Assembly (NCBI GenBank): GCA_000004985.1 | Contig: GG738951.1 | Direction: 5' to 3' (one strand) | DNA length: 24,047 nucleotides | DNA from: Naegleria gruberi | Lineage: Eukaryota | Shown: one piece after another, positions 1-24,047 of the stretch | Numbering within the stretch: the stretch's first letter is position 1 | Layout of the letters: each line of letters starts with the position of its first letter | Notes under the pieces: generated by a model | What the model was told of the DNA's origin: nothing | What the model saw: only the letters and a program-made list of their open reading frames with translations | Databases searched by the model: none | Translations under genes and position numbers: made by a program

Positions 1-906
1 ATTTAACAGGTGATTTAAAATATTATGAAATTGCTAAAAAAGCAACATTAAGTATTTTTAAATATAGAGATTTAAAAACTAATTTAATTGGTAATCATAT
101 AAATATAATGAATGGAGAATGGATACATCGTGAATCAGGTATAGGAGCATCAATTGATTCATATTTTGAATATCTATATAAGGGATTTATTTTATTTAAA
201 GATGAAGAATTATTAAATTTATTTAAAATTCATTATCAATCAATTTTAAAATATGTTTATAAAAATCCATGGTATTCAGATGTTGATATGAAATTTCCAA
301 AAATAACATTTGGATTATATAATTCATTAGCTTCATTTTGGCCAGGTGTACAAGCTTTATATGGTAATTATGAAATTGCTAAAAAGTCAATTATTGCTAT
401 ACATGGTATTTGGAGAAAATATGGAAGTATACCTGAAGGTTTTAATATTTTAATTTCAAAAGCACAAAAAGGTCAATTACCATATCCATTAAGACCTGAA
501 TTAATTGAAAGTATTTATCATTTATTTAAATTTGATGGTTCACGTGATTCTAATTATCTATATATGGCAAGAGATTTTTATACTAGTTTGGAAATTAATA
601 CAAAAACTAAATGTGGATATGCTGTTATTGATAATGTTGAAACTTTAAAATTAAATGATAGAATGGAATCTTTCTTTTTATCTGAAACTTTAAAATATTT
701 ATATTTAATTTTTGATTTTAATAATTTTGTACATTATAATAATCAAACAAATTCAGAAGAATTATTATTCACTTTTAATACTGAAGCACATTTAATTCCT
801 TTAAATTTAAATGCCTATTTAAAAAATATGATCCTTATTTTAATGAAAATAGATTTTTACATGATTTTTCAAAAAAATCAGCAATTTTTAAATAAAATAT
901 TTATTT
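1..906 (+). CDS. Glycoside hydrolase family 47 (class I alpha-1,2-mannosidase / EDEM-like), C-terminal part. Partial at both ends: the frame is open from nt 3 and runs into the N gap.
   Basis: The frame starting at nt 3 has no stop before the gap. Translation carries conserved GH47 motifs: ESGIGASIDSYFEYLYK (the E..E..DSYYEYLLK box), RPELIES (RPE[TL][IV]ES), MESFFLSETLKYLYLIF (ESFFLAETLKYLYLLF) and FNTEAHLIPL (the C-terminal FNTEAHPLP box). Confidence 0.85.
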
Positions 907-2220
907 NNNNNNNNNNNNNNNNNNNNNNNNNNNNNNNNNNNNNNNNNNNNNNNNNNNNNNNNNNNNNNNNNNNNNNNNNNNNNNNNNNNNNNNNNNNNNN
1001 NNNNNNNNNNNNNNNNNNNNNNNNNNNNNNNNNNNNNNNNNNNNNNNNNNNNNNNNNNNNNNNNNNNNNNNNNNNNNNNNNNNNNNNNNNNNNNNNNNNN
1101 NNNNNNNNNNNNNNNNNNNNNNNNNNNNNNNNNNNNNNNNNNNNNNNNNNNNNNNNNNNNNNNNNNNNNNNNNNNNNNNNNNNNNNNNNNNNNNNNNNNN
1201 NNNNNNNNNNNNNNNNNNNNNNNNNNNNNNNNNNNNNNNNNNNNNNNNNNNNNNNNNNNNNNNNNNNNNNNNNNNNNNNNNNNNNNNNNNNNNNNNNNNN
1301 NNNNNNNNNNNNNNNNNNNNNNNNNNNNNNNNNNNNNNNNNNNNNNNNNNNNNNNNNNNNNNNNNNNNNNNNNNNNNNNNNNNNNNNNNNNNNNNNNNNN
1401 NNNNNNNNNNNNNNNNNNNNNNNNNNNNNNNNNNNNNNNNNNNNNNNNNNNNNNNNNNNNNNNNNNNNNNNNNNNNNNNNNNNNNNNNNNNNNNNNNNNN
1501 NNNNNNNNNNNNNNNNNNNNNNNNNNNNNNNNNNNNNNNNNNNNNNNNNNNNNNNNNNNNNNNNNNNNNNNNNNNNNNNNNNNNNNNNNNNNNNNNNNNN
1601 NNNNNNNNNNNNNNNNNNNNNNNNNNNNNNNNNNNNNNNNNNNNNNNNNNNNNNNNNNNNNNNNNNNNNNNNNNNNNNNNNNNNNNNNNNNNNNNNNNNN
1701 NNNNNNNNNNNNNNNNNNNNNNNNNNNNNNNNNNNNNNNNNNNNNNNNNNNNNNNNNNNNNNNNNNNNNNNNNNNNNNNNNNNNNNNNNNNNNNNNNNNN
1801 NNNNNNNNNNNNNNNNNNNNNNNNNNNNNNNNNNNNNNNNNNNNNNNNNNNNNNNNNNNNNNNNNNNNNNNNNNNNNNNNNNNNNNNNNNNNNNNNNNNN
1901 NNNNNNNNNNNNNNNNNNNNNNNNNNNNNNNNNNNNNNNNNNNNNNNNNNNNNNNNNNNNNNNNNNNNNNNNNNNNNNNNNNNNNNNNNNNNNNNNNNNN
2001 NNNNNNNNNNNNNNNNNNNNNNNNNNNNNNNNNNNNNNNNNNNNNNNNNNNNNNNNNNNNNNNNNNNNNNNNNNNNNNNNNNNNNNNNNNNNNNNNNNNN
2101 NNNNNNNNNNNNNNNNNNNNNNNNNNNNNNNNNNNNNNNNNNNNNNNNNNNNNNNNNNNNNNNNNNNNNNNNNNNNNNNNNNNNNNNNNNNNNNNNNNNN
2201 NNNNNNNNNNNNNNNNNNNN
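907..2220. other. Assembly gap (1314 N)
   Basis: Run of n characters. It hides the 3' ends of the convergent GH47 and EML genes. Confidence 1.
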
Positions 2221-4054
2221 TGAAGTAGATCTATTACTTGTAGTAGTAGAAATACCTCTTGGTGATTTTTGATTCATTGAATCTAATAAATTAGCAGATT
2301 GACCACGTGGTGATTTAGGGTTATATAAACCACCACCAATCATACTATCCATTTTAAGAGAAGGTAATGCTGTAGATGTATTTAATTGATCTAATTGATC
2401 ATTATTATCAATTAAATTCCATTGAAATATAGTCAAATCACCACCACCACATGATAATAATTTTGTAATTCTTTCATTTTCAATATTATAATGTATAAAT
2501 TTAACATTTGTAACATGACTACAATGACCAATATAAGAATAACCAAATGGTTTAATAATTGGACATGGATAATGATATAAAGATAACATTGTTGTATCTT
2601 CACCTACTATAATTAATTCATTTTCATAATCAACATGACATGTATTAACATCTGTTCCATTAAAATCTTGTTTCCAAATACCTCTAACTGTCCATCCTAA
2701 TGGACATGTCATTGAATTCCATTCTATATTTTCTATATTTGAACAATTACTTAATTTTTTACTATTTAAATCCCATAATAATATTTCATAATCACCTGAA
2801 TTACTTTTTAAATAATTACCACATTTGGAAATATCTAAATGTGTAATAAATGATGAATGTCCTATTAATTTACCAATATATTTATAATCTCCACTACCAC
2901 TCTTTAAACAATTATATAAATAAATATAATTATCATGACTACCAACTGCTAATAAAGTACCATCATGATTATAAGATAGAGTTGTAATTTCTTCATTTGA
3001 ATCTTTACGTGTATATAATGGTTCTTCTGTAAATGTATAATTTTCTAAATTAAAACCATATATAAATAAATGACCTTCTTTAGAAGTGAATGCAACATGT
3101 TCATTTGAAGGTGAAACACATACACCTCTCAATTCTAATGATGAATTTAATTTTAATAATGAGGCGTGTTTTCTATTTTCACAATTCCATACAATAACTC
3201 TACCATCATCTGAACATGTTACAAATAAAGGTAATTCTTTAAATGTATCTAATCCCCATAATTGTTTTAACATGGTTCCAAAATGTGAAATTAATAACAA
3301 TTCAATTTCACCATTTTCTTTAATTAAATATAAATCACCATTTGCTTTACTAGCATATACATTATTATCATATTTAGAATGTGTTATATTTTTAACAAAT
3401 CCATTTATAGTAATACTTTTATAACATTCAATAAATGAATTATTAAATTTCCAATATTTAACTTGACCATCTTTACCACCACTAATAAAACCATAATTAA
3501 ATTTACTATTTTTATCATATAATGGATATAAAGTAAAAACATTACCATGATGTCCATTTATAGTATTAATTAATTTACCATCTCTAAATAAATAAATAGA
3601 ACCATCTTCACATCCAACATAGGCATCTTGATTTTTCATATTAAAACATAGAGAATGTAAATTTTGTAAAGTACCTTTACTTCCAAATATACCTGATTTA
3701 AATGTTAAATCTTTAGTATTATAAATTTTTAATACTTTTTTACCACAAATATAAATTTGTGAATCATCAGGTGAAAATTGTAAATCAAATATTTCACTTG
3801 ATAAACATTTTGTACTTGCAATTAATTCATTCTTTTTCCAATTATATAATAATATAATAGATGATGTATCATTACCACCTACTGTTACTAATAATTCTCC
3901 TGAATTGGAAAAACTAGTTGCTAATACTCCTCCATTTTTAAAATGTAAATGTGTATCTAATTTAGTAATTGGTTCTTTTATATCATGACTATCCCATATA
4001 TATATCATATCATCTTTACCTATTTGTCCACTTGCAAATATATATTCATTTGGA
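2221..4054 (-). CDS. EMAP-like (EML) microtubule-associated WD/TAPE tandem beta-propeller protein, exon 2. The 3' end is lost in the gap.
   Basis: The continuous minus-strand frame aligns along its length with human EML4. Examples: LLAVGSHDNYIYLY...GHSSFITHLD...SNSGDYEILLWD versus FLAVGSHDNFIYLY...GHSSYITHLDW...SNSGDYEILYWD; YPCPIIKPFGYSYIGHCSHVTNVKF versus YPCSKAKAPSHKYSAHSSHVTNVSF; KSGIFGSKG versus RKQGIFGKYE. The S/T/P/R-rich C-terminal tail runs into the gap. Confidence 0.88.
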
Positions 4055-4130
4055 CTATATTTTTAATATAAATTCAATTAATATTAAATTATTATTATTA
4101 TTAAATTAAATTATTAAATATAAAACATAC
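4055..4130 (-). other. Intron (76 nt) of the EML gene
   Basis: Minus strand shows a GTATGTT donor directly after ...ATTGCTAAACA and an AT-rich body ending in ...AAAAATATAG. Splicing joins TIAK-H-PNEYIFASGQIGKDDMIYIWDSHD in frame (CA + T = His). The joined sequence matches the EML4 HELP-region ...IATGQIAGVD...VWDS. Confidence 0.8.
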
Positions 4131-4417
4131 TGTTTAGCAATGGTAACAACATCATCATCATGTTTTCTAAAAACAGATTGTGTATTATTTATAGGATCAT
4201 AAACAATACCACATGCAGCACTTGGATATACTAATTTATTTTCATCATTAATATGAAAATAACAACCTTTACATCCTTTTTTAGAAGCACCATGAATAAA
4301 TTCTAATTCTAATTTCTTTGATGGTAATTTATCGACCATCATTTCTTCATAATTAGTTGGTGGAAAATGTGCTGCTTTTAAAAAACGTGGATAAATAACT
4401 GAATTTGATGATGTCAT
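4131..4417 (-). CDS. EML gene exon 1 (ATG at 4417). It encodes the HELP-motif region directly, with no N-terminal coiled coil.
   Basis: Begins with an ATG in A-rich context. YPSAACGIVYDPINNTQSVFRKHDDDVVTIAKHPNEYIFASGQIG parallels EML4 YFIASVVVLFNYEERTQRHYLGHTDCVKCLAIHPDKIRIATGQIAG. Confidence 0.8.
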
Positions 4418-4650
4418 TATAATAGATTTAATATTACAGTGAGTATATTATTATAAAAGATATATATTATAGAAGTGTTTAGCCTTTTTTTTTTGTATTT
4501 TTAAGAGACACTAAGATTTACAGTATATAAATGAAAGACAACACATCAGAGAGAGTGAAGATGTTGATGATAATGATGAACTTTTTGACCCTTAATGAAG
4601 TTGAGAGGTAAAATCTCTATCTCTCTCTATTGATGTCTACAATATGATTG

Positions 4651-4800
4651 AGAGAGATGGAACCATACATGAAATATTACATCTCTTGTTTTTCAGAATG
4701 TTGACCATGTAAATAATACAAGACTTGAATTATTGTATAATATCTAAATATTCATTGACACAATTCAAAAAGGCATGGAACATGGAACAATTTTGTAAAG
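4651..4800 (+). repeat. Left copy of the flanking direct repeat
   Basis: gagagatggaaccatacatgaaatattacatctcttg...ttcattgacacaattcaaaaaggcatggaacatggaacaattttgtaaag. It shares the 24-mer ggaacatggaacaattttgtaaag (4777-4800) and the catgaaatatt[a/g]catctct, ttgaca and ttcaaaaag blocks with the right copy. Weaker similarity extends upstream to the ttgagaggt box at about 4600. Confidence 0.7.
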
Positions 4801-4919
4801 TTATCTCTTAATCATTGTGTAAACTCCTCCTTCCAATCAAAATAGTTCCAGTTCAATGATTGTTGATTCTGACATGCCACTTTAAAAAGTGTGAATATTC
4901 TAAACTCACATTAAAAAAA

Positions 4920-6437
4920 ATGAGAGCATTCACATCCACAATCCGCCACCACACCCTGAAGAAGAATCACACAACAAGCTTTTTATTTTCAAAAAGAATT
5001 GGAAAAGAATCAATTAGAACATTTTCTAAAAATGTAATCCTAAACAATCAAATTCCGCCACCAACAGAAGAACAAGTAAGACACTTATATGACTTGGTAA
5101 TGAATAAAATTGTTTGGGAAAAGGCAAATAGAAATATAGTTCATGAGGATTTGAAAATGGAAAATCAATTTTCGAAACTTGATTTGAAACTTTTGATTAC
5201 TAATACCTCCCTATTTGCTGATCTATTTTCTTTCACACAAGATTTATTGACATTTGATCGATATAATCTTGTTCAGAATAGGGAAGAATTGAAAGAGGTG
5301 AATATTTCAAGTTTGATTCAATATTCTCAATTTTTTGCACATTTACTGAAAGGTATTGTTCAAGGATGGTATTCATTTAAAGATTTGAAACCATACTTTC
5401 CAAATCCACTTACAGGAGTTCAAATTGATGGTAAAGATTTGGTTGAAAATGATCCAGTGACCTATTTATATTGTTTATGGGAATTGAATTCAAAGGATTT
5501 TGTAAATGAACAAGTTCCATTTACAAGAGAGAAATTGATTTGTTTAATTCCAATCATTTTCTCTGCACTAGACCAAAATGATCCTGTAACTGCTTTACAA
5601 TACATGAAATTATTTGTAAAGCATTATCCTAAAGTTAAACAATTATACATAACATCAGCTCAAGGTAGTGATGAATTTTCATTGGAATCAAGTTGGACAA
5701 AAGTTTTAGGTAAAGTTTACACTGAGAATGAATTTGATTCGTGTTTAGATTGGGAAACTGAACTACCTGTAAACCTAAATGGAATGTACAATATTTTTAA
5801 AACACATGCAGACCACCAAACAATTGAAGATCAATGGAAAGTACTCTCAGTTATTGAAGAGGAAGAAAAAAAAACACCATCCAATCCTTATATTTTAGTA
5901 TTTAAGGGATATTTTGGAGATAGTGCTAAAGATTTTATTTATGGATCCAAATGTTTAGAACTATTAGCCAAATCACCTGCCAAAGTTGAAATATTGAAAA
6001 GAACTGAGAAATTTAATGTATTCAAGAATGAACAACCATCCAACCTTGAAATAATCAAAGATTTCAAATTCTTTCCTCTATTATTTTGGAAATGTGTAGT
6101 CTTATCAAAACAGGAAGATCCACGAATGGCAGTAGAATTATTCAAACAAGTGGAATATTATTCAAAAAAACAAACTCATTTTCCATTATTACTCTTGAAA
6201 ATGACTTTAGAATTCAGATTTGCCAATGATGAAGAGGTATTACGTATTTTCCAATTGATGGAACCATTCGAATCACAAACTAATCTTGTCCTTCTAGTCA
6301 GTGCAACAAACTATGCTTGCATGTCAATGAAAAATCTAGGATTAGAACAGGAAATTGTTCCAATGTTGGAAAAATTTATTGAGAAATATGGCAAGGAAAG
6401 TAATTTTACAACTATTCTCAATTACTATAAAAAGTAA
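4920..6437 (+). CDS. Element-borne ORF (505 aa) with no recognisable domain and a basic S/T-rich N-terminus. It could be a retroelement ORF1-like protein or an alpha-helical repeat protein.
   Basis: The ATG at 4920 sits in an aaaaaaaATG context. The track's 4860 start is TTG. The frame is open to 6437. Codon usage is unlike the surrounding genes. Confidence 0.5.
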   Translation: MRAFTSTIRHHTLKKNHTTSFLFSKRIGKESIRTFSKNVILNNQIPPPTEEQVRHLYDLVMNKIVWEKANRNIVHEDLKMENQFSKLDLKLLITNTSLFADLFSFTQDLLTFDRYNLVQNREELKEVNISSLIQYSQFFAHLLKGIVQGWYSFKDLKPYFPNPLTGVQIDGKDLVENDPVTYLYCLWELNSKDFVNEQVPFTREKLICLIPIIFSALDQNDPVTALQYMKLFVKHYPKVKQLYITSAQGSDEFSLESSWTKVLGKVYTENEFDSCLDWETELPVNLNGMYNIFKTHADHQTIEDQWKVLSVIEEEEKKTPSNPYILVFKGYFGDSAKDFIYGSKCLELLAKSPAKVEILKRTEKFNVFKNEQPSNLEIIKDFKFFPLLFWKCVVLSKQEDPRMAVELFKQVEYYSKKQTHFPLLLLKMTLEFRFANDEEVLRIFQLMEPFESQTNLVLLVSATNYACMSMKNLGLEQEIVPMLEKFIEKYGKESNFTTILNYYKK

Positions 6438-7440
6438 AATAGTTCTATTTTCATTAAAAGTTACTACTAGCTCTCAACATTGCACATATTGTTTTTCAAA
6501 ATTGCAACAGTTCAGCCCAAGAGGTACTTTCCTGTATGCTGAAAATTCAGCTTCAATTGCCAGTTGTGTTGATGAGGAACAACTAACTATTGTAACTTGG
6601 TTATTAAGGATAAAGAAGGAAATGAAATTTTGAGAGAACGTGCAACTTTGGATGAATTGAGTGAAGAAACATTCTCTGTTTCATTCTTAATTAAGAGTGA
6701 GCTATATACTGATTATAATATATCAGTAGAATTGGAGGAGAATTCATACTCTTTAGATAATAGTGAACATGTTGATCCATCTCCAATTCAAAAACTTAAC
6801 TTACAAATCAGATGCATTGAAAAGTTCCAAATAGATGCAGCAAGTACAATCTCAAAGAGTTCAAATGAAGAATCTCCATGTTAATGGTAAAATTGTTGAA
6901 GAGAAATTGGAATTCATTGCAAATGAAGTAAAAAAGATTCGTGATAGAACTATTTGAAAAATCATTTCAGGTACCTCACGTGAAAATATCAATGCAGTTC
7001 TTCCATTGTACATTGGTGAGGAACATTGGAGGGTTGCTCGTAAAAAGATGAAGCCAGTTTTAGGATTTGTCGCTACTTTGGATGTAATGGGTTATGCTTT
7101 CGAGCAATTCAAAACCATTCCATTCTTTGTTCTCTTCAAGCTTCTCCAAGAATGCTCTGAACAAGAATCAATGACTGAATTCCAATCTTTGAGATTAAAT
7201 TTGGTTCTAGCCAATTTTTAGAAACTGATGATGTGTATTGTGCAGCTGGTATGTTATTTGGACAAAAGAGAGGTAATGGTGAGTTTATTTATTTCACTCG
7301 TGCTCTATGTACCCCTGGTGTCAAGTTCTTTAAAAGTTGAAAATGTTATTGAGAGGTGAATTCCTTATAGAGTTGTTGAGTTGTTGGATTCTGCGCTTGG
7401 AGAATTGAATTCAATCCGGTGATGTTGTGGAAATTACTAA

Positions 7441-7536
7441 GAGAGCCTATCTGTACATGAAATATTGCATCTCTCTGGCTTTTCAATATATTGACAAAGT
7501 TCAAAAAGTCAAGGAACATGGAACAATTTTGTAAAG
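7441..7536 (+). repeat. Right copy of the flanking direct repeat; it lacks about 54 nt relative to the left copy.
   Basis: gagagcctatctgtacatgaaatattgcatctctctggcttttcaatatattgacaaagttcaaaaagtcaaggaacatggaacaattttgtaaag. The same 24-mer is at 7513-7536. A ttgagaggt box sits at about 7349. Confidence 0.7.
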
Positions 7537-7584
7537 AATATAATCACTAAAATATTAATAAAATAATAATAATCAATTTAAAAA

Positions 7585-8955
7585 ATGTCACATGATTCAC
7601 AATCTGATCAATTAAATGATCAACAACAACAAGAAGAAGAATATAATGAAGAGGAAGAAGAAGAAGAAGAATTTAATGAAGAAGAAGAAGAAATTAAAAA
7701 AACACTTGATGATGAATTATTAGATAGTGCTATTAATAGAGATTTTAATAGATTAAAATTATTATTAATAGAAAAAGGAGCCAATGCATTCTATAATAAA
7801 AGAATAGAAGGAGTATGGGGAGCCTATGAAGAATATGGAGTAATACATAAAGTATTACTTGGATGGGATGATATGAAAGAACAAATGCAAGCTATAGAAT
7901 TATTATTAAGTAAAGGTGCTAATGTAAATGCTATATATGGTAGTAGTAATTGGAAAGGAAGTGGATCAAGTGGTACAGCCTTTGAAATTGTATTAAGTAA
8001 GAATAATATTGAATTAATCAAATTATTTTTAAAATATGGAGCAGATTCAAATACATGTCAAAAAAGACAAGCACACACTATGAGATATGATGGTTCATCA
8101 TCTTTTCCTTTTTTATATCAAAGTGTTAAATATGGTAATTTAGATTTATTTAAATGTTTATTAGAACATAATGCTAATACTAATTTATTTGCTTTTAATA
8201 GAGGTTCATCTGAATATGGTCCTATTGATGATTTAAAAGAATTACCTTTACATTTAGCATGTAAATTATTTAAATCAATTAATAATATTAATATTAATAA
8301 TAATAATAATATTAATGAATCTTATGATAGTGATGATGAATATAATAATAATAATAATGAATCTAAATCTAAAAATAATTATGAAAAATATAAAGAAATG
8401 ATATTATTATTAATTAAATATAATAGTGATATTAACATGTATGGTAAAACAGTATATCAAATACCAAATGAAAATTATCCTAAAAATATAAATGAAGAAG
8501 AATATAATGAAATATCAGATCCAAGAGGTGATAATTTTATACCACAAACTATAAATATTAAAATACAATATACACCACTACATTTATCAATTATTACAAA
8601 TCAAAATGAAGAATTATTTAATTTATTATTATTTAATGGTGCAAATTCAAATATTAATTTTATTAAAAATAATATTGAAATTTCTACTTTAGATTTATTA
8701 AAAGAATATAATTTAAATTGGAATTTAAATTTTCAATGGTCAATTAAATATCATAAATATTTACCTAATCATTTAAAATTAATTATTAATACTTTACAAT
8801 ATATTTCATATCATTTAAATTGGCCTTTAAATTTAGATACTTTATCTATTATTTATAATTTTTTATGTTTGGATTATTTTTATGAAAATGATTTAAAATT
8901 TATTAAAAATAGACAAGAAGAATATGAAAAATTTAAAAAAACTAATTATTATTAA
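7585..8955 (+). CDS. Ankyrin-repeat protein with an acidic (poly-Glu) N-terminus and an Asn-rich insert
   Basis: Repeated ankyrin-like units are present: LLLIEKGANAFYN, IELLLSKGANVNAIYG, IKLFLKYGADSNTC, KCLLEHNANTNLFAF, LPLHLACKLF, TPLHLSIITNQNEELFNLLLFNGANSNINF. The ATG is in A-rich context, the frame is continuous and ends at a TAA. Confidence 0.65.
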   Translation: MSHDSQSDQLNDQQQQEEEYNEEEEEEEEFNEEEEEIKKTLDDELLDSAINRDFNRLKLLLIEKGANAFYNKRIEGVWGAYEEYGVIHKVLLGWDDMKEQMQAIELLLSKGANVNAIYGSSNWKGSGSSGTAFEIVLSKNNIELIKLFLKYGADSNTCQKRQAHTMRYDGSSSFPFLYQSVKYGNLDLFKCLLEHNANTNLFAFNRGSSEYGPIDDLKELPLHLACKLFKSINNININNNNNINESYDSDDEYNNNNNESKSKNNYEKYKEMILLLIKYNSDINMYGKTVYQIPNENYPKNINEEEYNEISDPRGDNFIPQTINIKIQYTPLHLSIITNQNEELFNLLLFNGANSNINFIKNNIEISTLDLLKEYNLNWNLNFQWSIKYHKYLPNHLKLIINTLQYISYHLNWPLNLDTLSIIYNFLCLDYFYENDLKFIKNRQEEYEKFKKTNYY

Positions 8956-9045
8956 TATTTAATAAAAATGTAGAGTGTTTGTTTATATTTTTAATAAAAT
9001 TAACATATCTTTTTATTCTGAATAATTTCCCTTTATTTTTATTCC

Positions 9046-9420
9046 ATCTTTTTGAAAATATATATTTATAATAAATGATATGGACTTTGAAATGATATTA
9101 ATTGTTCATTATAATATCCATATTCTAAATTAATAATTAATTGTTCCAATTCTTTTACATTTCCAATAAATTTAATTTTATTATTAAAAGTATTTAAATT
9201 TAAAGTTAAATATTTAATATTATTTAATTTAAATAATTTAAATGCTGTATCAATAAATATATTACATTCTAATTCTTTTAAATTTTTAAAATTACTATTA
9301 TTAGTAATTAATTCAATAATAGAATCATTATCATAATTATTAATAAATTTAATAGATTTTACATTTAAAGATGTTTTACAAATTGATTTTAAATTTAAAT
9401 AAATTGATAATAAATTAATT
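9046..9420 (-). other. Stop-free, Met-less 125-codon frame with LRR-like content. It is either a possible unannotated 3' exon of the F-box/LRR gene or a relic paralog fragment.
   Basis: Minus-strand frame INLLSIYLNLKSICKTSLNVKSIKFINNYDNDSIIELITNNSNFKNLKELECNIFIDTAFKLFKLNNIKYLTLNLNTFNNKIKFIGNVKELEQLIINLEYGYYNEQLISFQSPYHLL*. Having 125 codons without a stop in about 85% AT DNA is unlikely by chance. Confidence 0.3.
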
Positions 9421-9476
9421 TCTAAATCTCATCATTTATATTATTTTTATAAAAATTTAACTTTAAATTAAAATTA

Positions 9477-10682
9477 TCACTTCTTGATTTTAATTTTAGT
9501 TTCTAAATTTGAACAATTAATGAAAGATGTATTTTTAATAACATTATTTAAATCAACATTAAATTTAATTGATAAATAATTTAATTTTTTTAAATATTTT
9601 AAAAAGGAAATTGTTGTAACATTTTCAATTTTTAAATATTTTATATTTTCTAAAATAATATTATTATCATTTATATTAAAATTATTAATATAAATACTTT
9701 CTAAATTAAATATTACTGAATTTATATTATTTAATTGTAAATTACCCATATAAAAATGTTTTAAATTTTTTAAAGTTCCATTTAATAAATATTCCCAAAT
9801 TAATTCATTTTCTAATTTATATACAGCTATATTTATTTTTAATTTTAAAATATTTTGTAAATAAATTGATTCAAATAAATATTTTAATATATTTGGATTT
9901 TTAATAGAAATTTCTAAACTTTGTAAATTTTTAAATTTTTCTAACATTTCACATAATTGTTCATCAATTATTTTAGTATATTTAAAATGTTTTAAATTAT
10001 TTGGAATTAAACTTGTTATTATATTACAATCTATTAATTCTAAATCTTCTAAATATGGAAAATTAATATTTGTAAATATTGAATTATAACTTTCAATTGA
10101 TAAATTTTTTAATTTTAATTTTCTTAAATTACAAGTTATTAAATTATTAGGAATTTCAAATTTTAAATTTTTACTTGAATCAAATATTAATAAATTATTT
10201 AATTTGTTAAAATCTATAATTATATTATTATTTATATTGTCATTATTTTTAAATTTTAAAATTTCAAGTTGATTCCAATTTGTATTTAAAATTAAAGATT
10301 CAACATTTTCAAAATAATTTGAAATTTCGATAATTTTAATTAATTTTAAACATGATGGTTGATTTATAATTAAATTAATTAAATAATTAGATATTTTAAT
10401 ATTTTTAGATAAAATTAAATGAATTGAAGAAAATAAATTAGATTTCATTATATTAATAAATTCATCACTTAATTTAGTTCCATATTCGGATAATGATATT
10501 TGTTCATCATTTAATTTTGAATGTTTAAATATTTGATAATCATTACATTTTAATATAAATTTATATTCTTCAAATTTAAATCTAATTATTTTACATGTGT
10601 TACATAAATTAATCCATTCTTTTATTCCGTTAGTAAAGGGTATTATTTGATGGTAGAATATTTCTGATGGCAAGTTTTGCAT
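9477..10682 (-). CDS. F-box-like / leucine-rich-repeat (FNIP/LRR-type) protein
   Basis: The N-terminus MQNLPSEIFYHQIIPF fits the F-box LPxEI...I pattern. The body is built from 22-25-aa L/I/N-rich repeats (NLKxLxI..., IPNNLxxL...), typical of dictyostelid LRR/FNIP proteins. Confidence 0.55.
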   Translation of the reverse strand: MQNLPSEIFYHQIIPFTNGIKEWINLCNTCKIIRFKFEEYKFILKCNDYQIFKHSKLNDEQISLSEYGTKLSDEFINIMKSNLFSSIHLILSKNIKISNYLINLIINQPSCLKLIKIIEISNYFENVESLILNTNWNQLEILKFKNNDNINNNIIIDFNKLNNLLIFDSSKNLKFEIPNNLITCNLRKLKLKNLSIESYNSIFTNINFPYLEDLELIDCNIITSLIPNNLKHFKYTKIIDEQLCEMLEKFKNLQSLEISIKNPNILKYLFESIYLQNILKLKINIAVYKLENELIWEYLLNGTLKNLKHFYMGNLQLNNINSVIFNLESIYINNFNINDNNIILENIKYLKIENVTTISFLKYLKKLNYLSIKFNVDLNNVIKNTSFINCSNLETKIKIKK

Positions 10683-10717
10683 TTTTTTTAAAGTTGATCA
10701 AAATTCAATCACATAAA

Positions 10718-10788
10718 ACTTCTCTCGAAATTGAGTGATAATCAGAATTGAATAGCTGAATTGAATAGCTTCCCTTTAGAGAGAAGTT
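10718..10788. repeat. Palindromic element with an internal 13-bp tandem duplication, immediately upstream of the F-box/LRR ATG
   Basis: aacttctctc (10718-10727) and gagagaagtt (10779-10788) form a 10-bp perfect inverted repeat. gaattgaatagct is tandemly duplicated at 10745-10757 and 10758-10770. Confidence 0.6.
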
Positions 10789-11861
10789 ACATCATAAACA
10801 AAAATCGTCCAAAATTAATGCCAGTTATTGTGTGAAATAAAGGTAAGTGATTGGATGGGCAGTAGTATTAACTTATTATCAAGTTTAACATGGACGTCCT
10901 TTTCCTTCATTGAACTCAAGATCTTTCCAATCCTCGAAATCTGCCAAAGTTAATTGATCTTCTCCAGAAGTCTGTAAATGCAGTGACAGTCTAACACAGT
11001 GTTCTCTCTCGTTTGTTGTTAAAGTATACTCATGAAAACATGGTTGTGTAAGTGTATATCTATTGAATTCCGAAATGCGAACAGTGAGGGATATATTAGT
11101 GAATGTATGCAAACATCAACAGTGAACGATTATCCTTGTTCTATTATTCCAATTTAATAATGCTGTTTGAGATCCACTCTTGTTTGTATTCTAAGACTAT
11201 AGTAAATGTGTGATCATCACTATACCTGCCGCTTAACTCCTATGTTCCGTTTTCTAGATGTTAAAGAGTATTCCTATGCTCAAAGTTGACTATCTCCGAA
11301 AAAATAACTTAACTGTAAGCACATTACAATATTTAGGGGATTGTAAAGTCACTACCACTCAGCAGACTGTTTGCGATAGAACTAGCAAACTGCTTCCTAA
11401 GTTATTGTTTGTGTGTTTATACCAACTTGGCAATTGGAGGAGATCAGTTACAATAGAGAAGGAATGGAGATTGAATTTGGAGAATTGGCAGTTACTTCAT
11501 GAATAATTCTGAGTAAATTTACTTAGAAAAAATGTAAGTTGCCTTCCTAGATCTCAATCACTAGCAACATACAATGAATCCAACAAAAAAGCAAATTTAG
11601 AATAAAATGTGTATTTTGAGTAGTCGAACAAAGTTCCAGACCGAAATGTCAGCTGCTTCTAAGATACATGATCTTTCAATGAGAATAACCTAAGAGTGGA
11701 GTACTTGGGTAATAGACAGTGTAATAGTTGGTTTTTAGTTGGCTTTGTTCCCTCTAAACCCCATCCACAACCCTAATTTAATTTTCCCCAACTTCGAACG
11801 ATTTGGTTGGTTCGTTGGTTGGTAGTAGGTTGATTGTTGGGTAAAGGAATGAAATTGGTGG

Positions 11862-11949
11862 GTAACTATTCAATAAATATTCAGTAACCATTCAGTTATT
11901 ATATGGTAAACATTCAGTGACTATTCGGTGAACATTTAGTTTCTATGCG
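11862..11949. repeat. Four tandem 22-bp units (GTAACnATTCAGTnnnTATnnG), preceded by a GGTTGG-rich tract at 11795-11846
   Basis: The units are gtaactattcaataaatattca, gtaaccattcagttattatatg, gtaaacattcagtgactattcg and gtgaacatttagtttctatgcg. Upstream lies ggttggttcgttggttggtagtaggttgattgttggg. Confidence 0.6.
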
Positions 11950-12517
11950 GCTTTTAGTGTGTTGGTTCATTTGACTGAAAGTTTCCCTTAATTTACAATT
12001 TTCATAATTTGAGTAAAACTGATTAATTTATTTACAATTGTTGTGCTTCTTCTGAGTCTGATTGACCATTATCTGAATAAAGATCTGCACCATCTGATTC
12101 CATATCAAGCAAATTAATTGCGTCTGCTGAAGGTTGTGTTGCTCTTGTCAGGTTTTTTGATCCAATCTTTAACAAGTGTTAAAAAAACAACTTGTTCATC
12201 TTCTGCAACATAGCTCTGCAATGAAGAGAATTGACCATTGTTGGCTCTGACATGTTCTCTTGTTGGTGAAGAGGTAGAAGGTTGAATTTCTGTTGTTGAA
12301 TTGAGGATTGAACTCCTTCTATATATTAGAAACTTCGACATTGGAATTCTTCTTTCTTTTTGGCTTCTCTTTTTTCTTTAATTCTATTAGACTCTTTCTT
12401 TTAAAAGAACTCCACAGATTGCTGAATATCTTACTGACATTAACAATAGCTCTAATTAATTGTTGGAAAATAATTAATAAATAATTAAGGATAAACTTCA
12501 CTTAGAATACTTTGCAC

Positions 12518-12891
12518 TTATTTATATGTATCCGTTGACAATCCATTAACATGTTTTCTGCGCAATGTTTCACCAAAAGTTAATTGCAGACAATCTTTAC
12601 ATGAACTCATGGCAGTATCATTTTGGGGAATCCCTTTTCGCTTACAGTAAATTCGAATACATTGCATAACTTCTCTTTTTAATCTATATAAAATCAAATA
12701 ACTAACTAACAACTTGCTTACTTACGCTCGTTGAGTATCCTTCCATCCCACTGCAGCCTTGGGATAACAGTCAGCCAACTTTTCATATGTGGCTTCTGGT
12801 AAACATGTTATGGTTAATTTAGTCTTCTTCTTTGTTATTAGAATAATTTATGTTGAATAAATGGTGTTAAACTACTTACTTTTACGCACAT
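12518..12891 (-). CDS. Small spliced gene encoding a roughly 93-aa Cys-rich basic protein of unknown family. The proposed structure is join(12880..12891, 12726..12829, 12518..12683) on the minus strand, with a possible 5'-UTR intron and a 9-aa uORF upstream.
   Basis: Three GTAAGTA donors lie on the minus strand within 250 bp (plus 12719-12725, 12873-12879, 12960-12966). Each is followed by a short AT-rich segment ending in AG. The spliced frame reads MCVKKKTKLTITCLPEATYEKLADCYPKAAVGWKDTQRALKREVMQCIRIYCKRKGIPQNDTAMSSCKDCLQLTFGETLRRKHVNGLSTDTYK*. The introns are only 50 and 42 nt, and codon usage is non-host. Confidence 0.35.
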
Positions 12892-13031
12892 GATGGTGAT
12901 GATGCTGAAATGAAGTAAAATTGGCAGTTGATGGAAAAGTTACAAGGTTGATGTAGAATTACTTACCTGGCATTTATTGTGTTTTTTTGATTCGAATTTT
13001 CAGTCGAAAGCCAGTTTTTAGACGAAAAAAA

Positions 13032-13565
13032 ATGTCTTTACAAAATAACAAGGAACAAGGTATCTATTTTGAAAGACGCTGTGATTCTTGCAAGAAATCT
13101 TTACACACAGTATTTTACCAACCAATTTCAAGTGCAAAATTCAAGATTCAAATTAAATGTAACTGTGAAAACTCTGAGTGTAAAAATTTTACTAAGGAAA
13201 AACTTGGATGTTGTTTATGTGATTATAGTTGTGTCAAATCTGAAACGTTGTTGAAACATATTACAAAAGAACATTCCATCAAGTTTCCAAAAGTGTGTTG
13301 TGATAAACATTACACCACAATGGAGGAATACGTCGATCATATCAATTTTAAACATCAAACCAACACAAAGAGTGCAATAGAACATCAACCGTTAAAGAGA
13401 TTATGTTTATCTAAACCAGAAAAACCAGTAAAGCTCAGCTCCTCTGCAAATACATCTTTACAGCATGTCATTACTCCTCAAAATGATACATTGGAGTGCA
13501 AGAATGTCTTTCATTTGATCAAATTCAAACCAGATGTAAATATTTCAAAACTCAACAACCAATAA
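13032..13565 (+). CDS. C2H2 zinc-finger protein (177 aa), divergently oriented from the small Cys-rich gene with only about 60 bp between them
   Basis: The ATG sits in aaaaaaaATG context; the track start at 12987 is TTG. Finger 1, CCLCDYSCVKSETLLKHITKEH, fits C-x2-C-x12-H-x4-H. Finger 2, CCDKHYTTMEEYVDHINFKH, is finger-like. Further Cys clusters occur upstream (CDSCKKSLH, CNCENSECKNF). Confidence 0.45.
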   Translation: MSLQNNKEQGIYFERRCDSCKKSLHTVFYQPISSAKFKIQIKCNCENSECKNFTKEKLGCCLCDYSCVKSETLLKHITKEHSIKFPKVCCDKHYTTMEEYVDHINFKHQTNTKSAIEHQPLKRLCLSKPEKPVKLSSSANTSLQHVITPQNDTLECKNVFHLIKFKPDVNISKLNNQ

Positions 13566-13879
13566 TTGATGAAAATGATACTGAACAGGACCAATATGTA
13601 TACTATGGTGTTGTAAATTCAAACATTCATGCAACAACTGGCTATGTTGCACTAAATCAAATAATTGGTAAATGTTTGATTCATAGTATTGCAGGCAAAG
13701 AAATGTTCAACCAATACTCGTTTTTCATGAATTTCCATAAAGTTAAATTTTAAAAATAGAACATTTATTAATTTTTGGCTTTGGAGGTGTATTCAACAGC
13801 GTCCAGCTACCACTACCACCAACTACATCCACTCTTAGGATCAAAGAACAGAACTGAATCGTTTAATTCAATAATTTAT

Positions 13880-16861
13880 TTAAAGTTTTGATTGTTGTTT
13901 GTTGGAATCATTGTTAATAATTTCATGAGCAGCAATTCTTCCATAAACAACACATTCCAATAAACTATTACCAGCCAATCTATTTAAACCATGTAATCCA
14001 CCTGATGCTTCACCTGCAGTATATAAACCTTGAATTGGTTCAACAGTATTATCATTTGCAATTCTTCTTAAAACTCTTGCCTTTTCATCAAATAATAAAC
14101 CACCATGTGTATAGTGAATGGAAGGTGTAATTCTTGAAATATAAATGGTATCATTTAAATTAAATAGAGTTGGGAATAAATTCTTTCCAAAATCATCTAC
14201 AATTGAATTATTTAATTGATATTGATTATAAAAATGATTATAATTTTCAATAGTATTAATTAATTGTTGTAAATTTAAATGTTGTAATGATTCTTGATGA
14301 GCATGTTGTAAATTATTAAATTTCTTAATAAAACCTTTACCAATATAAAAAGATAATAAAGATTCACTAAAAGATTTAGCAACATGATCATTCATAATCA
14401 TATAAGCAGTAGTATGTCCATTTTCAATTTCAGATTTACAATTTTTAAATATCATATCAGAAACATAATCTCTTCTACCTAATTCATTACAAAATCTATT
14501 ACCATTCTCATTAACTATAATACCACCATAAGCACGTAATGCTTCAGCTGCTAAAAATACTGTCATACTTTTAGGATTTAATGGATCAATAAATCCAGTT
14601 GGATGTACTTGAATAGATTCCATATGTATTAATGAGGCTCCTAATTCTTTAACTGCCATTCTAATACCTTCTCCATTAGCAAATTTACCATTAGTAGTTG
14701 GTAATTTTGATAATTGTGGTGCATATTCTTTTAAATATCCTTCTCTATCTGCTGCATATCCACCTGTTGTTAATACAACTGATGATACTTTTAATTCTTT
14801 AACTTGTTGTTCTTTTAATTCTTTTAATTGTTCTGATTGTGATTCTTTTGATTGTTCTTTTGATTCTTGTTCAAGAGTAATATATTTAATACCTGTTACA
14901 ATTGTATTATTATTTTCATCAATTAAAGTTAAAAAACCAATCATTTTAGTACTTGTCATTACAGTAACTCTATCATTTAAATTATTCTTAATATAATTTA
15001 ATAATTTAAAAGTAATTTCAGCACCAACATTCATTGCACGTCCAACTTTAGGTGGAGCAGAACGATGTGTACGTGCCATTGAATGACCACCACATTGTGT
15101 TACTAATTCCATTCCAATACCATGATTTTCTAAAAATTCAATTGCACTTGTTGATTCTTTAACAAGTGTTGAAATTAATTTAGGATTACCTGCTTGTTTA
15201 CCTGATTTAGTAGTATCAGATATAAATAAATCAACTGTATCAGGAATTGATAATCTTTCCTGTGCTTTAGTTAATACTCCATTAATACCTGATGTTGCTT
15301 TAGCACTATTACCACCTGTACGTTCTTCTTTTTCAATTAAATAAACATAACCTCCTAATTCTGCAATTTCAATAGCTGCTGATAATCCTGCAAGTCCACC
15401 TCCAATCACTGCTACTTTTATTGGTGATGATGATGATTGATTAGTTGTAGATGTAGATTCAGTAGTGGTGGTGGATTGTGTAGTAGATTGTTCAACAGTT
15501 GGAGTGTCCATACTTGGTTGATTGGTAGTAGTGGTATCGGATTGTTTTTGATCACTTGTTGGAGTAGTAGTGATAGGTGTAGTAACCTCTTCTTGTTGTT
15601 GTTTAGTAGTAGTAGTAGGAGTGGTGCTAGTAGGAGTAGTTGTTGTTGGTTCTTCTTGTTGTTGTTGTTCAACTTTAGCCTTTGATTCTACTTGTTTGGT
15701 TTCAGCAGTAACTGTAGGGGTTGTTGTTGGAGTACTTGGAGTAGCAGCAGTAGTAGTAGTAGTTTCAGCTTGAGGTGTTGTTGTTGTAGTTGATGTGCTT
15801 GGTTGAGTGGTGGAAGTAGTGGTGGTTGTTGGGTTCAAATTTGGAATTTGTTTTTTATGAATCTTATTTTGGATAAATTCTAAAGCTTGTTCAAATTCAC
15901 TATTTAAATTTGTATAAATTTTAATCCTATCACTATTATTTAATAAAATATTATTTAAATTATTATTATTACTATCAATAATATTATCATCATAATTATA
16001 AAAATAATTAAATTCTTCAAATAATGTAATTGTATTTTGATTAATAGAATTATGAATACTATTATTATCATTTTCATTTAAATTATTTAAATTACAATGT
16101 TTTAATAATGGTAATAAAATAGATCTAGTAGGTAATATATTTGTAATTAATTTATATAATTTTTTAAATAAAATAGATGATGTCTTTTTACCTAATATTT
16201 TATTATAAATAATTGAAATTAATTTATGAATAGATTTATAATCTTTAATTAATTCAATTATTTTATCAATTGTAATCTTTTCATTAATAATTGAATTATT
16301 AATTGGTAATATTGGTGAAAATAAAACTATATTTTCAATATTTTCAATATTATTATTTAATTGTTGTAATTGTTTATAATATAATAAAGTATAAAAAGCA
16401 CCTAATTGATGACCAATTAAACTATATGAATTTAATTTTAATTCATTAACAATAGATTGAATAGAATTCATAATTAAATAATATTGTTCTTTAGAACATG
16501 AACAAGTATTTAAAGTATTATTGTTAGTATTTAAAAAAGATTGACCAATACCAGGTCTATCAAATTTAATTAATCTAATAGAATGTTTTTTAGCTAATTC
16601 ATCTTCATTTAAATGTCCATATGAAAGTGATCCAGGTGTAGGATGTAATTGAATAACTGCATGTCCATTCAAATCACCCAATTCAATATAGGCTATTTTA
16701 GATCCATCCTTTTCAATATATTTTAATTTATTACTAATATTACTATTTAATAATGATTCTGTATGTTTAGGATTTTTATATAAATTAACATTACTTGAAT
16801 ACAATAATGATAAGACTATTGCAATCAAGGCTGTTGTGAGAATAAGTAATTTACTCAACAT
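13880..16861 (-). CDS. 993-aa fusion protein. From N to C: signal peptide or signal anchor; alpha/beta-hydrolase fold domain with the nucleophile Ser replaced by Gln; mucin-like Thr/Pro/Ser/Gln linker; and a soluble FAD-dependent fumarate reductase (OSM1/FRDS, flavocytochrome-c-type flavoprotein).
   Basis: The N-terminus MLSKLLILTTALIAIVLSLLYSS is hydrophobic. HPTPGS and DRPGIGQS match alpha/beta-hydrolase boxes, but the elbow is GHQLG (codon caa at minus-strand 16408-16406). TTTTSTTQPSTSTTTTTPQAETTTTTAATPSTPTTTPT forms the linker. The C-terminal half matches yeast OSM1 closely: VAVIGGGLAGLSAAIE...GGNSAKATSGINGV, GGHSMARTHRS, LPTTNGKFANGEGI, IQVHPTGFIDP, FLAAEALRAYGG, HYTHGG, GLYTAGEASGGLHGLNRLAGNSLLECVVYG. 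Confidence 0.85.
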   Translation of the reverse strand: MLSKLLILTTALIAIVLSLLYSSNVNLYKNPKHTESLLNSNISNKLKYIEKDGSKIAYIELGDLNGHAVIQLHPTPGSLSYGHLNEDELAKKHSIRLIKFDRPGIGQSFLNTNNNTLNTCSCSKEQYYLIMNSIQSIVNELKLNSYSLIGHQLGAFYTLLYYKQLQQLNNNIENIENIVLFSPILPINNSIINEKITIDKIIELIKDYKSIHKLISIIYNKILGKKTSSILFKKLYKLITNILPTRSILLPLLKHCNLNNLNENDNNSIHNSINQNTITLFEEFNYFYNYDDNIIDSNNNNLNNILLNNSDRIKIYTNLNSEFEQALEFIQNKIHKKQIPNLNPTTTTTSTTQPSTSTTTTTPQAETTTTTAATPSTPTTTPTVTAETKQVESKAKVEQQQQEEPTTTTPTSTTPTTTTKQQQEEVTTPITTTPTSDQKQSDTTTTNQPSMDTPTVEQSTTQSTTTTESTSTTNQSSSSPIKVAVIGGGLAGLSAAIEIAELGGYVYLIEKEERTGGNSAKATSGINGVLTKAQERLSIPDTVDLFISDTTKSGKQAGNPKLISTLVKESTSAIEFLENHGIGMELVTQCGGHSMARTHRSAPPKVGRAMNVGAEITFKLLNYIKNNLNDRVTVMTSTKMIGFLTLIDENNNTIVTGIKYITLEQESKEQSKESQSEQLKELKEQQVKELKVSSVVLTTGGYAADREGYLKEYAPQLSKLPTTNGKFANGEGIRMAVKELGASLIHMESIQVHPTGFIDPLNPKSMTVFLAAEALRAYGGIIVNENGNRFCNELGRRDYVSDMIFKNCKSEIENGHTTAYMIMNDHVAKSFSESLLSFYIGKGFIKKFNNLQHAHQESLQHLNLQQLINTIENYNHFYNQYQLNNSIVDDFGKNLFPTLFNLNDTIYISRITPSIHYTHGGLLFDEKARVLRRIANDNTVEPIQGLYTAGEASGGLHGLNRLAGNSLLECVVYGRIAAHEIINNDSNKQQSKL
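15420..15840 (-). repeat. Low-complexity (ACT/ACC/AGT)n-type coding repeat, encoding the Thr/Pro-rich linker of the fusion protein
   Basis: Overlapping ORFs on both strands here are artefacts of the simple-sequence tract. Confidence 0.7.
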
Positions 16862-17152
16862 TTTTTTTTCACTTTTTATTGTTGATCAAATCCCTTTGTT
16901 GCTGCTTGTTGTATAAGTGATAGTAAGTGAAAGGGTACTATTTGAGACATTTGAACATTTTCGTAAGGTTTAAAAATAGTCAATAGATCGATGTTTGTTG
17001 TTGTTGTATTCAATCTTCATAATATAATTGTACTCAATTTTACTTTATTTTTCTCTCTTTTAAACTTCTCAAATAATCAATGTCATATAAAAATCAATAT
17101 AATAAAAATCAATATAATTCTTAAATAATATATATATTATATAAAAAAAAAT

Positions 17153-18016
17153 CTATTGTCTTGGTAAAATAGAATCTTTTAAATCTTGATTTTGTAACAT
17201 TGACCATTCTTGATCTGAAAAGATGAATAAATGAGAAGGTAAAGGTTTACCATTTGGTAATTTAACATTGGGTATTCTTAATTCATCAAAGAAAGGATGA
17301 GCTAAAGCATCCATTGGAGTAATTCTACGTTTTGGATCATATTGTAATAATTTTGTAATTAAATCAACACTATTATTCATTTCAATGAAAGGATCAATTT
17401 GTGAACCAGAATTTGAACCATTATTAGCTTGATAATTACGTTGTAAAAATTGAAATCTATCTGCAAAAACTTGATCCCATGGATTTGGTTTAACTTGTGG
17501 AAATTTAAATTCAGTATAATTCTTATTCATTGCTAAAATATCTTGTTTAGAAGGAGCACCTAATACTTTAATAATTTCAACTAATTGATCAACTGAACTT
17601 TCACCTTGAAATAAAGGAGTACCTAACATTAATTCACCCATAACACATCCACATGACCATACATCAACTGAACAAGTATATTTTGTTGATTGAAATATTA
17701 ATTCAGGTGCTCTATAATATCTTGAACAAATATATGATACGTTAGGTTCTCCTTCTTTTAATTGTTTTGCATTTCCAAAATCACATAATTTTAAAATTCC
17801 ACTCACTGGATCTATTAATAAATTTTGTGGTTTTATATCACGATGACAAATACCAAGTGAATGTATATATATCACTGAACGTAATAATTGAAATACAAAT
17901 AATTTAACATAAATACTTGGTACATAGGAATTATGTTTAGCATAATTCATACAAAATCTATAAACTGTATCAGGTACATATTCTAATACTAAATTTAAAT
18001 ATACTTCTTCTGGATC
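17153..18016 (-). CDS. gskA: Glycogen synthase kinase-3, exon 2 (kinase subdomains V-XI and C-terminal tail)
   Basis: [20 protein letters not shown]...[19 protein letters not shown]...[12 protein letters not shown]...[19 protein letters not shown]...[15 protein letters not shown]...[15 protein letters not shown] matches GSK-3beta almost residue for residue. The acceptor ...AAAATAATAG lies at 18017-18020. Confidence 0.9.
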
Positions 18017-18160
18017 CTATTATTTTAAATTGTTTTAAATTGTTTTTTAAATATTATTATAGATATAAATATTATTATTATAAATATTATTATTATTAAA
18101 AATATTAAAATTATTAAAAATATTAAAATTATTAAAAATATTATAAATATAAAAACTTAC

Positions 18161-18787
18161 TCTATCACCTCTTGAATAAAAATAATTTTTCAATTCAACA
18201 ACATTTGGATGTGATAATGTTTTCATTACTTGTAATTCTCTATTTTTAAATCTCTTATCTTGAAGTACTTTCTTAATAGCTACTATATCTCCTGTTTCTT
18301 GTACTTTAGCTAGAAATACAACACCAAAACTACCATTACCAATCACTTTAACAGCACTATAAGAAACTACTTTGCCTTGTCGTGTTGGTGGTGATGTTGT
18401 TGAGGTTGCTGCTGCTGTAGTAGTAGTAGTAGTAGTAGATGAATTATTATTTGGTTGTTGTTGTTGTTGAATAGATGAATTGACTAGGCTAGTGGAAGGT
18501 TGTTGTTTTGAATTGATGGATTTGGTTTTTCTAGTTGGTGATTCATTTCCAGGTTGATTAGTTATATTATTTGTATTATTAGTGGTTGTAGTAGTACTTG
18601 TTGTTGTAGATTTTGATGAAGATTGATAATTATTATAGGATCTATTGGTTTTATCATTATTTCCAATTTGAAGATAATTAAAATTATTAATTAAATTATC
18701 CATATTATTATTGTTAGTAGTATTTGTATTGGAATTTGAATTGTTATTATTATTATTATTATTAATGAAGGAATTATTATTGTACAT
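18161..18787 (-). CDS. gskA: Glycogen synthase kinase-3, exon 1 (poly-Asn/Thr N-terminus, ATP-binding loop, VAIK, HRD upstream region). The true start may be the second Met, MDNLINNF.
   Basis: [67 protein letters not shown] is followed by a GTAAGT donor at minus-strand 18160. The 144-nt intron (18017-18160) contains (aaaatattaaaattatt)n repeats. Phase is preserved: 627 nt plus 864 nt. Confidence 0.9.
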
Positions 18788-19546
18788 TGTTGATATAATA
18801 CAATAATAATATTGCTGAACACAGCGCTGTTAGAATGTTTTGATTCACAATGAATGACACACCTAGAAAGAGAGAGTGTGTGTGCTGTTTCTAATATATA
18901 TATATTGATTATATATTCAATGAAAGAGAGAGAGGTTATTGTTGTTGAGATGTTTTTTCGCAGTTATTATTAATTGAAGAATCGTAATTTTTTTCTTCTA
19001 ATTAAAAAAATAATGAAAACGTCATCACCCACATGCACAATGAATGAAATATTGAAAATAATATGAAATTTATTATCTCTTTTATGATTGACTTGCCAAT
19101 TGAAATAATATGTCTCTAATGACTCAATCTCTATTATACCTCTTTACAATATATGTAATTATTATACATTGAAAAGTAAATAGTATAACGTATTATTATA
19201 TGTGTACTATTAAAGTGAGGACAAATTGAAATTATCATCATGAATGAGGGAGGGTTGTAAATTTGTAACTACATTCTCAACCAATAAACACCTGTAGTGA
19301 TTCTTTTATAAACAACTATTTAGGAGCATAATACACATTCCTTTTATGTACATTAAATGATCAATTATATTACAAGTTCATTAAGAACTGTTTGGCGCCA
19401 AATATTTTACAGTAATAATTTCCATTTTACTCACTATTGTCAATTTGATTTCAACAATATTAGCCAACATAATCAATGTACTACTATAATATTCAACAAT
19501 ATATTCAATATATATAATTATTATAATTATTATTATTATTAATAAA

Positions 19547-21289
19547 TTATTCCAATTCTTTAAATTTTAATTTAAAATGATATGGCATATATTTAAATGG
19601 AGGTAAATCTTGACAATCTTTTTGATAACTATTCATTCCTATTATATTTTTACAATATAAATAAAAACTAAAATTATCAGAGTGAGCAGCTAAAAAATGT
19701 AATGGATTTCTTAATTGATTATTTGATATTTTACCAAGTTGAGGAGATTTCATTAATATTTTATCAAATAAAACATGACATGGTTGATTTTGTCTATATA
19801 TAGTTAATATAGTATCACCATTTTCATTTTGATATAATAAATCTTTTTCATTAGCATATTCTAATATAATAGATGAAATTGGTAATAATTTAGGAAGGTT
19901 AATAAATGATAAAAATGGTATTGTAATAATAGGTTGATTAAATGTTAATGGAGTTATACATTTAATTGGTTCAAATATTTCTGAATATTTAATTTCTTCA
20001 TTTTCAAAACAATTTCTTAAATAATTTACAATTTCTAATATTGAACCATTTAATTCTACTACTGTTGTACTCATCATTACATGTGATATTATACAATTTG
20101 TTAATAATTTAAAGAATTTTTTATCATTATTATTATTAATATTATATTCAGTATTATTATTATTATTATTATTATCATTATATTCAGTATTATTAATATT
20201 AATATTAATAATATTATTATATTTAAATCTCAATAATGGAATTATTAATTTAGAACAATTTGAACTTGAATAGGGTAATATTTCATCATACATTTCATTT
20301 ATATTCCATCCATATTTAATAGCTAAATCAATTTTATAAAAATCTAATGTTGAATATTCAATTCTTCCATTTTGATATTCATTTACTATATATATACAAT
20401 ATAAAAGTATTGATGTATCTCTAAAATATAAATCACATGGAGTTGCTTCAATTGGAAATTTTTCATTAATAAAAAGTAGATCCATAATTATTTTACGATC
20501 AAATAATTCTTCATGTGTAAATATAAATTTAAAATATACTTTAATATTAATTTTTTGCATTTTAATTATTGATTTAACAATTAATTCATTTGTTAAATAT
20601 GGAGGACTATTAATTGATATTTTTATCATTTCATTTGATAACATGTTATTATTATTATTATTATTTAAAATATTATTATTATTTAAAGTATTATTATTAT
20701 TGTTATTATTAATATTATTTAAAGTATTATTATTTAAAGTATTATTATTAATATAATTATTAATATAATCATTAATATTATTATTAATATTATTAGAAGG
20801 TATTAAATTTATTATATTATTTCCATTATAAAATAATGATAATGGTTTTAATAATAAATCATAATCAATTTCTTCAATAATTTCATTAATTGTTTCTTCT
20901 TCTTGTTCTAAACAAGATATATTTAATTCTTTTAAATTTGGAAATACATTTGAAATATCTTGAATTAAATCTATACCAAATTCATCAAATTGTTTTGGTA
21001 AAATAATTTCAAATATTTCTAATTTTTCATGTTTCATAATATTATTACATTCATATAGAATATTATCATCCAATCCATAATATTGTAATTTATTTAATTC
21101 AACACAACATTCTAATATAAAAGGTAATAATTCATCATTATTATAATATAATATTGAAATTGATTTTAAAAATGTATTCTTTCCAATTGAATCAAATGAT
21201 TTGGCCAATGTTGTAGCATGTTTTTCATTATCATGAGTAAATAATGATGATAATTGTAATGGTATAATACTATTATAAATATCAAACAT
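19547..21289 (-). CDS. Hypothetical protein (580 aa), Asn-rich, no recognised domain
   Basis: Long ATG-initiated frame with host-like codon usage and poly-Asn inserts. Confidence 0.5.
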   Translation of the reverse strand: MFDIYNSIIPLQLSSLFTHDNEKHATTLAKSFDSIGKNTFLKSISILYYNNDELLPFILECCVELNKLQYYGLDDNILYECNNIMKHEKLEIFEIILPKQFDEFGIDLIQDISNVFPNLKELNISCLEQEEETINEIIEEIDYDLLLKPLSLFYNGNNIINLIPSNNINNNINDYINNYINNNTLNNNTLNNINNNNNNNTLNNNNILNNNNNNNMLSNEMIKISINSPPYLTNELIVKSIIKMQKINIKVYFKFIFTHEELFDRKIIMDLLFINEKFPIEATPCDLYFRDTSILLYCIYIVNEYQNGRIEYSTLDFYKIDLAIKYGWNINEMYDEILPYSSSNCSKLIIPLLRFKYNNIINININNTEYNDNNNNNNNTEYNINNNNDKKFFKLLTNCIISHVMMSTTVVELNGSILEIVNYLRNCFENEEIKYSEIFEPIKCITPLTFNQPIITIPFLSFINLPKLLPISSIILEYANEKDLLYQNENGDTILTIYRQNQPCHVLFDKILMKSPQLGKISNNQLRNPLHFLAAHSDNFSFYLYCKNIIGMNSYQKDCQDLPPFKYMPYHFKLKFKELE

Positions 21290-21300
21290 GTCATGTAAAT

Positions 21301-22083
21301 TTAAATTTGAATTTGATCACTTGTTCTTTCCATTTTGTTGTTGTTGTTGGTTATTTGATTTAAATAAATGGATGTTATAATTTCATTTTTATGGAAATAC
21401 ATTAAAATATTAGAAATTTCATTTCCATCATGAAAATATTGTTGATCTTTTATAAATGATAAAAATGAAATAAAAGGTGAAGTGATATCAAAATTATATT
21501 GATGAATATAAATTAATATTGATGTTAAATCTAAATGTTCAATATTAAATATTTTAAATTTCATTCTCAATGCATATTCTCTATTAATTAATCTCATTTT
21601 GTGAAATGTTACAATATTATTATCAATTATCATTCTACAATCAAATGTTCTTCTTTGTTGTAATATATATGGATTTAATGAATCTGGTAATTCTTTAATA
21701 ATTTCTTCAACATTTTTATCAGCAATTCGTGCATTTCTCTTTAATATTTCATAATTTGTAATAAAACATGTTCTTTCCGAATAGGTTGGAATAAAATCAA
21801 TAATTTCATATATTAATTCTATTGGTAAATTATTCTTTAATAATTCTATTAAATTAGAATCTAAATATAATGATGATGATGATAATGATAATATTTCAAT
21901 AGAACGTCTTTCTTGATCTTGTTTTATCCAATCTTTTATTTCATCATCATCATTCAATGGCAAAGTGGGATTATTAAAGGCTCTTTTAAAATCTTCCATC
22001 TTTTGTATTTTCTTCATTTCCCATTTTGAAATGGTATCAATATTTGCATCATTATGAATATATTCCTTTCTCTTTAGAGTCAT
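21301..22083 (-). CDS. Hypothetical protein (260 aa). It ends 11 nt upstream of the next same-strand ORF and may be the 5' part of one frameshifted gene.
   Basis: ATG-initiated frame. The weak F-box-like stretch NNLPIELIYEIIDFIP is present. A TAA stop is followed 11 nt later by the ATG of the 19547-21289 ORF. Confidence 0.45.
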   Translation of the reverse strand: MTLKRKEYIHNDANIDTISKWEMKKIQKMEDFKRAFNNPTLPLNDDDEIKDWIKQDQERRSIEILSLSSSSLYLDSNLIELLKNNLPIELIYEIIDFIPTYSERTCFITNYEILKRNARIADKNVEEIIKELPDSLNPYILQQRRTFDCRMIIDNNIVTFHKMRLINREYALRMKFKIFNIEHLDLTSILIYIHQYNFDITSPFISFLSFIKDQQYFHDGNEISNILMYFHKNEIITSIYLNQITNNNNKMERTSDQIQI

Positions 22084-22142
22084 TTTTATTATTGTGAAAA
22101 TTGTTAAATGTCATTAATTATTATCATGTAATTAGTACTTCG

Positions 22143-22591
22143 NNNNNNNNNNNNNNNNNNNNNNNNNNNNNNNNNNNNNNNNNNNNNNNNNNNNNNNNNN
22201 NNNNNNNNNNNNNNNNNNNNNNNNNNNNNNNNNNNNNNNNNNNNNNNNNNNNNNNNNNNNNNNNNNNNNNNNNNNNNNNNNNNNNNNNNNNNNNNNNNNN
22301 NNNNNNNNNNNNNNNNNNNNNNNNNNNNNNNNNNNNNNNNNNNNNNNNNNNNNNNNNNNNNNNNNNNNNNNNNNNNNNNNNNNNNNNNNNNNNNNNNNNN
22401 NNNNNNNNNNNNNNNNNNNNNNNNNNNNNNNNNNNNNNNNNNNNNNNNNNNNNNNNNNNNNNNNNNNNNNNNNNNNNNNNNNNNNNNNNNNNNNNNNNNN
22501 NNNNNNNNNNNNNNNNNNNNNNNNNNNNNNNNNNNNNNNNNNNNNNNNNNNNNNNNNNNNNNNNNNNNNNNNNNNNNNNNNNNNNNNNNNN
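22143..22591. other. Assembly gap (449 N)
   Basis: Run of n characters. Confidence 1.
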
Positions 22592-22641
22592 ATGTAGATT
22601 TGACTAATCCATATATTCTTCCTCCTCCTATTTATTCTCAA

Positions 22642-23892
22642 ATGGCATTTCCTGTTAACAAATCTGAAACTAGCCTATTTCAACAACCTATGAACAATTC
22701 TCAACAACAACTATTTGATACCACCAACATTACTACTGCTACTCCTAATGCACCTAATACTCCTACTATTACCAATGTTCATGAATCATCAAGTAAGAAG
22801 AGGAAGGCTAAATCCAAAGCCTATGAAATTGTCGATTCTACTACCATCACTGCTACTACTCCCAAATCAAAAAAGAGAAAGACAAAAGCTTCAAATGATT
22901 CAATTCCAAACACTTCATCATCTTCTCCAAACGATTCAGCAAGCCTTGGAAATAGTTCAACTATCACTACTACTACTGCTACTCAATCACCTAAAAGGAG
23001 TAGAAAATTAAATTTAGGACTTCAAAGTAATGATTTTAAAACATTAATAGAATTCAATAGATTTCTTTCAGAATTGAATGAACAAGAAGATATGAAACAA
23101 TCAATTGAAGCAATACTTCCAAGATTTAAATTTGATTTTTTAAAGGCTTTAATTGTTTCATGTAGGAAAATTACACCTAAATATTTAACTAATTATAGAT
23201 CTCATCAAACAAAGTATCAAACATTACTTCAAATTATTTCTGTAAAATCTGAAACTTTAAATTTAATTAAATTAATAACAAATGAAAATGATAATAACAT
23301 TTGTAATAATAATAATAATACTATTAAATCAGTTGTAAATAATTTTGAAATGGATAATTATAATGATATTGTTAACAATACAAAACAAACTACTAATGAT
23401 GTTCCAACAATTAGTCAATCAAATGAAGGAATAGTATTAGATTGGCATTCTTATTGTGATATTACATTAGATTTAATTCAATCAACATATCTTCCATTTT
23501 CCACTACTACAACTAATAATATCCTTAATAATACTAATGAATTTAATACTGTTAATAATAATAATATTGAAATTAATAATACTAATACTAATAATAATAA
23601 TAATAATAATACTAATACAGTTAATAATAATGTAATTGATGATTCATTTAGTTTTTCAGATTTTCTTGATTGTTCTTCTGAAATTGTTCCATCCAATGAA
23701 AGAAACAATGAAGAATTAATTAATGATTTAATGAAACAATTAAATGAAAAGAATCAACAAATTGAACAATTAAATAGAATGTTTCAATTACAAGAAACTT
23801 ATAATCAAAATCTTTTAAATTTAATTCAAACATTTAAAAATAATTTATATGAATTTGATCAAATTAATAATAATAATAATAATTTTATTTAA
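22642..23892 (+). CDS. Hypothetical nuclear-type protein. It has three basic NLS-like clusters (KKRKAKSK, KSKKRKTK, SPKRSRK), Thr/Asn-rich low complexity and a C-terminal coiled coil. The frame is open back into gap 2, so the 5' end is uncertain.
   Basis: The first ATG is at 22642. The track start at 22600 may be a TTG-called start (I counted it two ways). The frame is open to the gap edge. The C-terminus ELINDLMKQLNEKNQQIEQLNRMFQLQETYNQNLLNLIQTFKNNLYEF is a heptad-like coiled coil. Confidence 0.5.
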   Translation: MAFPVNKSETSLFQQPMNNSQQQLFDTTNITTATPNAPNTPTITNVHESSSKKRKAKSKAYEIVDSTTITATTPKSKKRKTKASNDSIPNTSSSSPNDSASLGNSSTITTTTATQSPKRSRKLNLGLQSNDFKTLIEFNRFLSELNEQEDMKQSIEAILPRFKFDFLKALIVSCRKITPKYLTNYRSHQTKYQTLLQIISVKSETLNLIKLITNENDNNICNNNNNTIKSVVNNFEMDNYNDIVNNTKQTTNDVPTISQSNEGIVLDWHSYCDITLDLIQSTYLPFSTTTTNNILNNTNEFNTVNNNNIEINNTNTNNNNNNNTNTVNNNVIDDSFSFSDFLDCSSEIVPSNERNNEELINDLMKQLNEKNQQIEQLNRMFQLQETYNQNLLNLIQTFKNNLYEFDQINNNNNNFI

Positions 23893-24047
23893 TTATTATT
23901 ATTTTAATTAATTTTAATATATGTTACAATTACAATTACAATTATTATTACAATTAAAAATATTAAAAATATTAAAATCTCTCATCAATTAAATCAATAA
24001 ATTCATCACATTTAATAACATTAATAATATTTTCATTATTTAAATCT

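What the first reader, a model, noticed from the sequence alone, without database searches (positions are those of the whole stretch)
10690..13870. Second GC-richer island exactly filling an intergenic space, carrying a divergent gene pair of a tiny Cys-rich protein and a C2H2 finger protein
Like the first block, this segment begins within about 10 bp of a host start codon (10682) and ends at a host stop codon (13880). It has non-host codon usage throughout (CCC, CGA, GGG, CTG), lacks the homopolymer-codon tracts of the host genes, and contains structured repeats at 10718-10788 and 11795-11949.

Its centre holds two head-to-head ORFs whose start codons are about 140 bp apart (the minus ATG is at 12891; the 5'-UTR GTAAGT donors extend to 12966): a three-exon, roughly 93-aa Cys-rich basic protein and a 177-aa C2H2 zinc-finger protein. 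A DNA transposon remnant is one explanation, since zinc-finger/BED-like DNA-binding proteins are common transposase accessories. A horizontally acquired or fast-evolving gene island is another.
Basis: partly seen in the sequence, partly recalled or inferred. Interest (0 to 1): 0.6.

Follow-up and report, generated by a model that had tools for sequence, protein, structure and literature searches.

The report
Naegleria-type DNA block with decayed genes
The 3.2-kb GC-richer island is real, but it is ordinary Naegleria gruberi-type DNA carrying broken gene remnants; the unusual part is the extremely AT-rich genes on either side of it.

Summary
The island (10683-13879) is real. It runs from the ATG of a 401-aa ORF to the stop of a fumarate reductase gene. 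Its ORFs have GC3 0.24 against 0.07 in the flanks.

The window is a complete 24,047-bp scaffold of the Naegleria gruberi NEG-M assembly, not a dictyostelid. The island's composition matches bona fide N. gruberi-like DNA (GC 0.34, GC3 0.27-0.31). The flanks are the outliers: Dictyostelium-like composition, no close heterolobosean homologue for the two flank genes searched.

An independent metagenome contig, 98.5% identical, spans the island/fumarate-reductase junction, so that junction is not an assembly chimera.

The 177-aa zinc-finger ORF is an internally deleted, frameshifted copy of a longer gene found on another N. gruberi scaffold. The putative three-exon Cys-rich gene is unannotated and has no family match. 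Its first two exons are absent from the metagenome copy.

No inverted terminal repeats, transposase or reverse transcriptase were found. There is only a 9-nt flanking direct repeat (p about 0.05).

Best reading: a decaying duplicate of native-type Naegleria DNA sitting in a spacer of an AT-rich gene array of unresolved origin. How it got there is inferred, not shown.

The parts
10683..13879 (.). Island 2: a 3.2-kb block of Naegleria-type composition between the ATG of the AT-rich 401-aa ORF and the stop codon of the AT-rich fumarate reductase gene
   Evidence: GC profile. GC3 contrast. The 4-mer log-odds against a bona fide N. gruberi-like contig is positive without a break over 10621-13920.
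10687..10695 (+). Left copy of the 9-nt direct repeat TTTAAAGTT; candidate target-site duplication, weak
   Evidence: Shuffle and random-pair controls give p about 0.04-0.06.
13879..13887 (+). Right copy of TTTAAAGTT; it overlaps the fumarate reductase stop codon
10717..10788 (.). 14-nt inverted repeat (13/14 complementary) enclosing a 13-nt tandem duplication, GAATTGAATAGCT x2
   Evidence: DNA fold -9.6 kcal/mol, z = -1.9.
10789..12031 (.). Stretch at about 0.34 GC with only short open frames (longest 82 codons); apparently non-coding or fully decayed
   Evidence: No Pfam hit in six frames.
11803..11950 (+). TTGG run (11803-11823) followed by an 11/22-nt tandem array (11862-11950, about 3-6 units, 62-77% matches)
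12032..12341 (-). Two overlapping minus-strand ORFs (75 aa and 47 aa) in different frames across a T7 run. The related strain has a 1-nt insertion at 12295 inside this stretch. Probable dead coding remnant.
   Evidence: Not in the protein collection.
12518..12891 (-). Putative three-exon, 93-aa Cys-rich ORF. Exons 12891-12880, 12829-12726 and 12683-12518; introns of 50 and 42 nt starting GTAAGT.
   Evidence: Model built. No Pfam hit and not annotated. Window 12673-12917 is absent from L002.
12892..13031 (.). 140-nt spacer between the two divergent ATGs; contains a further minus-strand GTAAGT at 12966
13032..13565 (+). 177-aa zinc-finger ORF (XP_002668796, NAEGRDRAFT_76280). Residues 1-156 match the longer paralogue; the last 21 residues are read out of frame after a deletion at about 13499/13500.
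13496..13753 (+). 85-codon open frame, in a different frame from the zinc-finger ORF. It encodes the continuation of the longer paralogue (36/37 residues identical to the end of XP_002668567) and is the C-terminal remnant of the ancestral gene.
   Evidence: The chance of 85 open codons here is about 0.003.
9477..10682 (-). Left neighbour: AT-rich 401-aa ORF (GC 0.13, GC3 0.06), not annotated in the public record
13880..16861 (-). Right neighbour: AT-rich 993-aa Osm1-type soluble fumarate reductase with a Thr-rich linker (XP_002668799)
   Evidence: The junction with the island is confirmed in L002.

Best explanation
Island 2 is a block of ordinary Naegleria gruberi-type DNA. It is most likely a decaying duplicate of sequence present elsewhere in the same genome. 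It lies in what was once a very short spacer between two co-oriented genes of an extremely AT-rich gene array.

Shown:
- The window is an N. gruberi NEG-M scaffold.
- The island has the base and codon composition of bona fide N. gruberi-like DNA, and the flanks do not.
- The island/fumarate-reductase junction exists in an independent assembly of a strain that differs by about 1-1.5%.
- The 177-aa zinc-finger ORF is a copy of a gene of roughly 345 codons that has lost about 103 codons and shifted frame.
- The minus-strand ORFs carry indels between the two strains.

Inferred:
- The block reached this site by duplicative insertion (transposition, or capture during break repair) into the spacer between the fumarate reductase stop and the next gene's ATG. 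A possible 9-bp target duplication marks the edges.
- Since then it has decayed neutrally.
- The two head-to-head ORFs are therefore remnants, not a working bidirectional gene pair. The island probably has no function of its own, beyond possibly supplying upstream sequence to the 401-aa gene.
For: Identity of the record:
- The zinc-finger ORF, the fumarate reductase, the EML-type WD40 protein, the GSK3-like kinase and the island-1 protein are all exact N. gruberi entries on a contig of 24,047 bp, which is the window length.

Composition:
- Flank ORFs have GC3 0.04-0.13. Island ORFs have GC3 0.23-0.29. Island non-coding DNA is 0.31-0.34 GC.
- L004 carries a homologue, at least 90% identical, of a gene on a 275-kb N. 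gruberi scaffold. It has GC 0.34, GC3 0.27-0.31 and non-coding GC 0.37.
- The N. gruberi genome is 33% GC (PMC6892926 Table 2).
- A 4-mer model trained on L004 against the flanks marks 4471-7520 and 10621-13920.

Homology:
- The island-1 protein has named homologues only in N. gruberi (scaffolds of 259-304 kb), N. lovaniensis and Willaertia magna.

Real junction:
- ENA contig L002 aligns to window 12918-14306 at 98.5% identity, across position 13879/13880.
- Divergence is about the same on both sides: 9 substitutions in 962 nt on the island side and 4 in 427 nt in the fumarate reductase.
- The same ENA sample also holds the flank GSK3 exon (L003, 99.9% identical) and bona fide Naegleria-like DNA (L004).

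Decay:
- XP_002668567, on a different scaffold of 10,214 bp, matches residues 1-156 (155/156 identical). It then has 103 residues absent from the window, then 36/37 residues encoded by the window's 13496-13753 frame.
- L002 lacks window 12673-12917 and has a 1-nt insertion at 12295.

Insertion into a spacer:
- TTTAAAGTT occurs at both edges.
- Removing the island leaves the fumarate reductase stop and the next ATG about 5 nt apart. Elsewhere in the AT-rich array a stop and the next ATG are 11 nt apart, at 21289-21301.
Against: - No terminal inverted repeats, LTRs, poly(A) end or Helitron ends were found. No transposase or reverse-transcriptase domain was found. The mechanism of insertion is therefore not demonstrated.
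- The 9-nt repeat is only borderline significant.
- The 'second copies' lie on small scaffolds (10.2 and 4.6 kb). They could be alternative haplotypes of the same locus rather than paralogues, so copy number is not established.
- The DNA of those scaffolds could not be fetched.
- The direction of events is inferred from gene-boundary geometry only. The alternatives are that the island inserted into the AT-rich array, or that AT-rich blocks inserted into native DNA.
- The zinc-finger ORF has 2 synonymous and 2 non-synonymous differences and no indel between strains. That is too little to exclude that the 177-aa product is still used.
- A 53-nt GTAAAT..AACAG interval (13536-13588) could in principle splice the ORF back in phase to the downstream frame.
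- The origin of the AT-rich flanks is unresolved, so 'native' and 'foreign' labels rest on composition and on limited homology searches.
Confidence: 0.55

Rival explanations
1. The island is the remnant of a DNA transposon that inserted into an intergenic space of an AT-rich (dictyostelid-like) host. The zinc-finger protein is a transposase accessory or the DNA-binding end of a transposase.
For: - Sharp compositional block in a spacer.
- A second near-identical copy of the zinc-finger gene elsewhere.
- Internal deletion, as in non-autonomous elements.
- Flanking 9-nt direct repeat.
- N-terminal Cys/His clusters in the ORF.
Against: - No inverted terminal repeats at any orientation.
- No transposase, BED, THAP, KDZ, reverse-transcriptase or integrase domain in six frames or in the reconstructed 342-aa protein.
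- The intact gene seems to be only about 345 codons long.
- The two islands share no termini.
- Island 1 carries an ordinary heterolobosean family gene, not a transposon gene.
- The record is N. gruberi, and the two flank genes searched have no close dictyostelid homologue.
Confidence: 0.2
2. The reverse geometry. The two islands are what is left of a native Naegleria locus. The AT-rich blocks (1-4417, 7585-10682, 13880-end) are foreign DNA that integrated in several pieces.
For: - The islands are native in composition and homology, and the flanks are not.
- Both islands look like fragments of longer sequences. The zinc-finger gene is truncated. The other copy of the island-1 gene continues into 96 residues that are absent from the window.
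Against: - The AT-rich blocks end exactly at a start codon and a stop codon, and all their ORFs are intact. This is easier to explain by insertions into spacers of a pre-existing, selected gene array.
- Joining the island ends gives no recognisable continuous gene.
- There are no repeats at the AT-rich block ends.
Confidence: 0.15
3. Artefact. The scaffold is an assembly chimera, or comes from a contaminating AT-rich organism, and the island is mis-joined Naegleria sequence.
For: - Small scaffold with two N gaps.
- Flanks very unlike Naegleria in composition.
- Several flank ORFs looked up are absent from the public protein collection.
- The two islands and the AT-rich block between them are each about 3.1-3.2 kb, the size of a small-insert clone.
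Against: - An independent ENA assembly reproduces the island/fumarate-reductase junction with 1.5% divergence.
- The same sample holds the flank GSK3 and bona fide Naegleria-like DNA.
- Junctions coincide with gene boundaries.
- Divergence is equal on both sides of the junction.
- ContScout removed 60 N. gruberi proteins on contigs it judged contaminant; 37 of them were individually tagged bacterial, 16 had no data and 5 were tagged other-eukaryote (PMC10831095, Supplementary Data 5).
- Only the right junction of island 2 is independently verified.
Confidence: 0.05
4. A genuine, functional bidirectional gene pair. A small Cys-rich protein and a small zinc-finger regulator are driven from a shared 140-nt promoter, atypical only in composition.
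For: - Canonical GTAAGT donors and in-phase exons give 93 aa.
- A-rich ATG context as in the other genes.
- The zinc-finger ORF is intact in both strains, without indels.
Against: - Exons 1-2 of the Cys-rich model are absent in the related strain.
- The zinc-finger ORF ends in 21 out-of-frame residues after a deletion relative to its paralogue.
- Neither has any detectable homologue beyond copies of itself.
- The Cys-rich model is not annotated.
Confidence: 0.05

Closest known systems
Duplicated or unprocessed pseudogene block (dispersed segmental duplicate)
   Same: A near-identical copy exists elsewhere in the assembly. The island copy has a frame-shifting internal deletion, strain-specific indels in its other ORFs, and no detectable selection.
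   Different: It sits exactly in a gene-to-gene spacer with a possible 9-bp flanking repeat. It contrasts sharply in composition with its surroundings, which is unusual for an ordinary segmental duplicate.
Decayed non-autonomous class II (DNA) transposon
   Same: Discrete block in an intergenic spacer, internal deletion, at least two copies, possible target-site duplication, Cys/His-rich putative DNA-binding ORF.
   Different: No terminal inverted repeats, no transposase domain in any frame, no termini shared with the neighbouring island. Membership was tested and not met.
Host DNA or transposons invading endogenised foreign DNA, as described for eroding giant endogenous viral elements (abstract of bioRxiv 10.1101/2025.04.23.650285, seen)
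   Same: Native-composition segments interrupt a compositionally foreign gene array inside a protist genome.
   Different: The AT-rich array here carries cellular-type genes, at least one with a spliceosomal intron. No viral hallmark gene was seen, and it has no relatives in IMG/VR. A viral origin is not supported.
Compositional islands used to detect horizontal transfer (un-ameliorated foreign DNA)
   Same: Sharp GC3 and codon-usage discontinuity at gene boundaries.
   Different: Measured against the organism of record, it is the flanks that are atypical, not the island.

Membership tests
Class II DNA transposon (TIR elements, including hAT/BED, PIF/Harbinger, Tc1/mariner) | Terminal inverted repeats at the element ends | tested here: not met
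   The best inverted matches between the ends are at chance level (z about -0.1).
Class II DNA transposon (TIR elements, including hAT/BED, PIF/Harbinger, Tc1/mariner) | Target-site duplication flanking the element | tested here: inconclusive
   TTTAAAGTT at 10687 and 13879. A match this long is reached by 6% of shuffles and 4% of random window pairs.
Class II DNA transposon (TIR elements, including hAT/BED, PIF/Harbinger, Tc1/mariner) | Transposase (DDE or other) coding sequence, or a recognisable remnant | tested here: not met
   Six-frame translation of 10683-13879 against Pfam gives no family at E <= 0.1. The reconstructed 342-aa protein gives only weak zinc-finger matches.
Class II DNA transposon (TIR elements, including hAT/BED, PIF/Harbinger, Tc1/mariner) | Multiple dispersed copies in the genome | tested here: inconclusive
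   One further copy of the zinc-finger gene, at least 90% identical, lies on a 10,214-bp scaffold. Its DNA was not retrievable. Haplotig and paralogue cannot be told apart.
KDZ (Kyakuja/Dileera/Zisupton) or Plavaka-type transposase; considered from memory because of the motif APFANELEWHSF in the longer copy | CxC cysteine-cluster domains and the KDZ catalytic domain (Pfam) | tested here: not met
   No such Pfam family at E <= 10. The gene seems to end after about 345 codons, far shorter than these transposases.
Helitron | 5'-TC and 3'-CTRR ends with a sub-terminal hairpin; insertion between A and T | tested here: not met
   Read directly. There is no CTRR end in either orientation. The only hairpin (10717-10788) has a 44-nt loop and is not followed by CTRR.
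LTR or non-LTR retroelement | Reverse transcriptase or integrase remnant; LTRs or a 3' poly(A) followed by a target duplication | tested here: not met
   No reverse-transcriptase or integrase domain. No long terminal direct repeats in island 2. The A8 run at the left edge lies outside the candidate duplication.
Classical C2H2 zinc finger (Pfam zf-C2H2 clan) | C-x2-4-C-x12-H-x3-5-H pattern and a score above the Pfam gathering threshold | tested here: inconclusive
   One canonical pattern (CLC...H-x4-H, residues about 60-83) and one degenerate CC-x12-H-x4-H pattern can be read in the sequence. All Pfam matches are below their cut-offs. PDB matches to ZFAT and ZIC3 have E = 0.06-0.14. The single-sequence structure model is unusable (pLDDT 34).
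Giant endogenous viral element (for the AT-rich flanks) | Nucleocytoviricota hallmark genes or close relatives in viral genomes; intron-poor genes | tested here: not met
   Five flank proteins have no relative in IMG/VR contigs. Pfam shows cellular families only. The GSK3 gene has a 144-nt GTAAGT..TAG intron that matches the annotated mRNA. Only 18 kb could be examined.

The most novel reading that the evidence does not exclude
The AT-rich array around the island is DNA recently acquired by the Naegleria gruberi lineage from an unsampled AT-rich eukaryote, or from a large element carrying eukaryotic genes. It spans at least 18 kb. It has Dictyostelium-like composition, intact genes (one with a spliceosomal intron), and no close heterolobosean or dictyostelid homologue for the two genes searched. 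It is stably linked to native DNA in at least two strains. On this reading islands 1 and 2 record native DNA inserting into the spacers of the foreign array. That would be a multi-gene eukaryote-to-eukaryote transfer caught before amelioration.
Probability: 0.3. Interest if true: 0.75.

Novelty: new member of a known kind. Interest (0 to 1): 0.35.

Why it matters
The island itself matters little. It is a decaying piece of ordinary Naegleria-type DNA, and its two ORFs should not be treated as a functional gene pair or as evidence of a new mobile element.

The context is worth following up. A scaffold of the N. gruberi reference genome consists mostly of genes with Dictyostelium-like composition. 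For the two searched (fumarate reductase, EML-type WD40 protein), no close relative turned up in other heteroloboseans. They are nevertheless physically joined to native-type DNA in two independent data sets.

If these genes are a recent transfer, they are a rare multi-gene eukaryotic acquisition. They would also bear on metabolic reconstructions that cite this fumarate reductase. If instead they belong to another organism, several N. gruberi reference proteins (XP_002668798-800 and others) are mis-assigned. Either outcome affects users of this reference genome.

Tried and rejected
1. **Dictyostelid repeat idea.** The protein searches returned N. gruberi self-hits and no close dictyostelid relative.
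2. **tRNA-targeted retroelement.** There is no tRNA gene in the window.
3. **RNA genes in the ORF-poor left part.** Rfam gives only three chance-level snoRNA matches, none inside island 2.
4. **Terminal inverted or direct repeats.** None was found at the island ends or shared between the two islands.
5. **Helitron and poly(A)-retroposon readings of the ends.** Both were rejected on direct inspection.
6. **KDZ/Plavaka-type transposase for the longer zinc-finger gene.** This was a lead from memory and is not supported by Pfam.
7. **Giant-virus origin of the flanks.** Five scans of IMG/VR found nothing.
8. **More copies in JGI metagenomes.** There were no hits for the long zinc-finger protein or for the fumarate reductase domain.
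9. **Exact-protein look-ups.** Look-ups for the 401-aa ORF, three island ORFs including the 192-aa form of the zinc-finger ORF, and XP_002668567 found nothing on record.
10. **Structure prediction.** The zinc-finger ORF (pLDDT 34) and the fumarate reductase domain with a 4-sequence alignment (pLDDT 45) both gave models too poor for a fold search, so none was run.
11. **Literature.** ContScout removed 60 N. gruberi proteins on contigs it judged contaminant, most of those individually tagged being bacterial. The N. gruberi methylome paper does not mention this scaffold. The ENA project PRJEB11402 is not cited in the held library.
12. **Shared promoter between the AT-rich genes and the island edge.** There is only a 10-nt motif, not significant in alignment.


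Full report
**1. What the window is**

The 177-aa ORF of the finding is 100% identical to a 'predicted protein [Naegleria gruberi]' whose contig is 24,047 bp long, exactly the window length. The flank proteins are exact N. gruberi NEG-M entries on the same contig:
- fumarate reductase, XP_002668799
- EML-type WD40 protein, XP_002668798
- the island-1 protein, XP_002668794
- a GSK3-like kinase, XP_002668800, whose two-exon model I rebuilt exactly

The window is therefore a complete small scaffold of the N. gruberi reference assembly, with N gaps at 907-2220 and 22143-22591.

**2. The observation**

The island is real. GC is 0.29-0.36 from about 10600 to 13800, against 0.10-0.13 just to the left. 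Its left edge lies within 10-30 nt of the ATG (10682, minus strand) of a 401-aa ORF. Its right edge is at the stop codon (13880) of the 993-aa fumarate reductase ORF.

The right edge is not a GC step, because the conserved 3' part of the fumarate reductase gene is itself 0.30-0.37 GC. Third codon positions separate the two classes:
- flank ORFs: GC3 0.04-0.13
- island ORFs: GC3 0.23-0.29
- island non-coding DNA: GC 0.31-0.34
- an AT-rich spacer: GC 0.12

Pooled, GC3 is 0.070 (4558 codons) against 0.243 (767 codons), p = 2e-51. Homopolymer amino-acid runs number 17 in the flanks and 0 in the island ORFs.

The hairpin at 10717-10788 is only marginal (z = -1.9). The two ATGs are 141 nt apart. A three-exon CDS of 93 aa can be assembled.

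**3. Which side is the odd one?**

A contig from an ENA metagenome assembly (L004, sample ERZ929261) carries a homologue, at least 90% identical, of a gene on a 275-kb N. gruberi scaffold. It has GC 0.34, GC3 0.27-0.31 and non-coding GC 0.37. That is the composition of the islands, and the N. gruberi genome as a whole is 33% GC (PMC6892926, Table 2). A 4-mer model trained on L004 against the flanks is positive without a break over 4471-7520 and 10621-13920.

The gene of the sister island (505 aa as annotated, from the ATG at 4920; the 525-aa ORF from 4860 was the query) was searched exhaustively. All named homologues come from three sources: N. gruberi genes on scaffolds of 259-304 kb (34-42% identity), N. 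lovaniensis, and Willaertia magna. It also has a 99.7%-identical partial copy on a 4.6-kb N. gruberi scaffold.

The flanks are different:
- The EML-type protein has no heterolobosean or dictyostelid protein among its best 120 hits. The best non-self hit is 48% identical, from an unlabelled metagenome contig.
- The fumarate reductase's best relatives are 34-36% identical. Two are unlabelled JGI proteins and one is fungal. The closest solved structure is yeast Osm1.
- Five flank proteins have no relative in IMG/VR.
- The flank ORFs I looked up that were absent from the collection include the 401-aa, 456-aa, 580-aa and 260-aa ORFs.
- The flanks are nevertheless cellular-type DNA. The GSK3 gene has a 144-nt, extremely AT-rich GTAAGT..TAG intron.

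Measured against the organism of record, the 'GC-richer islands' are normal and the AT-rich genes are the anomaly.

**4. Is the mosaic an artefact?**

No, at least not at the right junction of island 2. The cluster of the zinc-finger protein contains a 177-aa member from ENA. Its contig L002 (1819 bp) aligns to window 12918-14306 at 98.5% identity. It runs from the island across 13879/13880 and 427 nt into the fumarate reductase gene.

Divergence is the same on both sides: 9 substitutions in 962 nt and 4 in 427 nt. The four fumarate reductase changes are two synonymous and two conservative.

The same sample contains the GSK3 exon of the flank (L003, 99.9% identical) and the bona fide Naegleria-like contig L004. 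The mosaic therefore exists in a second, slightly diverged strain that co-occurs with Naegleria-like DNA. The other three junctions are not independently verified.

**5. What the island's ORFs are**

The zinc-finger cluster also contains XP_002668567, a partial 296-aa protein on a different N. gruberi scaffold of 10,214 bp. It compares with the window as follows:
- Residues 1-156 match the window ORF (155/156 identical).
- The next 103 residues are absent from the window.
- The last 37 residues match (36/37) the 85-codon open frame at 13496-13753, which is in a different frame from the 177-aa ORF.

The window copy has therefore lost about 103 codons plus a frame-shifting remainder at about 13499/13500. 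The ORF then reads 21 out-of-frame codons to a stop. The true C-terminal part survives as an orphan open frame; the chance of 85 open codons here is about 0.003. The metagenome strain has the same deleted form, so the deletion predates the split of the two strains.

The ancestral gene is roughly 345 codons: Cys/His clusters at the N-terminus and an uncharacterised C-terminal part. Nothing beyond weak zinc-finger similarity was found for it.

On the minus strand:
- The 93-aa Cys-rich model has no family match and is not annotated in any of three splice variants.
- In L002 the whole of window 12673-12917 is missing: exon 1, intron 1, exon 2, intron 2 and 11 nt of exon 3. The break has about 5 nt of imperfect microhomology and no splice-site ends.
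- The 75-aa and 47-aa ORFs at 12032-12341 lie in two frames across a T7 run, and L002 has a 1-nt insertion inside them.
- The left 1.35 kb has only short open frames.
- No Pfam domain is detectable in any of six frames of the island.

The island is thus a block of decaying sequence, not a working divergent gene pair.

**6. How it got there (inferred)**

No inverted terminal repeats, LTRs, Helitron ends or poly(A)-plus-duplication structure are present, and the two islands share no termini.

The only edge signal is TTTAAAGTT at 10687 and 13879. A match this long is reached by 6% of shuffles and 4% of random window pairs.

Removing the island and one repeat copy leaves the fumarate reductase stop and the next gene's ATG about 5 nt apart. 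That fits the AT-rich array, where the stop of the 260-aa ORF and the ATG of the 580-aa ORF are 11 nt apart. All AT-rich ORFs are intact and the island boundaries coincide with their ends.

I therefore favour insertion of native-type DNA into a spacer of a pre-existing AT-rich array, by transposition of an unrecognised element or by capture at a repaired break, followed by neutral decay. The converse, AT-rich pieces inserted into a native locus, cannot be excluded. The 'second copies' may be haplotigs rather than paralogues, because their DNA could not be retrieved.

**7. Comparison with known things**

The island works like a dispersed duplicate or dead non-autonomous element. It fails the tests for membership of any transposon class (see the membership table).

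The situation resembles host sequences invading endogenised foreign DNA. The foreign-looking array, however, is not viral by any test available here.

**8. Verdict**

It is wrong about which partner is foreign, and it lacks support for a transposon or a functional gene pair.

The island is ordinary. The unresolved AT-rich array around it is the more interesting object and deserves whole-genome and long-read follow-up.

Noticed in passing
window 1-4417, 7585-10682, 13880-24047: About 18 kb of Dictyostelium-like DNA inside an N. gruberi reference scaffold. GC3 is 0.04-0.13, with poly-N/T/Q tracts and one AT-rich spliceosomal intron. It encodes GH47, an EML-type WD40 protein, an ankyrin protein, an Osm1-type fumarate reductase, a GSK3-like kinase and several orphan ORFs. 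The two genes searched (EML, fumarate reductase) gave no close heterolobosean or dictyostelid homologue, and five flank proteins gave no relative in IMG/VR. Several ORFs looked up are unannotated. Origin unresolved.
   Followed up: partly
window 4470-7540 (island 1): A second block of Naegleria-type composition, also about 3.1 kb. It carries a 505-aa gene of a family found only in Naegleria and Willaertia among named hits. A 99.7%-identical partial copy on a 4.6-kb scaffold continues into 96 residues that are absent from the window.
   Followed up: partly
window 4747-4800 and 7485-7536 (also 4666-4678 and 7454-7466): A 54-nt direct repeat (91% identical) plus a 13-mer. One copy lies about 120 nt upstream of the island-1 gene's ATG. 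The other lies about 50 nt upstream of the ATG of the AT-rich ankyrin gene. This may be a duplicated promoter element.
   Followed up: no
window 21289-21301: The stop of the 260-aa ORF and the ATG of the 580-aa ORF, on the same strand, are only 11 nt apart. The AT-rich array is very tightly packed, or the two ORFs belong to one gene.
   Followed up: no
window 10683-10706 and 16862-16896 (minus strand): TTTGATCAAC followed by an A-run precedes the ATGs of both the 401-aa ORF and the fumarate reductase. An A7-8 ATG context is shared by AT-rich and island genes.
   Followed up: partly
window 13536-13588: A 53-nt GTAAAT..AACAG interval would, if spliced, join the 177-aa ORF in phase to the downstream 13496-13753 frame and restore the C-terminal 55 residues.
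   Followed up: no
L002 1-38: The first 38 bases of the ENA contig are an inverted copy of window 12501-12538. This is probably an assembler artefact at the contig end.
   Followed up: no
L001 (ENA ERZ27315067, 8006 bp): The closest relative of the flank EML protein (48% identity) lies on a 40% GC contig. Its genes are tightly packed on one strand with spacers of 8-48 nt, next to a 1594-aa MORN-repeat protein. Organism unknown.
   Followed up: no
window 16821-17070 and 18821-18970: Short patches upstream of the AT-rich fumarate reductase and GSK3 genes score as Naegleria-like in the 4-mer model, unlike the AT-rich spacer between the convergent ankyrin and 401-aa ORFs and the GSK3 intron.
   Followed up: no

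What the first reader, a model, noticed from the sequence alone, without database searches (positions are those of the whole stretch)
12518..12973. Tiny Cys-rich gene with three GTAAGTA donors and unusually short (42- and 50-nt) introns
Three consensus GTAAGTA donors occur on the minus strand within 250 bp. Each is followed by an AT-rich stretch ending in AG. Splicing them yields an in-frame 93-aa protein (MCVKKK...CYPKAAVGWKDTQRALKREVMQCIRIYCKRKGIPQNDTAMSSCKDCLQL...). It carries five Cys in the last 60 residues (C-x4-C ... C-x2-C), which could form a small zinc-ribbon or knuckle-like fold.

A 62-nt intron with its own ATG lies in the predicted 5' UTR and would give a 9-codon uORF. The introns are at or below the usual dictyostelid size floor, which is itself unusual.
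Basis: seen in the sequence. Interest (0 to 1): 0.5.

Follow-up and report, generated by a model that had tools for sequence, protein, structure and literature searches.

The report
Decayed copy of a Naegleria repeat gene
The three short introns are real, but the "tiny 93-aa gene" is the broken remnant of a repeated, five-exon Naegleria gruberi gene of unknown function, whose intact copies encode 241 aa, so the finding is ordinary.

Summary
GTAAGTA occurs three times in the window, all on the minus strand within 250 nt (12966, 12879, 12725). Such clustering arose in only 47 of 100,000 shuffles.

The window is a whole 24,047-bp scaffold filed as Naegleria gruberi NEG-M, not a dictyostelid. A full HMMER search with the last-exon peptide found annotated N. 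gruberi paralogues on other scaffolds: EFC41441.1 (241 aa), EFC46272.1 (193 aa) and EFC35563.1 (109 aa). Their models use exactly these three introns.

Against them, the window copy carries seven lesions:
- a 5-nt insertion, which creates both the "uORF" and the MCVK start;
- a TAC-to-TAA nonsense change;
- a mutated intron-4 donor;
- four frameshifts.

A 98.6-99% identical environmental contig of the same locus has instead lost exons 2-3. The divergent neighbour gene is also truncated.

The locus is therefore an unprocessed pseudogene inside a dead copy of a dispersed, probably mobile, unclassified repeat. Nothing supports a zinc ribbon. Interest is low.

The parts
12967..12973 (-). Exon 1 (coding part): ATGCCAG.
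   Evidence: Paralogue models EFC41441.1 and EFC35563.1 begin MPASSPS. Coordinates.
12905..12966 (-). Intron 1: 62 nt, GTAAGTA...TTTCAG, 32% GC. It is a coding intron (phase 1), not a UTR intron.
   Evidence: Required by the MPA|SSPS junction in the paralogues.
12880..12904 (-). Exon 2: 25 nt here, 20 nt in intact copies. It carries a 5-nt insertion TGTGC at 12890-12886. The insertion breaks the frame from the native ATG (giving MPASSPSCA*) and creates the ATG of 'MCVK'.
   Evidence: Removing TGTGC restores ...SSPSVKKKTKL as in EFC41441.1.
12830..12879 (-). Intron 2: 50 nt, GTAAGTA...ACAAAG, 22% GC.
   Evidence: The junction VK|KKTKL is present in the paralogues.
12726..12829 (-). Exon 3: 104 nt (KKTKLTITCLPEATYEKLADCYPKAAVGWKDTQRA).
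   Evidence: 100% match to residues 9-44 of EFC41441.1.
12684..12725 (-). Intron 3: 42 nt, GTAAGTA...ATATAG, 24% GC. It contains an in-frame TAA if retained.
   Evidence: The junction QRA|LKREV is present in the paralogues.
12506..12683 (-). Exon 4: 178 nt. It has a premature stop TAA at 12520-12518, where the paralogues and contig L001 have TAC (Tyr).
   Evidence: The paralogues read ...TDTYKYVQSI.
12452..12505 (-). Intron 4: 54 nt, 19% GC. The donor is mutated to CTAAGTG in the window; L001 has GTAAGTG.
   Evidence: (12505 G>C on the plus strand). The paralogue junction is YVQSI|(S)YCYVSK.
12032..12451 (-). Exon 5: 420 nt, ending in TAA at 12034-12032. It has four frame-breaking indels relative to the paralogues:
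- +1 nt in TGTTAATGTC (about 12440)
- +2 nt TA in AATATATAG (about 12321)
- -1 nt at about 12295
- -2 nt at about 12147
   Evidence: Segments of EFC41441.1 map to three different frames. Four small edits restore the frame. L001 and L004 share the +1, +2 and -2 lesions.
13032..13753 (+). Divergent neighbour gene of the same repeat. The annotated part is 13032-13565 (EFC36052.1, 177 aa, C2H2-type zinc-finger motifs). It lacks 102 aa present in paralogue EFC35823.1 and is frameshifted at 13499. The out-of-frame C-terminal remainder runs to 13753.
10690..13870 (.). GC-richer island (about 32% GC, GC3 about 28%). It fills the whole spacer between two very AT-rich genes (GC3 6-7%) and holds the repeat copy. 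Boundaries are approximate, taken from composition only.
   Evidence: Contig L004 shows that at least 11558-12261 also belongs to the repeated sequence.

Best explanation
The locus 12973-12032 (minus strand) is an unprocessed, intron-retaining pseudogene. It is a degenerate copy of a multi-copy Naegleria gruberi gene annotated elsewhere as NAEGRDRAFT_80659, _79192 and _76782.

**Intact gene (shown).** It has five exons of 7, 20, 104, 178 and about 417 nt. They are separated by four short introns of 62, 50, 42 and 54 nt with GTAAGTA or GTAAGTG donors. The product is a 241-aa protein. It has scattered Cys near the N-terminus, a basic KKKEKPKRKK stretch and an acidic C-terminus. It has no detectable relative outside N. 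gruberi.

**This copy (shown).** It has seven disabling changes. One of them, a 5-nt insertion, creates both the 'uORF' and the apparent MCVK start. Another, a nonsense change, creates the apparent stop.

**Context.** The gene lies head to head, 58 nt apart, with a second gene encoding a C2H2 zinc-finger protein. That gene is also repeated and is also truncated here. The whole 3.2-kb island has a base composition and codon-position pattern unlike the flanking genes.

**Inferred.**
- The island is a dead copy of a dispersed, probably mobile, unclassified repeat.
- This copy makes no functional protein. Any transcript would carry premature stops.
- The intact protein is probably nuclear, judged only from its basic and acidic stretches.
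For: **Identity of the scaffold.** Exact look-ups place the window's genes in N. gruberi NEG-M records on a 24,047-bp contig: EFC36055.1, EFC36052.1, EFC36056.1 and EFC36050.1.

**Paralogues.** A HMMER search of the exon-4 peptide against 1.84 billion representatives hit EFC46272.1 at E = 8e-25 with 98% identity. Its 90% cluster holds EFC41441.1 (241 aa, 362-kb scaffold), EFC35563.1 (109 aa, 7.2-kb contig) and an ENA fragment.

**Mapping.** All of EFC41441.1 maps collinearly to 12973-12035 on the minus strand, but in three different frames. Seven small edits give a 242-aa product that differs from it at three residues plus one extra residue from an alternative acceptor.

**Independent confirmation of lesions.** Three of the frameshifts are also present in metagenome contigs L001 and L004, so they are not sequencing errors.

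**Independent decay.** L001 covers the same locus, since it runs on into the fumarate reductase gene. It is 98.6-99% identical. It lacks 12673-12917 (exons 2-3) with a non-GT-AG junction. It also keeps TAC, GTAAGTG and the base missing at 12295.

**Neighbour gene.** It lacks 102 aa and is frameshifted relative to EFC35823.1.

**Composition.** The island has 32% GC. GC3 is 28-29% in island ORFs against 4-10% in flanking genes. Island introns are 19-32% GC against 4-8% for flanking-gene introns.
Against: - I could not read the DNA of the paralogous loci, because the N. gruberi assembly is not in the contig look-up. The 'intact' state is inferred from JGI gene models, which are themselves predictions without shown transcript support.
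- No terminal repeats, target-site duplication or transposase domain were found. Mobility is therefore inferred only from dispersed near-identical copies, internal deletions and foreign composition.
- Some small contigs carrying copies could be alternative haplotypes rather than separate insertions.
- Four of the seven lesions are seen only in this Sanger scaffold.
- A residual 93-aa or 49-aa product cannot be formally excluded without RNA or protein data.
Confidence: 0.85

Rival explanations
1. This is a functional stand-alone gene for a 93-aa Cys-rich, zinc-binding protein. It has two very short coding introns, a 5'-UTR intron and a regulatory 9-codon uORF.
For: The ORF and splice sites exist as described. 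The donor cluster and the spliced ORF exceed chance. A C-x4-C...C-x2-C spacing is present.
Against: - The ATG, the uORF and the stop all arise from lesions relative to three annotated paralogues.
- The same locus in a 98.6-99% identical relative has lost the start codon exon and exon 3 and lacks the stop.
- The two substitutions in the retained part are a stop loss and L88F, so there is no sign of purifying selection.
- There is no Pfam, PDB or fold match.
- The AlphaFold model of the Cys region is a helical hairpin.
Confidence: 0.04
2. The locus is an intact, functional member of the 241-aa family. On this view the apparent lesions are Sanger sequencing or assembly errors in a small, low-coverage scaffold.
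For: Four lesions are seen only in the window: the TGTGC insertion, the TAA, the donor C and the -1 nt at 12295. Small scaffolds are often of lower quality.
Against: - Three frameshifts (+1, +2, -2 nt) recur in independent metagenome contigs L001 and L004.
- Seven errors in under 1 kb, including a 5-nt insertion, is implausible.
- The neighbour gene carries a 306-nt frameshifting deletion that L001 shares, since it encodes the same 177-aa truncated product.
Confidence: 0.04
3. The repeat is not a mobile element. It is an ordinary small multigene family, or a set of haplotype variants: a gene pair duplicated segmentally, of which this copy has degenerated.
For: No TIRs, LTRs, TSD or transposase/RT domain were found. 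Copies on the 7-kb and 10-kb contigs could be alternative haplotypes. Both genes contain or resemble ordinary host-type features (spliceosomal introns, C2H2 fingers).
Against: - Copies lie on at least two large scaffolds (530 kb and 362 kb) and three small ones, at 98% or higher protein identity.
- The island's composition differs sharply from its flanks and fills an entire intergenic spacer.
- Internal deletions and rearrangements differ between copies. This is typical of decaying transposon copies.
Confidence: 0.3
4. Chance arrangement. On this view the three heptamers and the ORF are a coincidence in non-coding DNA.
For: The total count of GTAAGTA in the window equals expectation. ORFs of 60-80 codons are common in 32% GC DNA.
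Against: Clustering has p of about 5e-4 to 5e-3. The same junctions build a 241-aa ORF in the paralogues.
Confidence: 0.01

Closest known systems
Naegleria gruberi predicted/hypothetical protein family: NAEGRDRAFT_80659 (EFC41441.1, UniProt D2VNN8, 241 aa), NAEGRDRAFT_79192 (EFC46272.1, D2VAA5, 193 aa) and NAEGRDRAFT_76782 (EFC35563.1, D2W5T9, 109 aa)
   Same: After indel repair the window copy differs from EFC41441.1 at three residues plus one extra residue from an alternative acceptor.
   Different: The window copy is not annotated. It carries a 5-nt insertion, a nonsense codon, a dead splice donor and four frameshifts, so it cannot encode the family protein.
Unprocessed (duplicated) pseudogenes and dead copies of dispersed repeats
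   Same: The introns are retained. Disabling lesions have accumulated independently in two lineages of the same locus. The neighbouring gene of the same unit is also truncated. Composition differs from the flanks.
   Different: No element termini, target-site duplication or transposition enzyme could be identified, so no repeat class can be assigned. Most N. gruberi repeats are likewise unclassified (PMC12344493).
Zinc-ribbon / zinc-knuckle mini-proteins
   Same: Four Cys are spaced C-x4-C-x14-C-x2-C in a short region.
   Different: There is no profile match. The predicted structure is a helical hairpin, not beta knuckles. No diverged homologues exist to test ligand conservation.

Membership tests
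N. gruberi NAEGRDRAFT_80659/79192/76782 protein family | Near-identical sequence over the whole length of the family protein | tested here: met
   E = 8e-25 to EFC46272.1. All segments of EFC41441.1 map collinearly to 12973-12035. After repair there are three substitutions plus one extra residue.
N. gruberi NAEGRDRAFT_80659/79192/76782 protein family | Same exon-intron junctions | tested here: met
   The protein junctions MPA|SSPSVK|KKTKL, QRA|LKREV and YVQSI|(S)YCYV fit introns of 62, 50, 42 and 54 nt in the window.
N. gruberi NAEGRDRAFT_80659/79192/76782 protein family | Uninterrupted reading frame of about 241 codons (a functional member) | tested here: not met
   The unrepaired spliced sequence is full of stops. 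Seven lesions are listed.
Zinc ribbon / zinc knuckle | Match to a curated zinc-ribbon or knuckle profile | tested here: not met
   Pfam gave no family for the 93-aa product, the exon-4 peptide or the 241-aa paralogue, even at E up to 1-5. PDB sequence search gave nothing below E = 0.27.
Zinc ribbon / zinc knuckle | Cys pairs on beta-hairpin knuckles | tested here: inconclusive
   Single-sequence AlphaFold of the exon-4 peptide gives two helices (pLDDT 72). The full 241-aa model is unreliable (pLDDT 40). Foldseek against PDB gave no hit with E <= 0.001.
Zinc ribbon / zinc knuckle | Cys ligands conserved in diverged homologues | not testable with these tools
   Only paralogues of 98% identity or more exist. 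The single weak outside hit (P0130) is an ORF read through TGA codons in a tandem repeat, and it lacks the C-x2-C pair.
Gene with 5'-UTR intron and regulatory uORF | The upstream ATG opens a separate short ORF ahead of the main ORF | tested here: not met
   In the paralogues the same ATG (ATGCCAG) starts the main ORF. The short ORF here results from the TGTGC insertion.
Transposable element | Multiple dispersed, near-identical copies | tested here: met
   Parts of the unit lie on scaffolds of 530 kb, 362 kb, 24 kb, 10.2 kb and 7.2 kb.
Transposable element | Terminal inverted or direct repeats and a target-site duplication | tested here: not met
   No end-to-end repeats above shuffle scores were found.
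Transposable element | Encodes a transposase, integrase or reverse transcriptase | tested here: not met
   No Pfam domain was found in either gene product or in other island ORFs. There are only weak C2H2-like similarities.
   The proteins are exact matches to N. gruberi NEG-M records. The repeat has copies on large N. gruberi scaffolds. No dictyostelid appears among the 120 best kinase hits. An EML gene is present. The flank composition does resemble dictyostelids.

The most novel reading that the evidence does not exclude
The 3.2-kb island may be a copy of a so-far unclassified mobile element of Naegleria. The element would carry two head-to-head orphan genes. One is a 241-aa protein gene with four 42-62-nt spliceosomal introns. 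The other encodes a C2H2 zinc-finger protein of at least 342 aa. Neither product contains any recognisable transposase. The copy sits in an unusually AT-rich compartment of the N. gruberi genome (GC3 4-10%, against a genome mean GC of 33-35%).
Probability: 0.3. Interest if true: 0.35.

Novelty: new member of a known kind. Interest (0 to 1): 0.15.

Why it matters
There is little biological consequence. The result corrects a plausible-looking ab initio call and shows how lesions in a pseudogene can mimic a neat small gene with a uORF.

Practical value:
- It flags an unannotated pseudogene.
- It flags an annotated but truncated neighbour (NAEGRDRAFT_76280) in the N. gruberi reference.
- It documents a dispersed, unclassified repeat unit with very short introns.
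- It points to a compositional oddity of this scaffold that may deserve a separate look.

Tried and rejected
**Searches that found nothing**
- The word-index protein search with the 93-aa product found nothing. This was a false negative, since the full HMMER search later found the family.
- Exact look-ups of the 93-, 92-, 91-, 64- and 49-aa variants are not in the collection, so no such model or ORF call exists.
- Viral and JGI metagenome contig scans with the 93-aa product and with EFC35823.1 found no relatives.
- tRNA and Rfam scans of the window found nothing.
- Literature searches for the locus tags and for PRJEB11402 gave no papers.

- The window contig and the paralogue contigs are not on record in the contig look-up. 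The paralogue DNA, and therefore the repeat ends, could not be read.
The contiguous exon-4 peptide was used instead.

**Ideas tested and dropped**
- L001's 245-bp gap as an intron (a sign of RNA origin): rejected because the junction is CCAA|GTTATG, not GT-AG.
- Contamination by Dictyostelium purpureum, which was also sequenced at JGI (from my own knowledge): rejected. The fumarate reductase is alone in its 90% cluster, and no dictyostelid appears among the best kinase hits.
- Terminal repeats at the island ends: none above shuffle scores.
- P0128 and P0129 (E = 3e-5 and 2e-4) are repeat proteins with a recurring YCRRTG..NNQSSY motif, taken as low-complexity matches. P0130 is an ORF read through TGA codons in a tandem repeat. 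None was accepted as a homologue.
- Fold search of the 54-aa model gave no significant match.

Full report
**Observation**

On the minus strand, GTAAGTA occurs at 12966, 12879 and 12725 and nowhere else in the window on either strand. The stretches that follow end in AG after 62, 50 and 42 nt, with 32%, 22% and 24% GC. ATGCCAG at 12973, spliced over the 62-nt intron, gives MPASSPSCA*.

Three sites in 24 kb is the chance expectation (2.63). Three on one strand within 250 nt is not. It arose in 47 of 100,000 shuffles of the local 3.2-kb island and in 93 of 20,000 shuffles of the whole window. With the donors fixed and acceptors free, an ORF of at least 93 aa across at least two junctions appeared in 9 of 300 shuffles.

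**Where the window comes from**

Exact-sequence look-ups show that the window is a complete 24,047-bp scaffold of the Naegleria gruberi NEG-M assembly:
- 13880-16861 (-) is EFC36055.1, a fumarate reductase.
- 13032-13565 (+) is EFC36052.1 (NAEGRDRAFT_76280).
- My spliced kinase model is EFC36056.1.
- The 505-aa ORF at 4923-6437 is EFC36050.1.

The flanking genes have GC3 of 4-10%, poly-N and poly-T tracts, intergenic GC near 12%, and introns of 76 and 144 nt at 4-8% GC. Against a dictyostelid origin:
- No dictyostelid is among the 120 best hits of the kinase.
- An EML gene is present.
- The repeat described below has copies on large N. gruberi scaffolds.

Published figures for Naegleria:
- GC is 33% for NEG-M and the mean intron is 203 bp (PMC8296547).
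- The median intron is 80 bp in N. lovaniensis (PMC6125883).
- A 30-bp minimum intron was used for N. fowleri (PMC8296547).

Introns of 42-62 nt are therefore short but not anomalous for this genus.

**What the gene really is**

The word-index search with the 93-aa product found nothing. That was a false negative. A full HMMER scan of 1.84 billion representatives with the contiguous exon peptide (window 12521-12682, minus strand) hit EFC46272.1 at E = 8e-25 and 98% identity.

Its 90% cluster holds three annotated N. gruberi proteins and one ENA fragment:

| Protein | Locus tag | Length | Contig |
|---|---|---|---|
| EFC41441.1 | NAEGRDRAFT_80659 | 241 aa | 362-kb scaffold |
| EFC46272.1 | NAEGRDRAFT_79192 | 193 aa | 530-kb scaffold |
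| EFC35563.1 | NAEGRDRAFT_76782 | 109 aa | 7.2-kb contig |

The 241-aa model begins MPASSPSVKKKTKLTITC...DTQRALKREVMQC....

The whole of this protein maps collinearly to 12973-12035 on the minus strand, but in three different frames.

**Lesions in the window copy**

Seven small edits turn the window sequence into a 729-nt CDS. Its 242-aa product differs from EFC41441.1 at three residues plus one residue from an alternative acceptor:

| Edit needed | Position | Effect in the window |
|---|---|---|
| Remove TGTGC | 12890-12886 | Frameshift; creates the 'uORF' and the MCVK ATG |
| Restore G of the intron-4 donor | 12505 | Dead splice donor (CTAAGTG) |
| Remove one A from TGTTAATGTC | about 12440 | +1 frameshift |
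| Remove TA from AATATATAG | about 12321 | +2 frameshift |
| Add one base | about 12295 | -1 frameshift |
| Add two bases | about 12147 | -2 frameshift |

It breaks the frame from the native ATG, producing the 9-codon 'uORF'. It also supplies the ATG of MCVK. The 93-aa ORF is thus a by-product of decay.

**Independent sequences of the same locus**

An ENA metagenome sample, ERZ929261, contains the same organism or a close relative.

Contig L001 is 98.6-99% identical and collinear with 12278-12672 and 12918-14306. It runs into the fumarate reductase gene, so it covers the same locus.
- It lacks 12673-12917: exon 2, intron 2, exon 3, intron 3 and the adjoining ends of intron 1 and exon 4. The junction is CCAA|GTTATG, which is not an intron.
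- It retains TAC, GTAAGTG and the base missing at 12295.
- It shares the +1 and +2 frameshifts.

Contig L004 shares the -2 frameshift and shows a rearrangement at 11883/11558.

Three lesions are thus confirmed independently, and the two lineages have decayed in different ways.

**Surroundings**

The start codons of this gene and of the divergent plus-strand gene are 58 nt apart.

The plus-strand gene (EFC36052.1, 177 aa) has C2H2-type finger motifs. It has a paralogue, EFC35823.1, on a 10.2-kb contig, which is 296 aa and partial. The window copy lacks residues 157-258 of that paralogue and is frameshifted at 13499. The remaining C-terminal coding sequence continues out of frame to 13753.

Both genes of the unit are therefore broken here. 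The rest of the island (10690-12030) has 34% GC and no convincing ORF.

The island fills the entire spacer between the start of the 401-aa gene (10682) and the stop of the fumarate reductase gene (13880). Its ORFs have GC3 of 28-29% against 6-7% in the neighbouring genes.

Several features fit a dead copy of a mobile element:
- dispersed copies on at least five scaffolds at 98% protein identity or higher;
- internal deletions and rearrangements that differ between copies;
- a composition foreign to the flanks.

However, I found no terminal repeats and no transposase-like domain. I could not read the DNA of other copies. The class of repeat therefore remains open. Most N. gruberi repeats are unclassified (PMC12344493).

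**Function of the family protein**

- There is no Pfam family for the 93-aa, 54-aa or 241-aa sequences.
- There is no PDB sequence match.
- There are no accepted homologues outside N. gruberi. The weak hits P0128-P0130 are repeat or mistranslated sequences.
- Single-sequence AlphaFold gives a helical hairpin for the Cys-bearing exon (pLDDT 72) and an unreliable, mostly helical or disordered model for the 241-aa protein (pLDDT 40).
- Foldseek against PDB gave nothing significant.

The zinc-ribbon idea has no support, but it is not formally excluded. The basic KKKEKPKRKK stretch and the acidic tail suggest a nuclear protein. This is inference only.

**Verdict**

The thing itself is an unannotated, unprocessed pseudogene of an already annotated, repeat-associated orphan gene family of N. 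gruberi. The short introns are a property of that family and are not remarkable for Naegleria. Interest is low.

What remains unexplained is the scaffold's two-class composition, together with a syntenic relative at 41% GC (L003). That is a separate matter from this finding.

Noticed in passing
whole window; e.g. 13880-16861, 17153-18787, 7585-8955, 9477-10682 versus 4500-7500 and 10690-13870: The scaffold has two composition classes.
- Very AT-rich genes have GC3 of 4-10%, poly-N/T tracts, introns above 90% AT and intergenic GC of about 12%.
- Two islands of 30-33% GC have GC3 of 21-37%.

The N. gruberi genome mean is 33-35% GC. A syntenic environmental relative (L003, JGI 3300002220) has 84% aa identity in the kinase and the same kinase-fumarate reductase order, but is 41% GC. 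Unexplained.
   Followed up: partly
13032-13753 (+): The annotated gene NAEGRDRAFT_76280 (EFC36052.1, 177 aa) is a truncated copy. It lacks 102 aa present in EFC35823.1 and is frameshifted at 13499. The annotation probably describes a pseudogene.
   Followed up: yes
4860-7500 (+): Island A holds EFC36050.1 (505 aa, no Pfam domain, alone in its 90% cluster). It is followed by ORFs in shifting frames (6355-6633, 6597-6884, 7006-7221). These may be further exons with very short introns, or a decayed gene.
   Followed up: no
L001 nt 1-38 and 427-431; L004 nt 382-509: The metagenome contigs of the island show structural differences from the window:
- a 245-bp deletion (12673-12917);
- an inverted junction joining 12278 to 12538-12501;
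- an inverted junction joining 11883 to 11558-11703.

These are either real rearrangements or assembly joins between repeat copies.
   Followed up: partly
10819-10833 and 12968-12982: TGCCAGTTATTGTGT and TGGCATTTATTGTGT form a 13/15 direct repeat. Each overlaps an ATGCCAG that is followed by a GTAAGT donor, but on opposite strands (10818 plus strand, 12973 minus strand). This may be a remnant of an inverted duplication of the gene's 5' end, or chance.
   Followed up: no
The word-index protein search reported no candidate for the 93-aa query. Yet an annotated protein (EFC46272.1) shares 49 residues with it at 98% identity. Negative results from that tool on short queries should not be trusted.
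   Followed up: yes
11850-11940 (+): There are several imperfect copies of a motif of about 12 nt (ATTCAGTAACCATTCAGT..., AACATTCAGTGACTATTCGGTGAACATTTAGT) in the non-coding part of the island. Their function is unknown.
   Followed up: no

What the first reader, a model, noticed from the sequence alone, without database searches (positions are those of the whole stretch)
13880..16861. Secretory-type fumarate reductase fused to a pseudo-hydrolase and a mucin linker
A single uninterrupted 993-codon ORF joins four parts.
(i) A hydrophobic N-terminal signal peptide or anchor.
(ii) An alpha/beta-hydrolase fold of the proline-iminopeptidase type.
(iii) A Thr/Pro-rich spacer of the kind that dictyostelids O-glycosylate on secreted and surface proteins.
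(iv) A complete OSM1/FRDS-class soluble FAD fumarate reductase. Its active-site His/Arg positions appear conserved (QVHPTG, AAEALR, HYTHGG, GGHSMARTHR).

Soluble fumarate reductases are normally cytosolic or mitochondrial. Yeast Osm1 is also found in the ER, where it is thought to reoxidise FAD for Ero1-driven disulfide formation under anoxia. A fumarate reductase hard-wired to the secretory pathway and tethered to a second domain would be an unusual architecture. It suggests a lumenal or extracellular FAD/fumarate redox function.
Basis: partly seen in the sequence, partly recalled or inferred. Interest (0 to 1): 0.75.

Follow-up and report, generated by a model that had tools for sequence, protein, structure and literature searches.

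The report
Membrane-anchored fumarate reductase with dead hydrolase
This is a real single gene of a Naegleria-type amoeba, not a slime mould, that joins a membrane anchor, a catalytically dead hydrolase-like domain and an intact yeast-Osm1-type fumarate reductase; relatives share the fusion, but its cellular address is unresolved because it has an ER-type start and a peroxisome-type end.

Summary
There is one 993-codon ORF (13880-16861, minus strand). It has a hydrophobic N-terminus, an alpha/beta-hydrolase-fold domain, a 140-residue Thr-rich linker and a complete Osm1-class FAD fumarate reductase.

- **Organism.** The protein is deposited as Naegleria gruberi XP_002668799. Orthologs with the same architecture and the same upstream kinase gene occur in Willaertia and other heteroloboseans, so the organism is not a dictyostelid.
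- **Hydrolase domain.** It is a generic Abhydrolase_1/6 fold, not specifically a proline iminopeptidase. In N. gruberi all three triad positions are lost.
- **Linker.** It is coding but lineage-specific, and similar Thr tracts occur in the neighbouring cytosolic-type kinase. It is therefore not evidence of mucin-type secretion.
- **ER targeting.** It is not unusual in this family. Of 110 close non-fusion homologs, 45 end in KDEL-like motifs and 63 have a hydrophobic N-terminus. One fusion member ends in -KLEL.
- **Missed signal.** The N. gruberi and Willaertia proteins both end in -SKL, the canonical peroxisomal signal.

The new element is the anchor plus pseudo-hydrolase plus fumarate reductase fusion, found here almost only in heterolobosean-type sequences. 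Localisation (ER lumen versus peroxisome) remains open.

The parts
13880..16861 (-). Whole 993-codon gene (stop codon 13880-13882), equal to N. gruberi XP_002668799
16793..16861 (-). Residues 1-23: N-terminal hydrophobic segment, either a signal peptide or a signal anchor. No in-frame Met follows until residue 131.
   Evidence: A hydrophobic N-terminus is present in all ten orthologs.
15842..16729 (-). Residues ~45-340: alpha/beta-hydrolase-fold domain that is catalytically dead. The cap region is poorly predicted.
16400..16414 (-). Nucleophile elbow GHQLG (residues 150-154), with Gln152 in place of the catalytic Ser
15422..15841 (-). Residues 341-480: Thr/Ser/Gln/Pro-rich low-complexity linker. 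It is coding and lineage-specific.
13961..15415 (-). Residues 483-967: Osm1-class FAD fumarate reductase domain. Catalytic residues are H753, E773, R776, R797, H916 and R961.
14795..14872 (-). Residues 664-689: Glu/Lys/Gln/Ser-rich insertion inside the reductase domain, absent from all orthologs
13883..13891 (-). C-terminal tripeptide Ser-Lys-Leu (residues 991-993), the canonical PTS1 motif, shared with Willaertia
17153..18787 (-). Upstream GSK3-like protein kinase gene (two exons). It is the syntenic neighbour of the fusion gene in Willaertia (L001) and in the environmental contig L003.

Best explanation
**What it is.** The gene encodes a heterolobosean-specific, membrane-tethered form of the Osm1-type soluble fumarate reductase.

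**Shown**
- The C-terminal domain keeps the full FAD-binding and fumarate-binding machinery. It has no heme, cytochrome b5 or NADH-reductase module.
- The N-terminal alpha/beta-hydrolase domain has lost its triad in Naegleria.
- A hydrophobic segment sits at the extreme N-terminus in every ortholog.

**Inferred**
- Like yeast Osm1, the enzyme takes electrons from reduced free flavin or from a partner flavoprotein, and it reduces fumarate to succinate.
- The N-terminal segment directs the nascent chain co-translationally into the ER membrane with the bulk of the protein in the lumen. The KDEL-type homologs, and the fusion member ending in -KLEL, point the same way.
- There the enzyme acts as an oxygen-independent electron sink for flavin-dependent oxidases such as Ero1.
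- The dead hydrolase domain is a membrane-proximal scaffold or docking module rather than an enzyme.
- The Thr-rich segment is a species-specific flexible spacer.
For: - **Reductase identity.** FAD_binding_2 E 1.3e-65; TIGR01813 370.5 bits against a cutoff of 285.45; Osm1 5glg E 1.2e-83 with the motifs aligned.
- **Catalytic residues.** The six residues whose mutation strongly reduces Osm1 activity (H281, E301, R304, R326, H435, R477; PMC6242907) correspond to H753, E773, R776, R797, H916 and R961. All six are invariant in the eight-ortholog alignment.
- **No electron-donor domain.** No cytochrome or reductase domain is present.
- **Dead hydrolase.**. P0009 keeps Ser, Asp and His, which suggests the ancestral fusion partner was an active hydrolase.
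- **Conserved fusion.** Ten orthologs show the fusion, with conserved synteny.
- **Anchor topology.** The N-flank is positive in all ten orthologs. The C-flank is neutral or negative in seven and +1 in N. gruberi, Willaertia and P0009, where the N-flank charge is equal or larger. The anchor is the first thing to leave the ribosome, about 970 residues before the C-terminus.
- **ER context of the family.** 45 of 110 homologs end in [DE]L, against 1.1 expected. 63 of 110 have a hydrophobic N-terminus. P0009 ends in -KLEL, as does a nematode homolog. ERO1-reductase-cytochrome b5 fusions exist.
- **Precedent.** Yeast Osm1 accepts electrons from Ero1 and from free FAD (PMC6242907).
Against: - N. gruberi and Willaertia end in -SKL although the rest of their tails differ. 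This points to a functional peroxisomal signal, which would be useless in the ER lumen.
- Neither protein has a KDEL-like ending.
- In these two species the charge difference across the anchor is small, so topology is not secure.
- No SignalP-type predictor, transcript data or localisation data were available.
- Only 4 of 7 residues of the second flavin site of Osm1 are identical (read from the alignment against the residue list).
- N. gruberi is reported to behave as an obligate aerobe (PMC6205838), so the need for an anaerobic electron sink is unclear.
Confidence: 0.45

Rival explanations
1. The protein is a peroxisomal fumarate reductase. The conserved C-terminal -SKL is a working PTS1 and Pex5 delivers the protein to peroxisomes. 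This parallels the PTS1-bearing glycosomal fumarate reductase of trypanosomatids. There the enzyme would serve as a redox sink during the lipid-based metabolism of Naegleria. The N-terminal hydrophobic segment would anchor it to the peroxisomal membrane or be bypassed.
For: - -SKL is present in both N. gruberi and Willaertia although the preceding tail residues differ in length and sequence.
- PTS1-like endings are about 30-fold enriched in the homolog set: 8 of 110 against 0.26 expected.
- Naegleria has peroxisomes and many PTS1 proteins (PMC9512073; PMC6205838).
- The trypanosomatid succinic branch uses a glycosomal fumarate reductase.
Against: - A very hydrophobic segment at the extreme N-terminus should engage ER targeting long before the C-terminus is made.
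- No downstream Met could give a soluble isoform; the next Met is residue 131.
- The Acrasis-type orthologs and P0009 have no PTS1, and P0127 ends in the non-canonical -NQL.
- This enzyme has no NADH-using domain, unlike the trypanosomatid enzyme.
- The protein was not found in the held supplements of the N. gruberi organelle proteome paper. That search was by name and accession only, so it is weak evidence.
Confidence: 0.28
2. The protein is a dual-signal protein that bridges two organelles. The N-terminal anchor holds it in the ER (or another membrane) with the bulk facing the cytosol. The C-terminal PTS1 engages the peroxisomal import machinery. The protein then acts as an ER-peroxisome tether or shuttles between the two, as described for yeast Ptc5 and other dual-signal proteins. 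The long flexible linker would provide reach.
For: - Proteins with an N-terminal targeting signal plus TMD and a C-terminal PTS1 can tether peroxisomes to partner organelles (PMC10906886).
- The anchor plus PTS1-like combination recurs in independent homologs: P0046, P0076, P0080, P0114 and P0118.
- Positive residues follow the anchor in Willaertia and N. gruberi, which leaves a cytosolic orientation possible.
Against: - In the Acrasis-type orthologs the flanking charges clearly favour a lumenal C-terminus.
- P0009 carries a lumenal-type -KLEL.
- Several of the recurring anchor plus PTS1 homologs have a Met just after the anchor. That suggests alternative isoforms rather than tethering.
- The long linker is absent from Willaertia.
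- There is no experimental support in this lineage.
Confidence: 0.12
3. It is an artefact. Either two neighbouring genes (a hydrolase and a reductase) were joined by an assembly or annotation error or by an unspliced in-frame intron, or the sequence comes from a contaminant of the N. gruberi assembly.
For: - The window is a small 24-kb scaffold with two runs of N.
- It has 24.5% GC and a third-position GC of 5-8%. The orthologous loci have much higher third-position GC, 14-32%.
- No other Naegleria species appears among the best 120 hits.
- The linker is low-complexity, and one other reading frame across it has only 2 stops.
Against: - The same domain order occurs in uninterrupted ORFs in three independent assemblies, with the same upstream kinase in two of them.
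- The linker has strong codon-position structure (GC 0.38/0.67/0.16). No GT occurs at the 5' edge of the linker, so there is no in-frame GT...AG option.
- The N runs lie far from the gene.
- Even if the scaffold were a contaminant, homology and synteny place it in Heterolobosea, and the protein itself would still be real.
Confidence: 0.04

Closest known systems
Yeast Osm1 / Frd1 soluble FAD fumarate reductase (PDB 5glg, 5zyn; PMC6242907)
   Same: - It is the best solved relative (E 1.2e-83).
- It has the same flavin and clamp domains.
- All six catalytic residues are shared, and neither protein has a heme domain.
- Osm1 also has an ER-resident pool, which takes electrons from Ero1 or from free FAD.
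   Different: - Osm1 has no hydrolase-like domain and no long linker.
- From my own knowledge, Osm1 reaches the ER and mitochondria through alternative N-termini. Here there is one start and a permanent hydrophobic N-terminus.
- Only 4 of the 7 residues of Osm1's second flavin site are identical here.
- This protein ends in -SKL.
Animal and algal Osm1-class reductases with a signal peptide and KDEL-like end (for example the C. elegans F48E8.3 family; P0016, P0017, P0021, P0025, P0026)
   Same: - They share about 40-45% identity in the reductase domain.
- They have a hydrophobic N-terminus.
- An ER-directed design is common among them: 45 of 110 homologs end in [DE]L.
   Different: - They are about 500 residues long and have no second domain.
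- Most carry a retrieval motif, which N. gruberi lacks.
- The literature I read calls F48E8.3 cytoplasmic (PMC3589421).
Trypanosomatid glycosomal NADH-dependent fumarate reductase (FRDg)
   Same: - It has a flavocytochrome-c-type reductase domain in a multidomain protein.
- It is a glycosomal, PTS1-type enzyme in a member of the same supergroup, Discoba.
   Different: - From my own knowledge, FRDg has an ApbE-like N-terminal domain and a cytochrome b5 reductase C-terminal domain, and it uses NADH. Neither domain is present here.
- From my own knowledge, FRDg has no N-terminal membrane anchor.
Catalytically inactive alpha/beta-hydrolase domains (pseudo-hydrolases); nearest solved sequences are PHB depolymerase 8ynv, HsaD/BphD C-C hydrolases and haloperoxidases
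   Same: - It has the same fold and the same strand order around the nucleophile elbow.
- The nucleophile has been lost, as in other non-catalytic members of the fold (my own knowledge).
   Different: - Identity to any solved hydrolase is only 10-22%.
- It is fused to a flavoenzyme.
- All three triad positions are lost in N. gruberi, while one ortholog (P0009) keeps them.
Dual-signal proteins such as yeast Ptc5 (PMC10906886)
   Same: It has an N-terminal targeting segment with a transmembrane stretch plus a C-terminal PTS1.
   Different: - The N-terminal signal of Ptc5 is mitochondrial, whereas here it looks ER-type.
- The catalytic domains are unrelated.

Membership tests
Osm1/FRDS-class soluble fumarate reductase (flavocytochrome c flavoprotein family, TIGR01813) | FAD_binding_2 domain with an N-terminal GxGxxG dinucleotide fold | tested here: met
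   PF00890 covers residues 483-967, E 1.3e-65. GGGLAGL lies at 487-493.
Osm1/FRDS-class soluble fumarate reductase (flavocytochrome c flavoprotein family, TIGR01813) | Score above the curated family cutoff | tested here: met
   TIGR01813 scores 370.5 bits against a cutoff of 285.45.
Osm1/FRDS-class soluble fumarate reductase (flavocytochrome c flavoprotein family, TIGR01813) | Six catalytic and substrate-binding residues (Osm1 H281, E301, R304, R326, H435, R477) | tested here: met
   They correspond to H753, E773, R776, R797, H916 and R961. They align and are invariant. The residue list comes from PMC6242907.
Osm1/FRDS-class soluble fumarate reductase (flavocytochrome c flavoprotein family, TIGR01813) | No heme or cytochrome domain (this separates Osm1 from bacterial Fcc3) | tested here: met
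   No cytochrome family appears in the Pfam scan.
Osm1/FRDS-class soluble fumarate reductase (flavocytochrome c flavoprotein family, TIGR01813) | Second flavin-binding pocket of Osm1 (S78, P162, W295, F297, L298, F362, Y363) | tested here: inconclusive
   Read from the alignment: F, L, F and Y are identical; S becomes T; P becomes G; W becomes T.
Osm1/FRDS-class soluble fumarate reductase (flavocytochrome c flavoprotein family, TIGR01813) | Fumarate-dependent oxidation of reduced flavin | not testable with these tools
   This needs an enzyme assay.
Alpha/beta-hydrolase fold (Abhydrolase_1/6) | Pfam family threshold reached | tested here: not met
   The N. gruberi domain gives no hit even at E<=10. 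The Willaertia ortholog passes at 28.0 bits against 25.8.
Alpha/beta-hydrolase fold (Abhydrolase_1/6) | Three-dimensional fold and strand order | tested here: met
   The model core has pLDDT of about 80-92. 1016 PDB hydrolase chains match at E<=1e-3. The profile search gives 31 PDB hits, all hydrolases.
Alpha/beta-hydrolase fold (Abhydrolase_1/6) | Ser/Asp/His catalytic triad | tested here: not met
   Ser is replaced by Gln152, the Asp segment is deleted, and His is replaced by Arg. The domain is therefore fold-related but not an active hydrolase.
Proline iminopeptidase (peptidase S33) | Closest relatives are prolyl aminopeptidases | tested here: not met
   1wm1 and 1azw are among many equally good fold hits. 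In the profile search a PHB depolymerase leads at 2.8e-9, and the iminopeptidase-related chain 2yys reaches only 3e-4.
Secretory / ER-lumenal protein | N-terminal signal peptide or signal anchor | tested here: inconclusive
   Hydrophobicity and flanking-charge heuristics fit. No dedicated predictor was available.
Secretory / ER-lumenal protein | C-terminal KDEL-type retrieval motif (for a resident lumenal protein) | tested here: not met
   The protein ends in -QSKL. The motif is present in P0009 (-KLEL) and in 45 of 110 homologs.
PTS1 peroxisomal matrix protein | C-terminal [SAC][KRH][LM] | tested here: met
   -SKL lies at residues 991-993. It is also present in Willaertia.
PTS1 peroxisomal matrix protein | No competing N-terminal co-translational signal | tested here: not met
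   A hydrophobic segment starts at residue 1-5.
Mucin-type O-glycosylated linker | Ser/Thr/Pro-rich composition | tested here: met
   The linker is 41% Thr, 12% Ser and 10% Pro.
Mucin-type O-glycosylated linker | Conservation, and restriction to secreted proteins | tested here: not met
   It is absent or short in most orthologs. Similar tracts occur in the adjacent kinase.
Mucin-type O-glycosylated linker | Actual glycosylation | not testable with these tools
   This needs biochemistry.
Trypanosomatid NADH-fumarate reductase | ApbE-like and cytochrome b5 reductase domains flanking the reductase | tested here: not met
   Neither domain appears in the Pfam scan.

The most novel reading that the evidence does not exclude
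The protein carries two working but opposed address labels: an ER-type N-terminal anchor and a peroxisomal -SKL, separated by a long flexible spacer. It would act both as a fumarate-dependent flavin oxidase and as a physical bridge, or as a shuttling enzyme, between the ER and peroxisomes. The anchor plus PTS1-like combination recurs in unrelated homologs, which would make this a general but unrecognised design of eukaryotic soluble fumarate reductases.
Probability: 0.12. Interest if true: 0.65.

Novelty: new variant of a known kind. Interest (0 to 1): 0.36.

Why it matters
- **Where soluble fumarate reductases work.** They are the only known route by which yeast keeps disulfide-forming flavoenzymes oxidised without oxygen. 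The homolog survey here suggests that ER-directed versions are widespread in eukaryotes. They are common in nematodes, where the literature I read calls the enzyme cytoplasmic. Some eukaryotes have even fused Ero1 to the reductase.
- **What the heterolobosean fusion adds.** It contributes a conserved dead hydrolase domain of unknown role. It also carries a clear conflict between an ER-type start and a peroxisomal end. Both can be tested with simple localisation experiments.
- **What is already ordinary.** The gene is annotated as a fumarate reductase, and its enzymology is expected to be conventional.

Tried and rejected
- **Full-length protein search.** It was swamped by low-complexity words and gave only four hits. 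Searching the reductase domain alone worked.
- **Pfam on the N. gruberi N-terminal domain alone.** No hit. The fold had to be established through orthologs, a structure model and profile searches.
- **Metagenome scan for more close relatives with intact C-termini.** It found only distant flavoproteins, some matching only the N-terminal FAD-binding stretch. Conservation of -SKL therefore rests on two genera.
- **Exact look-up of the window protein's contig.** Not on record.
- **Literature.** No paper mentions the accession. The protein is not found in the held supplements of the Naegleria peroxisome/glycosome survey or of the organelle proteome paper. No paper describes Ero1-reductase fusions.
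- **In-frame intron reading of the linker.** Rejected on codon-position GC and the lack of a GT...AG option.
- **Dictyostelid origin.** Rejected because no dictyostelid appears among the best 120 hits, and because synteny and the best matches are with Willaertia.
- **Strict single origin of the fusion.** Not demonstrated. In a neighbour-joining tree the nine fusion proteins sit in a 12-member clade with three non-fusion sequences, and strict monophyly has 6/100 bootstrap support.
- **Second structure prediction of the whole protein.** Not run, because the tool returns no inter-domain error map and the result could not have been interpreted.


Full report
**1. The observation**

The ORF at 13880-16861 on the minus strand is real. 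It starts with ATG and encodes 993 residues. Its product is identical to the deposited protein XP_002668799 / EFC36055 / D2W4F0, named 'fumarate reductase [Naegleria gruberi strain NEG-M]'. That protein lies on a contig of 24,047 bases, the same length as this window.

- **N-terminus.** Residues 1-23 form the only strongly hydrophobic stretch apart from the FAD Rossmann strand.
- **Linker.** Residues 341-480 are 41% Thr, 12% Ser, 11% Gln and 10% Pro.
- **Reductase domain.** Pfam FAD_binding_2 covers residues 483-967 at E 1.3e-65. NCBIfam TIGR01813 (flavocytochrome c) scores 370.5 bits against a curated cutoff of 285.45.
- **Motifs.** The quoted motifs QVHPTG, AAEALR, HYTHGG and GGHSMARTHR are at residues 751-756, 771-776, 916-921 and 591-600.

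**2. The reductase domain**

The closest solved structure is yeast Osm1 (5glg, E 1.2e-83). It aligns over the whole domain.

Kim et al. (PMC6242907) identified six residues whose mutation strongly reduces Osm1 activity: H281, E301, R304, R326, H435 and R477. I counted positions in the alignment. These correspond to H753, E773, R776, R797, H916 and R961 here. All six are invariant across eight orthologs.

The catalytic acid Arg lies in ELGRRD (793-798). A further substrate Arg lies in NRLAGNS (960-966).

There is no heme, cytochrome b5 or NADH-reductase module. The enzyme is therefore of the Osm1 kind, which oxidises reduced flavins. It is not of the bacterial Fcc3 kind or the trypanosomatid NADH-dependent kind.

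Of the seven residues that form Osm1's second flavin pocket, four are identical here (F, L, F, Y). One is conservative (S to T) and two differ (P to G, W to T). Use of free flavin is therefore plausible but not shown.

**3. The N-terminal domain**

On its own this domain matches no Pfam family, even at a permissive threshold. It gives only a marginal PDB sequence hit (5h3h, E 0.093). Four independent lines still establish an alpha/beta-hydrolase fold.
- The Willaertia ortholog passes the Abhydrolase_1 threshold, 28.0 bits against 25.8.
- An exhaustive phmmer search of 1.84 billion representatives gives 98 hits at E<=1e-3. Seven of the ten top hits I checked are ordinary Abhydrolase_1/6 proteins, and two more are fusion orthologs.
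- An AlphaFold model built on nine orthologs has a confident core (pLDDT about 80-92 over model residues 20-160) with the expected strand-helix order. Foldseek finds 1016 PDB chains at E<=1e-3, and all 50 chains listed are alpha/beta-hydrolases.
- A profile of the nine orthologs hits 31 PDB sequences, all alpha/beta-hydrolases.

Prolyl aminopeptidases appear among the fold hits but are not distinguished from the others. The best profile match is a poly(3-hydroxybutyrate) depolymerase (2.8e-9). C-C hydrolases and haloperoxidases follow, and a proline-iminopeptidase-related protein scores only 3e-4. The 'proline-iminopeptidase type' label is therefore not supported as a specific assignment.

The 'pseudo-hydrolase' label is supported. 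The nucleophile Ser of the depolymerase aligns with Gln152 in GHQLG. The segment that carries the Asp in Willaertia, P0009 and P0127 is missing in N. gruberi. The His position is Arg.

The state of the triad varies across orthologs.

| Ortholog | Ser position | Asp position | His position |
|---|---|---|---|
| N. gruberi | Gln | segment missing | Arg |
| Willaertia | Gln | Asp | Glu |
| Acrasis-type | Gly | absent | His |
| P0127 | Gly | segment present (Asp not confirmed) | His |
| P0009 | Ser | Asp | His |

An active hydrolase was therefore probably the original fusion partner. Catalysis was later lost while the domain itself was kept. That points to a structural or docking role.

**4. One gene, and whose gene**

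The same order (hydrophobic N-terminus, hydrolase-like domain, reductase) is found in ten proteins.
- N. gruberi (this window).
- Willaertia magna P0005: 863 aa, 65% identical in the reductase domain.
- An environmental Naegleria-like fragment, P0125.
- P0009.
- P0127.
- Acrasis kona P0088 and four Acrasis-like sequences.

The genomic evidence agrees.
- In Willaertia (L001) and in the Logan contig L002 the gene is a single uninterrupted ORF.
- A two-exon GSK3-like kinase lies immediately upstream, on the same strand, in the window, in Willaertia and in the environmental contig L003. Kinase exon 2 is 75-80% identical. These are therefore true orthologs in syntenic positions.
- No dictyostelid appears among the best 120 reductase hits.

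The organism is thus a heterolobosean.

One caution applies. The window has 24.5% GC and a third-position GC of only 5-8% in all but one of the ORFs examined. That is well below Willaertia L001 (28.7% overall) and the Naegleria-like L003 (36%). No other Naegleria species appears in the hit list either. I could not check whether this small scaffold is typical of N. gruberi.

In a neighbour-joining tree of 84 reductase domains, the nine full-length fusion proteins fall in a 12-member clade together with three non-fusion sequences. Strict monophyly is not supported (6/100 bootstraps). The N. gruberi plus Willaertia pair and the Acrasis-type group each get 100/100.

**5. The linker**

The linker is coding. 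GC by codon position is 0.38/0.67/0.16, against about 0.2 in the flanking intergenic DNA and in the kinase intron. No GT occurs at its 5' edge, so no in-frame GT...AG intron is possible.

It is not conserved. Willaertia has about 45 Ser/Lys/Gln-rich residues at that position. The Acrasis-type proteins and P0009 have none. P0125 has an independent Ser/Thr-rich stretch.

Thr/Ser/Pro-rich tracts also occur in the N-terminal region of the neighbouring GSK3-like kinase, up to 63% in a 30-residue window. In this genome such tracts look like general low-complexity expansions. They do not indicate mucin-type secretion.

The reductase domain also carries a species-specific Glu/Lys/Gln/Ser insertion at residues 664-689.

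**6. Where the protein goes**

*In favour of an ER or secretory route*
- Every ortholog starts with a hydrophobic segment of 19-25 residues.
- The N-flank charge is positive. The C-flank charge is neutral or negative in seven orthologs and +1 in three, including N. gruberi and Willaertia. This mostly fits a signal peptide or a type II anchor with the bulk of the protein in the lumen.
- This segment emerges from the ribosome about 970 residues before the C-terminus.
- The family context points the same way. Among the 110 nearest non-fusion homologs, 63 have a strongly hydrophobic segment upstream of the FAD motif.
- Of the same 110, 45 end in a KDEL-like [DE]L motif (HEEL, KDEL, HDEL, RSDL, RTEL and others). 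Only 1.1 would be expected from composition.
- The fusion member P0009 ends in -KLEL, as does a Steinernema homolog whose relatives carry HEEL/KDEL.
- Two environmental eukaryotic proteins fuse a full Ero1 domain (E about 1e-80) to the reductase and a cytochrome b5 domain. This is independent support for the Ero1-to-fumarate-reductase electron path proposed for yeast (PMC6242907).

An ER-directed Osm1-class reductase is therefore not unusual. It appears to be a common design.

*Against a simple ER reading*
- N. gruberi and Willaertia both end in -SKL, the canonical PTS1. The preceding tail residues differ in sequence and length...NNDSNKQQSKL against ...GQTVSKL.
- PTS1-like endings are about 30-fold enriched in the homolog set, 8 of 110 against 0.26 expected. 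Five of those eight also have a hydrophobic N-terminus.
- Several of those homologs have a Met just after the anchor. That suggests alternative isoforms, like the alternative N-termini that, from my own knowledge, direct yeast Osm1 to the ER and mitochondria. In N. gruberi the next Met is residue 131, so that explanation does not apply here.
- Proteins with an N-terminal targeting signal plus a PTS1 are known to be dually localised or to tether organelles (PMC10906886).
- In N. gruberi and Willaertia the charge difference across the anchor is small, so even the topology is uncertain.

No localisation data exist in the literature I could search.

**7. Most likely mechanism**

*Shown*
- An intact Osm1-type reductase domain.
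- A dead hydrolase-fold domain.
- An N-terminal hydrophobic anchor.
- Conservation of the fusion across heteroloboseans.

*Inferred*
- The enzyme oxidises reduced flavin, either free or on a partner flavoprotein, and reduces fumarate to succinate.
- It is inserted into the ER with the catalytic domain in the lumen.
- There it offers an oxygen-independent outlet for flavin oxidases such as Ero1.
- The dead hydrolase domain serves as a scaffold.

I give this reading 0.45. The peroxisomal reading gets 0.28 and the dual-signal or tether reading 0.12. An artefact gets 0.04. The remainder covers other localisations.

**8. Novelty**

The gene is already annotated as a fumarate reductase, and its chemistry is expected to be conventional. 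The idea of an ER fumarate reductase is established for yeast.

What I did not find described is the conserved fusion of an anchor, a degenerate alpha/beta-hydrolase domain and an Osm1-type reductase. In the searches run here this fusion is restricted to heterolobosean-type sequences. The combination of an ER-type N-terminus with a peroxisomal C-terminus is also undescribed.

I therefore class it as a new variant of a known kind, of moderate interest. The wider by-products may interest specialists more than the window gene itself. These are the frequency of signal-peptide-plus-KDEL forms in animals and the Ero1-reductase-cytochrome b5 fusions.

Noticed in passing
P0002 (1340 aa; locus L010:5840-9862) and P0003 (1238 aa), from JGI metagenomes: Single proteins join a signal-peptide-like N-terminus, a full ERO1 domain (E about 1e-80), an Osm1-class fumarate reductase (E about 1e-77) and a C-terminal cytochrome b5 domain. 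P0002 lies on a eukaryotic-looking contig next to COG4, PARP and ANF_receptor genes. This fusion supports the Ero1-to-fumarate-reductase electron path proposed for yeast. I found no paper describing it.
   Followed up: partly
Homologs P0006-P0124 (not in the window): Of 110 close Osm1-class reductases from nematodes, annelids, cnidarians, fungi, brown algae and environmental samples, 45 end in KDEL-like motifs and 63 have a hydrophobic N-terminus. The C. elegans member F48E8.3 is described in the literature I read as a cytoplasmic enzyme (PMC3589421). An ER-lumenal location for the animal enzymes seems under-appreciated.
   Followed up: partly
Homologs P0023, P0028, P0041, P0046, P0055, P0076, P0080, P0114, P0118: Many homologs have a Met immediately after the N-terminal transmembrane segment (for example ...FPEISIMSGS and ...YYLSQMDPR). 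Some also carry a PTS1-like end (-SKL, -SRL, -AHL). This suggests alternative translation starts that would give anchored and soluble or peroxisomal isoforms.
   Followed up: no
Whole window, 1-24047: Overall GC is 24.5% and third-codon-position GC is only 5-8% in all but one of the ORFs examined. The syntenic loci from Willaertia (28.7% overall) and a Naegleria-like environmental contig (36%) are clearly less AT-rich. Two runs of N lie at 907-2220 and 22143-22591. I could not check whether this small scaffold is typical of N. gruberi.
   Followed up: partly
window:17153-18787 (-): A GSK3-like protein kinase is split by a short AT-rich intron (about 17951-18046). It has a long Asn/Thr/Ser-rich N-terminal extension. 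It is the conserved upstream neighbour of the fusion gene in Willaertia and in L003.
   Followed up: yes
window:2229-4008 (-), running into the N gap at 907-2220: This ORF encodes an EML-type (echinoderm microtubule-associated protein-like) double beta-propeller protein (Beta-prop_EML_2, E 2e-95). The assembly gap truncates it.
   Followed up: no
L003:4250-4444 (environmental Naegleria-like contig): The orthologous reductase domain is interrupted by about 190 bases between the matches to residues 473-516 and 516-785. This is probably an intron. It is absent from the N. gruberi and Willaertia genes.
   Followed up: no
window:14795-14872 (-): A 26-residue Glu/Lys/Gln/Ser-rich insertion (EQESKEQSKESQSEQLKELKEQQVKE) sits inside the reductase domain. 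It is absent from yeast Osm1 and from all orthologs.
   Followed up: no
P0130, P0131 (bacterial-type relatives of the N-terminal domain): The nearest non-fusion relatives of the hydrolase-like domain include proteins of about 600 residues with a long N-terminal extension that matches no Pfam family; I read the extension as a LuxR-type regulatory region from the sequence alone. At the nucleophile position these proteins carry Cys or Asp instead of Ser (GYCGG, GHDAG).
   Followed up: no

What the first reader, a model, noticed from the sequence alone, without database searches (positions are those of the whole stretch)
16261..16711. Alpha/beta-hydrolase domain of the fusion protein has Gln in place of the nucleophilic Ser (GHQLG)
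The nucleophile-elbow pentapeptide reads G-H-Q-L-G (codon CAA at minus-strand 16408-16406) rather than G-x-S-x-G. The upstream HPTPGS and DRPGIGQS boxes of the fold are retained. This predicts a catalytically dead hydrolase fold. It may have been repurposed as a binding or scaffolding module for the attached fumarate reductase, analogous to other pseudo-enzymes.
Basis: seen in the sequence. Interest (0 to 1): 0.55.

Follow-up and report, generated by a model that had tools for sequence, protein, structure and literature searches.

The report
Dead hydrolase domain on fumarate reductase
A Naegleria gruberi fumarate reductase carries, between a membrane anchor and the working enzyme, a hydrolase-like domain that has lost its catalytic residues, as it also has in related amoebae, so it is a further example of a "dead enzyme" domain kept for a non-catalytic job.

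Summary
The window is a 24,047-bp Naegleria gruberi contig. ORF 13880-16861 (-) encodes the 993-aa protein annotated "fumarate reductase" (XP_002668799.1, D2W4F0). Its parts are an N-terminal hydrophobic anchor, an alpha/beta-hydrolase-like domain, a Thr-rich linker and an Osm1-type soluble fumarate reductase.

Codon CAA at 16408-16406 encodes Gln152 in G-H-Q-L-G. Three sequence alignments and an AlphaFold model place it at the turn between strand b5 and helix aC, where 101 of 106 relatives have Ser.

It is not a read error. Every Ser codon differs from CAA by at least 2 bases. The syntenic orthologues in Willaertia magna and Naegleria fowleri also read CAA (G-Y-Q-M-G). A fourth fusion, from a metagenome, has Gly.

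The catalytic His is also absent, and the strand-b7/Asp region is collapsed. Only the N-terminal half of the fold is conserved (36-45% identity). The reductase keeps all six Osm1 catalytic residues.

The best reading is a catalytically dead hydrolase fold. It was probably inherited together with its membrane anchor and now serves as a non-catalytic, membrane-proximal module. That role is inferred, not shown. This is a new member of a known kind (pseudo-hydrolases) in an architecture I did not find described. Interest is modest.

The parts
13880..16861 (-). Complete uninterrupted ORF of 993 aa plus stop codon. It is identical to N. gruberi EFC36055.1 / XP_002668799.1 / UniProt D2W4F0, annotated 'fumarate reductase'.
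16796..16858 (-). N-terminal hydrophobic segment (aa 2-22, LSKLLILTTALIAIVLSLLYS). It is a predicted single transmembrane anchor or signal anchor.
   Evidence: The Kyte-Doolittle 19-residue mean is 2.36. Equivalent segments (2.17-2.47) are present in all four fusion proteins (2.09 in the stand-alone relative P0012).
16748..16774 (-). Juxtamembrane motif NPKHTESLL (aa 30-38). It is shared, as P-x-x-(N/H)-T-x-x-L, with the stand-alone anchored hydrolases P0012, P0090 and P0010.
   Evidence: In alignment A1 the Pro is nearly invariant.
16301..16729 (-). Conserved N-terminal half of the alpha/beta-hydrolase-like domain (aa 45-187, strands b1-b6, helices aB and aC).
   Evidence: The family HMM aligns aa 51-198. 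Model pLDDT is mostly above 90 here. Identity to the orthologues is 36-45%.
16628..16645 (-). Oxyanion-loop box HPTPGS (aa 73-78). His73 is conserved in 100/106 relatives. Pro74 stands where 98/106 have Gly.
16538..16561 (-). DRPGIGQS box after strand b4 (aa 101-108). R, G and S are invariant in the family.
16400..16414 (-). Nucleophile-elbow pentapeptide G-H-Q-L-G (aa 150-154).
16406..16408 (-). CAA codon for Gln152, at the position of the catalytic Ser.
   Evidence: Ser occupies this column in 101/106 relatives. The profile Ser column corresponds to Ser96 of chloroperoxidase L, 1a88.
15848..16300 (-). Degenerate cap and C-terminal half of the hydrolase-like domain (aa 188-338). It is low-complexity and Asn-rich, and no longer matches the family profile.
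   Evidence: (pLDDT 51-68 over most of it)
15974..15994 (-). YDDNIID (aa 290-296), the remnant aligned to the catalytic-acid column. The preceding b7 strand ('PVxLWHG') is absent.
   Evidence: The model has no strand here.
15899..15934 (-). SDRIKIYTNLNS (aa 310-321), the last strand and the loop where the catalytic His should be. There is no His. Arg312 is aligned to the His column, which is His in 103/106 relatives.
15428..15829 (-). Thr/Ser/Gln/Pro-rich linker (aa 345-478, 58 of 134 residues are Thr).
   Evidence: Identity to the orthologues is 10-26%.
13922..15415 (-). Osm1/flavocytochrome-c-type soluble fumarate reductase flavoprotein domain (aa 483-980). It keeps the catalytic residues H753, E773, R776, R797, H916 and R961.
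   Evidence: TIGR01813 scores 370.5 bits against a cut-off of 285.45. PF00890 scores E 1.3e-65. Osm1 (5glg) scores E 1.2e-83. Residues were mapped.

Best explanation
The N-terminal third of this Naegleria gruberi protein is a catalytically dead alpha/beta-hydrolase fold, i.e. a pseudo-enzyme domain. The nucleophile is Gln152, the triad His is missing, and the strand and loop that carry the Asp have collapsed. The oxyanion-loop box, the DRPGxGxS box and the G-x-X-x-G elbow, which hold the N-terminal half of the fold together, are retained.

The most likely history is this (inferred). A membrane-anchored stand-alone hydrolase, with its transmembrane segment and juxtamembrane motif, was fused upstream of an Osm1-type soluble fumarate reductase in an ancestor of Naegleria and Willaertia. 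The fusion gave the reductase a membrane anchor. Hydrolase chemistry then became dispensable and decayed.

What remains of the fold would work as a non-catalytic, membrane-proximal structural or docking module. From it the fully competent reductase hangs on a flexible Thr-rich tether. The reductase would reduce fumarate to succinate at a membrane (probably ER or secretory pathway), using reduced flavin as yeast Osm1 does.

Shown here: the sequence, the homology, the positions of the lost residues, conservation across species, and the intact reductase active site. Inferred: loss of activity, membrane insertion and its orientation, the compartment, and the anchoring or docking role.
For: (1) Gln152 sits at the nucleophile position in three sequence alignments and, less independently (its input was alignment A3), in the model. 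These are phmmer to esterase 5h3h, where GHQLG aligns with GFSMG; the 106-sequence MAFFT alignment, with Ser in 101/106; and a family HMM built without the fusions. In the AF2 model Gln152 lies between b5 and aC, with pLDDT above 90.

(2) The family's S/D/H columns map onto Ser96/Asp226/His255 of chloroperoxidase L, 1a88.

(3) At the His column (103/106 His) the window has Arg, and there is no His in residues 271-334. At the Asp column the flanking b7 strand is a gap, and the model has no strand there.

(5) The change is old and real. The CAA Gln codon is present in W. magna and N. fowleri, and a eukaryotic metagenome homologue has GGA (Gly). All four are uninterrupted or annotated fusions. 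A protein-kinase gene lies directly upstream in all three named species.

(6) Decay is graded. The metagenome protein keeps the Asp and His motifs. W. magna keeps Asp only. N. gruberi keeps neither. N. fowleri has also lost the DRPG box.

(7) Constraint falls on part of the fold only. Identity is 36-45% in the N-half, 12-20% in the cap/C-half, 10-26% in the linker and 48-70% in the reductase.

(8) Stand-alone relatives (P0012, and the N-terminally truncated P0010 and P0090) have a hydrophobic N-terminus and the same juxtamembrane motif. P0010 keeps an intact Ser/Asp/His triad. This fits inheritance of anchor and fold as one unit.

(9) The reductase is intact. It matches Osm1 at E 1.2e-83, and the six residues whose mutation cripples Osm1 are all conserved.
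Against: - No activity, localisation or interaction data exist for this protein, and I found no paper on it.
- The AF2 model was built from an alignment of active hydrolases, so it is not independent of the sequence alignment. The cap/C-terminal half is low confidence (pLDDT 51-68).
- An Asp (D291/D292) does align to the acid column, so the acid is not strictly absent.
- Some alpha/beta-fold proteins work without the Ser (PMC11878206), so loss of the triad does not prove loss of every activity.
- Strict retention of Gln in three genera could mean the side chain has a use.
- Membrane orientation cannot be decided from the flanking charges. The ER assignment rests only on analogy with Osm1 (PMC6242907, PMC5638582).
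Confidence: 0.6

Rival explanations
1. The domain is a neutral relic. After the fusion only the transmembrane segment matters. The hydrolase-like domain has no role of its own and is simply decaying into low-complexity spacer.
For: - The C-terminal half is unrecognisable to the family profile.
- It has 12-20% identity between orthologues, and long Asn or Ser runs are inserted.
- N. fowleri has even lost the DRPG box and scores only 27 bits.
- The linker that follows is equally unconstrained.
Against: - The N-terminal half (b1-b6) keeps 36-45% identity across genera. That is well above the 10-26% of the linker and cap in the same proteins.
- It keeps the fold-defining boxes and is modelled with pLDDT above 90.
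- The reading frame is intact in four lineages.
Confidence: 0.22
2. The domain keeps a non-canonical activity or a specific ligand-binding function. Examples would be a lipid, flavin or quinone pocket, or a partner-protein site, with Gln152 as a hydrogen-bonding residue. CGI-58/ABHD5, which has Asn at this position, is a precedent.
For: - Gln is identical in three genera, while the neighbouring elbow residues vary (H/Y at -1, L/M at +1).
- The nearest bacterial relatives already vary at this position. Asp in P0008 and Cys in P0009 and P0055 are fused to HTH regulators.
- Pseudo-hydrolases with real functions are known (PMC9026008, PMC11878206).
Against: - The cap and C-terminal half, which normally shape the pocket, are the least conserved part.
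- The metagenome homologue has Gly, not Gln.
- With about 40-45% identity, one position that is identical in three species is not significant on its own.
- No HxxxxD acyltransferase motif is conserved (direct reading).
Confidence: 0.15
3. It is an artefact. This could be a base-call or assembly error at 16406-16408, a gene model that wrongly merges two genes, or a chance G-x-Q-x-G in a region that is not an alpha/beta hydrolase at all.
For: - Pfam finds no hydrolase family in the domain.
- Single-sequence AF2 failed (pLDDT 34.6).
- The contig has two N gaps.
Against: - CAA is at least 2 substitutions from every Ser codon.
- The same codon is seen in two other species' assemblies.
- The ORF is continuous across both domains in N. 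gruberi, W. magna and the metagenome contig.
- The gaps lie at 907-2220 and 22143-22591, far from the gene.
Confidence: 0.02

Closest known systems
Saccharomyces cerevisiae Osm1 / Frd1 (soluble FAD-dependent fumarate reductases; PDB 5glg, 5zyn)
   Same: - The C-terminal domain is a full-length match (E 1.2e-83).
- All six catalytic or substrate residues named for Osm1 are conserved (PMC6242907).
- Like Fcc3-type enzymes it passes TIGR01813.
- Osm1 also carries an N-terminal extension that sends one isoform to the ER (PMC5638582).
   Different: Osm1 has only a short targeting sequence. It has no hydrolase-like domain and no long Thr-rich tether. Whether the Naegleria protein is in the ER, or serves Ero1- or Erv-type oxidases, is untested.
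CGI-58 / ABHD5 (alpha/beta-hydrolase-fold pseudo-enzyme, co-activator of ATGL)
   Same: It is an alpha/beta-hydrolase fold in which the Ser nucleophile is replaced by an amide side chain (Asn153 in G-x-N-x-G). It has no hydrolase activity and has been repurposed for protein-protein regulation (PMC9026008).
   Different: CGI-58 retains the His and the acid of the triad and a complete fold, and it is a stand-alone protein. Here the His is gone, the acid region has collapsed, the residue is Gln, and the domain is fused to an active oxidoreductase. No close sequence relationship was seen. It was not among the hits.
Arb2 domain (PF09757) of class II histone deacetylases
   Same: It is an inactive alpha/beta-hydrolase-like domain that lacks the triad. 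It is fused in one polypeptide to a catalytically active domain of unrelated chemistry and is thought to mediate protein-protein contacts (PMC11878206).
   Different: It belongs to a different family (no Pfam hit here). It has a different partner enzyme and lies C-terminal rather than N-terminal. It has no membrane anchor.
Active alpha/beta hydrolases of the 9wlv / haloperoxidase / proline-iminopeptidase group (PF00561, PF12697)
   Same: - They are the closest sequence and structure relatives.
- The family profile matches 9wlv at E 1.8e-69 and chloroperoxidase L at 4.4e-28.
- They share the H-G/P-x-P-G-S, D-R-P-G-x-G-x-S and G-x-X-x-G boxes.
   Different: Those proteins have Ser/Asp/His and eight strands. 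The window protein has Gln, a remnant acid and no His. The model predicts seven strands.
Trypanosomatid NADH-dependent fumarate reductases (multi-domain soluble FRDs)
   Same: In both, a protist soluble fumarate reductase flavoprotein domain is embedded in a multi-domain polypeptide and targeted to a particular compartment (general knowledge; FRD in glycosomes is mentioned in PMC9512073).
   Different: From my own knowledge, those enzymes carry ApbE-like and cytochrome-b5-reductase-like domains that supply electrons from NADH. The Naegleria protein has neither, so its electron donor is unknown.

Membership tests
Alpha/beta-hydrolase fold superfamily (structural membership) | Central twisted beta-sheet (canonically 8 strands, order 12435678) flanked by helices (PMC11878206) | tested here: met
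Alpha/beta-hydrolase fold superfamily (structural membership) | Significant sequence homology to recognised alpha/beta-hydrolase families | tested here: met
   A direct Pfam scan is negative. An independent family HMM gives E 9.8e-21 (calculated for a search of this one sequence). The relatives carry PF00561, PF12697 and PF12146. The W. magna orthologue has faint PF00561 and PF12146 hits.
Catalytically active Ser/Cys/Asp alpha/beta hydrolases | Nucleophile (Ser, Cys or Asp) at the tight turn between strand b5 and helix aC | tested here: not met
   Gln152 occupies the turn. The turn geometry motif G-x-X-x-G is itself retained.
Catalytically active Ser/Cys/Asp alpha/beta hydrolases | Acidic residue in the loop after strand b7 | tested here: inconclusive
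   An Asp of YDDNIID aligns to the acid column (104/106 Asp). However, the b7 strand and the 'WHG' context are a gap, and the model shows no strand there. The family HMM does not align this region at all.
Catalytically active Ser/Cys/Asp alpha/beta hydrolases | Histidine in the loop after strand b8 | tested here: not met
   The column is His in 103/106 relatives, and the window has Arg312. There is no His anywhere in residues 271-334. His335 lies at the far end of the last helix.
Catalytically active Ser/Cys/Asp alpha/beta hydrolases | Hydrolytic activity | not testable with these tools
   This needs an enzyme assay or activity-based probe labelling.
Soluble fumarate reductase / flavocytochrome c flavoprotein (TIGR01813; Osm1, Frd1, Fcc3) | Score above the curated family cut-off over the full model | tested here: met
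   TIGR01813 scores 370.5 bits against a cut-off of 285.45, over model positions 2-443 of 444. PF00890 scores E 1.3e-65.
Soluble fumarate reductase / flavocytochrome c flavoprotein (TIGR01813; Osm1, Frd1, Fcc3) | Six conserved catalytic or substrate residues (Osm1 H281, E301, R304, R326, H435, R477; PMC6242907) | tested here: met
   H753, E773, R776, R797, H916 and R961 align to them.
Soluble fumarate reductase / flavocytochrome c flavoprotein (TIGR01813; Osm1, Frd1, Fcc3) | Fumarate-to-succinate reduction with a reduced flavin or haem donor | not testable with these tools
   This needs an enzyme assay. No haem, cytochrome b5 or NADH-binding domain was detected.
CGI-58/ABHD5-type pseudo-hydrolases | Nucleophile replaced by Asn, with His and acid retained; a stand-alone lipase co-activator | tested here: not met
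   The window has Gln, not Asn. His is lost, and the domain is fused to an oxidoreductase. This is an analogy only (PMC9026008).
Arb2 (PF09757) inactive alpha/beta-hydrolase-like domain | Match to PF09757 | tested here: not met
   There is no Pfam hit at E<=10 for the N-domain.

The most novel reading that the evidence does not exclude
In this reading the dead hydrolase fold is not just a spacer. It would be a dedicated docking or sensing module, with Gln152 lining a retained pocket. It would couple the tethered fumarate reductase to a specific membrane partner or ligand. Candidates are an Ero1/Erv-type sulfhydryl oxidase, a flavin or quinone, or a lipid. Heterolobosean amoebae, including the pathogen N. 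fowleri, would then have a previously undescribed way of wiring an anaerobic electron sink to a membrane compartment.
Probability: 0.15. Interest if true: 0.6.

Novelty: new member of a known kind. Interest (0 to 1): 0.35.

Why it matters
Pseudo-enzymes of the alpha/beta-hydrolase fold are well known (CGI-58, Arb2, neuroligins), so the principle is not new.

What is new is the combination of three things:
- an anchor, a dead hydrolase, a tether and an Osm1-type fumarate reductase in one protein;
- its conservation across Naegleria and Willaertia;
- the visible gradient of decay among the four known copies.

It matters in three modest ways.
- It corrects the bare annotation "fumarate reductase" for D2W4F0 and its orthologues.
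- It offers a natural series for studying how a fold degenerates once catalysis is dispensable.
- It points to a membrane-tethered soluble-type fumarate reductase in amoebae whose anaerobic capacities are debated. N. gruberi trophozoites require oxygen and have no rhodoquinone (PMC6205838). The enzyme has no human counterpart in the pathogen N. fowleri.

Tried and rejected
- Direct Pfam scans of the whole protein and of the N-domain alone found no hydrolase family. NCBIfam listed only flavoprotein families among its best 25 matches.
- phmmer against PDB gave only a marginal hit (5h3h, E 0.094).
- The word-indexed protein search found nothing with the single N-domain. It again found nothing with an alignment of the four fusion N-domains. 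It did not even return the query proteins, probably because low-complexity words swamped the candidate list. That third search was wasted.
- Single-sequence AF2 failed (pLDDT 34.6).
- The afdb50 fold library was unavailable, so I could not look for further fusions among AlphaFold DB entries.
- A neighbour-joining tree of the N-half lost N. fowleri and the metagenome protein to the coverage filter. It showed only that N. gruberi and W. magna are mutual nearest neighbours. Orthology therefore rests on architecture and synteny.
- My first guess was that the window was Dictyostelium, because of its 24.5% G+C and poly-Asn/Thr runs. The exact-match look-up to N. gruberi and the synteny disproved this.
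- I considered a CGI-58-like HxxxxD acyltransferase motif. 'HLNEDE' is not conserved in W. magna ('HPQEEA'), so I rejected it.
- I considered dN/dS, but at 40-45% amino-acid identity the synonymous sites would be saturated, so I did not compute it.
- Literature searches found no paper describing this fusion.
Full report
**What the window is**

The window is very AT-rich (24.5% G+C outside two N gaps at 907-2220 and 22143-22591). An exact-sequence look-up shows that ORF 13880-16861 on the minus strand encodes, without interruption, the 993-aa Naegleria gruberi NEG-M protein EFC36055.1 / XP_002668799.1 / UniProt D2W4F0. The protein is annotated "fumarate reductase", and its only recorded contig is 24,047 bp long, the same length as the window.

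**Checking the observation**

The minus strand reads ggt cat caa tta ggt at 16414-16400. This is G150-H151-Q152-L153-G154, with CAA at 16408-16406 as reported. HPTPGS (aa 73-78) and DRPGIGQS (aa 101-108) lie upstream.

**Is the region really an alpha/beta hydrolase?**

Direct evidence is weak.
- Pfam finds no hydrolase family, whether the whole protein or the N-domain alone is scanned.
- The best PDB sequence hit is marginal (esterase 5h3h, E 0.094). It does, however, already align LIGHQLG with LLGFSMG.
- Single-sequence AlphaFold failed.

Transitive evidence is strong.
- An exhaustive HMMER scan of 1.84 billion representatives gave 99 hits at E<=1e-3.
- A profile of these hits recovered 512 proteins at E<=1e-5. 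The precomputed domains of the 120 best listed are PF00561, PF12697 and PF12146.
- A profile of 106 aligned sequences hits the solved hydrolase 9wlv at E 1.8e-69, chloroperoxidase L (1a88) at 4.4e-28 and proline iminopeptidase (1azw) at 5.5e-22.
- A family HMM built after removing all fusion proteins scores the N. gruberi domain at E 9.8e-21 (for a search of this one sequence) over aa 51-198.
- With the alignment, AlphaFold2 gives pLDDT 78.6 and pTM 0.81.
- Foldseek returns 1098 PDB matches at E<=1e-3.

**Is Gln152 at the nucleophile position?**

- In the 106-sequence alignment its column is Ser in 101 sequences, Gln in 2, Gly in 2 and Thr in 1. The flanking glycines are 103/106 and 106/106.
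- The independent HMM aligns 'lGvSgGGPYALA' with 'iGhQlGAfYtL'.
- The profile's Ser, Asp and His columns fall on Ser96, Asp226 and His255 of 1a88, counted from the printed alignment. From my own knowledge, these are that enzyme's triad.
- In the model, strand b5 is residues 146-151 and helix aC is 153-168. Gln152 is therefore the single residue of the tight turn, in a block with pLDDT above 90.
- This matches the definition of the nucleophile elbow in PMC11878206.
- One caveat applies. The model was guided by the same family alignment, so it corroborates the sequence evidence rather than testing it independently.

**The rest of the triad**

- The His column (103/106 His) holds Arg312. There is no His between residues 271 and 334. 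His335 sits at the far end of the last helix.
- The acid column (104/106 Asp) is matched by an Asp of YDDNIID. However, the b7 strand that should precede it ('PVxLWHG') is a gap, and the model predicts no strand there. The sheet therefore has seven strands instead of eight.
- The family HMM does not align anything beyond residue 198.
- Pro74 also stands where 98/106 relatives have the Gly of the 'HG' oxyanion loop. Ser-bearing relatives such as P0010 share this Pro.

**Not an error**

- All six Ser codons differ from CAA at two or three positions.
- The orthologues in Willaertia magna (KAL9643942.1, 863 aa, G-Y-Q-M-G) and Naegleria fowleri (XP_044566353.1, 1124 aa, G-Y-Q-M-G) both carry CAA in independent assemblies.
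- A fourth fusion protein, from a metagenome contig whose neighbour has an IBR domain (so a eukaryote), reads GGA, i.e. G-Y-G-I-G.
- In W. magna and N. fowleri a protein-kinase gene lies directly upstream on the same strand. The window has the same arrangement, with a GSK3-like kinase at 17153-18787.
- The proteins are therefore syntenic orthologues, and the Ser-to-Gln change predates the Naegleria/Willaertia split. None of the four known fusions has a Ser.

**A gradient of decay**

| Protein | Nucleophile position | Asp motif | His motif | Other |
|---|---|---|---|---|
| Metagenome protein | Gly | kept ('SNADNISAP') | kept ('GVGHF') | aligns to the whole family model |
| W. magna | Gln | kept ('LHGKNDRVNP') | lost ('GLDEL') | |
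| N. gruberi | Gln | remnant Asp only | lost | C-terminal half unrecognisable |
| N. fowleri | Gln | uncertain | uncertain | DRPGxGxS box lost ('DRSNLYLQ'); long Ser/Thr insertions; 27 bits |

Identity of N. gruberi to W. magna, N. fowleri and the metagenome protein, region by region:

| Region | W. magna | N. fowleri | Metagenome protein |
|---|---|---|---|
| Strands b1-b6 | 45% | 40% | 36% |
| Cap and C-terminal half | 12% | 20% | 16% |
| Linker | 16% | 26% | 10% |
| Reductase | 70% | 70% | 48% |

Part of the fold is thus under constraint, while the catalytic half is not.

**The rest of the protein**

- Residues 2-22 form a strongly hydrophobic segment (Kyte-Doolittle 19-mer mean 2.36). Equivalents are present in all four fusions and in the stand-alone relative P0012 from the testate amoeba Pyxidicula.
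- A juxtamembrane motif P-x-x-(N/H)-T-x-x-L follows the segment. It is shared by the fusions and by the stand-alone relatives P0012, P0090 and P0010. This suggests that anchor and hydrolase fold were inherited as one unit.
- Residues 345-478 form a linker in which 58 of 134 residues are Thr.
- Residues 483-980 are a soluble fumarate reductase. TIGR01813 scores 370.5 bits against a cut-off of 285.45. Yeast Osm1 (5glg) matches at E 1.2e-83 over its full length.
- The six residues whose mutation to alanine significantly reduced Osm1 activity (H281, E301, R304, R326, H435, R477; PMC6242907) correspond to H753, E773, R776, R797, H916 and R961.
- No haem, cytochrome b5 or NADH-binding domain is present.

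**Most likely mechanism**

Shown here:
- the N-domain is a homologue of active Ser hydrolases;
- it lacks the nucleophile and the His and has a collapsed acid region;
- this state is conserved in related genera;
- the attached reductase looks fully competent.

Inferred:
- the domain has no hydrolase activity;
- a membrane-anchored hydrolase was fused upstream of an Osm1-type reductase in a heterolobosean ancestor, giving the reductase a membrane anchor;
- catalysis then decayed, while the N-terminal half of the fold was kept as a membrane-proximal structural or docking module, from which the reductase hangs on a flexible tether.

By analogy with Osm1, the enzyme could act as a flavin-dependent electron sink at a membrane compartment. 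Osm1 has an ER-targeted isoform that can accept electrons from Ero1's FAD, and an intermembrane-space form that serves Erv1 (PMC6242907; PMC5638582). The orientation of the anchor cannot be decided from the flanking charges, and the compartment is unknown.

I put about 0.85 on 'catalytically dead alpha/beta-hydrolase fold' and 0.6 on the whole statement including the anchoring role.

**Rival explanations**

- A functionless relic (0.22). The decay of the C-half favours it. The conserved N-half and the intact frames in four lineages weigh against it.
- A retained ligand-binding or non-canonical function with Gln152 as a working residue (0.15). The invariance of Gln in three genera and the CGI-58 precedent (Asn at this position; PMC9026008) favour it. 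The Gly in the fourth homologue and the poorly conserved cap weigh against it.
- An artefact (0.02). This is excluded as described above.

**Comparison with what is known**

Functionally the domain resembles other pseudo-hydrolases. Examples are CGI-58/ABHD5 and, most closely in architecture, the Arb2 domain, an inactive alpha/beta-hydrolase-like domain fused to an active histone deacetylase (PMC11878206). It belongs to neither family: the residue differs, the triad remnants differ, and there is no Pfam match.

By descent it belongs to the PF00561/PF12697 group that includes 9wlv, the haloperoxidases and the proline iminopeptidases. It fails two of the three catalytic-triad criteria, and the third is inconclusive.

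The C-terminal domain is a bona fide member of the Osm1/Fcc3 soluble fumarate reductase family.

I found no paper describing this fusion. [quoted passage not shown]

**Verdict**

It is a new member of a known kind, a pseudo-enzyme domain of the alpha/beta-hydrolase fold. The domain architecture appears undescribed, and the four copies form an instructive series of decay. Interest is modest (0.35). It would rise only if the dead fold proved to be a specific docking or sensing module for the reductase.

Noticed in passing
window 17153-18787 (-); L002 2288-3855; L003 1925-3697: A protein-kinase gene lies directly upstream of the fusion gene on the same strand in N. gruberi, W. magna and N. fowleri. 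In the window it is split into two ORFs by a short AT-rich intron at about 17951-18046, and it has a GSK3-like '[13 protein letters not shown]' loop. A Glyco_hydro_47 gene precedes the kinase in the other two species. Gene order is therefore conserved across genera.
   Followed up: partly
proteins P0008, P0009, P0055, P0036, P0061, P0028, P0073: Some of the nearest non-eukaryotic relatives of the N-domain are roughly 450-615-aa proteins. In them a LuxR-type HTH regulator region precedes the same hydrolase fold. Their nucleophile position varies: Asp in P0008 (GHDAG), Cys in P0009 and P0055 (GYCGG, AYCGG), Gly in P0073, and Ser in the others. They may be ligand-sensing transcription factors built on a hydrolase fold.
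   Followed up: no
protein P0004 (Achlya hypogyna OQR94369.1, 872 aa): This oomycete protein consists of three tandem copies of this hydrolase domain. Each copy has Ser at the elbow, but the first small residue is unusual (AQSAG, GGSAG, AQSAG).
   Followed up: no
window 907-2220 and 22143-22591: There are two runs of N (assembly gaps). The first cuts an EML-like double beta-propeller (WD40) gene on the minus strand (about 2221-4008; PF23414 E 4.1e-95). As a result, the long 'ORFs' listed at 108-2228 (+) and 901-4008 (-) run through N.
   Followed up: partly
window 15428-15829 (-), and the antisense or out-of-frame ORFs 15418-15672 (-) and 15437-15685 (+): The linker is 43% Thr (58 of 134 residues) plus Ser, Gln and Pro. 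It looks mucin-like and would be a candidate O-glycosylated stalk if luminal. The 82-84-aa ORFs listed over it in other frames are low-complexity by-products, not genes.
   Followed up: partly
window 16640-16642 (-) (Pro74): The oxyanion-loop 'HG' dipeptide reads 'HP' in the Naegleria/Willaertia fusions and in a few stand-alone relatives with an intact Ser (P0010, P0090); P0012, which has Gly at the nucleophile position, shares it. In the alignment, 98 of 106 sequences have Gly there. This seems to be a subfamily trait rather than part of the inactivation.
   Followed up: partly
window 16613-16615 (-) (His83) and homologues: A His about 10 residues after the HPxPGS box ('GH', 'RH', 'IH', 'SH', 'CH') is conserved in all four fusions and in the closest relatives (P0008, P0009, P0010, P0012, P0090). 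It is not conserved in the wider family consensus. Its role is unknown.
   Followed up: no
window 7585-8955 (+); 12987-13565 (+): The first ORF is an ankyrin-repeat protein (PF00023 E 5.5e-14). The second is a 192-aa Cys/His-rich ORF just downstream of the fusion gene on the opposite strand, with zinc-finger-like C..C...H...H spacing and no Pfam hit.
   Followed up: no
linker regions of the four fusion proteins (for example Met448 in the window protein, near 15518-15520 (-)): Each fusion has at least one Met in the linker upstream of the reductase domain. An internal start could in principle yield a free, unanchored reductase isoform, as the two start codons of yeast OSM1 do. About this many Met residues are expected by chance, so this is only an idea.
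   Followed up: no
tools: The word-indexed protein search returned no hit, not even the query's own database entry, when queried with these low-complexity-rich amoeba sequences. The exhaustive representative search did find them. Negative results from the indexed search on such proteins should not be trusted.
   Followed up: yes
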